A DNA stretch of 64,000 nucleotides from Macrostomum lignano (lineage: Eukaryota): assembly GCA_002269645.1 (NCBI GenBank), contig NIVC01000503.1, forward strand, positions 32,168 through 96,167, read 5' to 3'. Below are positions 1-64,000 of this stretch, one piece after another. The notes beneath the pieces are model-generated. The model saw nothing but the letters and a program-made list of their open reading frames with translations, did no database searches and was not told the origin of the DNA. Each line of letters begins with the position of its first letter. Within the stretch, counting starts at the first letter, position 1. Both the position numbers and the translations under genes were made by a program.

Positions 1-719
1 ATTGTGGCATTTTTGAGTTGCAGAAGCAAGCTTACTAAACAGGCCGAAGTGATTGGAATGTAAAATAGCTCGTAAAATTGAAGTTTCTGCTACAAACGAA
101 GCTCCGATGTAGCCCATAATGACTAAAAATTCACGAGATGGTTTTATTTATTACTTGTGGTTTCTGAAACAAAACTGTTCACTAATAGTCCTGTCGCTAT
201 CATACTTGGAATAAATGCTTCATCAAGTGTTGATTTTAGAGAACCTAGATTGAAGGCTATGCATGACTACATAATTTCTCATGCTGCATTTGCAGCATTG
301 CTTAATTTAAGGAGACATAAAGACAAGAAGAGCCTTGCTTACAGCACGAACTCCTAAAATAGTTTGTGTGCTTTATATTCAAACGTTTACAGCTTCGGCA
401 ACCGATAGGATAGGGCTGGATAATGAAACTTAAAAGCCGAACCATCCTGACTGAGGTCCAAGCAAACCCCAAAGCTCATCAGCCAATCCTGTGCTTAAAC
501 GGACAGTCAAGAATGGGGTGGTTTAACTTTCATTCCTTACTGTCCGTCCGTTTGAACGTTGGTCATTTCCCTCTCTCCCTCCGAAGGGCTCTTATTGGTC
601 TGTAGCTGGCTTATTCATCAAGGTCGAGGGTCTGAAATAGAGGGTCAACGTAAACATCTTCCTAATCACAAAAACAGACACCAATTCCCAACCTCAAACA
701 AGACTTTAACTTGAATTAG

Positions 720-1050
720 TTGGCCTCACAAGTTGGTTCTGCCAACTGGTTGTCCTTAACACGCCAGCATGCAGAAAAAAAGCCCCAAGCTAGTAGGCGT
801 TTCTACGTTGAAAGGATTATCAAGTGCACGAAAAGGAAGCTCTACATAAAGTGGAAAGGATATTCAAGGTGAGTTTCAAAAGACTTATTCACCACTGCAC
901 TCTATTTATTATATATACTAAGAGTTGTTTCCATACGGCCATATCGGTTCGGCTAATAAACAGTGCTTTCATATTTTAGCAATCAAAAGTCTTGGGAGCC
1001 ACGAAGCAACATACCAACAAGTGTGATTCAAAGTCTGCATTCATCTTGCG
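720..1050 (+). pseudogene. Spliced chromodomain-encoding exons (probable 5' part of a decayed element-derived gene)
   Basis: Exon ~720-868 reads RRFYVERIIKCTKRKLYIKWKGYS and ends AG|GTGAGT. Exon 980-1050 follows TTTTAG| and continues in phase as SNQKSWEPRSNIPTSV, ending G|GTAAG. The joined YVERI...KWKGY...SWEP..NI is the chromodomain signature. The 5' boundary is uncertain, and I found no open in-phase exon linking it to the exon at 2347. Confidence 0.7.
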
Positions 1051-1314
1051 GTAAGAATTTTTAGTCATCACGTGTAATAATCTTATTAAATAATTGACCG
1101 TCTAACTTGTGTCAGATAAAAACTGACAATCTAACTCTCTTTCAAAATCTACCAAACTCAAAACATTCCTGAAAAATGCTTCCCGCCGAACGAGCAGCAG
1201 AAAACGATGACGGTAGGAACTCCTGACTTAACTGTTACTTAGATGTATGCCACTTCATTCCGCAATCGAATCTTAAGGCACGATTTCATTCGAAAGCATT
1301 CCAATCTGAGAGGT

Positions 1315-2290
1315 GGGGTCCAGCTAAACCTTCATTGAATGTCGTTCACATTGACTGTGGGTGCTTCAAGCACCGACTGCCAAACATACTTTCAGACATG
1401 GGGTCCAGCTAAACCCTCATTGATTGTCGTTCACATTGAGTGTGGATGCTTCAAGCATCGACTGCCAAACATACTTTCAGACATGGGGTCCAGCTAAACC
1501 CTCATTGATTGTCGTTCACATTGAGTGTGGATGCTTCAAGCACCGACTGCCACATACTTTTAGACATGGGGTCCAGCTAAACCCTCATTGAATGTTTCAC
1601 ATTGACTGTGGGTGCTTCAAGCATCGACTGCCAAACATACTTTCAGACATGGGGTCCAGCTAAACCCTCATTGAATGTCGTTCACATTGACTGTGGGTGC
1701 TTCAAGCATCGACTGCCAAACATACTTTCAGACATGGGGTCCAGCTAAACCCTCATTGATTGTCGTTCACATTGAGTGTGGATGCTTCAAGCATCGACTG
1801 CCAAACATACTTTCAGACATGGGGTCCAGCTAAACCCTCATTGAATGTTTCACATTGACTGTGGGTGCTTCAAGCATCGACTGCCAAACATACTTTCAGA
1901 CATGGGGTCCAGCTAAACCCTCATTGATTGTCGTTCACATTGAGTGTGGATGCTTCAAGCATCGACTGCCAAACATACTTTCAGACATGGGGTCCAGCTA
2001 AACCCTCATTGAATGTCGTTCACATTGACTGTGGGTGCTTCAAGCATCGACTGCCAAACATACTTTCAGACATGGGGTCCAGCTAAACCCTCATTGAATG
2101 TCGTTCACATTGAGTGTGGATGCTTCAAGCACCGACTGCCAAACATACTTTCAGACATGGGGTCCAGCTAAACCCTCATTGAATGTCGTTCACATTGAGT
2201 ATAGATGCTTCAAGCACCGACTGCCAAACATACTTTCAGTCATGGGGTCCAGCTGAATCCTCATTGAGTCATAATATGTTTACATTGAGT
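1315..2290. repeat. 85/83-bp satellite array 1 (about 11 copies), intronic
   Basis: Monomer CATGGGGTCCAGCTAAACCCTCATTGA(A/T)TGTCGTTCACATTGA(C/G)TGTGG(G/A)TGCTTCAAGCA(T/C)CGACTGCCAAACATACTTTCAGA. Period measured 1397 to 1482; an 83-bp variant lacks 2 nt. Confidence 0.97.
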
Positions 2291-2346
2291 ATCAATGAGT
2301 ACATATGAGTACATTGAGTAGTTCATCAAAATTAATCATTGTGCAG

Positions 2347-5140
2347 ATGGGCAGCGACGTGACCATCCCACAAGCAGAGGGATCTTCTGCTGATGCTGAC
2401 GCTGGCGACAGCGAACCGTGTGCATCTCGCGATGAGTCGAGTGTAGAGAAGGCGGCTACGAAGAAGACGACTTCCGTTCATAAGTCGCGTGAACAGCTCT
2501 CAGCATCAGCCAGGGTGACGAGAGCTACTCAAGAGGCAGCGGCTGCTGGACAAACCCGGAAAAACCATCCTGGAGACAAGAAGAGCTCTCCTAGTACCTT
2601 GGCGCTCCAGTCATCGAAGGAGAATGCTATGGTTGAGGAATCCGACTCAAGTGCTGCTGATCTCATGATCACGTCATCTGCTAACAAAATACAAGACCGG
2701 AAACCGTCACCACAGCGTCAGCATTTTGAATCGGTGAGCATTGCTGAGTTGAGTTACACTAACGCTGGAAGAGTGCATTCGCTTTACTTAATGAATATCA
2801 TTTTTATTGGGCCAAAAAATGCTGCAGCTTTCAATGTCTTAGTTTCGATTGTAAAAAAGCAAACTTTATCATGACGTATGCCAAGTCAGCACAGTCAATC
2901 AAATTTCAGCATATTTGTCGCGGGTCCAGCTAAACCCTCATTGAATGTCGTTCACATTGACTGTGGGTGCTTCAAGCATCGACTGCCAAACATACTTTCA
3001 GACATGGGGTCCAGCTAAACCCTCATTGAATGTCGTTCACATTGACTGTGGGTGCTTCAAGCATCGACTGCCAAACATACTTTCAGACATGGGGTCCAGC
3101 TAAACCCTCATTGAATGTTTCACATTGACTGTGGGTGCTTCAAGCATCGACTGCCAAACATACTTTCAGACATGGGGTCCAGCTAAACCCTCATTGAATG
3201 TTTCACATTGACTGTGGGTGCTTCAAGCATCGACTGCCAAACATACTTTCAGACATGGGGTCCAGCTAAACCCTCATTGAATGTTTCACATTGACTGTGG
3301 GTGCTTCAAGCATCGACTGCCAAACATACTTTCAGACATGGGGTCCAGCTAAACCCTCATTGAATGTTTCACATTGACTGTGGGTGCTTCAAGCATCGAC
3401 TGCCAAACATACTTTCAGACATGGGGTCCAGCTAAACCCTCATTGAATGTCGTTCACATTGACTGTGGGTGCTTCAAGCATCGACTGCCAAACATACTTT
3501 CAGACATGGGGTCCAGCTAAACCCTCATTGAATGTTTCACATTGACTGTGGGTGCTTCAAGCACCGACTGCCAAACATACTTTAAGACATGGGGTCCAGC
3601 TAAACCCTCATTGATTGTCGTTCACATTGAGTGTGGATGCTTCAAGCATCGACTGCCAAACATACTTTCAGACATGGGGTCCAGCTAAACCCTCATTGAA
3701 TGTTTCACATTGAGTGTGGATGCTTCAAGCACCGACTGCCAAACATACTTTCAGACATGGGGTCCAGCTGAATCCTCATTGAGTCATAATATGTTTACAT
3801 TAGTTCATCAAAATCAATCATTGTGCAGATGGGCAGCGACGTGACCATCCCACAAGCAGAGGGATCTTCTGCTGATGCTGACGCTGGCGACAGCGAACCG
3901 TGTGCATCTCGCGATGAGTCGAGTGTAGAGAAGGCGGCTACGAAGAAGACGACTTCCGTTCATAAGTCGCGTGAACAGCTCTCAGCATCAGCCAGGGTGA
4001 CGATAGCTACTCAAGAGGCAGCGGCTGCTGGACAAACCCGGAAAAATCATCCTGGAGACAAGAAGAGCAGTCCTGGTGTCTTGGCGCTCCCGAATTCTTC
4101 ATCCGGACGTCCTCCCTTAAAGCAGTCTACGACGACGAATGTTCCGTTGACGAATGAAGTTTCGAATTCAAGGCTGTCTGCTCTTAGAAGTCGTGTTATG
4201 AATAAGTTGCGATTTGGTGGTGCTCGATTAAAAAAATTAAAAGTTGACTTAGATGACAGCAACGAAAGCGAAGAGAGTGATTTCGATGACGAAGTAGAGT
4301 TTGAGAAGGTGATGAATTCCTGTGTGGAAGAAAGTGCTGCCTTTGGCAATGTAGATGATGTGCCTGAATTCGACTTTGGTGACGTCGAGCTCGAGGAGTT
4401 GTCGTCGGATCTACATCCAGCTCTTCAAATGATTGCTGACGAAAATGAAAAATTGGAGTCGAATGCACAGAAGAAGATGAAGGGCCGATCATTTGAGAAT
4501 AAGCGTCATAATTGCGTTTTCTGTAATGAGCTGTTTTCTAAAATACGCCGGCATATTATTCGTTGTCATAGTGATCAACTGGACGTGCAGCGCGCGCTAT
4601 CTTATGGTTCTAATTCTAATGGTAAGCCTAAGTGAATATGCTTCTTACATCAAAACTGAATAAATAGTCCACTGGTTTTAGTATTTGGATATTTATAGTT
4701 TGATCTAAATGGTTAGGTTTTAGTTTTTTAAAATGAAAACTAATTCTTTCAAATTTTGTCTGAAGCAAGTCAGAATTTACTCGTGCTTCAGTTTGGCACA
4801 ATAGTTTTATTAGAACGCCTCTATATGTATGATTTAAACTGTCAGATCGATTGATTCTTTTTTGTTGTGATCGTAAAGATTTATATTTAATTGGCTGCCT
4901 TTTTTAATTTCTCTGTTAGGTTACAATCGGGAGATACACAGACTGCGACTTCTAGGCGATTTTCATCACAATATTGCTGTACTGAAGGATGAAAAGGACG
5001 GTAAAATTATTGTCTGTCGGGAGAAAAGCGTGACCATGGAGTCTACGGAAGTACACACCTATCTTCCTTGTGTTCACTGCTTTGGATTTTTTACGGACGT
5101 GAAATAAGTCGCCACTGAGACCGCTGCAAATTTAGATCTA
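2347..5140 (+). pseudogene. Decayed spliced gene: duplicated S/A-rich exon, acidic region, C2H2-like finger and HN...YLPC-x2-C region; resembles the N-terminal half of tyrosine-recombinase (Crypton-like) element proteins
   Basis: Exons: 2347-2733 (TGCAG|...TCG|GTGAG, phase 0-0), 3829-4621 (ends G|GTAAG) and 4920-~5140 (TTAG|), which splice in phase. Joined text: KRHNCVFCNELFSKIRRHIIRCHSDQLDVQRALSYGSNSNGYNREIHRLRLLGDFHHNIAVLKDEKDGKIIVCREKSVTMESTEVHTYLPCVHCFGFF. A frameshift in a T6 run (~5087-5092) then gives YGREISRH*DRC with an in-frame TGA. No recombinase catalytic domain follows. The family link is from recalled consensus, not a search. Confidence 0.6.
2922..3800. repeat. 85/83-bp satellite array 2 (about 10 copies), intronic
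   Basis: Same monomer as 1315-2290, and it ends in the same divergent terminal unit GGGGTCCAGCTGAATCCTCATTGAGTCATAATATGTTTACATT. Confidence 0.97.
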
Positions 5141-5431
5141 ACTGTTAAAACTGTTAAAAATCTTCGTTGCTCTAGATTTTTATATTGGTCCACAGTATAT
5201 TGGTCCACGTACACCATCATGTTCTAAAGGTCCGTTTAAACCTGGTCTACCTAACAACATAGTTCGAATAGTTTAATTTACTCGAATTGAAAACCTTTTG
5301 AAATTAAAAAGGCAACAGTATTTTCCAAGCGTCTCAAATTAAGCTGGTTCCCCGATTTTCTAACCATAACTAATTGGTCCACCTAACGCATTGTCAGAAC
5401 AACGGTCTATGTAACCACACATACACTAGTA

Positions 5432-5790
<359 letters not shown>

Positions 5791-6498
5791 AGACTTCTTC
5801 TACGATATTCAAACAGCATGGCAATTTTCTTTCTTGCTTAAAAGCACCCTGAACTGGAGGTATAAGTTTTATGGAGAATTTATAAAATAATTTCACTAGC
5901 TAGAAGACACTTTGCCACCTGTTCCTCATCATCTTGCGTGCGCAGGAAACCCATTAAAACTATTTTAAGTACTCACCTGTCTGCTCCTCGATTTAAGGAA
6001 AAATATTTCGTCGTCAAGTTGCTTAGTTCAGTTCCTGTTAGGATTCGAAAACATTTGTATCGATGAGGAATGGCTTTTTTGCATGGGCTTTTAGTCTTGT
6101 AAACCAGTTTGCTGTAGTAAATCGTCTGCAGTGCCAGTGCGGAACCCGTGTGCGAGAGAGAAAGACTTATAGAAGACACCACAGAGTGAATTGGGAATAA
6201 ATCAATCGATACGACGGACCAGAGCATTGAGAGCGGAGCGCTTCGCCGTGTGCACGTTTTTCCTTTCCTTTCCCCTTCTGGCCCCCTTCCCTCTTATTTC
6301 ATTTCTGGCCTCAGAAAAAAATCTTACTCTTACTCCAAGTGCAACGCGCACAGCAAACTGCCAGCTTTGTTCGAAAGAAATATAAGACTGTTGCCGCCCA
6401 ACATGCCGTTCCTTTCGTTGGTTTGAGCTGTGCAGTGTTCAGCAGTAGAATAGTTAGCTAGTTTACAAGCCATAGCTGTGTTAAATTTTAACTGCAGT

Positions 6499-6554
<56 letters not shown>

Positions 6555-6555
6555 T

Positions 6556-6619
<64 letters not shown>

Positions 6620-6647
6620 CTAGTTAGTTAGTTAGTTAGTTAGTTAT

Positions 6648-6701
<54 letters not shown>

Positions 6702-6702
6702 G

Positions 6703-6736
<34 letters not shown>

Positions 6737-6762
6737 CAGTTAGTTAGTTAGTTAGTTTAGTC

Positions 6763-6812
<50 letters not shown>
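6499..6812. repeat. (TTAG)n microsatellite
   Basis: About 310 bp of TTAG with few variants. Confidence 0.99.
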
Positions 6813-6815
<3 letters not shown>

Positions 6816-7610
6816 ACAAGCCGTAGCTGTGTTAAATTTAATCTGGAGTGAAGACAATGAGACAAATCGAACTCTACCGACCGACAAACCATTTTTAGTA
6901 TACGGATTAACAAAATTTGTTTGACGATACTCGTAATTGAGTAGTTTTTATTTTGTTTAGTTGATGCACAGCCATTCGAATCGATATGATTGGCTATAAT
7001 TGATTTTTAAACCTGTATATTTATATTATAAAAAAGTTAGATGTTTAGTACAATTAAAATTAAAGTTTTCCTCTTTGGCATGAAAATAAAGGGCTAGGGG
7101 TAGCGGAGATATTAAAATAACGATTTATAAAACTTGGCAATCTTCTATTTTTATTTTAAATTAATTGTATGTCGTGTAATTTTGTTATTAACAGCTATTT
7201 AGTTATAACTGTTCTTTCGTCTCAGATTGCCAAGCCTGAAAAAGTTTATGCTTGAGCTTTGAAAGGTAAGAGTACAGCAAAAACTTTTGTGCGAGCATAT
7301 TTAACTCTTCAGTTTTGATAAATCCAAAGCAAGGTACACTAAAAATTAGAACTTAATGGAAAGATGAAAAATTGTTTTCAAGTGGAGTCAACCTTCCAAC
7401 ATTAAGATATTGATTCGGCGTTCTGTAGAATTTTTTTCCAGTTTTACATCTTTCAGAGAAGTGAGTTTAAAATAATAAAAAAATCCTTTTTGTTAAAATT
7501 ATCAATAAGTCTGAAACATGCAATCGTAAGCAAACTATAGAATACAAAGTAGCAGTGAAGCAAAAAACAAACGTCAACAAATGTACTTTTAGCACTGCTG
7601 TCAATCAAAA

Positions 7611-10600
7611 TCAGTCTGTCTTCTCGCACAACAGCGCCGCTCCCATGTTGATCCAGAAGTCCTGCGGTTTGTCGCTCGGCAGAGGCACCGAGACAACAAA
7701 ATTTGTGGAATGGCCTGCAAAGTATTATTATTTGTTATTTAGACAATCAAGACCATTTATCTACTAGAAGTAGTCTACCGAATGAATCTATATTGTATTA
7801 AGCAAGCACTCACCGGTAGTGCTGAGCACACCAGCTCGGACCTTGGTCTTGTACAGCGGCGAGATGTAGTGAGACGGATCGGGTGTGAAGTCCATCTTGG
7901 GCTGCATGTGCAGCATCGGTAGCACGTCAAGCATGACGTTGTGATGCGACAGAGCGGCCTGTATGTGATGAAATTGAGGAACGTCAATTGACGTCAGTCA
8001 TCGAAATATCGAATCATACATTTTTCCAATGAGCCCCAAGCCAACTTCGGCCTTGGAATTTTTCACGGATACCTGGATTATTACGGTCCCTCACTGCATG
8101 TACTAGTATGAAATCGGGGTTAAGGAGTCAATCTCTCTTAAAACCGTCTTCGAAAAATGCTTCCAAAAATCCGAGCAATTACGCAAATTTTTCACTCAAA
8201 CTGAATTTTCATAGCTTTCAAAGCTTCAGAAATGTTTATTAGCTTTCTTAAAGGCTCTCAAAATTGAGTCAATCATTGAAGTCTCACCCGCATGGTCTCG
8301 CAGTCAAACCGGAAGCCGTCAGTGAACAGTCCGTGCACCAGAACTCCATCCTCTGGCCGTTCGATCTCCTGATCCTGAGGAATCTCTTCGCCGAATCCCA
8401 CAGTTTGCATCGCTTTGTTGACCTCCTCCTGGTCGCGGTAGACCGGCTTCACAATGAACTCGAACGACAAGTGATCGATAGGATAATTGTACTTCCTGGC
8501 GTAGTTCTGCAGGGTGCCAGTCAGGAAGCCTTGCGGGAAGAAAAAGCCAGGCAGCCAGAATGACTTCGGCATGCCCTGCGTCAGCCAGTAGTGCACGAAC
8601 CAACAACGCAGGATCAGATCCTTGATCCAGTTGGACAGAGTCTTCAGACTGGGATAGGCCACGTTGCTCCACAGCTTGGGCACCTGGTTGTTAATGAATG
8701 CCGTGTACACTGAGTCGAGCTCCTCCGACATTACAACGAAACCTTTGATGGCCTTCTTCAGCTGCTCCAACGAGGTCTGGAAAAAACGGAATTATAAGCG
8801 GTAAAATTGCTTCCTGATGCGACTAAATCTGCTATAAAACTTACCCTGATGACCGTCAACAGTCGGTTGTAGCGGTCAATCTCCTGAGTAAGCACGGTTG
8901 TCAAAGAGTTAAGCCGACCCTGCGAGTCCTCTTCAAACAGCTCAGGCTTGGCCAGATCCAAGTCGATCTTGGTCATGATCTTGCCAAGAATACTGTCGGC
9001 CAGCTCGTAGACAATCTCATCGTTCGACTTGCCGCCACCTCCAGACGCCACTCGAGGTTGGATCTCTAGGATTACCTCCACCATTGAGCGCGTCTCCTCG
9101 ATCTGTAGAGTGATTTTGGTTCATTTCAAGATACAAAGTATGTTATAAATCAAACAATTTTACCCTCAGAAAGATGTCATCTTGCCTTAATACGGCACCA
9201 GCGTAATTCAGCTACTATTTTACCTGGTAAGCCAAGTTAGCATTAGAATGAAGCCCGAAAATCTCGGGATCTTCAATCAGCGGCAGTTGATCAACGTAGT
9301 CTTTGTAGTCCTGCAGCGTGGGCTGGTCAGGTGGGTAGTACACTCCCGATGGCGAGTACTTGTAGCCAGGCTCCAGCGTTTTCGGGTGGAAGAACTGCGT
9401 CAGGATGGTGCGCAGGCAGCGCTGATCCCAGTTGTCTGTGACTCGGCCTCCGTAGGTGATCTGTTGGATTCCAAGTCAAATACGCTCGTAGTTATCATAA
9501 TTAGAATAAATCTGATTCGCATGCCTGAAAAATATATCATCTAAAAGCAGGAAGTTTACCTCGCCAGTGATGTAAATGAGCGCATCCCAGGGAATCTCTC
9601 CCTCGGCGCAGAACATCTTCAAGTTGAGCAGAGCGCACTGCCTGTCGGAATCGTTGAATTCGTAGCGGATGTTCCAGCCGAGCGGCCCGAACTTTTTACG
9701 CTCGAGAATGATGCCGTGGAAGAAGCAAATACCAAATACGATCTTCTTCCAGTCCGTTCCGAGGATGTTAGTCTCGAATTCTTCAGGGCTCATTTCGGCG
9801 AATGCTCGTTTGATGTTGTTTCTAAGTCCCTTTGGAGGCTCGTTGGTGACTTTCACCGAGTTCTGCAGCACGGAAACTGGGAAAGCCTTGGCGGGCATTG
9901 AGCTGAGGAACAAGCGGAAGTCCTGGTTAATGTCTTCTGGCTTCTCGGCCATATCCTTCACAATGTTCTCTAGCGACAACATCCAAGATGCGGCGAGATG
10001 GCAGTTCTGCAGGAAAACCCAGTCTCCCGACTTGACCGCAGCGCTGATAAGCTTTTCAGCGACCACTCCCTGACCCTGACCCAGCGAAATAGCGTGGTAC
10101 CTGTCGTCAAAGTTCTTTTCTTTGGCGAATCGCTGGAATGTATTCATTGGGTCGGAACCTGTGCTGAGTACAAAAACCAGCGGCGTTGTCTTGGACATGT
10201 CGGAGTAGAGAAGGTTAAGTTCGATCGATGGAGCCTCGACAAACTCTTTGCCGAGATTCTCCTTCACGAACTCGGTGATGGCTGGCACCACTTTCTGTTC
10301 CTGTAGCACCTTAATGAGCATCAGCTTCTGAAAGCTAGTCAACCGCTTGTCCCAGTGGCCACTGAAACGCTCAGCAACGCTTGGGTCGTCGCCGCGTGAC
10401 TTGGCAATGTCTGCGTCAGAAGGCTCAGTCGGTGTTGGTCCGAAGCCGCTGAAGTCGGCCGGGTTCCCCTCGCCGGTGACCTCTCCAATGGTCACGCGAA
10501 CCGGAGTTCGCAGCAGATCGGCCGTCAGGCTTCGGAAAATCGGGCTGAAGTCGGCCAGATCGATCACGTTCCGCCACACGGGATCGTTCATCCAAGTGAT

Positions 10601-13600
10601 CTCTGCTGGTCGCTCGGGTCGCTTTTTCTCCATGCCGCCCGCACCGCGCAGGAAGAAATTCCATTCTTCCGGACTGATGATCTTTGACTGCTTAAGAATC
10701 TCGATGCAGAGCAGGAAGCTGAAGACTAACTTGTCCTTCTCGAAGATTCCTCGAGCCACATTGTTGTAAGTGGAATTGGTGGTTGCGGCCAGCATAATCT
10801 GAATGCGCTGCTCCAGGTTGTCTGACTTCTCGCTGCTCTCAATGGTATTGTTAAATAGGTTCTTAAAGTACTTCAGCGAGAATTGGTACATCGGATCGAT
10901 TTCAGCCATGTTGGCCACCACAAAGTACATGCATGAGCCGCGCTCTGCCACTGGGATGTACTTTGATCGAGCTGCGCTGATTTTCTGTTCAGTGATTTCT
11001 GCTTCCGCCAACTTTTTCGTGGTCTCAGCCGATGTAATCTTTGAGTCGTTAAGCGTCTTGATTAGCTCTTCGTTATCTAGGATGTTGCCCTCGGACTCGT
11101 ACAGCATCTTGAGAATGTTGTCTTCGATGGCCTTCAACTTAGCGCGCTCATTATTGATCTTGAGAATGAGCTCATTCCGCTGCTTCTCAAGGTCAGGTCG
11201 CTCCAAACGAGTGACCTCGCTGAGCAGCTGATCCTCTAGACCCCTCGGTGTGACGGTGAAGTTGATGATGGTCACTTTGATGCAAACCTCGGGCAGGTAA
11301 TGCGGATTCGATAGCTTGGAAGTCATGTAGAAAGCAAAGTTCTTGTCGTACTCAACATCTTTGTCACCAAGTCGAATGAGAAGCCGGCCGCCAGAGGTGT
11401 AGGTCTGCTTGAGCAGCACAGGCTCCAGCGCTGCATCAAGGCTCTCGCCTACATCCTCACAAAGAACTGGCATGCCTAGACGAATGGCATTCTCCAATGT
11501 GCGCAGGAAATTCGGGTCACTGAGTTTGATCATCTGCAAGCCATTTCGAGACTCCTTGTTCTTAATCCAACGGTTGGCCTGTTCCTGCGGATCAATCATG
11601 AGGGGCCAGCGACGGCCGCGCGTAACCAGTATAGCATTCTCTGTTGACACTTGATCGCGCGGCAAGCCGTCCGTGTTCCATTGGCGCAGGGTGTACGGAT
11701 TTCCCAGCACGTTGAACAAAGTGACATTCTCCGAAGTTGGTATCTTCAGCTCCAGACAGCGACTGACCCACATGTTGACCAGCTCGGCTCGGTATTCTGA
11801 AGTGAACGCACCGTAGTACGAGACGCAAGCAGCCGCAATGAACACGTTTCCAACGACGTCGCCAATCTCTTTGTTGAAATTCTCGACCGTCACTTCCCAG
11901 CGGTCTTTTTCATCCGCCAAGGCAGTTGTCAGCTTTCCGGCTCGCTTGAGTCGCGCTGCCGTCAGAGCCAGCTCGTGCTCCAAAGTCTTCTTCTCACCTA
12001 CTGTGTCGTCGAACTTTTTCTGCAGGGTGGCGATTTTGTCCTCAACCTCCTGCAGTTGAGCCTGCTTCTGGCGAAGAGTGCTCATCACCACGTTCAGCTC
12101 AGCATTGGCCGCTTCAAGCCTGTAAAAAGCAATAAATTATTTTGAATTTATTTGTCATACTTTAAGTTGATACAGACTGAAAAAATAGCCAAGCAATACG
12201 GGTGACTTACTTTTTCTTCTTCGGTTCAACTGTTCGATAGACCTTGGCGTACATGTCCATAGCTCTGACCCACATGCACATCGACTTGCATGCCTTTGAC
12301 ACTTTCTCAACATTCGATGGTGTGAACTCAGGATTTTCCATGTACTTTTTCAGACCGGCCAGCATCTTGTTGGTGATTTCATCTTTTGGATAGTCCATGA
12401 GGCGACGCAGGAAGTTTGTGTCACCCAGCACCTGCTTAGCAGAGGCCCAGTCGGTTCTGAAAAAGAATTAATTGTATGCAACAGCATTGCAAACATTCCG
12501 CTTGGAGACAGGCAGAGACTAAATACTCACTTGGAACCGAGCAGCAAGCAGACGGCTTCCATGACAGTCTGCACAAGCGGTGGCGGACTCGTGAAGACGC
12601 GAATCTCGGAGATGTCATTCTTGTCCAGCGAGTTCAGCGCTTTCACGGCCGCTTCGAGAGCAGGAAGAGCTTCGTCAAGATCCTTCTGCGCATCCTGCTG
12701 AATAGCCTCAGTCTCCATAGCCTTCACCTTGGCCACGGCTTCGTCTTCTTTGACCTTTGATCGGACGACATCCGCTTTTTCTTGATCGGCGGTGAGAACC
12801 TCCATCAGAGCTTCAACGTCTTTCTGCTTCTGCTCTAGTTTAGGCCGCATCTCGGTTAGGGTAACCTCCATGGTGCCTACCAGCTGGTTGGTTTCCAGAA
12901 GTTTTAGCAGGCCGTTCTTTACGCGATCTCGACCGCCAGTCAGTTCGCTGTAATAGGTAAGAATTTTTTATGGAATCGGGTAGAAAAATATCATCCCAGA
13001 CTAAAGCTGCGGGTCAATGGGATAAAAGAAAGAAGATTATGGAAGGGTACTTTCGCATCATTGTCAGCGTCAAAAAGAAGTATCAGGACCCCTAGAGAGG
13101 GTAGCAAAGCTATGATTTCTCAGATTCAACTCACTTTTTCTTCGCGGCCAGCATGGACAAATAAAGGTTGATGAGCTCCAGATAGCTAGTAGGGGTTGTG
13201 TAAAACTTGCGCTTCAGCTCGTTATAGAACTTGTCGGCCATGTCCGTGACGCTGGTGTGAATCATGACGCACATCTCTGACAGCTTTTCCTGAGGAGAAA
13301 CAAAATTCAAGAAAAAAGAATTCAGACCAGTGCAGAGAAAACTTAATCAGGCTTAAATGATACAACAAAAATACTGCGCAGCCATGCAAAGTATCTCAAT
13401 AAAGCTGAGTAATCGAAAGCATTTTGCTGATTAATAAACCATTTGAATCAGTATAGCTTTCAGTATTCAGTCACATCGATATAGAAATTTTTTAAAAATG
13501 AAACCTCATTGAAACGCGCCGGGTCAGAAAAAAACTAATGCGTAAACGGGCTTGAATCATATACAGCACTATAAATTTTCACGCGATAATCAAATTTGCA

Positions 13601-16600
13601 AATAGAGTCAATGTGTCTCATATATCAAAGCGAAAGTAATAAAGTATATTTGATTTTTTGATATACTTTTTTGTGGGGTCTTAAGAATTAACTCACCAGA
13701 TATGTTGGACCAAGTGAGCCTTGAAGAATGTTCTGTATTTCAGTGTGTACAAGCATAGCATATTTTTTATTTACTTTTTCTTTTAGTAAAACCTCCGGTA
13801 CAAGCTATTTAGCAAAAAAATTAGTTAACGGAGTCTTTCGTAGTTTCACCTTCTGGTGACTCACCTTCAATTCGTCGTCTCCAACATCGGCTGTGCTGAA
13901 GAAGCTCTGCGCCACGCTCATGAGCGCCTCTCGCGGCCACTCGGTGAACCAGTCAATGGTGCAGCAGTTGACCAAGCTGGGGAACATTCTGCATCGGGAT
14001 CGGAATGCATTGCCCACCGGGGACATGCAGAGCACAATGTGCAGATTGTTGCGCACTCGGTTGATGCAGAAGTCGTAGATGGCGTCCCGGTTGCCTTCAG
14101 CGATACCGACCTCTTTGGCGGCGGGACGGCAGCCGATGATGAGGCGCTCTTTCTCGTCGGCCTCGAATAAATTCGGCACCTCGCCTGAGTTGAGAATGTT
14201 GTTGATGTCCTCGAGGAATTCCTCGACCACAATCTGCGTGTCTGTGAAGAGGAACACGGTGTGCTGGTTTTCAACACCGGCCAAAGTGTAAAGCTGTTTG
14301 ATGTCCTCGCGGAAGTCTTTGTAGCCGTAGCCGCGACTAAGCTCAATCTGGAAGCACTTGTAGCTGTTGATGTGCGCAGCCAAACGCGTCAGCGATTGCT
14401 TGCCCGTGCCACCAACACCGACTAAAAGCGCGTTGCCGCGTTCTTGCCGGATCATGCGGGCAATGCGAGTAACGTGTTCGATTGCGTCCATGAAGAATAC
14501 GAGCTTCATCTCCTTGTTGGACACCATGTTATAGTCATCGAGGTACTAAAAATGTGGTTTTCGGACGTCAACTGAAACATAGTCGAATATTAAAGGCCAT
14601 ATAATTTAATTTTTATATATAGAAAGTACATATACTTACGTCTCCCAAAATTTGCTTCACTTTGTTGACGTCTGTCAGCTCTTCGTAAGCCGATCAGCTT
14701 TTTCTGCACCCATCTTCATGAAATCGCCAAACAGAATTGGTTTGGTGATGAAGCTCTCTGCGTCGACTTGCTCGCCAAAGTACTTGGAAGCCATCTCGCA
14801 GATGATCTGATGGAAGAACATCTTGTCCTCGGCGTTGATCAGGCGATCGTGGAACACGCGCTGAGTCTCGTGGCAGAACAGGCGGAAGAGCTGGCCCTTG
14901 TCGCGTACGCAGCCCGGGTCGGCTTGCAGAATGCCCTGCACGCACTTGGACAGGTCGCGCAGGTTGAATACGTAGTGGCTTTTTGCTGGCGTCGGCAGCA
15001 AGTCGGTTGCCATGCGGAAGTACAGCTCCACAGCAGAACGACAATGGCTCGCCCTGGCCCCGGATAGACGGCGGAAAGTCGACCAAAAAGCGGACCAAGA
15101 TGCTGTTAAACATGTGCTTTAAAGTGTACTCTGACGGCGGTGGCAGGCAGAACATGTTGAAATGGCGAATCAGTCTGGGCGTCACTGGATTTCGACCACC
15201 GCCAGGAGGGGCGCAGGCGGCGCCCAGAAGCATGTCCTGCACGCTGATCCAGTAGAGCTTGTCGCGCTCATAGAAACCACCAAAGTCCTGGTATTGGCGC
15301 AAGAGCTCGCAGGGTGGCTGTGACCCGTAGGTATCGAGCTTCGGCATGTTGAGATCGTCCACAAAGATGATGATCTTCTTGCCGGTTGGTGCACCGAGTA
15401 CGTTTTTGCGCTTCTTTTCCAGCTTGTCCTCGATCATCTCTTGAGTACGGTTGCTGCTCGTCTGAGCAGAAAAGTTAATGTAGATCGGCACATAGTTGGC
15501 TTTCTCCGCGATGCTGTTTAAGTGGCCTCTGGCGACTACGGATTTTCCAACTCCGGTGCCACCAGTAAAAAGAACAGAGCGTCCCAGAGCAAAGGACTTC
15601 TCCAGCAGGTAGCCAAACCTGACGGTATCGACTGTAGGCACCACCATTTCGAAAAATGGAATGCTCTTGTTATAGGTGAAGGCGGGAATGATTTTCTCCA
15701 GAGGTCCATTCGTTTCGTGTCCATGTCCACGTAGGAACTCCACAGGTCACCAGTGCTTGGCAGGCGAGCGTCGCCGTTGTCTTCAAACTGCTGGCGTACA
15801 AAGTTGTCGATGGAGTCCCAGTTGGCATCGATCGTGTTGCCACCGACACCCCAGAGGTAGGAGAACACGAAAGATGTACAGACGAGTGGCTTCACCTTGT
15901 TTTCATCACCAGCTAGGCTGGGGGCACCGGGGCCGCACAGCAAGCTTTGAAAGAGGTTGCACACTGTCATTACCTTGGCAATGTTGACTTGCGCCATGGC
16001 CTGGGTGCACTTCTTGTGAATAAATGTCAATCCAGGATCGATATACTTGTTGAATAGTTCAAATACATAGTCAACAAGGTCCTCGCGAAAGTTGTGCTCA
16101 GTAGTCAGCTTGGTCAGCCACGTGCGAACGTAGGGGCGCCAGCCCATATCTTCGGGATCGACGTAGACCATGCCGCAACGAGACACAGTGGCAGGCGAAG
16201 CGACCGCCAGATCTTGCACTTCAAAAAGCATGTGAATGAAAGGCGTTAGCTTGATTCGCTCAGAGTTGGCCAGGCAGAGCATCTTATTATCGTCTAGCAC
16301 AGTGTTCATGTTCTCAATCCACAGCGCGTCGACTGGACCGTCGCAGATGACCCATTGATGATCTTCGGTCTCGTCCTGAAAGAATCAAATGAAATTTACA
16401 GAGATTCAATTATTGTTTTGAATTTTAACTATCTTACAAGAAATAACTCTACTCACAGCGCAAGCGGTGCGGACGGAAACACCCATTAGGCCGTCGTGCC
16501 ACTCCATTGTTTGGAGATTATAAGAGCCATACAGTTCTCCCATGGTTATTGACTTTGGATTGAGGACGTAGGTCTTTACTGGTTGGTACTCCGGTCGAGT

Positions 16601-19600
16601 TGGACTATTTTTCTTCAGGTTATCGAGAACGTCGGCGAGCACTTTGTAGACGGTGGTCTTGCCACCGCCAGTTGGACCAACAAGCATGACACCGTGACGT
16701 ACCAGCAGTGTCTCCCAGAACTGAATCACTTTAAGCACTTGGGTGTCGTCGATTTGCAAGCCTCGGCTAGTGATGACACTGCAGATCTCTTCTCTGAAAA
16801 GGCCGTAGTCGTGTTCGGGCAGCTGGACACCGGGGAACAAGTCTCGAAGAATAGCCTGAAAAAATGAAACAAAAAGTATGTAATCCAAGTAAAGTCTACA
16901 ACGAAGCGACCCAAAAATATAGCCAATTCAAAAAACTTACCTTGAACAGCACGGCATCCTGTTTGAGGAACTTAGGCAGATTGGAGTCCCTCAACGCGCG
17001 AATCAGCACCACGTCCTCGTGCTTGTCCGGATTCTCTCGCTTCAGAGCGCCAGCCATCACTAGCACAGACTTGAGGGCGCGCATGCCAAAGTCGTAGTGA
17101 TCCTGCTGCGAGAGCTGCTCGCTGCACAGCTTGTACATCTGCGTCATTTTTAGTGCGAGGTTCTTCGAAGATTCAAAACCTTCCGAGTAAAGAATAACTT
17201 CGGCGATGAGACGGTAATCTGGCACCATCATCGAGATCGGACGGAACAAAGCCTTCAAGTTGTCTGGCAGCTCTGTTCGACCAGCATAGCCAGGATTCAT
17301 GGTGATGAACGCGGCGCAGGTCTTTACCAGTTTGATCTCGCGACCTTCGAACATGAAGCGGAACATGTTCCCGGCTTTGGCCTGGCGGATTGTGATCAGC
17401 TGCTGGGCGATCACAGACAGCACCTCGATGTCAATACGATTGAACTCGTCGAAGCAGCACCAGGCGCCAGATTGTGCCAGGCCGCTGAAGAAGCGACCCA
17501 TCATCTTGTAGTCAAGACCATCAGAACAGTTAAAGACCACGCATTGCTTGGCGAGCGACTTTGCCAAATCCTTAGTGGTTTCCGTCTTTCCTGTACCAGC
17601 GGGACCAGCGGGAGCACCGCCCAAGTCAAGCTGCAGAGCTCCCATAAGGCACAGGTAGCAGCGATCTGTCAGAGGTGTGATAACAAGACGCGGAGAAGCG
17701 CCGAGGTACTCGTAGCCATAGTAGTAGCGGCTGTTTGACATCTTGACGATGCAATTGTCTTCGTCTTTGTCCCAATAATAGCGCAGCTGCTTTTGCCAGT
17801 CGAAAGATGCGACGTCATCAATCTCATTCTCGACCATTTCAGTCACCATGTCTCGAGCGTGCACATCGATGGTGATGAGGGCGCATAGTAAGGCGCGCAG
17901 CAGTTTCGGCAAGTCGCCACGCACGACGGCTGCAAGCTTGTTTAGATCCTGAAAGCACTTCTGCTCGAACTTTTTCATGCCTTCGAGACGAGTATCCGGC
18001 TCACCGGACAGTATCTCCTCGATATCGCTGCACCACATTGTCTGGCTCACCGTGAGCACAACCTGAGAGCAGTGGCGAGTCAGCCATTCTTCCCGCTTAC
18101 TGTCCATGTAGTCTAGAAGAGAAGCCTTCGTCAGTTTGCGCAGATTGCTGAACATTGCCTCCTCAACTTTGCCTAACCAGTCCTCTACGTTGCCGCGGGC
18201 TTTCAAGCCTTTTCCGAGGGACACCTTCTCGCCCTCAGGTGAGAGCATTGCGTGAATGTCATTGCTGTAGGTCACCTCGTTTGGATCAGCGGCTGGCTCA
18301 CCCTCCTGCGGAGTCTTCGGCGCCAGAATTCCGAACTCCAGCTTAGAGATGGCGTCGAAGCACTTGCGAAGGTGCGGCTGCACAGCCTGGGGGTTGCGCG
18401 TCTGAGCGAGTATTTCCAGCAGTTCATCATTGGACAAAAAGTAAAATCGTGGGAAAACAACGCGCTTAGACTCCAAGTAGTCTTCCAGACACTTCTGAAT
18501 TTCATCAAGCAGCAAATTGTTGTTCTTGAATGTCTCCAATAGACCAGCTTGAGTCGCATATCGCATGGCCATCGGAGCTTTGTGAGCCTTTCGCATGATC
18601 TCTTTGTACGACTTGTCCACCGACATGAAAGATTTCGATTCTGATGGCAGCTGCTTCTGAATGTCCGGGGCGCTGAAAACGGACTCCAAGTACATCCAGT
18701 TGCGCTGGCAGGTTACCCACTCTTCTAGTGTCTTGCCGAAGAGCTCTAGGTTGGCCTGCCAGTCATCAACGCGGTGCTTGATTGGTCCGACGTGACGCGA
18801 TGAGGCGATGGTGGCAATGTTGATGTTCGAGTCGTCCAACAGCTGCTGGATGTCGTCTGTACCGCCGAGCATATACACGTCTTTGTATAAGTGCTCTTTG
18901 TACGGCAGGATGATGAATTCCTGGGTTTTCCAAGCCTCTTCAACTCGCAACAAGATCTGCTCCAGACTGGCCTCAGAGCTCGCTTGACCAGAGACTTCTT
19001 GAAGCGCTTCGGAGTGCTCAAACGCCTTGATCTCGATGAGCGTGCCCAGAGTAAATGGCTCGGGCTGATCGCGCAAAGCTAACGAGACAATCTCTTCGAT
19101 CTTGTTCCAGTGCCGGTCCTTTAAGTTTTCGTTTCTCAGGTCGGTCACCACAGGCAGCTTGGTGCGCATGTCGTCAACTTTCTCTTTGAGTCGTGGCACC
19201 ACCGGATTTGGCGGTAGGCCTTTCTCTAGCTGCTGCACCGCCTTCATGTATTTCATCGTTGTGTTGCTTAAGTCTTCGACATCGAGCTCCATGAAGGGAG
19301 CAGCCTTCCACTGATCAAGGTACTTGTCCCATTCGTCAATGGAGTTCCAGAGCATTTCCTTGAGCTTCAGCTCGGCGAGGACCTCTTCCAACTCGTCAAA
19401 CTTAGTCTGTTCAACCTTGAAGTTCTTCTGGTATGCCTTGTACTGGTAGGCTCGCTTGCGAAGCTCCTCCATTCTTGTGAGCAGCTTAGCCACCTCTTTC
19501 ATCACCTTGTCCTTCTCGCTGGTTACGTCCAGGATCATTGGGTTTTGAGCTTCCTGCTTCACTTCGCGAACCTCCTTATTGATCTCGGCAATGTCGCGCT

Positions 19601-22600
19601 CCATGCACGATACAAACTTATCCACATTGGCCTCCCGCTCGGCCAGCGCTTTGTCAATGGCGTTCTTGGCCTTGTCGATGGAGGGGAACAGAGTCTGGAA
19701 AACTGCTTGATCCTCTGGTGGCACAGGAACTTTAAAGTGGTCAACCAGTTCGTACATCTCCTTAACCACCTCGGCCTCATTCTCTAATGGTTCAATTCGC
19801 TGTTGAATCTCGTCCAGGAATGTCAGAAGGTCCACATAGTCGGTGGTGTCCTTCGGCTCCTGGAGCAGCTTGTACTCAGCGTCTTGGCTCTCCTTGACCA
19901 GACGATCAACCTCGCCTCGAGCCAGCCTTGGCAGCAGATCGTGTATAGCTTCTAGGCAGCGCTGAGGCGATGGAATCAGCAGCGACTTCATGTTTGCTCC
20001 GTTCACCAGCAGCATTCCGATGGGGCGCTCCTCCACGATGCCCGTGGCCATGCGCTCCTGTCGATTGTACCGCTTCAGAGCCTCGTGGAAGAACTCCACG
20101 TCTGAAAAACCGATTATGATTAATCAATTATGATCCAATCAAGAAAGTTCAGCTCAGAGCTGATAAACGCAATCTAATAACAAGTTAAAAGTGCGCATTG
20201 TTTTGCTTTCTTGTGCAGAGCTTCCTAACAGCTTTAACAAGGCAAGATGAGTGTGTGTCTCAAACATTACGCTCGTATGTGTAAAAGTTCAAAAAAACTT
20301 GCACGTTCAAATTTGAACGATTTTGAAAAAGGATGTGCTCTCAAAGAGTTTTTAAAGTTTTTAGGAAAAAAATTGCTGAAAATGAAAATAAATAACAAAA
20401 AATTCTCCATCAAAGAACAGCAGTAGCAAATATACTGTTAATTAAGGTAAAGTAGCTCGAAAAATAACGTCACCTCTGCGCATTTTCTGCGGTCCGATAA
20501 ATCCTTCGTTAAAAGCTGTGTTGAGAGCATTGTTAGTTTGTTAAATCAAGATTTTCAGGATTTACAGTTAGTTTATTGCACTAAAAGTAATTGATTAATA
20601 ATTATATTGTTCAAAGCAGGGGCTTAAAAAATTTTAAGTAATTAGACTATTGTTAGTAGGCGGTCAATATTAAACTAGACTGAAGCTAACTTTTCAATCG
20701 AACATACCGATTTGAGCCTGCTTGAACGACTCCAAGTCAGTGGCCTCGTTCTCTTGGTAGAACTTTCTGAACGGCTCGAACGTGTTCGAGTACTGATTGG
20801 CGGCGTTGAATGCGGCATCCAGGCTGTCCCGGATTTGCTGAGTAATGGCGGACAGGTGTCTGTCGTCTTCGAACATGGCCTAAAGTTTTTTAATTCAAGG
20901 TTGATATTCAAGTTATTTGTAAGGCAATTTTGAACCTGATGACTGGGAAAACTTACGTGCAGGCTGGGACCATCTCCGCACGTCTTTTCCTCGAACTTGT
21001 TGTTGATGATCGGTCGAGTGAACGCGTCGAAGTAAGCGTCTGGAACAAGATTCTGCACATTGAGCACTACATCCTTGAATGCGTCAACTATGACGCTGAT
21101 CTCATCAACGAAGTCTTTGTTCGACGGTGCAAAGTCGATTTGAGAAAGGTCAAGCACGAATTCTGTAATGAATAGCGGCGGGACTTTTGCCACCGGCTCC
21201 TCAGCTGGGGCAGCAGCTGTGCCAGATTTTGGGCGCTCTTCTGGCGGCCCGGGTTGCTGCGCCGGGTCAGTCGGAGCCGAAGCTGCAGCCGCAGCAGCCT
21301 TCGCAGCCGCTTTCTCCTCGGCCTCATCGTCATCGTCTTCGTCCTCCTGCCGATTGTAGGATTGAATCTCCTCGAGCGACGGCGTGTTGGCCAACTGCTC
21401 CTGCAGGTAGTTAAGCATTGTGGTCACGGAATTGACGGCTAGCACGTGCATCGTGTTCACAATCAGGTAGTCGGCCAGACGGATGAAGCAGGAGAGGCGC
21501 TGGCAATGGTTGCGCTTATTAGCCTGCTCCGTGTAGGTCATCTTATCAGGACTTTCCTCCGCGTAGATGTCCATGTCGTAGCTCTGCATCATGTAACTGC
21601 TGGCAGTTCCTGGCGGCTCCATCAGGGCTTCGTCAACAAAGTAGTCATCGGGTGTGAATCCTGCCTCCAGCAGAGCGGTTCGACAAGCAGTTCGAACAAC
21701 CTCCTTGACCAAGTCGCGGAATTCTTTCAGTCGTTTCGACACTTCATCTAGCTGCTCCTGTTGGGCAGTCTTGAAATCCGGCAGTCTGTAAGTGCGACCC
21801 TTGTCTATCTTGCATAGGCCCATGTCGCTGATTCGGTAGCACATCTCGCGAACGTTGAGAATTGCCGGTCGCAGTGACCGATTGATAATGAACAGATTCT
21901 CTTCCAGGCCTTTCTTGGCTCGATCGATTTTTAACCAATTAACTGTCTTCTTCCACGTCATGAAGGCTTTCCACTTCTTAAAGTCGAAGAATGTTCGGCG
22001 CTTCACGATCTCGCCGACGATGCTATACTCGTAGATGAACCGATCCAGCGGCAGGTACTCAATGTCGGTGTCGCCCTCTCGCATGCGCACGAAGCCGCCT
22101 TCGATGCTGAGAGTGGCATAGTCGCTCTGGTCCATTTTGTTGTAGTCGACAACTCTGCGCGGGGAAACAAGCGGTTGTTGCTATTAGCGACATTCGATAC
22201 GCAGCTAGCGAGGATGCAAACAGTTTTTTCTCGTTCTGTCTGCCCCTTAGCACCCACACAATAGGATTAAGAATCGTTAATTTCTGCGTACGACCCACCA
22301 AAAATCGGACGTTCTAACGCTAAGTTACTCGGTCTCCATTTCCCCAAGCTACACGTTGTCTAAATTGCTACTTACTTCAACTTGTACGAATTGAAACCGA
22401 CGTTAGTGATTGGCACGGCCGGATTCAAATAAAAGAATTTGATCTTCGGATTGGCTCTCAGAACGTTGATCAACTTCATTATGTCGGTTTCGCCGTAGAA
22501 TTGGGCAGCATCTGGATTATGTCGAATGATATAAAGTTGTTGAAAGATCTAATCTATCAGCTCATTCATTCAACAAAAATATGAAAGCTGTGATATTTGA

Positions 22601-23569
22601 CGCATTCAAACTTTGAAATAATAAAACAATACAACAAAAACCATCAAAGTATGATTGCTTGTGATCAATTCGAACTTTGAAGAATAAAAAATGTGACGGA
22701 AAATTGAAAGTTTCCCGAGCTTGTGACTTTGGTTCTATCCTTCGCGACTTTATTGATGTTACCTTTGGCTTCAAGCAATTAAGCTGATACACTTTATGGT
22801 TCTGAAAGCAATTCAAATGCGATATTTTACTATTGCACAGAATATCTCGCATGGTCGAAGGCATTTTCCAGTTTGAGCAAAGCGACGTAGAACAGTTACA
22901 AGCAACCCGGTTCGCTCACCAACTTCGACCTTCGTTCGGCTGACGCTGGCCGATGCGGCGTGAACTCGGCCCTGAGCCGACGCCTTTCGTTCGTCTCCTC
23001 CATCCGGAGAGATCGAACCGCCGACCTCCGCAGCGGCGGCAGCGGCAGCGGCGCTCTGCGGCCGGCTCAGGCTCTCCTGGCGCTCCTTGAGCGGCTCGGG
23101 CAGCTCCGGCAAGCCGGCGCGCGTTTCGTCGGTCAGCGGCTCCAGGACGCCGGAGCGACGCAACTTTTTCGGATCTGGGCCGTCGCGCCATTGGCCCTCC
23201 TCTTGAAGCTTGTCCTTGGCCTTCTGCCGGATATAATCCGGATGGCTGATGTGCTGCCGGTGCTTCAGCGTGGCCTGAAAAATTTAGCGTTGAGACAGTT
23301 GTCAGTATAAATTGAGGATGCTAATTTACGTCGGTAAGGCATTGGTGCAACACTCTACTCACCAGAGGCTCCAGGTAGTTGCTGGACGGGGCCGCCTGTG
23401 CCCTCTGCTGCGCTTTGGTGGGCTTCATCATGCGCAGCTGACTCTTGGCGCCAGGGAAACTGGCTTTGCCAGCGTCTAGCATGGTTCGGGTGGCAAGCAG
23501 GTCGGTGCCGTTGCCTGAATTGTTGGCGTTTCCGCCTGTGTCCGGTTGAAACTCATTGGTCACTGACAT
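7611..23569 (-). CDS. DNAH6: Axonemal inner-arm dynein heavy chain, DNAH6-like (about 4219 aa, 18 exons)
   Basis: Exons traced with GT-AG ends, minus strand: 23569-23363, 23274-22920, 22511-22376, 22154-20957, 20879-20708, 20101-16941, 16855-16457, 16375-14640, 14545-13865, 13289-13135, 12947-12531, 12456-12211, 12119-9560, 9460-9224, 9102-8845, 8776-8288, 7958-7814, 7714-7611. These total 12656 nt; restoring 4 single-base deletions gives 12660 nt (4220 codons). Motifs: P-loops [33 protein letters not shown]; [16 protein letters not shown]; C-terminal LSTTGHSTNFV. DNAH6-type segments include [14 protein letters not shown] and [30 protein letters not shown]. Confidence 0.93.
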
Positions 23570-24474
23570 GGCAGTGACAGAAATAGGTTATGAAAATTAG
23601 TTATTATTATTAAAAACATAGTATGTATTAGCTTGAGCAAATAGAACTAGCTTCTCATCTTAATTAGAAGTTGAAATTGTCCCTAAAAACAGTCCATAAT
23701 TGTTAATTATGCAAATGCAAAATAACTAGTAAAGAAAAAAATCCTAGAAAAATGAGTTATTTTACAATAAACTTCTCAAAAACTAAAGCTAATAAATTCG
23801 TATAAACTGATAAAGTTGAGAATTCTCAAAAATCTGGAAATTTTGCATAAACGTCATATAGCTAAGCCAAAACATGTGTTATATTTCTCCTATTTTATAT
23901 AAGTCCGAAAATTGCTGATAAGAAAATTAATATGTTTTTGTTACAAGAGTATTTTGCAAACATTCAAAATATTTCTCTGCATTTAGAGGTTAAAATCTAA
24001 AAGCTGTATTGAACCTAGAAAGAGCAATAGTGCTATACAAATGCGAACCAAGAAGAAAAGAATGAACCAACCGTTTGAATCAATTGCGAGAAATAAAATA
24101 CCACTTAAAAATCAAACTCAACCAAACCAGCACAACAACACCATCGCAACAACCGCTATAACAAAGTTTAGATACGCAGTCAATATTTTCTGATTTTAAA
24201 ATGCAATTAATTCTGCACTTTTCAACACTTAAACTGAGTTAATTATTGCAAATCACAAATTTATTATCAATATAAATTATGCTTAAATTTACATTTTCGT
24301 AGAATGCCGATTTGTAAAGAGAAAGATTCTGTAAACTAAATTTGCATTTGTCTAGTTGGAATTGGAATTGCTTCATCTTATTGTTATTTTTGACGTAACT
24401 AGGCCTAAGTTTAAGTTTGCGTGAACCGCTGCATCTATCTGATAATTTTTCCTAATTCTTTTTCAACTCTTACA

Positions 24475-27400
24475 ATGTCTTCGAAAATCGCTGAAGCTGA
24501 GCAGCACATTAAAGCTGCCGAGGACAGGTAGGTGTTAGTGTTATAATATTGTGTGCATAAATGGCAGTTGTTGTTGTTACGGCGACTGTATAAATAACAA
24601 AATGGTTATTTTTATGGTTAGACAGTATCTGGGCCTAGGGACCAGGGGTGAAGCGGCAGGAATTTCCAAGTCCTACAGGGGGGATACACCAAGGTGAATT
24701 TTCTACAGGGGGGATACACCAAGGTAAAAGTGCTATGACAGAGTCACATGGTAGCATGTATAGCAACAAAGGGCAACAAAAAATTTTTGGTCAGGCTCTT
24801 CAGGGGGATACATCCCCCTTATCCCACACTCCAGATCATGTAGTATATGCCCAATAATTTGGGTGTGTATGTGCATTGGCCTTTCATGCCAAAATTAGGC
24901 GTGCACAGTTGGCATGCATCACTCCTAAGAAAATAGTATGCGTTGCACACCTGGTGTGTACTTTATAGAATCACGTGTAAGAGTTATTATGAAGTAGAAA
25001 AAAATATGAAAAAAGTTCATTTTAAGCACAAATTTCAAGCTTTCCGGTTTTTTCAAGCTTGTAAAAGAGCATTTAAACAAATCTTTTCATGTAGGCCTAT
25101 AAAATTTCCGCTGTAAATAGTATTGCTGAAAAAGCATAAAAAGCAACCAAATTATCTGGTAATAAAGGTCTATTATACAATTTAAAAAAGGTATTTTGTT
25201 GTCACCATAAAAAAGGTCATTTATTGTCGCAACACTGGCATATTTTTGAGAATGGGCATGCACTACATTTTTTTCGGCATGCATTTGTAATTATTCAATT
25301 TTTGTTTGGGTGTGCACCCAGCATAAACTGGACTATGGCCCTTATCCCCCCTCCCTATGCCCTTGCTAAGGATACTATCTAGGCCTAGCTAGGCCTAGGG
25401 TCTTAACTTAATGTAACCATATATAGCAAAACTGTTACCATTGTCCATTTCATGCTTGGCATTACACCGGAAGAAAACTGATGAAATTTCATCATTTACG
25501 CCAGACTTATGCTAGGCTTAGTGCATACCAGGCATAATGCCTAGACTAGGATGGAGGTGTCAGTGAGGCAGTTTGTATGAATATCTTTCATTTTTTTAAT
25601 TTAAATAACGTTTCCATTTGTATATTATAATTAAAACTTTATAAACATATAAGTATTAAAAAGATAATAATGTAAAAGTTTTTGCATTACAGCACAATTT
25701 CTAGATTTTAAACTTTGTTTTACTTTTTTACAAATAATAAAATATAATGTAGTGATTTAAATTCTCAATTGTATTCAAATACTGGAAATAAGCTATAGTC
25801 ATTAAAACCATAGTCAATGTTTATTTCTGGTCAGGGAAACATGCCAAAAGATTATCTGTCTCAATTGTTTTTATGCTCGCCATTTATGCCAATCCATTTT
25901 TTACAGGGTATGGACAATAAATTGGCAGTAGGACGAGAAAAAACTGTCTATTATAGATAAAAAATACTTTCACTCTTCCTATAGTTTTAATTACATAAAT
26001 TGTTAGTCGCATGTTTGTAGGTTGTGTAGTGATACATCAGCAGCAATATTATTCAATAAATCTACTATTAGCCTTGACAATTTGCTCTAGCTGATAACAA
26101 AATTAGGAGTATGCATAGCAGATGCTATCCTTGTTGACTGTGGCTGTTTCCTATGTTATTGTCCTTGAGGGCAGCCACACTATTATGGTACATTCAGTTT
26201 GGGGCTCTCTCCAACATGTCCCAGTAAAAATATTCCAATGGATTGGCATCCGGTGAATTTAGAGGCCATATGTCGGGAGTCTATACTAGGTCAATGTTGG
26301 CCTGCAGCCAATCTTAGATAGTCCAAGCTATGTGAGCTAGCACAGTCCTAGTCCTGCTAGAAAACATATAGCCTACCAGCTGCTACACTGTCAATCCATG
26401 GCTTCACAGCAGTCTAAAGCATTTTGAGATATAAATCCTTGCCAACTCTGGCTCATTGATCAAAGAAGTGCAGTGGCATTGCGTTACTCTCATTTAAGAG
26501 GACTGACAGCATTATCATAGATGCTGGGTACTTTGACCGCATCACAACTAGAATGTCTTCAATATGCTGGCATAGCCAATGGTCATTGCATTAGTTGAAT
26601 TTGGCATCCAGAACAAAGACTTTCTCATTGCTAAAAAAGTGAATGCGCCCAGCCGCTTCATGCTTCAATGATGATAGCAATGACTGGCAGCGGGCAACAT
26701 GCCTGTCTTTCTGCTGTGGAGTGAGGAGCTGGTGAACCTTTAGCAAGTAAGAATGGTAGCGCAAGTCTTCTAGCATTGCCTTTCGAATTGTCTTTTCATC
26801 CATTTCTAGCATTTAGGCCAGCTGCCGCATAGACTGCAAAGGATCTTGATTGATAAGTCCTTGCAGCCTTTCAATGAATGCTAGTATCCTCATTCTGTCT
26901 GAACAGGGAGCATGCGCCTTGTGCTGAGATGCTAAAGCTTCTTCAGCATTATCTGCTTCTCAAAATTGCTTTGCAATTTGATACACAATGCACTCAGGGA
27001 TGTTGTGGAATTGTACAATCTCTCTAGCTAACCTTCTGGTGTGCAGTCCTGGTATGATAGTAGCTATTGTCATATCCCTTTGACATTGCTAGTCATACAT
27101 GCACAACCTCCAAAATTTGGTCAGCCATGCGACTTAGTTTTAACAAAAATTAGTCTTGGCATAAATGCTTGGCATAGGAATTAAATGGTGGACGGTAAAT
27201 TGGCAGTAGTTTTAACCATAGACAACTTTACTCTTATATAACCCATGGGCACCAAACTTTACACAAGTATTCTTCATGCAACTAAAATTTACAGCTATAT
27301 GAGTCAGATCTTATTACACTAGCAACATACATGCACAACAGTTGGCCGAGTTGGCCAATCTAGCCAACCGATTTGGCGGCCAACCAAGGAAGTCGCAAAA

Positions 27401-30400
27401 ATGCCCACCCGAAAAAACACCTAAGTAGTACTAAGTAGCTGACAAGACATTTTGGCTTAATAAGACAGTCATAGTTACTCCTGCCGTTCACCCAAAGTTG
27501 CGTCAATTTTGCTTTAGGGTTTTTTACATGTAAGTCGAATTTTTGTCTAGAATTATGCCAGGGATTTACAGCATAACTGTAACAAAATGGACTATGGAAC
27601 TTATTTTTATAGTTACCATAGGTAGGAAAAAAATAGCTATTTTTATGGTTGTGTAGAAGAAATTTCATTTAAATTCAATGTAATAGTTAACAATTACCTA
27701 AAGTAAGCTACTGTGACAAGGACCATTAGAAGTTACCATTGTATAAATTTATTTATTCATAACATTTTTCTTATTTTTAAATTTAACCATTTTAGTATTT
27801 GTACTGCAGGTTCATTACTTCATTTAGATGGTATTTGTTTTAACTGTTAACTGTAAAAAGAACCATCTCAATATTTATACAGTCACCATAACAATAACAA
27901 CTGCCATTATAAATTTGTCTTTATATACAGATTATTTTTTAATATTTTGAATAAAAACTTGAAGATAGCTTAAAATATTCCTTCAATAGTGTTTATATTA
28001 TCAATATACTATAGTGTCAATCCTGCCATGATTATTTTAGTGTGATTTAAATAAAAATATAGTGCATAGAATTTTTATACATACCATACCATGTTTTGCT
28101 TTGTAACATTTTATGCCAATAGGATACCTTTCATTTTCTAGTTTTTAGAAGTTTGAGCATTTTAATTTAAGCCAAGACAAAGAAGACATAATTTCAATTT
28201 CATAAAGAACGCCTAAATATATATTTATTTTAATATGTTAATTAGGTTGATGATGGACCAAGGTGGCCACAAGGCAAACCTATTTCTTATTGCTTTGAAA
28301 GGAAGGCTAAAAGAAGGGTAAGGTATAGAAATGGAAGCTTTCTCTTGTCAATTCCTCTTATCTCAACCTGATTCTTATCTCATCTCTTATTTTAACTCAT
28401 TCCTAATTCAAGGTCAAGGAAAGGCTGAGAGGAAAGTAAGGTATAGAAATAGAAACTTTTTCTTATTAATTCCTCTTATCTCAACCTCTAAGTCTATATC
28501 TTATTTGTCAAACTATATAGTTTTGGATAGGCCTAGCTTTTGAATGACTAATACTTAATACTATATTATTGACAATTAGGCCTATAACTTTAGGCCTATA
28601 GGCCTAAAGTATGTACTTGTTAAAACTAAAAATGGTTTTGATTAGTGTTTCACCATAAGGAGGGTCTATATGCTATTGCTATAGCCATAAGCAAAACTAT
28701 TGCTTATTCCAATTCTCCATATTCCATAGCCATAGGGACCCCAATATTACTATATTCCCATAGTTCCCATAGCCATAGCCATAGTTTCAACAAAAAGTCT
28801 AGGAATCAAAATATTTTGACTCAAAAAGATAACCAGGTTCTTAAACACCTTAAGATGGAAAATAAAACAAACCCTCAATTGCCTTTATAAGATTGTATTT
28901 CGTCTTTGACAAAGGGTAACAATACTTAATCACTACTGAAAGTACTAATGCTGAACTTTTTCACATTAATAAAAGTTAGACTTTGCTAATGTTTTATTGT
29001 ATTTTATTAACTATAATCTATATGTTTCTAAGTCTATAATACAGTTTTCCAAAGTATCTTTGTTTTACTCTACTTGTTTCTTATAGTTTTTTTAATTAAT
29101 AACTAGGGCTACAGGAATCTATGGAATATGACAACAATTATCATATTTCTGTAGTCATAGCTATAAAAGCAGCTATCTACCGTAGGCATATCTATAGTTT
29201 CCATCGGCAGGTCTATTTTACCATATTTAGGGTTTCTTTCATAGGTAAATCTCTTTTTTGGTCAAAAAGCAAGTTGCATGACCAGTATAAATCAGGGGAA
29301 TTGCACATGTATGTTTAAATATGGTTCCAATTCTTAAATCACCAAATTCAAATTATATAAAAGCCAATTTCTACTGCTCATAGAGCAGAACATGGAATAA
29401 AGGTATGTTAACTTTCTAAATTTGTTCCTATTATAATCCTATAAATTTGTGTACCTACATATACAATTGTGCACTTGACAGTGTCCATGTGTTTTTATAT
29501 TGTGGCTATCATATTTATTGATATAAATATGGGAGAAAGTTTGTTACAGCTAAAGTTTATTTACATGTCACAAAATGCTAGCATAATTTTTTTGCTCCAA
29601 AATAATTTATAGTTTATTGCCTTCAATTCTCCAAAATTAGCCTATTTTTATAATCAAACTTGTTATAGTTTTAAACTATATATTTATTAAGTCTCATTGA
29701 GTATAAAGAGTAGAAATAGGATAGGCAAAATTTTTCCTTTATAAATAGTGTTTATTTTCTTAAAAATATATTGGCTACTTTAAATACAGAACCCAGAATT
29801 TTTTATCTAGTTCTGTATACCAGGTATAATTAAAATTCAAAACTATTATGGTTATTGAAGGCAAGCTAGTAAGAATACATTGCTATACATAATGTCAAAA
29901 ACAGTATATTTGCCAGTTAGTAAGCATGCTAAAATATGCCGCCATTTAACCCAGCCTGAAGACTGGACTGCTCAAGATGCGCCGCAGTCCAGATTACGAC
30001 TCAGCTGCTGACGAGTATGCCAAAGCTGCCGCCGCCTTCCGTGCCGCTCGCGAATTCAAACGGTCCCAACAGATGCTGGTTAAAACTGCCGACATCACTG
30101 CCAACCATTTGAAGAACCTGTTCCACGCGGCTAAGCACCTGGAGACGGCCGCTCTTCTGGCTAAGGAGGTCAAGAACTATGAAGAGGCAGCGGAATGGCT
30201 GGCTAAAGCTGGTAGGATGCTGCGCGAGAATGGGAACCCGGATAGCGCCTCGCTCATGCTGGAGAAGGGGGCTAAGTGAGTCCTGGTCTTGAGTCATTTC
30301 TTTTACTGATTTGCAAAATAAATTTCTTGGAATTGAATAGATTAGCAATCCACAGTCACAATTAATTGGATAGATTAGCAATCCACACTGTGTCACAATG

Positions 30401-32341
30401 AACTGGATAGATTAGCAATCCACACTGTGTCACAATGAACTGGATAGATTAGCAATCCACACTGTGTCACAATGAACTGGATAGATTAGCAATCCACACT
30501 GTGTCACAATGAACTGGATAGATTAGCAATCCACACTGTGTCACAATGAATTGGATAGATTAGCAATCCACACTGTGTCACAATGAACTGGATAGATTAG
30601 CAATCCACACTGTGTCACAATGAATTGGATAGATTAGCAATCCACACTGTGTCACAATGAACTGGATAGATTAGCAATCCACACTGTGTCACAATGAATT
30701 GTCAATAGATTAGCAATCCACACTGTGTCACAATGAATTGGATAGATTAGCAATCCACACTGTGTCACAATGAATTGTCAATAGATTAGCAATCCACACT
30801 GTGTCACAATGAACTGGATAGATTAGCAATCCACACTGTGTCACAATGAACTGGATAGATTAGCAATCCACACTGTGTCACAATGAATTGTCAATAGATT
30901 AGCAATCCACACTGTGTCACAATGAATTGGATAGATTAGCAATCCACACTGTGTCACAATGAATTGTCAATAGATTAGCAATCCACACTGTGTCACAATG
31001 AACTGGATAGATTAGCAATCCACACTGTGTCACAATGAACTGGATAGATTAGCAATCCACACTGTCACAATGAATTGGATAGATTAGCAATCCACACTGT
31101 GTCACAATGAATTGTCAATAGATTAGCAATCCACACTGTGTCACAATGAATTGGATAGATTAGCAATCCACATTGTGTCACAATGAACTGGATAGATTAG
31201 CAATCCACACTGTGTCACAATGAACTGGATAGATTAGCAATCCACACTGTGTCACAATGAATTGTCAATAGATTAGCAATCCACACTGTGTCACAATGAA
31301 CTGGATAGATTAGCAATCCACACTGTGTCACAATGAACTGGATAGATTAGCAATCCACACTGTGTCACAATGAATTGGATAGATTAGCAATCCACATTGT
31401 GTCACAATGAACTGGATAGATTAGCAATCCACACTGTGTCACAATGAATTGGATAGATTAGCAATCCACATTGTGTCACAATGAATTGGATAGATTAGCA
31501 ATCCACACTGTGTCACAATGAATTGGATAGATTAGCAATCCACATTGTGTCACAATGAACTGGATAGATTAGCAATCCACACTGTGTCACAATGAATTGG
31601 ATAGATTAGCAATCCATACTGTGTCACAATGAACTGTCAATAGATTAGCAATCCACATTGTGTCACAATGAACTGGATAGATTAGCAATCCACATTGTGT
31701 CACAATGAACTGGATAGATTAGCAATCCACACTGTGTCACAATGAATTAAGTGAGTTAATGACTGAAAACTCGAATCGGCAGGATGCTGGAGGAGCCGCT
31801 GCCCGAAGCCTCGGCCAGGCTGTACAGCGACTCAGCTGAAGCGGCCGACATCGAGGACAAAGTAGGTCAGGCTGCCCAGTGCCTCGGCCACGCCTGTCGA
31901 ATGCTGATCCGTGCTGGCAAGCTGGACGCTGCAGCCGACGTGGCCAGACGGCGGGTCGGTCAAGCTGGCCGGGATTCGAACCCGGACACCCTGTCCAAAG
32001 CTGTGCTAGCCCTAGTGGTGGTGGAGCTCGGCCGCGGAGATCTAGTAGCAGCTAGGAAAGCGTTCAACGATTCCGTGCACGTCAGCTCGTTCCAAACTGG
32101 CGACGACTGCGGCCCCCTGCAGACTCTGCTGGAGGCCTGCGAGCAGATGGACGGCGATCGGGGGCGTCAGGCCCTGCAGAATCCCGTGTTCCGCTACATG
32201 GACAATGAATTCGCTAAATTAGCTAGATCGATTCGATTGCCGGAGGCGCGCCAGAAACCGTCAGCTGCCGGTGGCGCGGCCGCAGAGGCTGCTGGTGCTG
32301 GCGCCGAGGACGCTGAAGAGTTTGACGGTGGGTTGTGTTGA
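24475..32341 (+). CDS. NAPG: Gamma-soluble NSF attachment protein (gamma-SNAP), 310 aa, 3 exons
   Basis: Exons 24475-24527 (MSSKIAEAEQHIKAAED, AG|GTAGG), 29955-30275 (SLKTGLLKMRRSPDYDSAADEYAKAAAAF...LEKGA, AA|GTGAG) and 31783-32341 (FRYMDNEFAKLARSI...EEFDGGLC*) splice in phase 2/2 and total 933 nt. The LKTG..K..PDYDSAA.EY and acidic ...GGLC terminus motifs are typical of gamma-SNAP. Confidence 0.93.
25904..27090 (-). mobile_element. Degenerate Tc1/mariner-superfamily transposon (maT/DD37D-like) in NAPG intron 1
   Basis: Minus-strand fragments: KTIRKAMLEDLRYHSYLLKVHQLLT...RIHFFSNEK (26591-26812), AAGRLYVF*QD (~26370), AH.A.TI*DWLQANI, and TPDIWPLNSPDANPLEYFYWDMLE (~26200-26280; WPxxSPDLNP motif). 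Multiple stops and frameshifts. TA|CAGGGTATGGACAATAAATTGGCAGTAG at 25902-25931 may be one TIR; I found no inverted partner. Confidence 0.75.
30341..31747. repeat. 37/39-bp tandem array (about 37 copies) filling NAPG intron 2
   Basis: Monomer TAGATTAGCAATCCACACTGTGTCACAATGAACTGGA, period measured 30371 to 30408. A 39-bp variant has AATTGTCAA. Confidence 0.98.
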
Positions 32342-33059
32342 TTATCAAAAACTGATTTACCACATTTTTCCTAGCTTTGCAGAAAAATGTTGTAAAATTT
32401 CTATATTTCTACTTATATAGTCCGATATCAGTAGTCAAATATGGACACGCGTGTTCAATTGGCTTCACTCTATATATTTTTGTTGCTTTGCTGTCTTATT
32501 TCGTGGGCATTCGCTGTTGATATCATTCATAAATATTATTAATATAATAGTGAAGCAGACAATTATTCACTTATCTAGTCATTCTGGAAATATAGGTTAA
32601 ATAAAACTCATTAACTCACTATTGTTTAGATGCACGCTTGATTATATTTGTTGTGATTTCTATATGTAGGTCGTAGGAAAATTTTAGACAGCATAATACT
32701 TTTCATTGTCCTGATTACTTTCCTACTATCTGCTTAGCAAAACAATCAGTTTGTTTTCATTTGAACTTTTTGTGCACATCTTAACTATCTGTTGCAATTA
32801 AAAATATAATCTATATATTAAGTACACGTATATATTAAAATATATACTGACACAGAAAATATTCGATGCTTATAAGGAACCGCAATGCTGATTCTGTTGG
32901 CTCCTATTTGATGGAAATTTATAGTTGCTTTCTTGTGCGTTCTGGTCAATTATGCTAATTTTATTTCAATTTGTAATATGCTTGTTGTGTGATTGATTGG
33001 TTAGGTAATTAAAACAGCTATCTTGTTCACTTAAGGACTATATTGTAGTAAAGGAAGAG

Positions 33060-33362
33060 TGTCACGGAGGGTTGTGGGAAGAGTCAGAGGGGGTTGTAAA
33101 GAGAGTGTCAGGGAGGGTTGTGAAGAGAGTGTCAGGGAGGGTTGTTAGGAGAGTGTCAGGGAGGGTTGTTAGGAGAGTGTCAGGGAGGGTTGTGGGGAGA
33201 GTGTCAGGGAGGGTTGTTAGGAGAGTGTCAGGGAGGGTTGTGGGGAGAGTGTCAGGGAGGGTTGTTAGGAGAGTGTCAGGGAGGGTTGTGGGGAGAGTGT
33301 CAGGGAGGGTTGTGGGGAGAGTGTCAGGGAGGGTTGTTAGGAGAGTGTCAGGGAGGGTTGTG
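33060..33362. repeat. 24-bp G-rich minisatellite (about 12 copies)
   Basis: Unit GAGAGTGTCAGGGAGGGTTG(TTAG/TGGG). Confidence 0.95.
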
Positions 33363-33627
33363 GCTGTGGTTAAGGTCAGAGCGGGTTATGGAGAGTCTCG
33401 GGGAAGGTTCAAGGGTTGTGTTTATTATTCCATAATCAGTTTGCTTTCTTTAATTGCTTCTGCATCCTTCAAATTGAGTCAAACCTCGCACATCCCCCAC
33501 TTGTGCGATACTCTAGCCACACTTTGGTAATGCCTGGATATATACGAGTACATATTGGTGTTCAATGACACCGATGAGCATTGCTAGTATACATATGTAC
33601 AATTATCTCCTTCCTTCCTCCTTCTCT

Positions 33628-33652
33628 TCCCCTAATACTAAAACCGACGCGA

Positions 33653-33683
<31 letters not shown>

Positions 33684-35570
33684 ATGTAGCAAGTGAACTC
33701 CTACAATTCTACTAAGTCAGCGTCAAAACTTATATGGGAAAACTGCAAATTTTCCGGAGCAGGCTTTAGGCTATTTTAATTTTTAATTTCCACATTTTAA
33801 CATCCCTAAAAAAGCAGAAAACTGCTTTTTTAACCCCCAATAACCTTCTTTGGCCACTCTGACTGGGGCTGCAGCCAGTTTGTAAAAATAGCCACCCCAA
33901 CCTCCGCCCGCGGGCCGCTGTGTATTGAGGGGTGGTGGGTGCAGGTGTTCTGAGTTCAATGCAAATAAAACCCCCCGCGTGTTGGGGGGTTGAGTTAAAT
34001 TTAATGCTTCCCCAGAACGGGGGTTGGGCTTGGGCTGAGTGTACATAGCAGTTGTACAGTGTAAACAGATGGACTGTGTCAAGATTCATTTGGTTTTATT
34101 ATTGGCGCCTTTTTTCTATAGGCAGCCCTGTGTATTAGCTTAGCAGTGAAATTCAATGAATTGCGAGCTTCTCTAGCAAGCAGTCGGGAAATCGGTAAAT
34201 TTCAAACGCTAACTGTTCCTTGAGTTTTAAACTTTGAGAGGAGACACTTATATTGCTGGAAATATCTTGCAACGCTGAGTTTAGGGATATAAGTTGTTTG
34301 CTTTAAATATGAAAAGAAAAAGCACCAGATTTAAAAAACTATTTCCATACTTTTAACTGTTAGTCTGTTTGTCAGTTGGATAACTCCTCCTAGACTACCT
34401 GCAAGTCAGCGTTGAAACTTATGTGGGAAAACTGCAAATTTACCGGCTTTGGCTATAGGCTATTTTAAATCTTTCATTTTTACATTTTAAGATCCCTAAA
34501 AAAGCAGAAAACTGCATTTTTTAACTTTCATAATCTTATTTGTCCCCTCTTTCTGCTCGGAGCTGAAAATTGGCATAATTTTGAGTGATTATGCCACAAC
34601 TTTTTCCTATGTCGCCAGTGCATTTTCTCTCCTGTGGGGGAATGGGCACGTTCTCATTGGCGGCATGTGTACAATCGGACCCTGGCTCACTGGCTGACTT
34701 TATAGACAATTGCGCATTTATTTGTGTTCTGTTTTTTAACAGGAAGCCCTGCGTATTTTTTTCAAAGTGAAATTCAGTGCATTTTAATGCATAAACTTGC
34801 GAGCATCTTTAGCAGGCAGTGAACGTACACTCGATATTTCAATGCTTAAAATCAGAAAGTTTCAAACACTAACTGTTGCTCGAGTTTTGAACTTAGAGAG
34901 GAGAGACTTATATTGCTGGAAAGATCTTGCTGCGATGAGTTCGAGGATATAAGTTTTTTGCTTTAAATATAAAAATTAAATTCACAGCATTCAAGAAAAG
35001 ATTTTCATACTTTTAGCTTTCTGCAAAGATTGTGCTCATTTTGGAGTTCAATGGAGGTTCGACCGACCCCCCAATAGTTGGTGGGGGGGGGGTTCAATTT
35101 CTAGCTGCACTGCGTATTGGAAGGGGGGTCGGTTGCTGTGTATTTGAGGGTTGATTTAGATTGCGCAATCTTTTTGTTAACTTTAACTGAGGCTGATACT
35201 GACTGCCTGAGAAATAAGTTGCGCAATTTAATTGGTTCAATGTTTTTACGGCGCCTTTCAACACGCAGCTGTGTAGCTCTAACCCTAACCCTAACCCTAA
35301 CCAATGAATTCTGAGAACTGGGCTGTTTGACGTAGAAATTTCGATTTAGTCCAGTTTCACGGAGAGGATTTCTATTTTGCGGAGAATATTTCGATGGTGT
35401 TCAGTTTCACGGAGAGGATTTCGATAGTGTTCAGTTTCACGGAGACGATTTCTGTTGCGCGGAGAGGTGTTGGAAAATGGGATTCCGCTGATGGAGTTCA
35501 GGGAATGGAATTCCGCTGATTGGAGTTCTTCCCCTTTCTTCTCCGAAAGAGGAGTTGGCCTCGTCTACAT
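33628..35570 (+). mobile_element. Non-autonomous repeat, left arm of a near-identical inverted duplication; Helitron-like 5' end
   Basis: Begins CCTAATACTAAAA...(GTCT)n, the TC/TATA-AAAA-microsatellite layout of invertebrate non-autonomous Helitrons. 33628-34723 is the reverse complement of 43861-44957, and 34722-35570 is the reverse complement of ~39895-40748. Confidence 0.8.
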
Positions 35571-36250
35571 ATAAAAATCAAAACTCTGTCTGTCTGTGTG
35601 TGTGTCTGTGTACAAATTTGATCGCTATGGACTCCCAAACCGCTCAACCAAATGACACAAAACTTTACACCCACCCTAAACTTACTACGGAGAATGTCTT
35701 AGGCTACCTTTAAATTTCCTAAATTTGAGTCTTCCCACCTAAAAGTACAAAAAACTGCTCAAAATTTGTGATTTTTTCACTAAATCCTCCATAGCGCCGC
35801 TCCACTTCTACCAATCCTCTTCAAATTTAACACAGATAATCTTAAACTATTTTGGCACAATCTTGTAAAATTTCGAGTCTCAAAGTTAATCCTGAGCGGT
35901 GCTGTGCACTTTTAAAGTTAGGCTGTTTTTTTCAGCGTAGCAACCACCCCAACCTCCGCCCGCCTGCCTCTCTTTCCCGATACCGATCTGGGCCCAGATG
36001 TGTAAAAGGGTTTCAAAATTGACTAACTTTCAGCTGCCATAAGTTTGCTCCACGTAAAGCGATTGACTTTAAACTTGACACAATTCTTTATTGACTCATT
36101 CTCTATCTAAATGTAAAGTTTCAACTCTGTAACTCAACCGAAAAAGAAACTGTAAGCATGTGAAGTTTGTCTGCTTTTTCTGTTGTTTGTGCCACTCACT
36201 CATTTCCCCAGAGCCAGACGAAGGGTCAGGCGATATGGCTCAATGTACAT
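35565..36250 (+). mobile_element. Diverged non-autonomous Helitron-like element related to the arm repeat
   Basis: Starts TCTACATATAAAAATC...CTGTCTGTCTG...CTCCCAAACCGCTCAACCAAATGACACAAAACTTT. It shares CCACCCCAACCTCCGCCCGC (~35945 vs ~33893) and TGTACATAGC...TGTACAGTG with the arm. The 3' end is not clear. Confidence 0.55.
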
Positions 36251-36782
36251 AGCGAATGTACAGTGTTTTGGAATAACTTTTTAATAGCCTTCTCTGCACC
36301 CCCGCGAGTGGAGAGGCGTAGAGAGGAGAGACAGTTTAGCGAGAGATTCAAACCACTGTCCTCTGTATAGACAAGTCTGCAGCAGTTTAACAGTGGATGG
36401 CAAATCAAAAGTCAAGACAAAGTGGGATGGTTTGTAAAAATAGCGAAAAATTAATGAATAACTGATTACAATGCAATCCTACTAAATTAGTTAGTTACAG
36501 CATGAAGCTTTTAACATTAAGATTCGCATAAGGTAACTTTAACATTTAAATGGCTCCTAAGAAATGCGTATTTCCTTGGTTGTTAAACTGCTGCAGACTG
36601 TGGTGGTGGAGCTGGAGATATACAAATTCCTCTCAGGGCTGCTAATTGGCCAGAAAGATGACGTGATTAAAGCATGAGAAATATAACAACAATGATAGTA
36701 CTACATCCCACAAACTGGCTTTTGAAGACAGATTTTAATCTCTAAGGCCAGATAAATAATCCAGCTCATGGCTGCGGGTTAG

Positions 36783-37137
36783 ATGAGAGTGAAAAGGAAA
36801 AGGAAGACTATTAGAAAGGGAGGAGGGGCGAGAGGGGGGGTAAGAGAAAAGATGGAAGATAACAGGAGAGACGAGGGGGTTGAGGAGAGAACAGAATATG
36901 GGACGAAGAAGCGAGAGGAGGGGAGAGAGAAGGGAGAGGAAATAGTAGAGGTGAGAAGATGGAGAGAGAAGAGGGGAGAGATGAGACAGAAGATCGATTA
37001 GAGAGGAGAGTAGAGAAGAGTGAGAAGGGATGAGAGAACAGAGAGGTAGATGAGAGAGGATCGAGAGGAGAGATTAGAAAGGATAGAGAAGAGAGGAGAT
37101 AAGAAGGGGGAGAGAGGAGTGAGAAGAGGAGATAAGA

Positions 37138-37200
<63 letters not shown>

Positions 37201-38470
37201 GGGGAGTGGGAAGATGAGATAAGAGAGAGAGTTGAGAGGAGAAAGGAGAGATGATAGAGTAAAGGGAAAAGGAGGAGAGAAGAAAGAGATGAGAGAGATG
37301 AAAGAAAAGATGATCAAGAGAATAGAGATGAGAGATGAAGGAAGAGAAAGCAGAGTGCAGAGAGACGAGAGAAGAGAATAGAGGGGAGAGAGTATAGAAG
37401 AGGGAAGAGAAGAGAGGAGTAAGGAAAGAGAAGAGTACACAGTAAAGAGGAGAGTAGAGTTGACAGAAGAGAGACCGGAATGAGAGAGCGAAGATGAGAG
37501 TGAACAGACGATATAAGAGAGGAGAGTGAGAGAGAAGAGAGAAGACAAGAGAGGGAGAGAGTATATAAGAGAAGAGACGAGAAGAAAGAAGAAAGGATCG
37601 AGTCCTCCTGAGTCAAAAAAGGGGAAAGAGAGGAGTACAAGGGGAGAGAGGTGAGAGAACATATGAGAGTAAAGATGACAGATGAGAGAGGGGAGATGAG
37701 AGAGCAGAAACGAGAGTGAACAGACGAGAGATGGGAGAGTAGAGGGAAAAGAGGAGAGATAAGAAATAAGAGATGAAAGGTGGAGACAAAGGAGAGATGA
37801 GAAGGGAGTGAGGAGAGAGGAGGGGAAGGGGAGAGAATCGAGAGGACAGGGGAAATTGGTGAAAAGGACGAGAGAGGAGAGGAAAGAGGGGAGAGATTAG
37901 AGAGAAGAGAGATAGGACAGGAGAGAGCAGAGAGATGAGAGGAGAGAGAGGGGGGAAGAGGAGAGAGAGCATGAGAGAGAAATGAGAAAAGATAAGAGAG
38001 AGAAGATAAAAGAAGAGAAATGAGAGATAAAAGAGCAAAGACGAGAGAGAAGGGAGGTGAGGGAAGAGACGATAGAAGACATGAGAGGAGAGAGTGGACA
38101 GAGGAGAGGAGAGAGTTAAGAGAAGAGAGGAAAAAGGAGAGAGTAGAGATAAGGAAAGTGTTGAGAGAGGGTAGAGTAAGGAGTGAGAAAAGAGGTGAGG
38201 GAAGAGAGAGCAGAGAGCAGAGGGAAGAGAGAGTAGAGAGCAGAGAGAAATGAGAAGAGGAAAAGAGGAGAAAGGAGATATGAGAGACCAGAGACCAGAG
38301 AGAAGAGAGGAGAGAAGAGAGAAAATAATAGAGGGGAGAGGGAAGAGACGAGAGAGGAGACGAGAGAGGAGAGGGAAGAGACGAGAGAAGAGACGAGAGA
38401 AGATAGGAAACAGAAAAGAAGATGGAAATTTCAAAGGATGCAAAGGACATAGGGAGAAGCAGAGGTAGAG
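36783..38470 (+). repeat. 1.7-kb purine-rich (GA) low-complexity tract with a perfect (GA)n core
   Basis: The plus strand is almost entirely A/G; perfect (GA)n at ~37141-37196. Confidence 0.95.
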
Positions 38471-38911
38471 GCCAGAGTTTGCCTGACATTCTGCGCAGCA
38501 CTCTAGCCAACAATATCAATGCTTGCTTCAAATCCTAATTTTACATGAATGTACACTATTTTATGTTTAACTCTATCCTAACTATTAACAAGTTTTTGTT
38601 TGAGTTTGACCTCAGATTTTAGAATACATGCAAAAATAGTTGCAGGGAATGGAGTTCCCCGGGTTCAAAATCCGCGGGTTTCAACAGCTTGTACATTATA
38701 ACCACAGCTCAAAGAAACTCTGTTTACTTGTTTCTCTTTGTAACATTCCCTCTTATTGCGTTGCCAAAGGATTACAAACGTGATACACTGATGGTTTAAT
38801 TAGAAATATAGAAACCCCTGGATGTAGTAGGTGCTCCATTTTGTTTGTTGTCTCAGAATACCCCTATATGGCACTATATATATTAGTATTTTATATAGAA
38901 ATATTACTTTG

Positions 38912-39380
38912 AGAGACTGCAGTCAGCTGAGAATCTCACACTCTGAGAGGTTGCAGTCAGCTGAGAATCTCACCCTCTGAGAGGTTGCAGTCAGCTGAGA
39001 ATCTCACACTCTGAGAGGTTGCAGTCAGCTGAGAATCTCACACTCTGAGAGGTTGCAGTCAGCTGAGAATCTCACACTCTGAGAGGTAGCAGTCAGATGA
39101 GAATCTCACCCTCTGAGAGGTTGCAGTCAGCTGAGAATCTCACACTCTGAGAGGTTGCAGTCAGCTGAGAATCTCACCCTCTGAGAGGTTGCAGTCAGCT
39201 GAGAATCTCACCCTCTGAGAGGTTGCAGTCAGATGAGAATCTCACCCTCTGAGAGGTTGCAGTCAGCTGAGAATCTCACACTCTGAGAGGTTGCAGTCAG
39301 CTGAGAATCTCACCCTCTGAGAGGTTGCAGTCAGCTGAGAATCTCACCCTCTGAGAGGTTGCAGTCAGATGAGAATCTCA
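38912..39380. repeat. 34-bp tandem array (about 13 copies)
   Basis: Monomer CTCTGAGAGGTTGCAGTCAGCTGAGAATCTCAC(A/C). Confidence 0.97.
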
Positions 39381-39894
39381 TTTTTTTATAATCTTCAGTC
39401 AGTTTTTCTGCAGAATCTCACCCCTCTTGACATGAATTATTAATGCGCACTTACAAGTGTCGGTATAAGTACATATTGGTTATAATCTTATATTATGCGA
39501 GAGTTATGGAATATTTTATTATATAATAACTCTCATAAAAACCTCAACGGACTGAAAGCTGCTTCTCAAATATCCCCTCTGCCTCCCCCCATCACCTAAC
39601 TCCTCGTCTTCTCCCTCTCTCGTTGCTGTACGCCAACAACAATCTCTCAACTTAATAGATTTGGCTCAGGCCCTGCTGCTGTCAAAATCAGTCAGTCAGT
39701 CGTGCAGCAGAGTGGTGCTGCTAGTTAGCCTTCCCGGAGGCTTGGGAGTTGACTCCAATCTATTATCATACTCGCTTATATGGCTATACTGCACTATACT
39801 TACTGTAGAGAAGTGCAGAACCCTCAATTTCTGTGCTGCCCCACAATGGATGGAATTATAATTGATGCAAGTGTATGCGGTTCTATACCTAGCA

Positions 39895-40748
39895 TTTTAT
39901 ATTCATACGAGGCCAACTCCTCCCCCGGAGAAGAAAGGGGAAGAACTCCAATCAGCGGAATTCCATTCCCTGAACTCCATCAGCGGAATCCCATTTTCCA
40001 ACACCTCTCCGCGCAACAGAAATCGTCTCCGTGAAACTGAACACTATCGAAATCCTCTCCGTGAAACTGAACACCATCGAAATATTCTCCGCAAAATAGA
40101 AATCCTCTCCGTGAAACTGGACTAAATCGAAATTTCTACGTCAAACAGCCCAGTTCTCAGAATTCATTGGTTAGGGTTAGGGTTAGGGTTAGAGCTACAC
40201 AGCTGCGTGTTGAAAGGCGCCGTAAAAACATTGAACCAATTAAATTGCGCAACTTATTTCTCAGGCAGTCAGTATCAGCCTCAGTTAAAGTTAACAAAAA
40301 GATTGCGCAATCTAAATCAACCCTCAAATACACAGCAACCGACCCCCCTTCCAATACGCAGTGCAGCTAGAAATTGAACCCCCCCCCACCAACTATTGGG
40401 GGGTCGGTCGAACCTCCATTGAACTCCAAAATGAGCACAATCTTTGCAGAAAGCTAAAAGTATGAAAATCTTTTCTTGAATGCTGTGAATTTAATTTTTA
40501 TATTTAAAGCAAAAAACTTATATCCTCGAACTCATCGCAGCAAGATCTTTCCAGCAATATAAGTCTCTCCTCTCTAAGTTCAAAACTCGAGCAACAGTTA
40601 GTGTTTGAAACTTTCTGATTTTAAGCATTGAAATATCGAGTGTACGTTCACTGCCTGCTAAAGATGCTCGCAAGTTTATGCATTAAAATGCACTGAATTT
40701 CACTTTGAAAAAAATACGCAGGGCTTCCTGTTAAAAAACAGAACACAA
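39895..40748 (-). mobile_element. Right arm of the inverted duplication, part B
   Basis: Reverse complement of 34722-35570. The ORF-track translations 35101-35314 and 40157-40370 are identical. Confidence 0.9.
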
Positions 40749-43700
40749 CTAGCAATCTACGCCCCCCGTTGGGGAGCCAAAGAAATGCAATACACGTTTT
40801 TTTAATAAACTACATGTATCCTTGAAATCTTAAAAAATCTCCTGTCAAACCTTGTAAGCCTTGACATGTCAGTAATTCCCCCCCCACAAGCTTTAACATA
40901 TCAACTTCCCCCCTTGACATCTCAGCAATGCCCCAAATAAGCCTTGGAAATCTAAAAATATCTGTCAACCTTCTAACCCTAACCCTAGCCTAACCCTAAC
41001 CCTAACCCTAACCCTAACCCTAACCTAACCCTAAAGCATTGAAATTTCAGTAATTCTCTCTAAGAGTCATTATAGCACTACTACAGCATTATAGCGATTC
41101 CCTGCAAGCCTCGACATCGTAGAGATTCCCAAATGAATCTCTTAACTTCGACATGAAGCTTATTTTATTTTTTACATTACGCTTTTTTTATCAGCGATCC
41201 CTCCCCAGAGGAGGCATCAAATAATGTAATAAAAAGTTTTCAATAAACTACATGTAGCTTCTGACTTTAGCCTTGAAATCTCATTTATACCCCGTGAACC
41301 TTGACATCTCAGATATTCCCCCCGTAAGTCTTAACATGTCAGCGATGGCCCCCATAAACCTTGAAATCTAAAAAATCCCCTGTTATTCTGTTAACCTTGA
41401 AATCCGATAAAATATAACCCTCAACCCACACCTGACCTAAACCTAACTTTAACCCAACCTAAAGCCTTGAAATCTCAGCAATTCTTCTCCCCTAAGCCTT
41501 GACATTTTAGTGATTCCTTCTTTAAGAATCACAGCACTATAACGATTTCCACCAAGCTTTGACATCGTAGCAATTCCCAAATGAATCTTTTAACTTCGAC
41601 ATGACTTTTCTTTTATGTATACGTAGTGCTACTTTTATTTTTTACATGACTCTTCTTCTATCAGCGCCCCCCCCGTGGCGAGCCAACAAATAATGCAATA
41701 AAAAAATTGAGTAAAGTACATGAACTTTGAAGTAGCTTCTGACTTTTGCTTTGACATCTCAGAACCCCCCCCCCCCGTAATCTCAGTTATTCTCTGAGAG
41801 CCTTTACGTCTCAGTTTTTCCTCCCCAGCACAGCATTATAGCTGCATTTAATTTTTACATGACACCCTTCATGTCTGACATGACGCTTCTTTTATTCTAC
41901 CATGATGCTTCTTAATTTTTTAAATGACACTTTCATTAGTTTTTAAATGAGGCTCCTATGATTTTTTCATGACGCTTCTATGATTTTTACATGACACTTC
42001 TATGATTTTTTATATGACGCTTCTATGATTGTTTATATGACGCTTCTATGCTTTTTACATGACGCTTCTATGATTTTTTTACATAACGCTTCCATGATTG
42101 TTTACATGACGCTTCTATGATTGTTTACATGACGCTTGTATGATTGTTTACATGACGCTTGTATGATTTTAACATGACGCTTCTATGATTGTTTGCATGA
42201 CGCTTCTATGATTTTTTTATGACGCTTTTATGATTTTAACATGACGCTTTTATGATTTTAACATGACGCTTCTATGATTTTTTTACATGACGCTTCTATG
42301 ATTGTTTACATGACGCTTTTATGATTTTAACATGACGCTTCTATGATTGTTTATATGACGCTTGTATGATTGTTTACATGACGCTTCTATGATTTTTACA
42401 TGACGCTTCTATGATTTTTACATGACGCTTCTATGATTGTTTACATGACGCTTGTATGATTGTTTACATGACGCTTCTATGATTGTTTACATGACGCTTC
42501 TATGATTGTTTATACGACGCTTCTATGATTTTTACATGACGCTTCTATGCTTTTTACATGACGCTTCTATGATTTTTTACATGACGCTTCTATGATTGTT
42601 TCATGACGCTTCTATGATTGTTTACATGACGCTTCTATGATTTTTTACATGACGCTTCTATGATTGTTTACATGACGCTTCTATGATTGTTTATACGACG
42701 CTTCTATGATTTTTACATGACGCTTCTATGCTTTTTACATGACGCTTCTATGATTTTTTACATGACGCTTCTATGATTGTTTCATGACGCTTCTATGATT
42801 TTTTACATGGCGCTTCTATGATTGTTTACATGACGCTTCTATGATTTTTTACATGACGCTTCTATGATTGTTTACATGACGCTTCTATGATTGTTTAAAT
42901 GACGCTTCTATGATTGTTTACATGACGCTTCTATGATTTTTTACATGACGCTTCTATGATTGTTTACATGACGCTTCTATGATTGTTTACATGACGCTTC
43001 TATGATTTTTATATGACGCTTCTATGATTGTTTACATGACGCTTCTATGATTGTTTACATGACGCTTCTATGATTGTTTAAATGACGCTTCTATGATTGT
43101 TTACATGACGCTTCTATGATTGTTTACATGACGCTTCTATGATTGTTTACATGACGCTTCTATGATTTTTTACATGACGCTTCTATGATTGTTTACATGA
43201 CGCTTCTATGATTTTTTACATGACGCTTCTATGATTTTTACATGACGATTCTTTTTAAAAAGTCTTTTAGTTTTCCTGACGTTGAAAAGCTTTAATTAAA
43301 AAATTATACTCTATGAAAATTCGAACCATCGTCGCTGCATTTAACAGTTCAGTTTGTTCACCTCTAGGCTAGCTCTCATCGTTTTGATAACATCAAATTT
43401 TGCACTTATATAATTCAACACTTTAAAATCCAAGCATAGAGTAAATCACACGAAGCAGTTATGACATAATCAGTTTCTCAGTCAGTCAGTATCAGTTAAC
43501 AATATGGTTACGCAATCTAAATCAAGTCTGGTGCTACGCTTCCACACTGCATTTTCAATTCAAGTCGGAGTTACAATTCAGTTATGATGCAATCTATTTC
43601 AGAATCAGAATTCAACCAGTCAGTTTTTTCTCTAGCATTCTTACAATGCATTTCAAGTCGAAAAGTTTGCTTGACCTTTGCAAAAAAGCATGTTTTTCGA

Positions 43701-43862
43701 ATATTTAATGCCTTTAGCATCAAGAAATTTCTTAGCCACGATGCATGTACAGTCACGGGAAAATTTCTGATCGAACAGTGCAAGTTCGAACAAAATCGGT
43801 ACAGCCATTTTTTCTCTAATCGATCACATAGACACAGACAGACCATTTTTAGTATATAGGAA
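40749..43862 (-). mobile_element. 3.1-kb non-autonomous Helitron-like insertion carrying an internal satellite
   Basis: The minus-strand 5' end is (T)TCCTATATACTAAAAATGGTCTGTCTG (43862 downward). The 3' end is the hairpin CCCC-AACG-GGGG followed by CGTAGATTG-CTAG|T (CTAG at 40749-40752). It interrupts the right arm exactly where the left arm has the uninterrupted ATTTA-TTT-GTGTTC (34716-34729). No transposase. Confidence 0.85.
41935..43250. repeat. ~23-bp tandem array (about 55 copies) inside the Helitron-like element
   Basis: Monomer CATGACGCTTCTATGATT(G/T)TTTA with T-run length variants. Confidence 0.97.
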
Positions 43863-44901
43863 ATAAATGCGCAATTGTCTATAAAGTCAGCCAGTGAGCC
43901 AGGGTCCGATTGTACACATGCCGCCAATGAGAACGTGCCCATTCCCCCACAGGAGAGAAAATGCACTGGCGACATAGGAAAAAGTTGTGGCATAATCACT
44001 CAAAATTATGCCAATTTTCAGCTCCGAGCAGAAAGAGGGGACAAATAAGATTATGAAAGTTAAAAAATGCAGTTTTCTGCTTTTTTAGGGATCTTAAAAT
44101 GTAAAAATGAAAGATTTAAAATAGCCTATAGCCAAAGCCGGTAAATTTGCAGTTTTCCCACATAAGTTTCAACGCTGACTTGCAGGTAGTCTAGGAGGAG
44201 TTATCCAACTGACAAACAGACTAACAGTTAAAAGTATGGAAATAGTTTTTTAAATCTGGTGCTTTTTCTTTTCATATTTAAAGCAAACAACTTATATCCC
44301 TAAACTCAGCGTTGCAAGATATTTCCAGCAATATAAGTGTCTCCTCTCAAAGTTTAAAACTCAAGGAACAGTTAGCGTTTGAAATTTACCGATTTCCCGA
44401 CTGCTTGCTAGAGAAGCTCGCAATTCATTGAATTTCACTGCTAAGCTAATACACAGGGCTGCCTATAGAAAAAAGGCGCCAATAATAAAACCAAATGAAT
44501 CTTGACACAGTCCATCTGTTTACACTGTACAACTGCTATGTACACTCAGCCCAAGCCCAACCCCCGTTCTGGGGGAAGCATTAAATTTAACTCAACCCCC
44601 CAACACGCGGGGGGTTTTATTTGCATTGAACTCAGAACACCTGCACCCACCACCCCTCAATACACAGCGGCCCGCGGGCGGAGGTTGGGGTGGCTATTTT
44701 TACAAACTGGCTGCAGCCCCAGTCAGAGTGGCCAAAGAAGGTTATTGGGGGTTAAAAAAGCAGTTTTCTGCTTTTTTAGGGATGTTAAAATGTGGAAATT
44801 AAAAATTAAAATAGCCTAAAGCCTGCTCCGGAAAATTTGCAGTTTTCCCATATAAGTTTTGACGCTGACTTAGTAGAATTGTAGGAGTTCACTTGCTACA
44901 T

Positions 44902-44932
<31 letters not shown>

Positions 44933-44957
44933 TCGCGTCGGTTTTAGTATTAGGGGA
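43861..44957 (-). mobile_element. Right arm of the inverted duplication, part A
   Basis: Reverse complement of 33628-34723. The difference I noticed is a 1-nt G-run indel near 44571-44576. Confidence 0.9.
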
Positions 44958-45096
44958 GGGATATTGTGCATAAAATAGTTTTTCTCAACTATACACTATG
45001 TAAATTAACTTCAGCAGTTTTTTATACGATTGAACATTTTCTGAGTGGATTCGGTGCCTTTTTTGTTCCCAACTTTAGTAGCTTCTCAACAACTAC

Positions 45097-45362
45097 TGCT
45101 GGCGCCCCTTGGTGCTGGCGCCCCTTGGTGCTGGCGCCCCTTGGTGCTGGCGCCCCTTGGTGCTGGCGCCCCTTGGTGCTGGCGCCCCTTGGTGCTGGCG
45201 CCCCTTGGTGCTGGCGCCCCTTGGTGCTGGCGCCCCTTGGTGCTGGCGCCCCTTGGTGCTGGCGCCCCTTGGTGCTGGCGCCCCTTGGTGCTGGCGCCCC
45301 TTGGTGCTGGCGCCCCTTGGTGCTGGCGCCCCTTGGTGCTGGCGCCCCTTGGTGCTGGCGCC
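45097..45362. repeat. 16-bp GC-rich minisatellite (about 16 copies)
   Basis: Perfect GGCGCCCCTTGGTGCT units. Confidence 0.98.
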
Positions 45363-45405
45363 ACTTTGGTCTTCTCTTCCTCACGATGACGCCCCCTACT
45401 ATATA

Positions 45406-45683
45406 CTCAACAACATTAAAAAGTCGCCACCTTTGAGAGTGCGCAGTAAATTCCAGCTCAGTATTGACTTTTGAGTGACGCAACTTGAGCAACGCGACGC
45501 AGAGTTGGGCTGGGTGATGAGGGATTGGGAAGAGCGGAGGGCAAAGATTGGATGGATTGAAGCTTCCGCCCGGTTTTCATTGTTTTTTAAGCATTTTTAA
45601 TGGTTGGCCAGGTGATAGACGCTGGTCGAAAGACACTGTCTGCTCACTGGGGCAAAGGGTGGCGACTTTTCAATGTTGCTGAG
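45406..45683. mobile_element. MITE with ~30-bp TIRs and TA flanks (Tc1/mariner-type target)
   Basis: Left TIR CTCAACAACATTAAAAAGTCGCCACCTTTG (45406-45435). The reverse complement of the right end (45653-45683) is CTCAGCAACATTGAAAAGTCGCCACCCTTTG: 2 mismatches and 1 indel. TA at 45404-45405 and 45684-45685. Confidence 0.8.
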
Positions 45684-47169
45684 TATAAATAATCCTGGTT
45701 GCGCCCCTGTTCCCTGACTCAAATCTCTTAATCTCCTGTCGGTCCAGTGCAAGCTTTATTAAAAAAACTTGTCGAACTTGCAGGACAAATAAAAGTGCAT
45801 TGGCGAATGAAATTTTAACTTTTAGGAAGGTTTTAGATTTGCATTTACGATGGTATTCATTGTGCTTAATTTATCGATATTGCAATCAACAAAATTTTTG
45901 GATAAACATCTACATGTAGGTTCTCAGTCCGCGAGACAGTGTAAAATTGGAGTGCATGGAGTGCCTCTGAGACTGAATATTAAATCCCGCCTAAGAATTA
46001 AATTATCAATTACAAAATATGAGCTTGCTTGCTTGCATACGACGTAACGAGACGTAAGTTATCAAGTATCAAGTATCAAAGTATCAAGCACCCTTAATTA
46101 ATTTCATAGCTTTTTATGACCTCGTTTGTACTAAATATTTCCAATAAAAATGATTGGTATAACTTTTAACAACTTATAGTTTAACCGCTTCTAAACCAAT
46201 TAAAAATAGAATCAGTTTGATCTTATCTTATCTTATATGCGTAGGACTAGGAGTGAAAATAGATTACGAGGCGGGGACGCGGGGCTATCATTATGCGCTG
46301 CACACAAAGCACAAAGAGAGGCGGCAGCGTTGGGAAAACCACCCCCCTTCTTTAAAAAAAACCAGGGGCAATTCAGTTCAGCTAAGGGGAGGTGGCGGGC
46401 GTGACTCACGCACCAAAATCGCCCCTCTTTCTCCTCTTTTCCACCCTCGCGTCCCTCCCCCCTTGTCTGTCGGTCTGACTTGACTGTTCCGTAATTCCCT
46501 CGCATAGGCCCAATCCGCTCAGCTCTCAAAGTGTACACAGCCAACCACCCCTCCCGACCCCTAAGTCCCGTTCATTTCACCAACCCTAAACAGACGACAA
46601 ACCAATCCCCCCCCCCTCAGTTCAGATACCCTACCTACCCAAGCCATTACCATTAAGCGATCTTCCTCGACTTGTCTTTGACACACTAGTCACTACGAAG
46701 CGAACCAAACCAACCACCAACCAAACTCAAATTGGAGCTAAAAAATAGGAAGTTCAATATATAAAGTATAGGCGGATTGAATTTTATTGCTCTCCAGTCC
46801 AGTTTATTTAGAATCTATATAACTAAATCTGAAATTATCTATCTAGTCTTAGTCTAGATTAAGGAATATTTGATATCCTTATACATAGTTCTCCAGTCAT
46901 TTCCAGACAAAGAGAATTTGGGATTAAAGAAGAGGAAGTGTGTTTTCCTGCAACCCCGGTCCCCCTTATGGTTCTTTGTCCTCATCGTTCACTAACGACT
47001 AACTATAATTACACCGAGTTAGTTGATTTTCTGTTTGCTACGTCCGGCAGCTTTGAGTCTTGCAATAAAATAAATACAGTTCATTTCTTGAACTGATTTT
47101 ACTGCTGGGTAAGTGTAATTGTTATTCATTTGTAGAACTTTTTTGCCCTAGGCTCGGTTCCTTTAGGCT

Positions 47170-48042
47170 TCAGTGAGTACTGCTACCCTCCCTGATCTTT
47201 CTGTGAGCATCGTGCTACCCTCCCTGATCCTTCAGTGAGTGCCGCTACCCTCCCTGATCCTTCTGTGAGCATCGCCGCTACCCTCCCTGATCCTTCTGTG
47301 AGCATCGCCGCTACCCTTCCTGATCGGCTGATCCTTCTGTGAGCATCGCCGTTACCCTCCCTGATCCTTCAGTGAGCACCACAACCCTTTACCCTCCCTG
47401 ATCCTTCAGTGAGTGCCGCTACCCTCCCTGATCCTTCTGTGAGCATCGCCGCTACCATTACGGATCGGCTGATCCTTCTGTGAGCATCGCCGTTACCCTC
47501 CCTGATCCTTCAGTGAGCACCACAACCCTTTACCTTCCCTGATCCTTCTGTGAGCATCGCCGCTACCCTCCCTGATCCTTCTGTGAGCAATGAGCATCGC
47601 CGCTACCCTCCCTGATCCTTCTGTGAGCATCGCCGGTACCCTCCCTGATCCTTCAGTGAGCCGCTACCCTTACCCTCCCTGATTCTTAATCAGTTAGCAT
47701 CGCGTCGCTGCTCTACTTTCCTGATCCTTCAAGCTTCAGTGAGCACCACAACCCTTTACCCTCCCTGATCCTTCTGTGAGCAATGAGCATCGCCGCTACC
47801 CTCCCTGATCCTTCAGTGAGCAATGAGCATCGCCGCTACCCTCCCTGATCCTTCTGTGAGCAATGAGCATCGCCGCTACCCTCCCTGATCCTTCTGTGAG
47901 CAACGAGCATCGCCGCTACCCTCCCTGATCCTTCTGTCAGCAATGAGCATCGCCGCTACCCTCCCTGATCCTTCTGTGAGCAATGAGCATCGCCGCTACC
48001 CTCCCTGATCCTTCTGTGAGCAATGAGCATCGCTGCTACCCT
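47170..48042. repeat. 33/40-bp irregular tandem array
   Basis: Core CTACCCTCCCTGATCCTTC(T/A)GTGAGCATCGCCG (33 bp). The 40-bp units carry an extra AATGAGC. Confidence 0.93.
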
Positions 48043-48631
48043 GAATAACATCCCGTAACTAGGAGTAAAAAGCGGCCCAAAGCAAGCCGGTCCAGTAATT
48101 AGGTTACTATTGGTTTTTTAGACCCCCATTCGCGAATTCTTATTCTTAGGCCAACCACGGAAGGAAGAAATGAATTTGGAAACAGTGTAGAAAAAGAATC
48201 TTATGTTTCGTTTGGTTAAAGCTTTTTTCGGGTCAAAAATCCTCTAAACCCCTGACTCCCTGAGGTCCATCTATTGAGCTCTGTCTCTCTCTTCCCAACT
48301 TCCTGAGTCCCTGGCAGTCGATATTTTCCATTGAGGTAATTCGATTCAGGCTTCATTCATTTGGTTCATGCGACTCTCAACTCTGAAGCACGGCAAATGC
48401 CAACACTGCTAGAGCCTGAGGCCGAGAGGCTGAGTTGAGCTGCTGAGGACACTTTTTTCCTTGAAACACAATTTCACATCTGGCATCTGACTGTCCCAAT
48501 TGGTGAGCACAAAAACTTTCTTGTTCGCCTTCCTAATTCGAGCTTTTCGTTTCTCCTCATGCTCGCTCATTGTGAGAAAAGTCAATTAGAAAAACTATCC
48601 AATCCAACGTTTCCAATCAAATGGATTTTCC

Positions 48632-49230
48632 CTCTTCTCTCCGTCCTTTCCTCTCCTCTCCTCTCCTCTCCCCTCCTCTCTGCCCCCTCCTCTCTCTCCT
48701 CTCTGGCATCTCCCTTCCTCTGACCTCTCCTCTCCTCTCTGCCCTCTCGCCTCCTCTCTCTCCTCTCTGGCATCTCCCTTCCTCTGACCTCTCCTCTACT
48801 CTCTACCCTCTCCCCTCCTCTCTGCCCTCTCCCCTCCTCTCTGCCCTCTCCCCTCCTCTCTGCCCTCTCCCCTACTCTCTACCCTCTCCCCTCTATCTAC
48901 CCTCTCCCCTCCTCTCTGCTCTCTCCCCTCCTCTCTGCCCTCTCCCCTACTCTCTGCCCTCTCCCCTCCTCTCTGCCCTCTCCCCTCCTCTCTGCCCTCT
49001 CCCCTCCTCTCTGCCCTCTCCTCTTCTCTCTGCCCTCTCCTCTACTCTGTGCTCTCTCCTCCTCTCCTCTCCTCTCCCCTCCTCTCTGCCCCCTCCTCTC
49101 CCCTCCTCTCTGTCCTCTCCTCTCCTCCGCTCTCTCCCCTCCTCCGCCTTTTTCTCTCTTCTCCACTCCACCCTTCTCTCTGCTCTCTTTTCTACTCTTC
49201 ACCTCTCCTCTACGCTCTCCTTTCCACTCT
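48632..49230 (+). repeat. Pyrimidine-rich (CT) low-complexity tract
   Basis: The plus strand is almost only C/T; recurring CTCTCCCCTCCTCTCTGCC units. Confidence 0.93.
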
Positions 49231-49618
49231 GTGTCGTATCATCTTATAAACTGGCAAATACAAGCGTCGCAGTAGCCAGCAGACTGCTTTGCCAGGTCTA
49301 TTTGTAATTTTTATTACCAAATCAAATAAAGCTCTGCGTCACGTGGGTCCTAAGACTCGGAACACAGGCATGAATACAGGTTTCCTTAATTGGATTGTAT
49401 TATTATAGTCCGACCCTTTTATGAGGGCTAAAAGGTATAGAAAACTCTACGAAACATCTTTTTTGAGCAAGTTTCTTGCACCTGAGTGCATGCACTGCAT
49501 GCCCTAAGCTGTGGCTCGAAAGGCAGACAGGTAGGCTGGCTGCTCCAGTTCACTTGGAGCGGTCGGTAATCATGTCTCCGGCCCGAACTCGTGTTCTAGA
49601 GTGCGAGTATAGAACTTA

Positions 49619-52600
49619 CTAGCCAATCCCAACCCCCGTTGGGGCTTTCCGTCCAAACTCCAACCACAGTTTTCCCCATCCACAAAATCCCCGATGCAAA
49701 GAATCTCACATGCAAAGAATCCCCCATCCAAAGAACCCCTATCGATAGAATCACCGATCCGAAGAATTCCCCATTCAATGAATCCCCTACTCAAGAAATT
49801 CCCGATCTACAGAAGCCCCCTATCTAAAGAATCCCCATCCAAAGAATCTCTCATCCACAGAATCCCCATCCAAAGAATCCCTCATCCACAGAATCCAAAT
49901 ACCCTGGTATAAAGAATCCTCCATCCATCCCTATCCAAAGAATTTCCTCATTCATTCCTATCCAAAGAATTTCCTCATTCATTCCTATCCAAAGAATTTC
50001 CTCATTCATTCCTATCCAAAGAATTTCCTCATTCATTCCTACCTAAAGAATCCCCCATCCATCCATATCCAAAGAATCCCCCCCAATTAATCCCCGTCCA
50101 AATAATTCACATCATAATCCCCATCTAAATAAACCATAGATCTCCCATCTAAATAATCCGCCATCAAAGAAATAATTGGCCAAAGAATTCCCTCATCTAA
50201 AGAACCCCGTCCGAATAATCCCCATCCAACGAATCCAAAGAATCTCCCATCCAAATAATCCCCCTATTAATAGAATTCTTGGCCAAAGAATCCCCTCATC
50301 TAAAGAACCCCCGTCCAAATAACCCCCCCCCATCTAGCGAATCCTTCATCTAAAGAATCAACTATTCGAAAAACCCTCCATCGAAACAATACCCCATCAA
50401 AGTAATTCCCTAATGAATCACCTATCCAAAGATATCCATTAGAAGCATCCCTCATCCAAAGAATCATCAATCCGTAGAATTCCCCAAAAACTTAACATCT
50501 CAGCAATTCCCCCGAGCCTCGACACCTCATAAAATTCCCCCAAGCCTTGACATCTTACCAATTTCCCCCCGTCCAAAGCCTTGACATCTCAGCAGTTCCC
50601 CGTTAAGCCTTGAAATCTCAGCAATTCTCCCCCACAAGTCTTGCATCTCAGCAAGTCCCTCTTAAGCCTTCACATCTCATTAATTCCAATAGGTAAGATT
50701 TTATACATGTATTTCAATAATTCCCCCTATAAATCTTGACATCTTAGAATTCTCTTTCGAGCAAGCATCCCCTGATAGAAAGTACCCCCACCAAGATTAG
50801 TGAAACAATTTCCTCAGCTAGCCAATTCCAACCCCCGTTGGGGCTATTCGTCCAAACTCCAACCAGTTTTTCCACGCAATAAAATTTCACCCAACTGAAT
50901 CTCAAATTTAAAGAATCCCCCATCGAAAGAATCCACCACCCATAGAATCCACGATACAAAGAATCTCACATGCAGAGAATCCCCATCCAAAGAAACCCCC
51001 ATCGATAGAATCCCCGATCCGAAGAAGCCCCATCCATCCCTATCCAAAGAATCCCCCATCCACAGAATCCCGATCAAAATAATGCAAATATTCTCTCATC
51101 CAAATAAACCTCCACAAAAGAATCATTGAATCTGAAGAATCTGAATCTTGAGTCCCCTCATCTAAAGAACCCCGTCCAAATAATCCAAAGAATCATACTC
51201 CAAAATAGTCTCCATCTAAAGAATCCAAAGAATCTCCCATCTAAATAATCCCCCATCAATAAAATCCTAGGCCAAAGAATCCTTCATCTAAAGAATCCCC
51301 ATTCAAAGAACCCTCCATCGAAAGAATCTCCCATCGATGGAATTTCCTAATGAATCAGCTATCTAAAGATATCTATTAGAAGCAGCCCTCATGGAAGGAA
51401 CCCCCAATCCAAAGAATTCCCCCCCCCAAGACTTGACATCTCAACAATTCCCCCCAAGCCTTGATACCTCAGTTCATTCTCTCTTAAGCTTTGACATCTC
51501 AGCAATTCGCTCTCAAGACTTGAAATTTCAGGAATTCCCCTGCCAAGACTTGACATCTCAGCAGTCCTCCAAGTAAGCCTTTATATCTCAGTGATTCCCC
51601 CAGTAAGCCTTGACATCTCAGCAGTCCTCCAAGTAAGCCTTTATATCTCAGTGATTCCCCCAGTAAGCCTTGACATCTCAGCAGTCCTCCAAGTAAGCCT
51701 TTATATCTCAGTGATTCCCCCAGTAAGCCTTGACATCTCAGCAGTCCTCCAAGTAAGCCTTTATATCTCAGTGATTCCCCCAGTAAGTCTTAACATCTCA
51801 GTGATTCCCCCATGCCTTGACATTTTAGAAATTCCCCCCACGCCAGCAGCTCCCCCATTAAGCCTTTATATCTCAGAAATTCCCCCCACGCCAGCAGTTC
51901 CCCCATTAAGCCTTTATATCTCAGAAATTCCCCCCCAAGCCTTAACATCTCAGCGATACCCCCACCAAGCCTTGGCGTCTCAGAAAGTCCCTCTTCAGCC
52001 TTGAGAGCGAATTGCTGAGATGTCAAAGCTTAAGAGAGAATGAACTGAGGTGTCAAGGCTCAGTGATTTCCTCAGTAGGTCTTCACAACTTAGCAATTTC
52101 TCCCCGTCCAAGAGCCTGACATCTCAGAAATTCCCCCACGCCTTGAAACCTCAGCAATTTCCTTTTGGCATCTCAGCAAGTCCCTTTAAGGCTTGACATC
52201 TCAGTAATTCCCCAGTAAGCCTGCATATCTGAATAATTCCCCAGTATGTCTTGACATCTTAGCAATCTCACCCGATCAAGCATGCCCTAAGAGCAAGCGT
52301 CCTTTCGATAGCAAGCATCCCCTGATAGAAAGTAACCCAAGCAAGACAGTGAAACAATTAACTCAGCTAGTACAATAATTAGTTTCTTATCTAGTGCAAT
52401 AATCCTTTTCAAAATTCAAAGTTTAATAAAAAAATTTGAATATACTACATGAACGCTCGTAGCTTCTTCTTTTTTACCTGATTTACCGGACGTTTTTTAA
52501 AGTTAAAATTTTTAATAAAAAAACTTTTACTCTCTAAAAATTCGAACCCACGTCGCTGCAATAGCAGTTCAGTCTGTTCACCTCTAGGCTAACTCATCGT

Positions 52601-53232
52601 TTTGATAACATGAATTGTAGCATATATAATTCAACACCGAAAACTCCAAGCATAGAAATCACTCGAAGCAAGTTATGACATAATCAATTTCTCAGGCAGG
52701 CAATATCAGTTTCAATTATTAAAGTCAACTATTAAAGTGAACAATATGGTTACGCAATCTAAATTGAAATCTAATGGCGCTGGCTTGAATTGTGGAGTTG
52801 CGATAAAGTAGGGGTTTGCGATATGGAAGAGCGTAATATGAGTATGTAAAGCATCCAGAATTTTTATTATACCCCCCCCCCTTAATTGGTTACGCAAGTT
52901 AAATAGAGTAATTATCTGGGCAGTGGGGCAAAGTGAATTTTCTTATCAGTTGGCTCTGGCGCAATCATTAAAATTGGCTGTGAAGTTTCTCGCTGCGCGC
53001 AGGCTGATAAAAAATACACTAAAAAGGCCATTTAAAACAGTTTTTCGAATATTTAATCCCCTTAGCATTGAGCTAGAGCTTAATAAAATTACATGTACCG
53101 TCCCGGGCACATTTGACATCTTTTGGCGAAGAAACGGAGAAAATCGGTTGAGCCTTTTGGGAGATAACCTGTTACATACCCACAGACAGACAGGGCCGGT
53201 GGAGGGGGGGTTGCTACTTTAGATATATTAGA
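49619..53232 (-). mobile_element. 3.6-kb non-autonomous Helitron-like element with a tandemly duplicated 3' part; same family as 40749-43862
   Basis: The minus-strand 5' end is TCTAATATATCTAAAA...CTGTCTGTCTG (53232 downward). Two hairpin (CCCC-AACG-GGGG) plus CTAG 3' ends occur at 50818-50821 and 49619-49622. Region 52510-52700 matches 43295-43480 (AAAATTCGAACC..CGTCGCTGCA...TGTTCACCTCTAGGCTA...TCATCGTTTTGATAACAT). Both elements share AAGCCTTGACATCTCAGCAATTCCCC subrepeats. Confidence 0.8.
51571..51800. repeat. 60-bp higher-order repeat (dimer of 30-bp subunits)
   Basis: The sequence lines starting at 51601, 51661 and 51721 are identical. Each 60-mer comprises two AAGCCTT(G/T)A(C/T)ATCTCAG-based halves. 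Confidence 0.95.
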
Positions 53233-53239
53233 AGAAGAA

Positions 53240-53294
53240 GATTAGAAGATTAGAAGATTAGATTAGATTAGATTAGATTAGATTAGATTAGATG
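53240..53294. repeat. (GATTA)n microsatellite abutting the Helitron-like 5' end
   Basis: GAAGATTA units grading into (GATTA)n. Confidence 0.9.
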
Positions 53295-54409
53295 TTAGGG
53301 TAGCACGGGGGTTTTAGATTTTATAACTCACACCTGTCTCTATTGCTTTAAGTTCTCAGTTATACAGAGTCGACTTGCGTTAGATGTGACGTGACCAGCA
53401 TTAGAACTATATAAAAGAAAATTTTCTAGCAATGTACTCAATTTTCGAGCTGTGCTTGGCAAAACTGGCCATGTGCTTTGATGAAAAGACCTATATAGAG
53501 TTGTTAGCTTAAAAAGGTAAAGCTATGCTTTTCTTGTCGATATCTTTCTTCTATATCTTTTGCTGCTTTCAAAGCGAGCTACACCGTATTTGGTCAGGTT
53601 CTGCTCTACAATTCCCTCCTTAAGTTTTCGGGACTGTCGCCAATGCTTTCTTTTCTATTGAAATTTCCACCCAACCCCACTGCTCTCAGTCTGCTGCATT
53701 GTTTGAGGCTCATTGTTTTTCCGAGTTGGCATGGGTGTGGGTTCTGAGAAACTGCCCCGGAGCACAAGTTCTATTGAGATTAAGATGAAGATTTCGCAGT
53801 GAGGCTGTGGGTGGGACTCGAGAGCGGGCCGGAATCTCGAGTTTCTGGCCCCAGAAGATTTACTTGAGGTGTGGGTTTCTTTCGTCTTTCGTCTCTCTCT
53901 TTCTAGCCCCTCTCCAGTCGAATTTAGAAGCTGCACGCCAGGGGGGGGGGGCTCCGTTTATCTTGCAGTGCAGCTCTTGCTTGTTTCTGTATGGCTTGCG
54001 GTTCTCACTGTTCTCACTGTATATGCGCCAGCACTCGCCCCTTTCCTGTCCAATCCAGCCGGCTATAGGAAGAAGCCAGAAAGAGAGAAAGAACGACAGA
54101 GCTCCTGAAAAAAGCACTTTATTAATCGGCCCCATATTGAGCCGCAGGCAAACGTAGGCCCCGCCCCTGAAACGGCAGTATAAGAAGACAAGCAAGCAAT
54201 ACTAATATCAAACGCAGTGAATATTCTGTCAGAACTTTAAATATCTGCTTCAATTTTAAGATACGAGCGTGCATCTCCGAGCAAGCTTGAAGCAATACCC
54301 AAACTGACTAAGCCGATGTCAGTTGCAGATCGCATGCGTCACTGTCAGGCATCATTCTAGCAGAACAAGCTCTAAAAGCCTTTTACGGTGAAGATTACTA
54401 GTCTACATC

Positions 54410-56230
54410 ATGTCCGAGCTCAACCTATTCTCGCTGCTGTGGCGCCGGGACACCCAGAGCCTTCAAGAGTTGCTCGACTGCTATGAGCTTGCTGAATCGA
54501 ATCGCAGCATCCTCATCAGCATACGTTGCCTTCGCGAGCAATGCACCTGTGCCTTGAATAATCAAGAGGTGCTCATGCTTAAAGCGGTTCGGAACTGCAA
54601 ACTAGTGGCAGGCAGCTGGAGCAAGACCAAGTCAACGCCATCGATGCCTCATCACGCGTTGAGCAAACAGTCGGCATCGTCTTCAAGTACTAGCGGCAAC
54701 GAAAAAAGCATTAGAGTGATTCTCACCGACTACTCAACCGGCTGGTTCGAAGTTCTCAACGAGAGTGGTGGCTCCATTCCCTACTGGACCAGCGTAAAGG
54801 ACGTGGCTCGCCACAAGCCGCAATCGGTCTTTCTACGCAAAGACCAGAAATGCCTATTCGCAAAGAACAAAGCCGGCAATGGCAACTTTGACCTGAGCGC
54901 TGAAAGCACTGGTCTGCTTAAATCCGGCACAGTGCTCAACTATATTGAGAGTGGCAAATTTCGCGTGCAGAAGCATCGGAAAGTCAAGGAGCTGCCACTT
55001 GTAAAATGCTCCGATACAAACGGTCATCTGGTCTTCCTTAACTTAGAGGACAAGTGCGCTGTGAGTCCGGTGGCGGGAGCTGAGAACATCTCAGGTGTAC
55101 ACACGCTGCAGTCTTTGTTGAGCAAGTTCCAGTTCCCACTCAGTGTTAGGCCAGTGTTCGGGCCTCCTCTGCCCTGGTTGTCGTTCTCCGATCGACACAG
55201 TCTGCGTCTGACTTCGTGTAATCGCGGCGACCTACTGTTCCTGGCGTCGCTATCGAATCCGGAACGCTTCTTCGTGGTAACGCCGGAAATGCTCAACCAG
55301 CACGCGTTTCGAGTTGGCGAATCAGAGCTCGGTCATCACGTTCAGCTGTTGGAGCGGCACTCCACCAGAGTGACTCAGTTTCTACAGTCCTATCATCCAT
55401 TTGAAGCGCTGCGTTATCTAATTCGACATCTTGGCGATGCGACAAATCAATTGGCGCCTCAGGAGCGATGCTTGCTGCAGCCAGGAGACCAGCAGGTGTT
55501 ACCACTGGCTCAACAGCAGGAACAACAACCACTTGAAGTTGACGATCTTCTAGACGAAGTAGAGGATATTTACTTCTACGTGAGAACTGGGCGCATGCCG
55601 GCGCATTCACACTTCCAACAGCAGCAGAAACTGCAACAGCAGCAGCAGTTGCAGCAGCACAGCAAGTCCAATTCGTCTAACGACAGCGGCCTCGTTCTTG
55701 TAAATCCACCACGAATTCGCCTAGCCGAGTGCATGGGGGTGCCCGCCGCGCCGCGCCCGTTCCGTGCCACCAGCTGCGACGACTTGCTTGAGGCTGGTCG
55801 AGAGAAGCGTCGTCAACAACAAGAGGTACCGCAGCAGCAGCAGCTTTACCAGCAACCTCATCAGATGACGCAACAGCAGCAGCCCCAGCAGCAACAGCAG
55901 CAGCAGCAGCCGCAGCAGCAGCAGTACCGTCCGCGTCAGGGACCGCCGCCTCCATTGCCACCGCGCAAGTACAGCAACTCCCCTGCTGCGCATATACGGC
56001 ACGATTCGAGGCTACAGCAGCAGTACAGTAACGGAATTGGAGCCGCTCGCCACGTGGCCATGGTAACCTGCAACGGTAACGGCGTCTCGATGGCGTCCAG
56101 CGTTGGCAGCAATTTGCACGGCAGTCGCAGCTCCATGCACGCGATGCAGTTCTCCGGAGGGGCGTCTTCCGCTGCTATGGGTGCAGCTGCTGCCCCTAGC
56201 GGCTCCAATCTGAGCGGCGACTTCCTTTGA
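54410..56230 (+). CDS. CABIT-domain adaptor protein (Themis/GAREM/Serrano superfamily), 606 aa, with Q-rich and proline-rich C-terminus
   Basis: Uninterrupted 606-aa ORF with motifs I recognise from invertebrate CABIT proteins: GWFEVLNESG, SVKDVARHKPQS, VKCSDTNGHLVFL, ENISGVHTLQSLLSKFQFPLSVRPVFGPP. Also DEVEDIYFYVRTG and an SH3-ligand PPPLPPRK. An acceptor-like TTCTAG| lies at 54360, upstream of the ATG. Confidence 0.75.
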   Translation: MSELNLFSLLWRRDTQSLQELLDCYELAESNRSILISIRCLREQCTCALNNQEVLMLKAVRNCKLVAGSWSKTKSTPSMPHHALSKQSASSSSTSGNEKSIRVILTDYSTGWFEVLNESGGSIPYWTSVKDVARHKPQSVFLRKDQKCLFAKNKAGNGNFDLSAESTGLLKSGTVLNYIESGKFRVQKHRKVKELPLVKCSDTNGHLVFLNLEDKCAVSPVAGAENISGVHTLQSLLSKFQFPLSVRPVFGPPLPWLSFSDRHSLRLTSCNRGDLLFLASLSNPERFFVVTPEMLNQHAFRVGESELGHHVQLLERHSTRVTQFLQSYHPFEALRYLIRHLGDATNQLAPQERCLLQPGDQQVLPLAQQQEQQPLEVDDLLDEVEDIYFYVRTGRMPAHSHFQQQQKLQQQQQLQQHSKSNSSNDSGLVLVNPPRIRLAECMGVPAAPRPFRATSCDDLLEAGREKRRQQQEVPQQQQLYQQPHQMTQQQQPQQQQQQQQPQQQQYRPRQGPPPPLPPRKYSNSPAAHIRHDSRLQQQYSNGIGAARHVAMVTCNGNGVSMASSVGSNLHGSRSSMHAMQFSGGASSAAMGAAAAPSGSNLSGDFL

Positions 56231-57434
56231 GTTACTCACTGGCTGTTTTTCTTAGGATTTACGAGCTATAACGTAGCATATTAATGCTTAGTTCACCGGT
56301 TAAAAATCAGAAACAAAGTTAAGAAAGTTTCTTCCTGTTTGACTTGGAATAATTCCGTACCATTTTGCTTACAGACCATCCATGCACTAGCACTAGACAC
56401 TTATATACGAGTAAAAGTTTTATTAATGTTTCAAAATCTAAGCAAACCCAGATTCATTATGGCATGTTTGTAATTTCGTCTTTCCTCATCAGACAAGTCT
56501 TCTCATTATCTCCCTGTTTGACTCTGTCTATGTCGTTTGATGTACTTTGTATATTTGTGCGCTTTTCTTGCATCATTATTTGCTGCTTTGCGTCATTTTT
56601 TTTCATATTAATTATGGTATTCGAGAGTTGTCTTTTACACAGAAAGGAACTTTGCACGACTAATAGCTAAAGGACAGAGTCACCTCTCAGCCAGGATAGT
56701 TCAATGTAAATTTAGGGTATACGGGATCCCCGCTTGCATACTTTTTTTATAGACCCACTCCGTTCTGTGAGTGCATTCCCACAGCTGCATGTGCTTCATC
56801 TCTTGCGTGTAGTTTCCAAAGCTATCAGTCAGTCAGTTGGTTTTATTTGTTTGCCACCGAAAACAGCAGAGTGTATACAAAATGTTGATCGACAATTATT
56901 TACATGTATTGCCCTATTGAATAGTACACATAAAATGCGAGTATTACCTATATATACATCTATGCTATACTTAATCAAGCGATCCTTGTACTTTTATCCA
57001 ATTACAGTACTTATTCCAAGTCCTGTGTCAAACAAATTGATTGGCATAAGAGTCTCACTCTAGGGAGCTCTAATTAGGTTCTCTGTTAACAGCTGTGTAA
57101 ATTCAATAAATATACTCGTTCTTGTAATTTAATTTTGTTAAATTTAAAATCCCAAATATCTCGAAGTCTCTTATTGCAGGATTTGATATTCTCTTTAAGA
57201 AATTTGCGGTATGGATCAGAAAAGATACAGACAAAACTATTCCTCTTTCAAGTGATTAGGATAAAATCGCGAAAGTATGGCTACTTAAAGTAGTCAGCTA
57301 CAGTACGTAATATTTTTGGCGAGTACCGAGCTGTGTGCAGTCTCCTAAATCCTGAGGTTGTTTTTAATCAGTTTCCCTACATCCTAGATCCTTGATCCTG
57401 TCCTAGTCCTAGTCCCATACAGTCTTAGTCCTAC

Positions 57435-57641
57435 GGGGGGTTCACAAATTCGAAATTTCACAACGTCGAAAGCACCTTTCACAAGGTCGAAATTTCACAA
57501 CATCGAAAACAATTGCATAGTTCTTGTTATTTTAAGTTTTCGACGTTGTGAAATTTCGAGCTCATGGAGTTTCGACCTTGGGAAAGTGGCTGCTATTTAA
57601 GTTTTCGATGTTGTGAAATTTCGAACTTGTGAAAGCACCCC
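57435..57641. mobile_element. 207-bp MITE with 8-bp target-site duplication
   Basis: TSD AGTCCTAC at 57427-57434 and 57642-57649. Inverted ends TTCACAAATTCGAAATTTCACAACGTCGAAA (57440-57470) and TTTCGATGTTGTGAAATTTCGAACTTGTGAA (57603-57633), with GGGG/CCCC termini. An 8-bp TSD fits hAT or Merlin; superfamily unresolved. Confidence 0.85.
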
Positions 57642-57656
57642 AGTCCTACATCCTGT

Positions 57657-57964
57657 TGTAGCCTAGTGGTCAGAGCGTAGACCTCACGACTTGAAGGTCG
57701 AGGGTTCGATTCTTGACTCACTCGCGACAATTTGTGTCCTCGAGCAAGACACTTAACTCTGCATTGATTCAGTTCACCCAGCTGTAAAATGGGCCCTACC
57801 AGCATTAGCTGGGGGTAATTGAGGGAGTATGTGGCCGGCGACCCCCCTCCCAGTCCTTGGACTGAACAGCCGTACGCAGCCTTCAGGTGCGCCGCGCAAT
57901 AGCTGCGGCTGAGCTGTCGGTTGCACATCTGCCTATTAGGGCAGGTGTCATCAATTATTATTAT
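57657..57964 (+). mobile_element. tRNA-derived SINE with CORE (MIR-like) domain, 3' stem-loop and (ATT)n tail
   Basis: A box TAGCCTAGTGG (57659-57669) and B box GGTTCGATTC (57703-57712). CORE-like TGTGTCCTCGAGCAAGACACTTAACTCTG...TCAGTTCACCCAGCTGTAAAATGGG (57733-57793). Hairpin ACATCTGCC/GGCAGGTGT (57925-57948) and an (ATT)n tail. 10-bp TSD TACATCCTGT at 57647-57656 and 57965-57974. Confidence 0.88.
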
Positions 57965-59068
57965 TACATCCTGTGGTTGTTTGCCATCAATTTACCATAC
58001 ACAAGGACCACTGTATATAACAGTTACAGCATATCAATGGTTCTTGGTCCTACATGTACATTCTGAGGTTGTTTGCTATCCGGTTTCCCGGTCCTATACA
58101 TGTACATCTTGAGCTTTTGGTCATCCGCAGCCTCCCAGAGTCCCAGATCCTGAGGTTTTTGCAATCGTGACCTCCCAGATCCTGATGTTTGTAAACAACG
58201 AGCATCATACATGTAGCATGTACACAGCACATTGCAAGAATTTTAATAATAGACTATAAGCAAGTTTTCTTTTAAATTTTGATTTTTCTGCGATAAACTT
58301 AAATGATGAAGATTGTCAGTATCCGTCTATCCAGCACTCTGGCAGCACAAGGAAATTACATGTAAGAGCGCAAGTCGACCTACAGTACATGTACAGGTGC
58401 AGCAATTGTTCTGTAATACAGTAAATGATAAAACAACAATCTACACATACGATCTCCGGACACGTGTGTTGTTTATGTTATACATGTATTGTAGGAAATT
58501 TCCGGACTGAAAACTGCATGCACACGCTCTGTCACGCATGAAGAGTGTATCTGTCAAGCATCCGTTTAAATTTTGGATTTGAAGCGAAAAAGTTGCATTT
58601 TCACTATATAGATTCCAGCTGAAATCCAGATTCCAAAGTCCCTTGCAGGTTCGCCTTTGGGTATGGTTTTTACAAAGTATAAATAAATCGCCTTATTTAC
58701 ATGAAAACTTATAAACGTACGTGTACATGTTAAATAAATTCATAGAAACTGCATGGAATCTTAGCATAAAGCACGCAAGTTTGGCCTATACATGCAATTC
58801 TGTTTTCGGAATTTGTTGTATTATTTATAATCAGGCCTCGCAGCCTACATTACTCACATTTAGGTAAGTATCTGGTGTTCCATTGTGGTCTACTCAAACA
58901 ATTCCAAATTTTACTGATAGACAGATGTTGATTAACACCCACAGATCACAGCGATCAAGCTGCGAGTTGAATTTTGAAACATCATGCATGCTCCTTGATA
59001 AGTGCAATTAGTACATGTACACTCGTTGACAACTTTTAGAGTTTACTTGTACCACGGGGCTCGATAAA

Positions 59069-62000
59069 ATGGGCAATCAAAACTCCCAAGTCGATGAAAA
59101 TCGTCAGCGGACTCCGGACTCCCAGGCTTCAGATTTAGCCGGGCGTTTAAAAAGTGGCAATGTTGATTTGAGCTGCCGCGAATTCTCTGCTGAGTATGGC
59201 GTAGACATGCAGCCCCAGTTACTAGCTGAGCTGCTCAAACTGTCTCCTGATCGAAACCGATGGTGCTCGGAGGCGGTACTATTGTTCGCTTCTAATCGAC
59301 ACTGGCGGCTGGTTCAACAGCTTCTGCATGCTATCGAAGACTCTAAAGTTAGAGAAATTTGTGCTGCAGAGGCTGCAAAGTGCGCGGCCATGTGGCAGGA
59401 CTGGCGAGAAGCCGAGAATTTAGTGCTTCAAGTGATGAACGAGCGCCTTCGCCAGACTGTCTGCAGCGACTTGGCCAAGTTTGCGGCTAGCGCTTGTAAC
59501 GGTGATGTGGCGGATATGTTCACCTGCATTATCGCCGATCAAAATATGCAAGACGATTGCTTGCACAAATCGGCCACTGCGGCTGCTGCTGCCTGTGACG
59601 CTACAATTACATCAGGAGAGGGACGCGCCGAGCTTGCTGCTAGGCTAGTAGCTAAAATTCAAAATCCAGAATCTCGCGACCGATGCAGTCGCGAAGTCGC
59701 TGGTTTCCTCTCCGTCTCCGGTCACTGGGAAATGGTCGAGCGCCTTTTCGTTGGCATCGAAGAACAAAAAATCAAGGAGGATTGCAGCTCCGAATTGGCT
59801 CCGAGGGCAGCTGAATCTGGCAGATGGCAGATCGCCGCTAGCCTGGCTGCTAGCATAGTCGAGCAGTCGACTCGAGATTCAGTCTGCTTGAAGGTGCTTG
59901 AGACAGCCGTTGTCAAGGATCAGTTTCAGCCACTTGCTAATGAGCTAGTACCAACCATGTCCAAAGCAGCGGTGGACCAGAGCTGCAGCGACTGTGCCGT
60001 CCTGGCAGCTGCTTGGGAACGCTGGGATAACGCTGGTGCAGCTGTCCGCTTCATCAAAGACCAGAAAGTGCAAGACGAATGCCGAATCTGCATTGCTAAG
60101 CAGGCTGGCCAGAAAGAGGCCTGGTCTGTAGCTGTCGAATTTCTCGGCGGCCTTGCTGACATAAGCAGAAGAAACAGCTGCTTCAAAGAGCTGGCTAAAG
60201 CTGCCGGAAGCAAACATGAATTCAAAGCGTTTGTTCAGCTAGTCAATGAAATTACTGACGTTTCTATACAGGACGACTGTCGATACGACGTCACTTGCAC
60301 CCGTGTTAAGAATAAAGATATTGACGCCGCAAACACCATTGCACAATCGATTGCTGATAAAACCGTCAAAGACAGGTGCCTCAGCGAGGCCGCTCGCTTG
60401 TGCACAGCAGTTGACCAGTGGAATTCAATTACTCCGTTGGTCAGTACGATTTCCGATCAGCGACTTAAGGACGACTGTTGCGCTTGCATAGCGAGGACTG
60501 ACAATGAGCTTAAACACGCGGAGGAAGTCTTAAAACTCGTGCAAATTATCGACAATTCAAAGCGGAAGGATTCGTGCTGTATTGAACTGAGTCGAACCGC
60601 GGCCAGCCTTGAGGACTGGGAGACGCATAAAAGTCTACTGAACTTAGTCTCGGATGCTAGCGTGCAGGATCGGTGCTGCGAAGAGGCTGCCATATGCGCC
60701 GCATCCATGGCCAATTGGGGGCAAGCCGTCCGATTGTGTGGCGAAATTCAACGCTCCTCGGAATTGCGCAACAGCTGCCTGAGAGAGTTAGCTAAACTTG
60801 CCTTGGGCAGGCGTCGATACGACGTTGCCGAGGAAGTCGCAGCCAAAATTTCTGATTGCGCAACTAAAAACTATTGCTATAGTGATACTGCCACTCTGTC
60901 CGCTACCTGGGAAGACTGGGAAGATGCCGATAATTTAGCAAAGCAAATTACTGACGGTTGTTTGAGAGACCAGTGCTATTCGAATATTGCACTAACTTGT
61001 TGTGCTGCTAAAAAATGGATCGAGGCTAATCGTTTTGGGCAGAAAATTCGTGACCAGGACGTTAAAGATCGCTGCTTCAAGGAATTGGCAGTCGGCGCCG
61101 CAAATGCTCAGCTGTGGGCAGAGGCAGATAAATTCGTACTCGAACTTTGCAAGTATGAAGTCCAGCTTACTTGCATTACTGAGGTGGCTAAGCTAGCTTC
61201 AACAGCTCAAGAGTGGGCTGTTGCACTGAGCGTTCTGCAACTGATATCGGAGCAGGACAATCGAGAACGAGGCTTCTATGATGTTTCTGTAAGCGCTGTT
61301 CATGCCGAAAACACTAAAGCTGCTGTTAATGCCTTATCGATGATTCGTAATATAGAATTTCGCGATTTGTGCACTGTCGAGCTGGTGAAGCTTTCAGCCG
61401 TCACCGGCTTGGCAAATGTTGCCGAGATGGTGAAGTTGACCTCTAGCAGAGACATTGCCGAGCTGTGCCGTTCTGATGCTATAAAAGCTGCAGCTTTAAG
61501 TGGCAGTTTCAACCTGTTGATGCAGCAACTACCACCGAAAGCCAGCGTGTTGAGCGTCTTTGATTTCGATAGCCGCGCTGGTAAACTCCAACCGTCTGAA
61601 TGGCAGTTGCGAGGTCTCTCCAACTGCGCCATTGCTGCCGAGAGTGAGCAAACGATTACAAGACTACTGGACGACATGAAGCAGCTACACAGAATCCAAC
61701 TGTTTGAAGAGTGCATCTCATTCGGCTACTCAGCCCTGGCCGTTTTGATTGTACCCAATCTCAACCAGGTGGATCAGAGAGACGAAACAGGCAGTACCGC
61801 ACTGATGCTAGCTACTGATGAGGATCGTCACGAGATTGTAAAAAGCCTGCTAGAAAGCGGAGCATCAGTGCAGGCCGCAGACAACCTGGGTCGAACTGCT
61901 TTGGCTCGAGCGTTTCTGTCTGGCAACGAGAAGATCGCCAAGACTTTGATTGACAGTGGCTCCAACGTCCATCACCGAGACCGCCAGGGCTTAACGTGTG

Positions 62001-64000
62001 CGCAGATGGCTGAAATGGCTGGACAACGAGAAGTGTTACGCTTGTTAGACTATCGCAGTTTAGAGAGGTGACATTCTAATTCATTTTTATAACTTATTAT
62101 TAATTCCAATTTAAAAAGCGATCATTTGCATTTTAGCTCGAGTTTGACGGAAGCGTTTGTTGAAACTGCCACGGAAGATGAGTAAGAAACGAGCTTATAC
62201 CTGAGCTGTCTTAAACTCGAAATTTTGTTGGTCGCGACTCTCTACGGGTCTCTCCACGACACTTGCCTTTGCAAAAATGGTCTCCAATAAAAAAAACCCT
62301 TCAGAAGTTCGACGCCAGAAGAACTGAGCCTTGACCTGCACCAGCGGCTTAACCAGGCTGGATTCACCAAGTCAGCCGCGATCAAGCAGCAAGCGCTTGC
62401 CTCTAATCTGGAAGGGGCAGCACAGGAGCTGTCGCTTGAGCACAGGCTACTCATTGGCAGCTGCATCGAGGGCTGGGGCTACGGAAATTTGGCACTGAAA
62501 ACACCAACTGATGCAGCGGCTAAGCGTGACCGTTTAGGCACAAATGACATTAACTGGACTATTTTAGTCGGAGGTAAGAAGAAAATATTTCACTTGGCTG
62601 ACGACTGCCAGTGCGAGTTTGCTGACGATGAAGAGCAGCAGCTGGAAGCGGTGAAGAACGGTCGCATTCATTTGCAATCGCGCATAGGTTAGTACGAGCT
62701 AGCTACATGTATTGGGCAAATTTTAATGCTTATACTCGTAGTCGTAGAACACATCCTGGTATTAACCATTATACTAGCTGAGCTAAATACTTTGGCGGGG
62801 AACGGGGACTGCCTTCCAAATTGTATTGGACCTAGAGGAACCTATTACGAGCTATCAAAAATGAACACTCGCAGGAAGTTAGTGGCCACCCTAGCGCAAC
62901 GCATTGTCCCACAATCATCGGTAAGGCAATACTGCCCGCATTACGCTGACTCCTTAGCACATGCCAGCGCGCGCATGGACAATGTACACAGGCACGCACT
63001 CATGTGTGCAAGCGTTCACACAGAATTCTATCATAAAATTACTAAATAGGAATTCCGCTCCTGTGGGGTTAAAGATAGCACCATTGGCACCATATGGACA
63101 GTGCAAAACTCATCATTGCTTGCGGAAATCGGGTCGAAAAAATAATGGAGAAATATTTATTGAACTGGCTGCTGTTCTCATACGTGTCATAAATAAAGCA
63201 AAGCAACACAAAGGCATTGCTGCCCATTCCACCGACTCCCCTGAGCAGGCACACAAGCGCGCGGATACGTAGGCAGTCATGCGCATAGCAGTGTACAGCG
63301 GCCCTGACTTTCTAATTATCAGGAACTTGTACATTTCATAGTGCCGAATTAATTGGGGATTAGCCCTTCTGTGCGTTAATTTCACAAGCAGACTCAAGCC
63401 GAGATTCCAGTTTCTATGTTTTTCCATCATATTACCACCCACCATTAATTTTCAGGCCAAGTTCCCATCGTAACAAAAGGCTGCAGCACCCGGCCGCAAC
63501 AGACAACATGTCACGCCTTCCGCTGCTGTAGCTGCTATCGTGCGGATCGAGTCCGCTTGCTCCTGTCGGAAGCAAGCGCGGAGCCTGTGCACCTGATCAG
63601 AACGATTGTAACCAGCTCAGCTAGAGAGCTACAGATCAGCTTTAGCAATCAGGAAAGGAAAATTATGCAGTCCCTGTGCACAGTTCAGGGCCAGCTATTC
63701 GTCTTGATCAAATTCATTTTTGTAGAACTGCTGCCAAATCGATTCTCAACTACTGGCTTGAGCAGCTACCACGCGAAGATGCTGCTATTTTACATGATGG
63801 AGAAGCACAGGCTCAATATCGAATGCTGGCAGTCTGCGCACTTGATCCAGTTACTACAAGAGTCGCTCAGTTTGATGCTGCAGTTCTTTGATTCGAATGC
63901 TTCATCGGAAATCTGCATGCCGCACTTCTTCATGCCGGATGTGATGCTTCAATTCCGAAATGCCGGTCTTGGAGGCGACTTTCAGCGCACCAAAGAGAAG
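59069..64000 (+). CDS. Helical-repeat + ankyrin + Mab-21/cGAS-like (cGLR) nucleotidyltransferase-fold protein; 3' end beyond the window (at least 1324 aa)
   Basis: Exons 59069-62067, 62137-62181, 62305-62687 and 63456-(64000) join in frame through GT-AG introns of 69, 123 and 768 bp (phases 2, 2, 1), giving 3972 nt with no stop. N-terminus MGNQNS; ~33-aa repeats at ~59252-61500; ankyrin repeats GSTALMLA/GRTALARA/GLTCAQMA at ~61769-62046. Mab-21 motifs: LLIGSCIEGWG (GS at 62456), DINWTILV, CHAFRCC, ISFSNQERKIMQSL (63635), LFVLIKFIF, GLSSYHAKMLLFYMME (63755), W...L..LL...L, CMPHFFMP (63914). Confidence 0.85.

Follow-up and report, generated by a model that had tools for sequence, protein, structure and literature searches.

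The window analyzed here, a stretch of 64,000 nucleotides from contig NIVC01000503.1 of Macrostomum lignano, ends inside a multi-exon gene on the forward strand. Spliced together, four exons (59069-62067, 62137-62181, 62305-62687, and 63456-64000) give a frame of 3972 nt, i.e., 1324 codons, without a stop. Exon 1 (59069..62067), found in both the spliced model and the ORF list, encodes residues 1-999 and two nucleotides of codon 1000 and carries an MGNQNSQ start, a repeat solenoid, and canonical ankyrins; in the ORF list it appears as a 1000-aa ORF at 59069-62071. Exon 2 (62137..62181) is a micro-exon in the linker that includes SSLTEAFVETATED and, being 45 nt long, keeps the frame whether or not it is spliced in. 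The N-terminal helices and first strands of a nucleotidyltransferase (NTase) core are encoded by exon 3 (62305..62687), which holds a Gly-Ser loop and an NDINW strand, while exon 4 (63456..64000), which is cut by the window end, supplies what remains of this core together with the Mab-21 C-terminal helical lobe. The three introns (intron 1, 62068..62136, 69 nt, gtgaca..ttttag; intron 2, 62182..62304, 123 nt, gtaaga..cttcag; intron 3, 62688..63455, 768 nt, gttagt..tttcag) have GT..AG ends and polypyrimidine/AT-rich acceptors. No tRNA or Rfam element was found that accounts for the 768-nt intron 3 or its flanks.

An annotated M. lignano protein, PAA93319.1 (P0002, 2111 aa; BOX15_Mlig026614g1), uses all three junctions of the window model. 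Of 1324 residues, 21 differ between the two; the alignment is gap-free, and the residues at the junctions are identical (P0002 reads ..HLQSRIG/QVPIVTK.. across intron 3), and the exon 1 product is 98.4% identical to P0002 residues 1-1000. The P0002 locus (L001, NIVC01000031.1) matches the window collinearly, with 97.7-98.4% identity at the DNA level, and also contains the micro-exon; its counterpart of exon 4 extends to residue 1575. By sequence, the part of this M. lignano gene that lies in the window comprises four exons, the first ones, and 1324 of 2111 codons; the gene is an allele or duplicate of BOX15_Mlig026614g1, to which it is ~98% identical. The sequence-only reading, which had proposed a hidden gene with three GT-AG introns and a frame of at least 1324 aa, is thus confirmed by the stop-free join and the shared junctions. 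The GenBank annotation of the assembly was derived from genome-guided RNA-seq transcript assembly and TransDecoder (PMC5730564), and transcript support for the gene comes through this assembly-wide method rather than through gene-specific reads.

In P0002, Pfam places ankyrins at residues 883-971 and ~1649-1744, Mab-21_C at 1241-1305, and Peptidase_C14 at 1896-2107 (E=2.8e-27). The predicted domain order begins with a possibly N-myristoylated start and an ankyrin solenoid; next comes a cGAS/Mab-21-fold domain, whose C-terminal extension is family-specific, then another block of ankyrins and, last, a caspase. It appears highly improbable that this order is an annotation or assembly artefact, in which ankyrin, Mab-21, and caspase genes are separate neighbors or trans-spliced cistrons that were read through. 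Polycistronic precursors do make up ~7% of assembled M. lignano transcripts (PMC5730564), and the stop of the 1000-aa ORF falls exactly at the donor of intron 1, where its TGA (62069-62071) overlaps the splice site (AG/GTGA), so that an unspliced message would yield a 1000-aa ankyrin-only protein. However, the TBONE pipeline split precursors at trans-splice and poly(A) signals (PMC5730564), and exons 2-4 have no in-frame ATG upstream of 'IMQSL' in exon 4 and therefore cannot begin a protein of their own. Moreover, every junction is in frame, over 2111 codons at L001 and 1324 in the window. The order of ankyrin-type repeats, ankyrins, and Mab-21 also recurs in many paralogs, and Mab-21, ankyrins, and caspase are again combined in paralog P0158.

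N-myristoylation sites of the PROSITE type follow the pattern G-{EDRKHPFYW}-x(2)-[STAGCN]-{P}. The MGNQNSQ start (59069..59089, + strand; Gly2, Ser6) fits it, by pattern match only, leaving lipidation and membrane anchoring putative. Paralog P0156 starts with MGNADSK, and P0005, P0010, and P0100 have no MG start.

Behind this start lie ~23 diverged 33-residue repeats (59264..61558, +; aa ~66-830) with the consensus h..I.D...[KR]D.C..[ED].A..AA....W..A..L, each predicted to form a long and a short helix. Autocorrelation peaks at lag 33 (0.47; lag 66, 0.30; lag 99, 0.10), while the other lags between 20 and 129 never rise above -0.35, and in the AlphaFold2 model (pLDDT 80) residues 62-820 form 23 helix pairs. 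Both measures agree with the ~22 repeats counted earlier. Pfam ankyrin models gave no direct match over aa ~66-830. However, phmmer matched these repeats to the N-terminal repeats of paralogs (E~1e-28), which Pfam calls Ank_2 (E=4.6e-34, 2.2e-16, and 1.7e-26), and the top Foldseek matches of residues 1-1000 were ankyrin-1, the AnkB 24-repeat domain, and DARPins. Three canonical ankyrin repeats follow at 61715..61981 (+; aa 883-971; Pfam Ank_2, E=2.3e-14, Ank_4, and Ank). Profile-recognized 33-residue helix-turn-helix repeats are therefore found directly at aa 883-971 and transitively at aa ~66-830. From sequence and the predicted model, the helical repeats are diverged ankyrins, so solenoid and ankyrins represent one kind of module and not two, as had been supposed. 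Like the giant solenoids of AnkR/AnkB (24-repeat membrane-binding domain) and NOMPC, the protein has more than 20 consecutive 33-residue repeats; in contrast to them, CC.E and I.D...KD.C replace TPLH and GADVN, and the first helix is predicted to be long, at 17 residues, and the loop short. Since P0002 adds a second ankyrin block and a caspase past the window end, the four-part architecture described from the window has to be redrawn.

The motifs that had suggested a Mab-21 domain are present: IGSCIEGW at 62456-62476, ISFSNQERKIMQSL at 63635-63676, GLSSYHAKMLLFYMMEK at 63755-63805, and CMPHFFMPD at 63914-63940. A check against HMMER profiles had been suggested and came out mixed. Mab-21_C (PF20266; 63749-63943, +; aa 1241-1305) was matched at the borderline (cutoff 24.1 bits), scoring 24.2 bits for the 325-aa C-terminal part, 22.2 for the whole model, and 26.9 for P0002 residues 1000-1570, whereas PF03281 matched neither the window model nor any of the 17 family members scanned, 15 of which match Mab-21_C. 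A profile built from the window C-terminal region and the fragment P0001 matched paralogs over profile positions ~16-390 (E down to 1e-86). This homology covers both the NTase core and the helix bundle at the C-terminus, and the matches include relatives of proteins in Table S3 of Li et al. 2023 (PMC9980059). A word-index homolog search returned only P0001 for the C-terminal 325 aa (35% identity) and no match for the N-terminal 903 aa, but it also missed the 98%-identical P0002 and paralogs of 35-42% identity that an exhaustive HMM search recovered, so its negatives carry no weight. An exact-sequence look-up of P0001 among contigs gave no match.

Because the window truncates the domain, its structure was modeled on residues 1000-1570 of the 98%-identical P0002 (AlphaFold2; pLDDT 81.2, pTM 0.84). 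Foldseek matched the model to human cGAS (1.7e-7), MAB21L1 (6e-6), Sp-cGLR1 (3.7e-4), and MiD51 (1.5e-3), with target-normalized TM ~0.5, and to the bacterial CD-NTases DncV and CdnD only at E~0.05-0.1. The predicted structure is thus homologous to cGLR/CD-NTase enzymes, and the proposed cGAS fold held up. Searching PDB sequences with the family profile returned no match even at E<=10, so the domain is tied to cGAS by fold comparison only. Human cGAS and animal cGLRs (Sp-cGLR1, PDB 8gjy), the best Foldseek matches, share the bilobed NTase core and helical lobe; however, the window gene is only 13-15% identical to them, has an incomplete triad, lacks a PF03281 match, and carries large ankyrin and caspase appendages. 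MAB21L1 and MiD51/MiD49, which have no known cyclase activity, share the fold and are precedents for its use as a nucleotide-binding or scaffolding module, but these are single-domain or membrane-anchored adaptors without an ankyrin solenoid or protease, and their sequences are not close to the window gene.

The earlier view that the architecture was undescribed gave way, as a near-identical gene is annotated in GenBank and Macrostomum ANK-cGLR fusions are catalogued in Li et al. 2023 (PMC9980059), according to which five paralogs were cloned and screened. As regards STING, the species table of that study does not list M. lignano. The M. lignano paralogs of that study (PAA93208.1, PAA68676.1, PAA86972.1; P0005, P0010, and others) fall into one family with it in HMM searches (E down to 1e-86) and share the N-terminal 33-residue ankyrin-type repeats, the canonical ankyrin triplet with linker, and a Mab-21 domain with long C-terminal extension. 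By sequence comparison, the window gene belongs to a Macrostomum-specific ANK-cGLR expansion, most members of which keep the full nucleotidyltransferase triad. The paralogs read hTGS..DIDW..hDh, whereas the window gene reads IGS..DINW..TT and P0002 additionally has the second ankyrin block and the caspase.

Besides sequence homology over core and helix bundle and AlphaFold2-predicted structural homology, Li et al. 2023 (PMC9980059) define cGLRs by the active-site motif h[QT]GS [X8-20] [DE]h[DE]h [X50-90] h[DE]h. The window gene instead has L-I-G-S, 28 residues, D-I-N-W, 59 residues, and Q-T-T. Exon 3 contains, as placed by paralog alignment, its Gly-Ser loop (IGS, 62456-62461, +) and NDINW, a degenerate version of the metal-binding strand (D1096, N1098; 62543-62557, +), and in exon 4 RPQQTTCHAF (63491-63520, +) has Thr at the position of the paralogs' third catalytic Asp. 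Residue equivalence to cGAS was set by alignment to cGLR-curated paralogs, motif spacing, and predicted strand positions (AlphaFold2 strands at 62-66 and 98-103 of the modeled segment). Paralog P0005 reads M-T-G-S, X20, D-I-D-W, ..Q-D-T, and most of the 36 aligned sequences read GS..D[IVLM]D..hDh, while the window and P0002 read GS..DIN..QTT. The Mab-21 domain therefore appears, from this alignment, to have lost two of three catalytic acids and to have kept the Gly-Ser loop and the first Asp.

These substitutions bear directly on the proposal of the sequence-only reading that the protein is a cGAS-like receptor making nucleotide second messengers. An active cGLR, whose solenoid would sense a ligand and whose Mab-21 domain would make a nucleotide messenger for STING or another receptor, would fit the predicted cGAS fold, the homology to complete-motif paralogs that are curated as cGLRs and were cloned by Li et al., and the retained GS loop and first Asp. 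Nevertheless, we consider it improbable, given that the motif fails in both the window and P0002 (IGS, X28, D-I-N-W, T-T at the third site), with Asn in [DE]h[DE] and Thr for the third acid, and that no substitute acid was found near the third site in the predicted strand. In addition, a D-to-N change at a catalytic Asp is used as a substrate-bound mutant of DncV (PDB 4u0m title), and Li et al. 2023 (PMC9980059) name no flatworm among the active enzymes. Counting against a pseudo-enzyme, Asn as second metal ligand does not formally rule out residual catalysis or nucleotide binding.

The caspase exons lie beyond window position 64000, and the caspase is known from the 98%-identical P0002 locus only. 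There, the domain (peptidase C14, PF00656, E=2.8e-27) has an intact His/Cys dyad and aligns to caspase-3 over p20 and p10 (E=8e-15), with SHG and QSCRQ opposite SHG and QACRG of caspase-3 and Arg conserved at both positions of the S1 pocket. The idea of a single multi-exon gene with a long solenoid, ankyrins, a genuine cGAS/Mab-21-fold domain, and sensor-effector logic is borne out. Neither the window model nor full-length P0002 has a Pfam match to NACHT or NB-ARC, which sets the protein apart from NLR/STAND proteins. Induced-proximity caspase platforms (apoptosome/Apaf-1, inflammasome NLRs) and bacterial nucleotide-activated caspase-like proteases (SAVED-CHAT) pair a repeat-domain sensor with a caspase-family effector. 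P0002 likewise couples the two; unlike Apaf-1/NLR platforms it places them on one chain without NACHT/NB-ARC, CARD, or death domain (Pfam), and unlike SAVED-CHAT it has no SAVED domain but an NTase fold as central module. A second Mab21-ANK-caspase paralog group exists (P0158, 1444 aa), and in the alignment of 36 sequences the pair P0158/P0011 reads DMN..AES; in both caspase-bearing groups found, the NTase that accompanies the caspase is degenerate. The groups are not sisters in an NJ tree that is too rough to tell one fusion origin from two, and with so few cases the link between triad loss and caspase fusion could be coincidence. Our literature search found no description of a cGLR/Mab-21-caspase fusion, although only part of Tables S1/S2 of Li et al. 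2023 was covered and absence there is not proof.

Loss of catalytic residues could also mark a decaying duplicate of a once-active ANK-cGLR, a functionless pseudogene in the making. The M. lignano genome has large recent duplications (PMC5730564), and pN/pS between the copies is ~0.43, which does not indicate strong constraint and, with 21 non-synonymous and 14 synonymous changes, is weak evidence from only 35 differences. We nonetheless regard decay as very unlikely: both copies have a long uninterrupted frame (2111 codons at the annotated locus, 1324 in the window part), exons diverge 2.6-fold less than introns (0.9% vs 2.3%), the caspase catalytic and S1 residues of P0002 are intact, and the active-site substitutions are identical in both copies.

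With two of three catalytic acids lost and a caspase in the same chain, a protease-wired sensor scaffold is likelier than a synthase of nucleotide signals. We consider it somewhat probable that the gene, whose front two-thirds lie in the window, encodes a pseudo-enzyme sensor scaffold controlling the caspase. The NTase fold would then act as a ligand- or partner-binding switch and the ankyrin solenoid would serve recognition or autoinhibition. Activation may gather the caspase domains by induced proximity, as on initiator-caspase platforms, and the output would take the form of proteolysis or cell death instead of cyclic-nucleotide signaling to STING. By analogy, the pseudo-NTase pocket might bind a nucleotide without turnover, either a metabolite or the signal of an intact-triad paralog, and gate the caspase allosterically. 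This is unlikely though credible: the structural neighbors MiD51 (ADP-bound) and MAB21L1 (CTP-bound; ligands per PDB titles) are consistent with it, as are the kept GS loop and the presence of active-looking and degenerate paralogs in one genome, but the argument is by analogy only. Such gating refines the pseudo-enzyme scaffold and does not exclude it. As a long shot, cGLR signaling in Macrostomum may have been rewired past STING, with the dead cGLR-fold domain as receptor for the nucleotide of intact-triad paralogs, or for a pathogen ligand directly, that activates the fused caspase. If true, this would be an animal counterpart of bacterial CD-NTase/cOA-activated caspase-like proteases, arisen from a duplicated synthase.

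cGLRs are regarded as enzymes that signal through diffusible nucleotides. Macrostomum has a large private ANK-cGLR expansion, and in at least two of its branches a caspase is directly attached to a cGAS fold whose triad is deficient. Transgenesis and RNAi exist for M. lignano, making the function of the fusion directly testable. If the fusion is functional, the cGAS fold would have found a new, non-catalytic use in sensing for a death protease or switching it, and the protein would offer a one-polypeptide model for wiring cGLR-type recognition to proteolysis.

On the forward strand of the window, three introns with canonical ends separate exon 1 (59069-62067, part of an ORF at 59069-62071 encoding 1000 aa), a 45-nt micro-exon 2 (62137-62181), exon 3 (62305-62687) and exon 4 (63456-64000), which runs to the window end. 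As the sequence-only reading had proposed, splicing the four exons yields a stop-free frame of 3972 nt (1324 codons). Exons 2-4 cannot initiate alone because an in-frame ATG is absent until well inside exon 4, which argues for one gene rather than separately starting Mab-21 exons. Since exon 2 is 45 nt long, the frame is kept with or without it. The 1000-aa ORF ends at a stop codon that shares bases with the donor site of intron 1 (AG/GTGA, 62066-62071), and keeping the 69-nt intron 1 in the message would give a 1000-aa ankyrin-only isoform. Upstream (59025-59068), ~30 nt 5' of the ATG, lies an AG acceptor-like site (cttttag/ag) that may either receive a trans-spliced SL or close an intron in the 5'UTR.

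An exhaustive profile search recovered 207 relatives, the top one being PAA93319.1 (P0002; "hypothetical protein BOX15_Mlig026614g1", Macrostomum lignano, 2111 aa). Over its first 1324 residues, the window model differs at 21 positions without any gap, and therefore all three junctions, micro-exon included, are reproduced in this annotated protein, which establishes the gene structure. Its locus on NIVC01000031.1 is collinear with 53.3-64.0 kb of the window (97.7-98.4% identity), including the conserved upstream neighbour, a single-exon forward-strand gene (54410-56230, 606 aa) whose product combines a CABIT domain (E=1.5e-9) with a Gln-rich tail. The GenBank annotation of the NIVC assembly derives from genome-guided RNA-seq transcript assembly, split at trans-splice and poly(A) signals, with TransDecoder ORFs (PMC5730564), and the assembly holds 180 Mb in blocks at least 95% identical (PMC5730564). 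It follows that the window carries a second copy, allelic or duplicated, of a gene that had already been annotated and that has transcript support by way of the annotation method. Regarding the alternative of a decaying duplicate, the two copies diverge by 0.9% in exons and 2.3% in introns, with a pN/pS of ~0.43 based on only 35 differences. Among relatives outside the window, P0156, like the window gene, has a myristoylation-type start (MGNADSK), P0014 has a tandem pair of Mab-21 domains, and the gene models of P0008 (2381 aa) and P0038 (3379 aa) appear to extend too far.

The sister copy extends the gene past the window end. There, exon 4 reaches residue 1575 and is followed by three further exons. 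By analogy with positions 14351-18307 of that locus sequence (L001), the rest of the gene in this copy would lie within about 4.5 kb past the window end. Pfam places Ank at residues 883-971, Mab-21_C at 1241-1305, a second ankyrin block at ~1649-1744 and Peptidase_C14 at 1896-2107 (E=2.8e-27). The predicted caspase domain aligns to caspase-3 over p20 and p10 (E=8e-15), with SHG and QSCRQ facing SHG and QACRG of caspase-3 and both S1-pocket arginines conserved. The sequence-only reading thus stopped two-thirds of the way along the protein, the effector being encoded past position 64000. A read-through artefact is an unlikely alternative source of this domain order, given a second Mab21-ANK-caspase paralog group (P0158/P0011).

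Residues ~66-830 follow a strict 33-residue periodicity. Pfam did not recognise the window repeats directly, but phmmer finds them homologous (E~1e-28) to the repeats at the N terminus of P0005, P0010 and P0100, three paralogs with which they fall in register (MAFFT). The paralog repeats are ankyrin-like, with CC.E replacing TPLH (e.g., CCREAASSAAARGHIEIVQFLV), and match Ank_2 at E=4.6e-34, 1.7e-26 and 2.2e-16. AlphaFold2 modelled residues 1-1000 with 23 helix pairs (pLDDT 80), for which the best Foldseek matches were ankyrin-1, the 24-repeat AnkB domain, DARPins and tankyrase, interspersed with TPR superhelices. Judged from paralogs and predicted fold, the solenoid consists of diverged ankyrin repeats and runs unbroken into the three canonical ones. 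The proposed helical repeats are hence real, but not separate from the ankyrins.

Sequence alone gives marginal evidence for the Mab-21 domain: PF20266 scores right at its cutoff, and neither PF03281 in Pfam nor a PDB sequence search gave a match. However, AlphaFold2 modelling of P0002 residues 1000-1570 from a 17-sequence family alignment (pLDDT 81.2, pTM 0.84) predicts the claimed cGAS/Mab-21 fold, with Foldseek matches to human cGAS (E=1.7e-7), MAB21L1, the coral cGLR Sp-cGLR1 and MiD51/49, followed weakly by bacterial CD-NTases. Past the helical lobe, ~180 residues form a confidently predicted family-specific extension.

cGLRs have been defined by h[QT]GS X8-20 [DE]h[DE]h X50-90 h[DE]h together with two-lobe homology and AlphaFold similarity (Li et al. 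2023, PMC9980059). Most of 36 aligned family sequences carry GS..D[IVLM]D..hDh (P0005: MTGS-X20-DIDW…QDT). The window copy and P0002 both read IGS-X28-DINW…QTT, the other caspase-bearing pair reads DMNW…AES, and P0001 and P0017 are likewise degenerate. Within the modelled segment, these positions coincide with the predicted strands 62-66, 98-103 and 159-167. The window copy thus lacks the defining catalytic motif while retaining both structural features. An active cGLR making second messengers is thus unsupported for this copy; a nucleotide-gated allosteric switch is a further alternative for its retained fold.

The window as a whole is eukaryotic in character, with large exons, short introns and abundant simple repeats. 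On the reverse strand, large exons at ~8200-22140 belong to an axonemal-type dynein heavy chain gene (DHC_N2, AAA_6, AAA_9, MT stalk, Dynein_heavy D6, AAA_lid_11). A forward ORF at 31784-32341 scores weakly for SNAP (soluble NSF attachment protein; 24.0 bits, cutoff 25), probably as a single exon of a gene from that family. Two ORFs (2305-2874 and 3823-4635) share nearly identical first ~60 residues (MGSDVTIPQAEGSSADADAG...), which points to a local duplication of ~1.5 kb; of the two, the longer was the one scanned and had no Pfam match. Long simple or tandem repeat tracts (5374-5896, 33072-33530, 36000-38500, 44966-45492, 46000-52000), in keeping with the high repeat content of the M. lignano genome, show extreme skews between strands (GC skew of +0.57 at 36-38 kb, as low as -0.5 at 48-52 kb).

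Public databases already contain the gene and its family, and the literature covers them in part. In the parts of Li et al. 2023 (PMC9980059) covered here, five M. lignano proteins of this family are among 140 cloned enzymes (Table S3), PAA accessions carry Ank_2 (Table S2), active enzymes are named from insects, anemones, molluscs, hydras and corals, and cGLR fusions to ANK, TPR and death domain are mentioned. The text and the portion of the tables covered name no caspase or peptidase, and our literature search for a Mab-21-caspase fusion found no description. The earlier statement that no description was known therefore fails for the gene and family, but it seems to hold for the combination of a caspase with a cGAS fold that lacks the full triad.

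The caspase of the sister copy lends support to the proposed sensor-effector logic. In such a protein, the presumably dead NTase fold would work as a module for binding or switching, the ankyrin solenoid may offer a surface for recognition or autoinhibition, Gly2 myristoylation could tether the protein to a membrane, and activation would consist in bringing caspase domains together.
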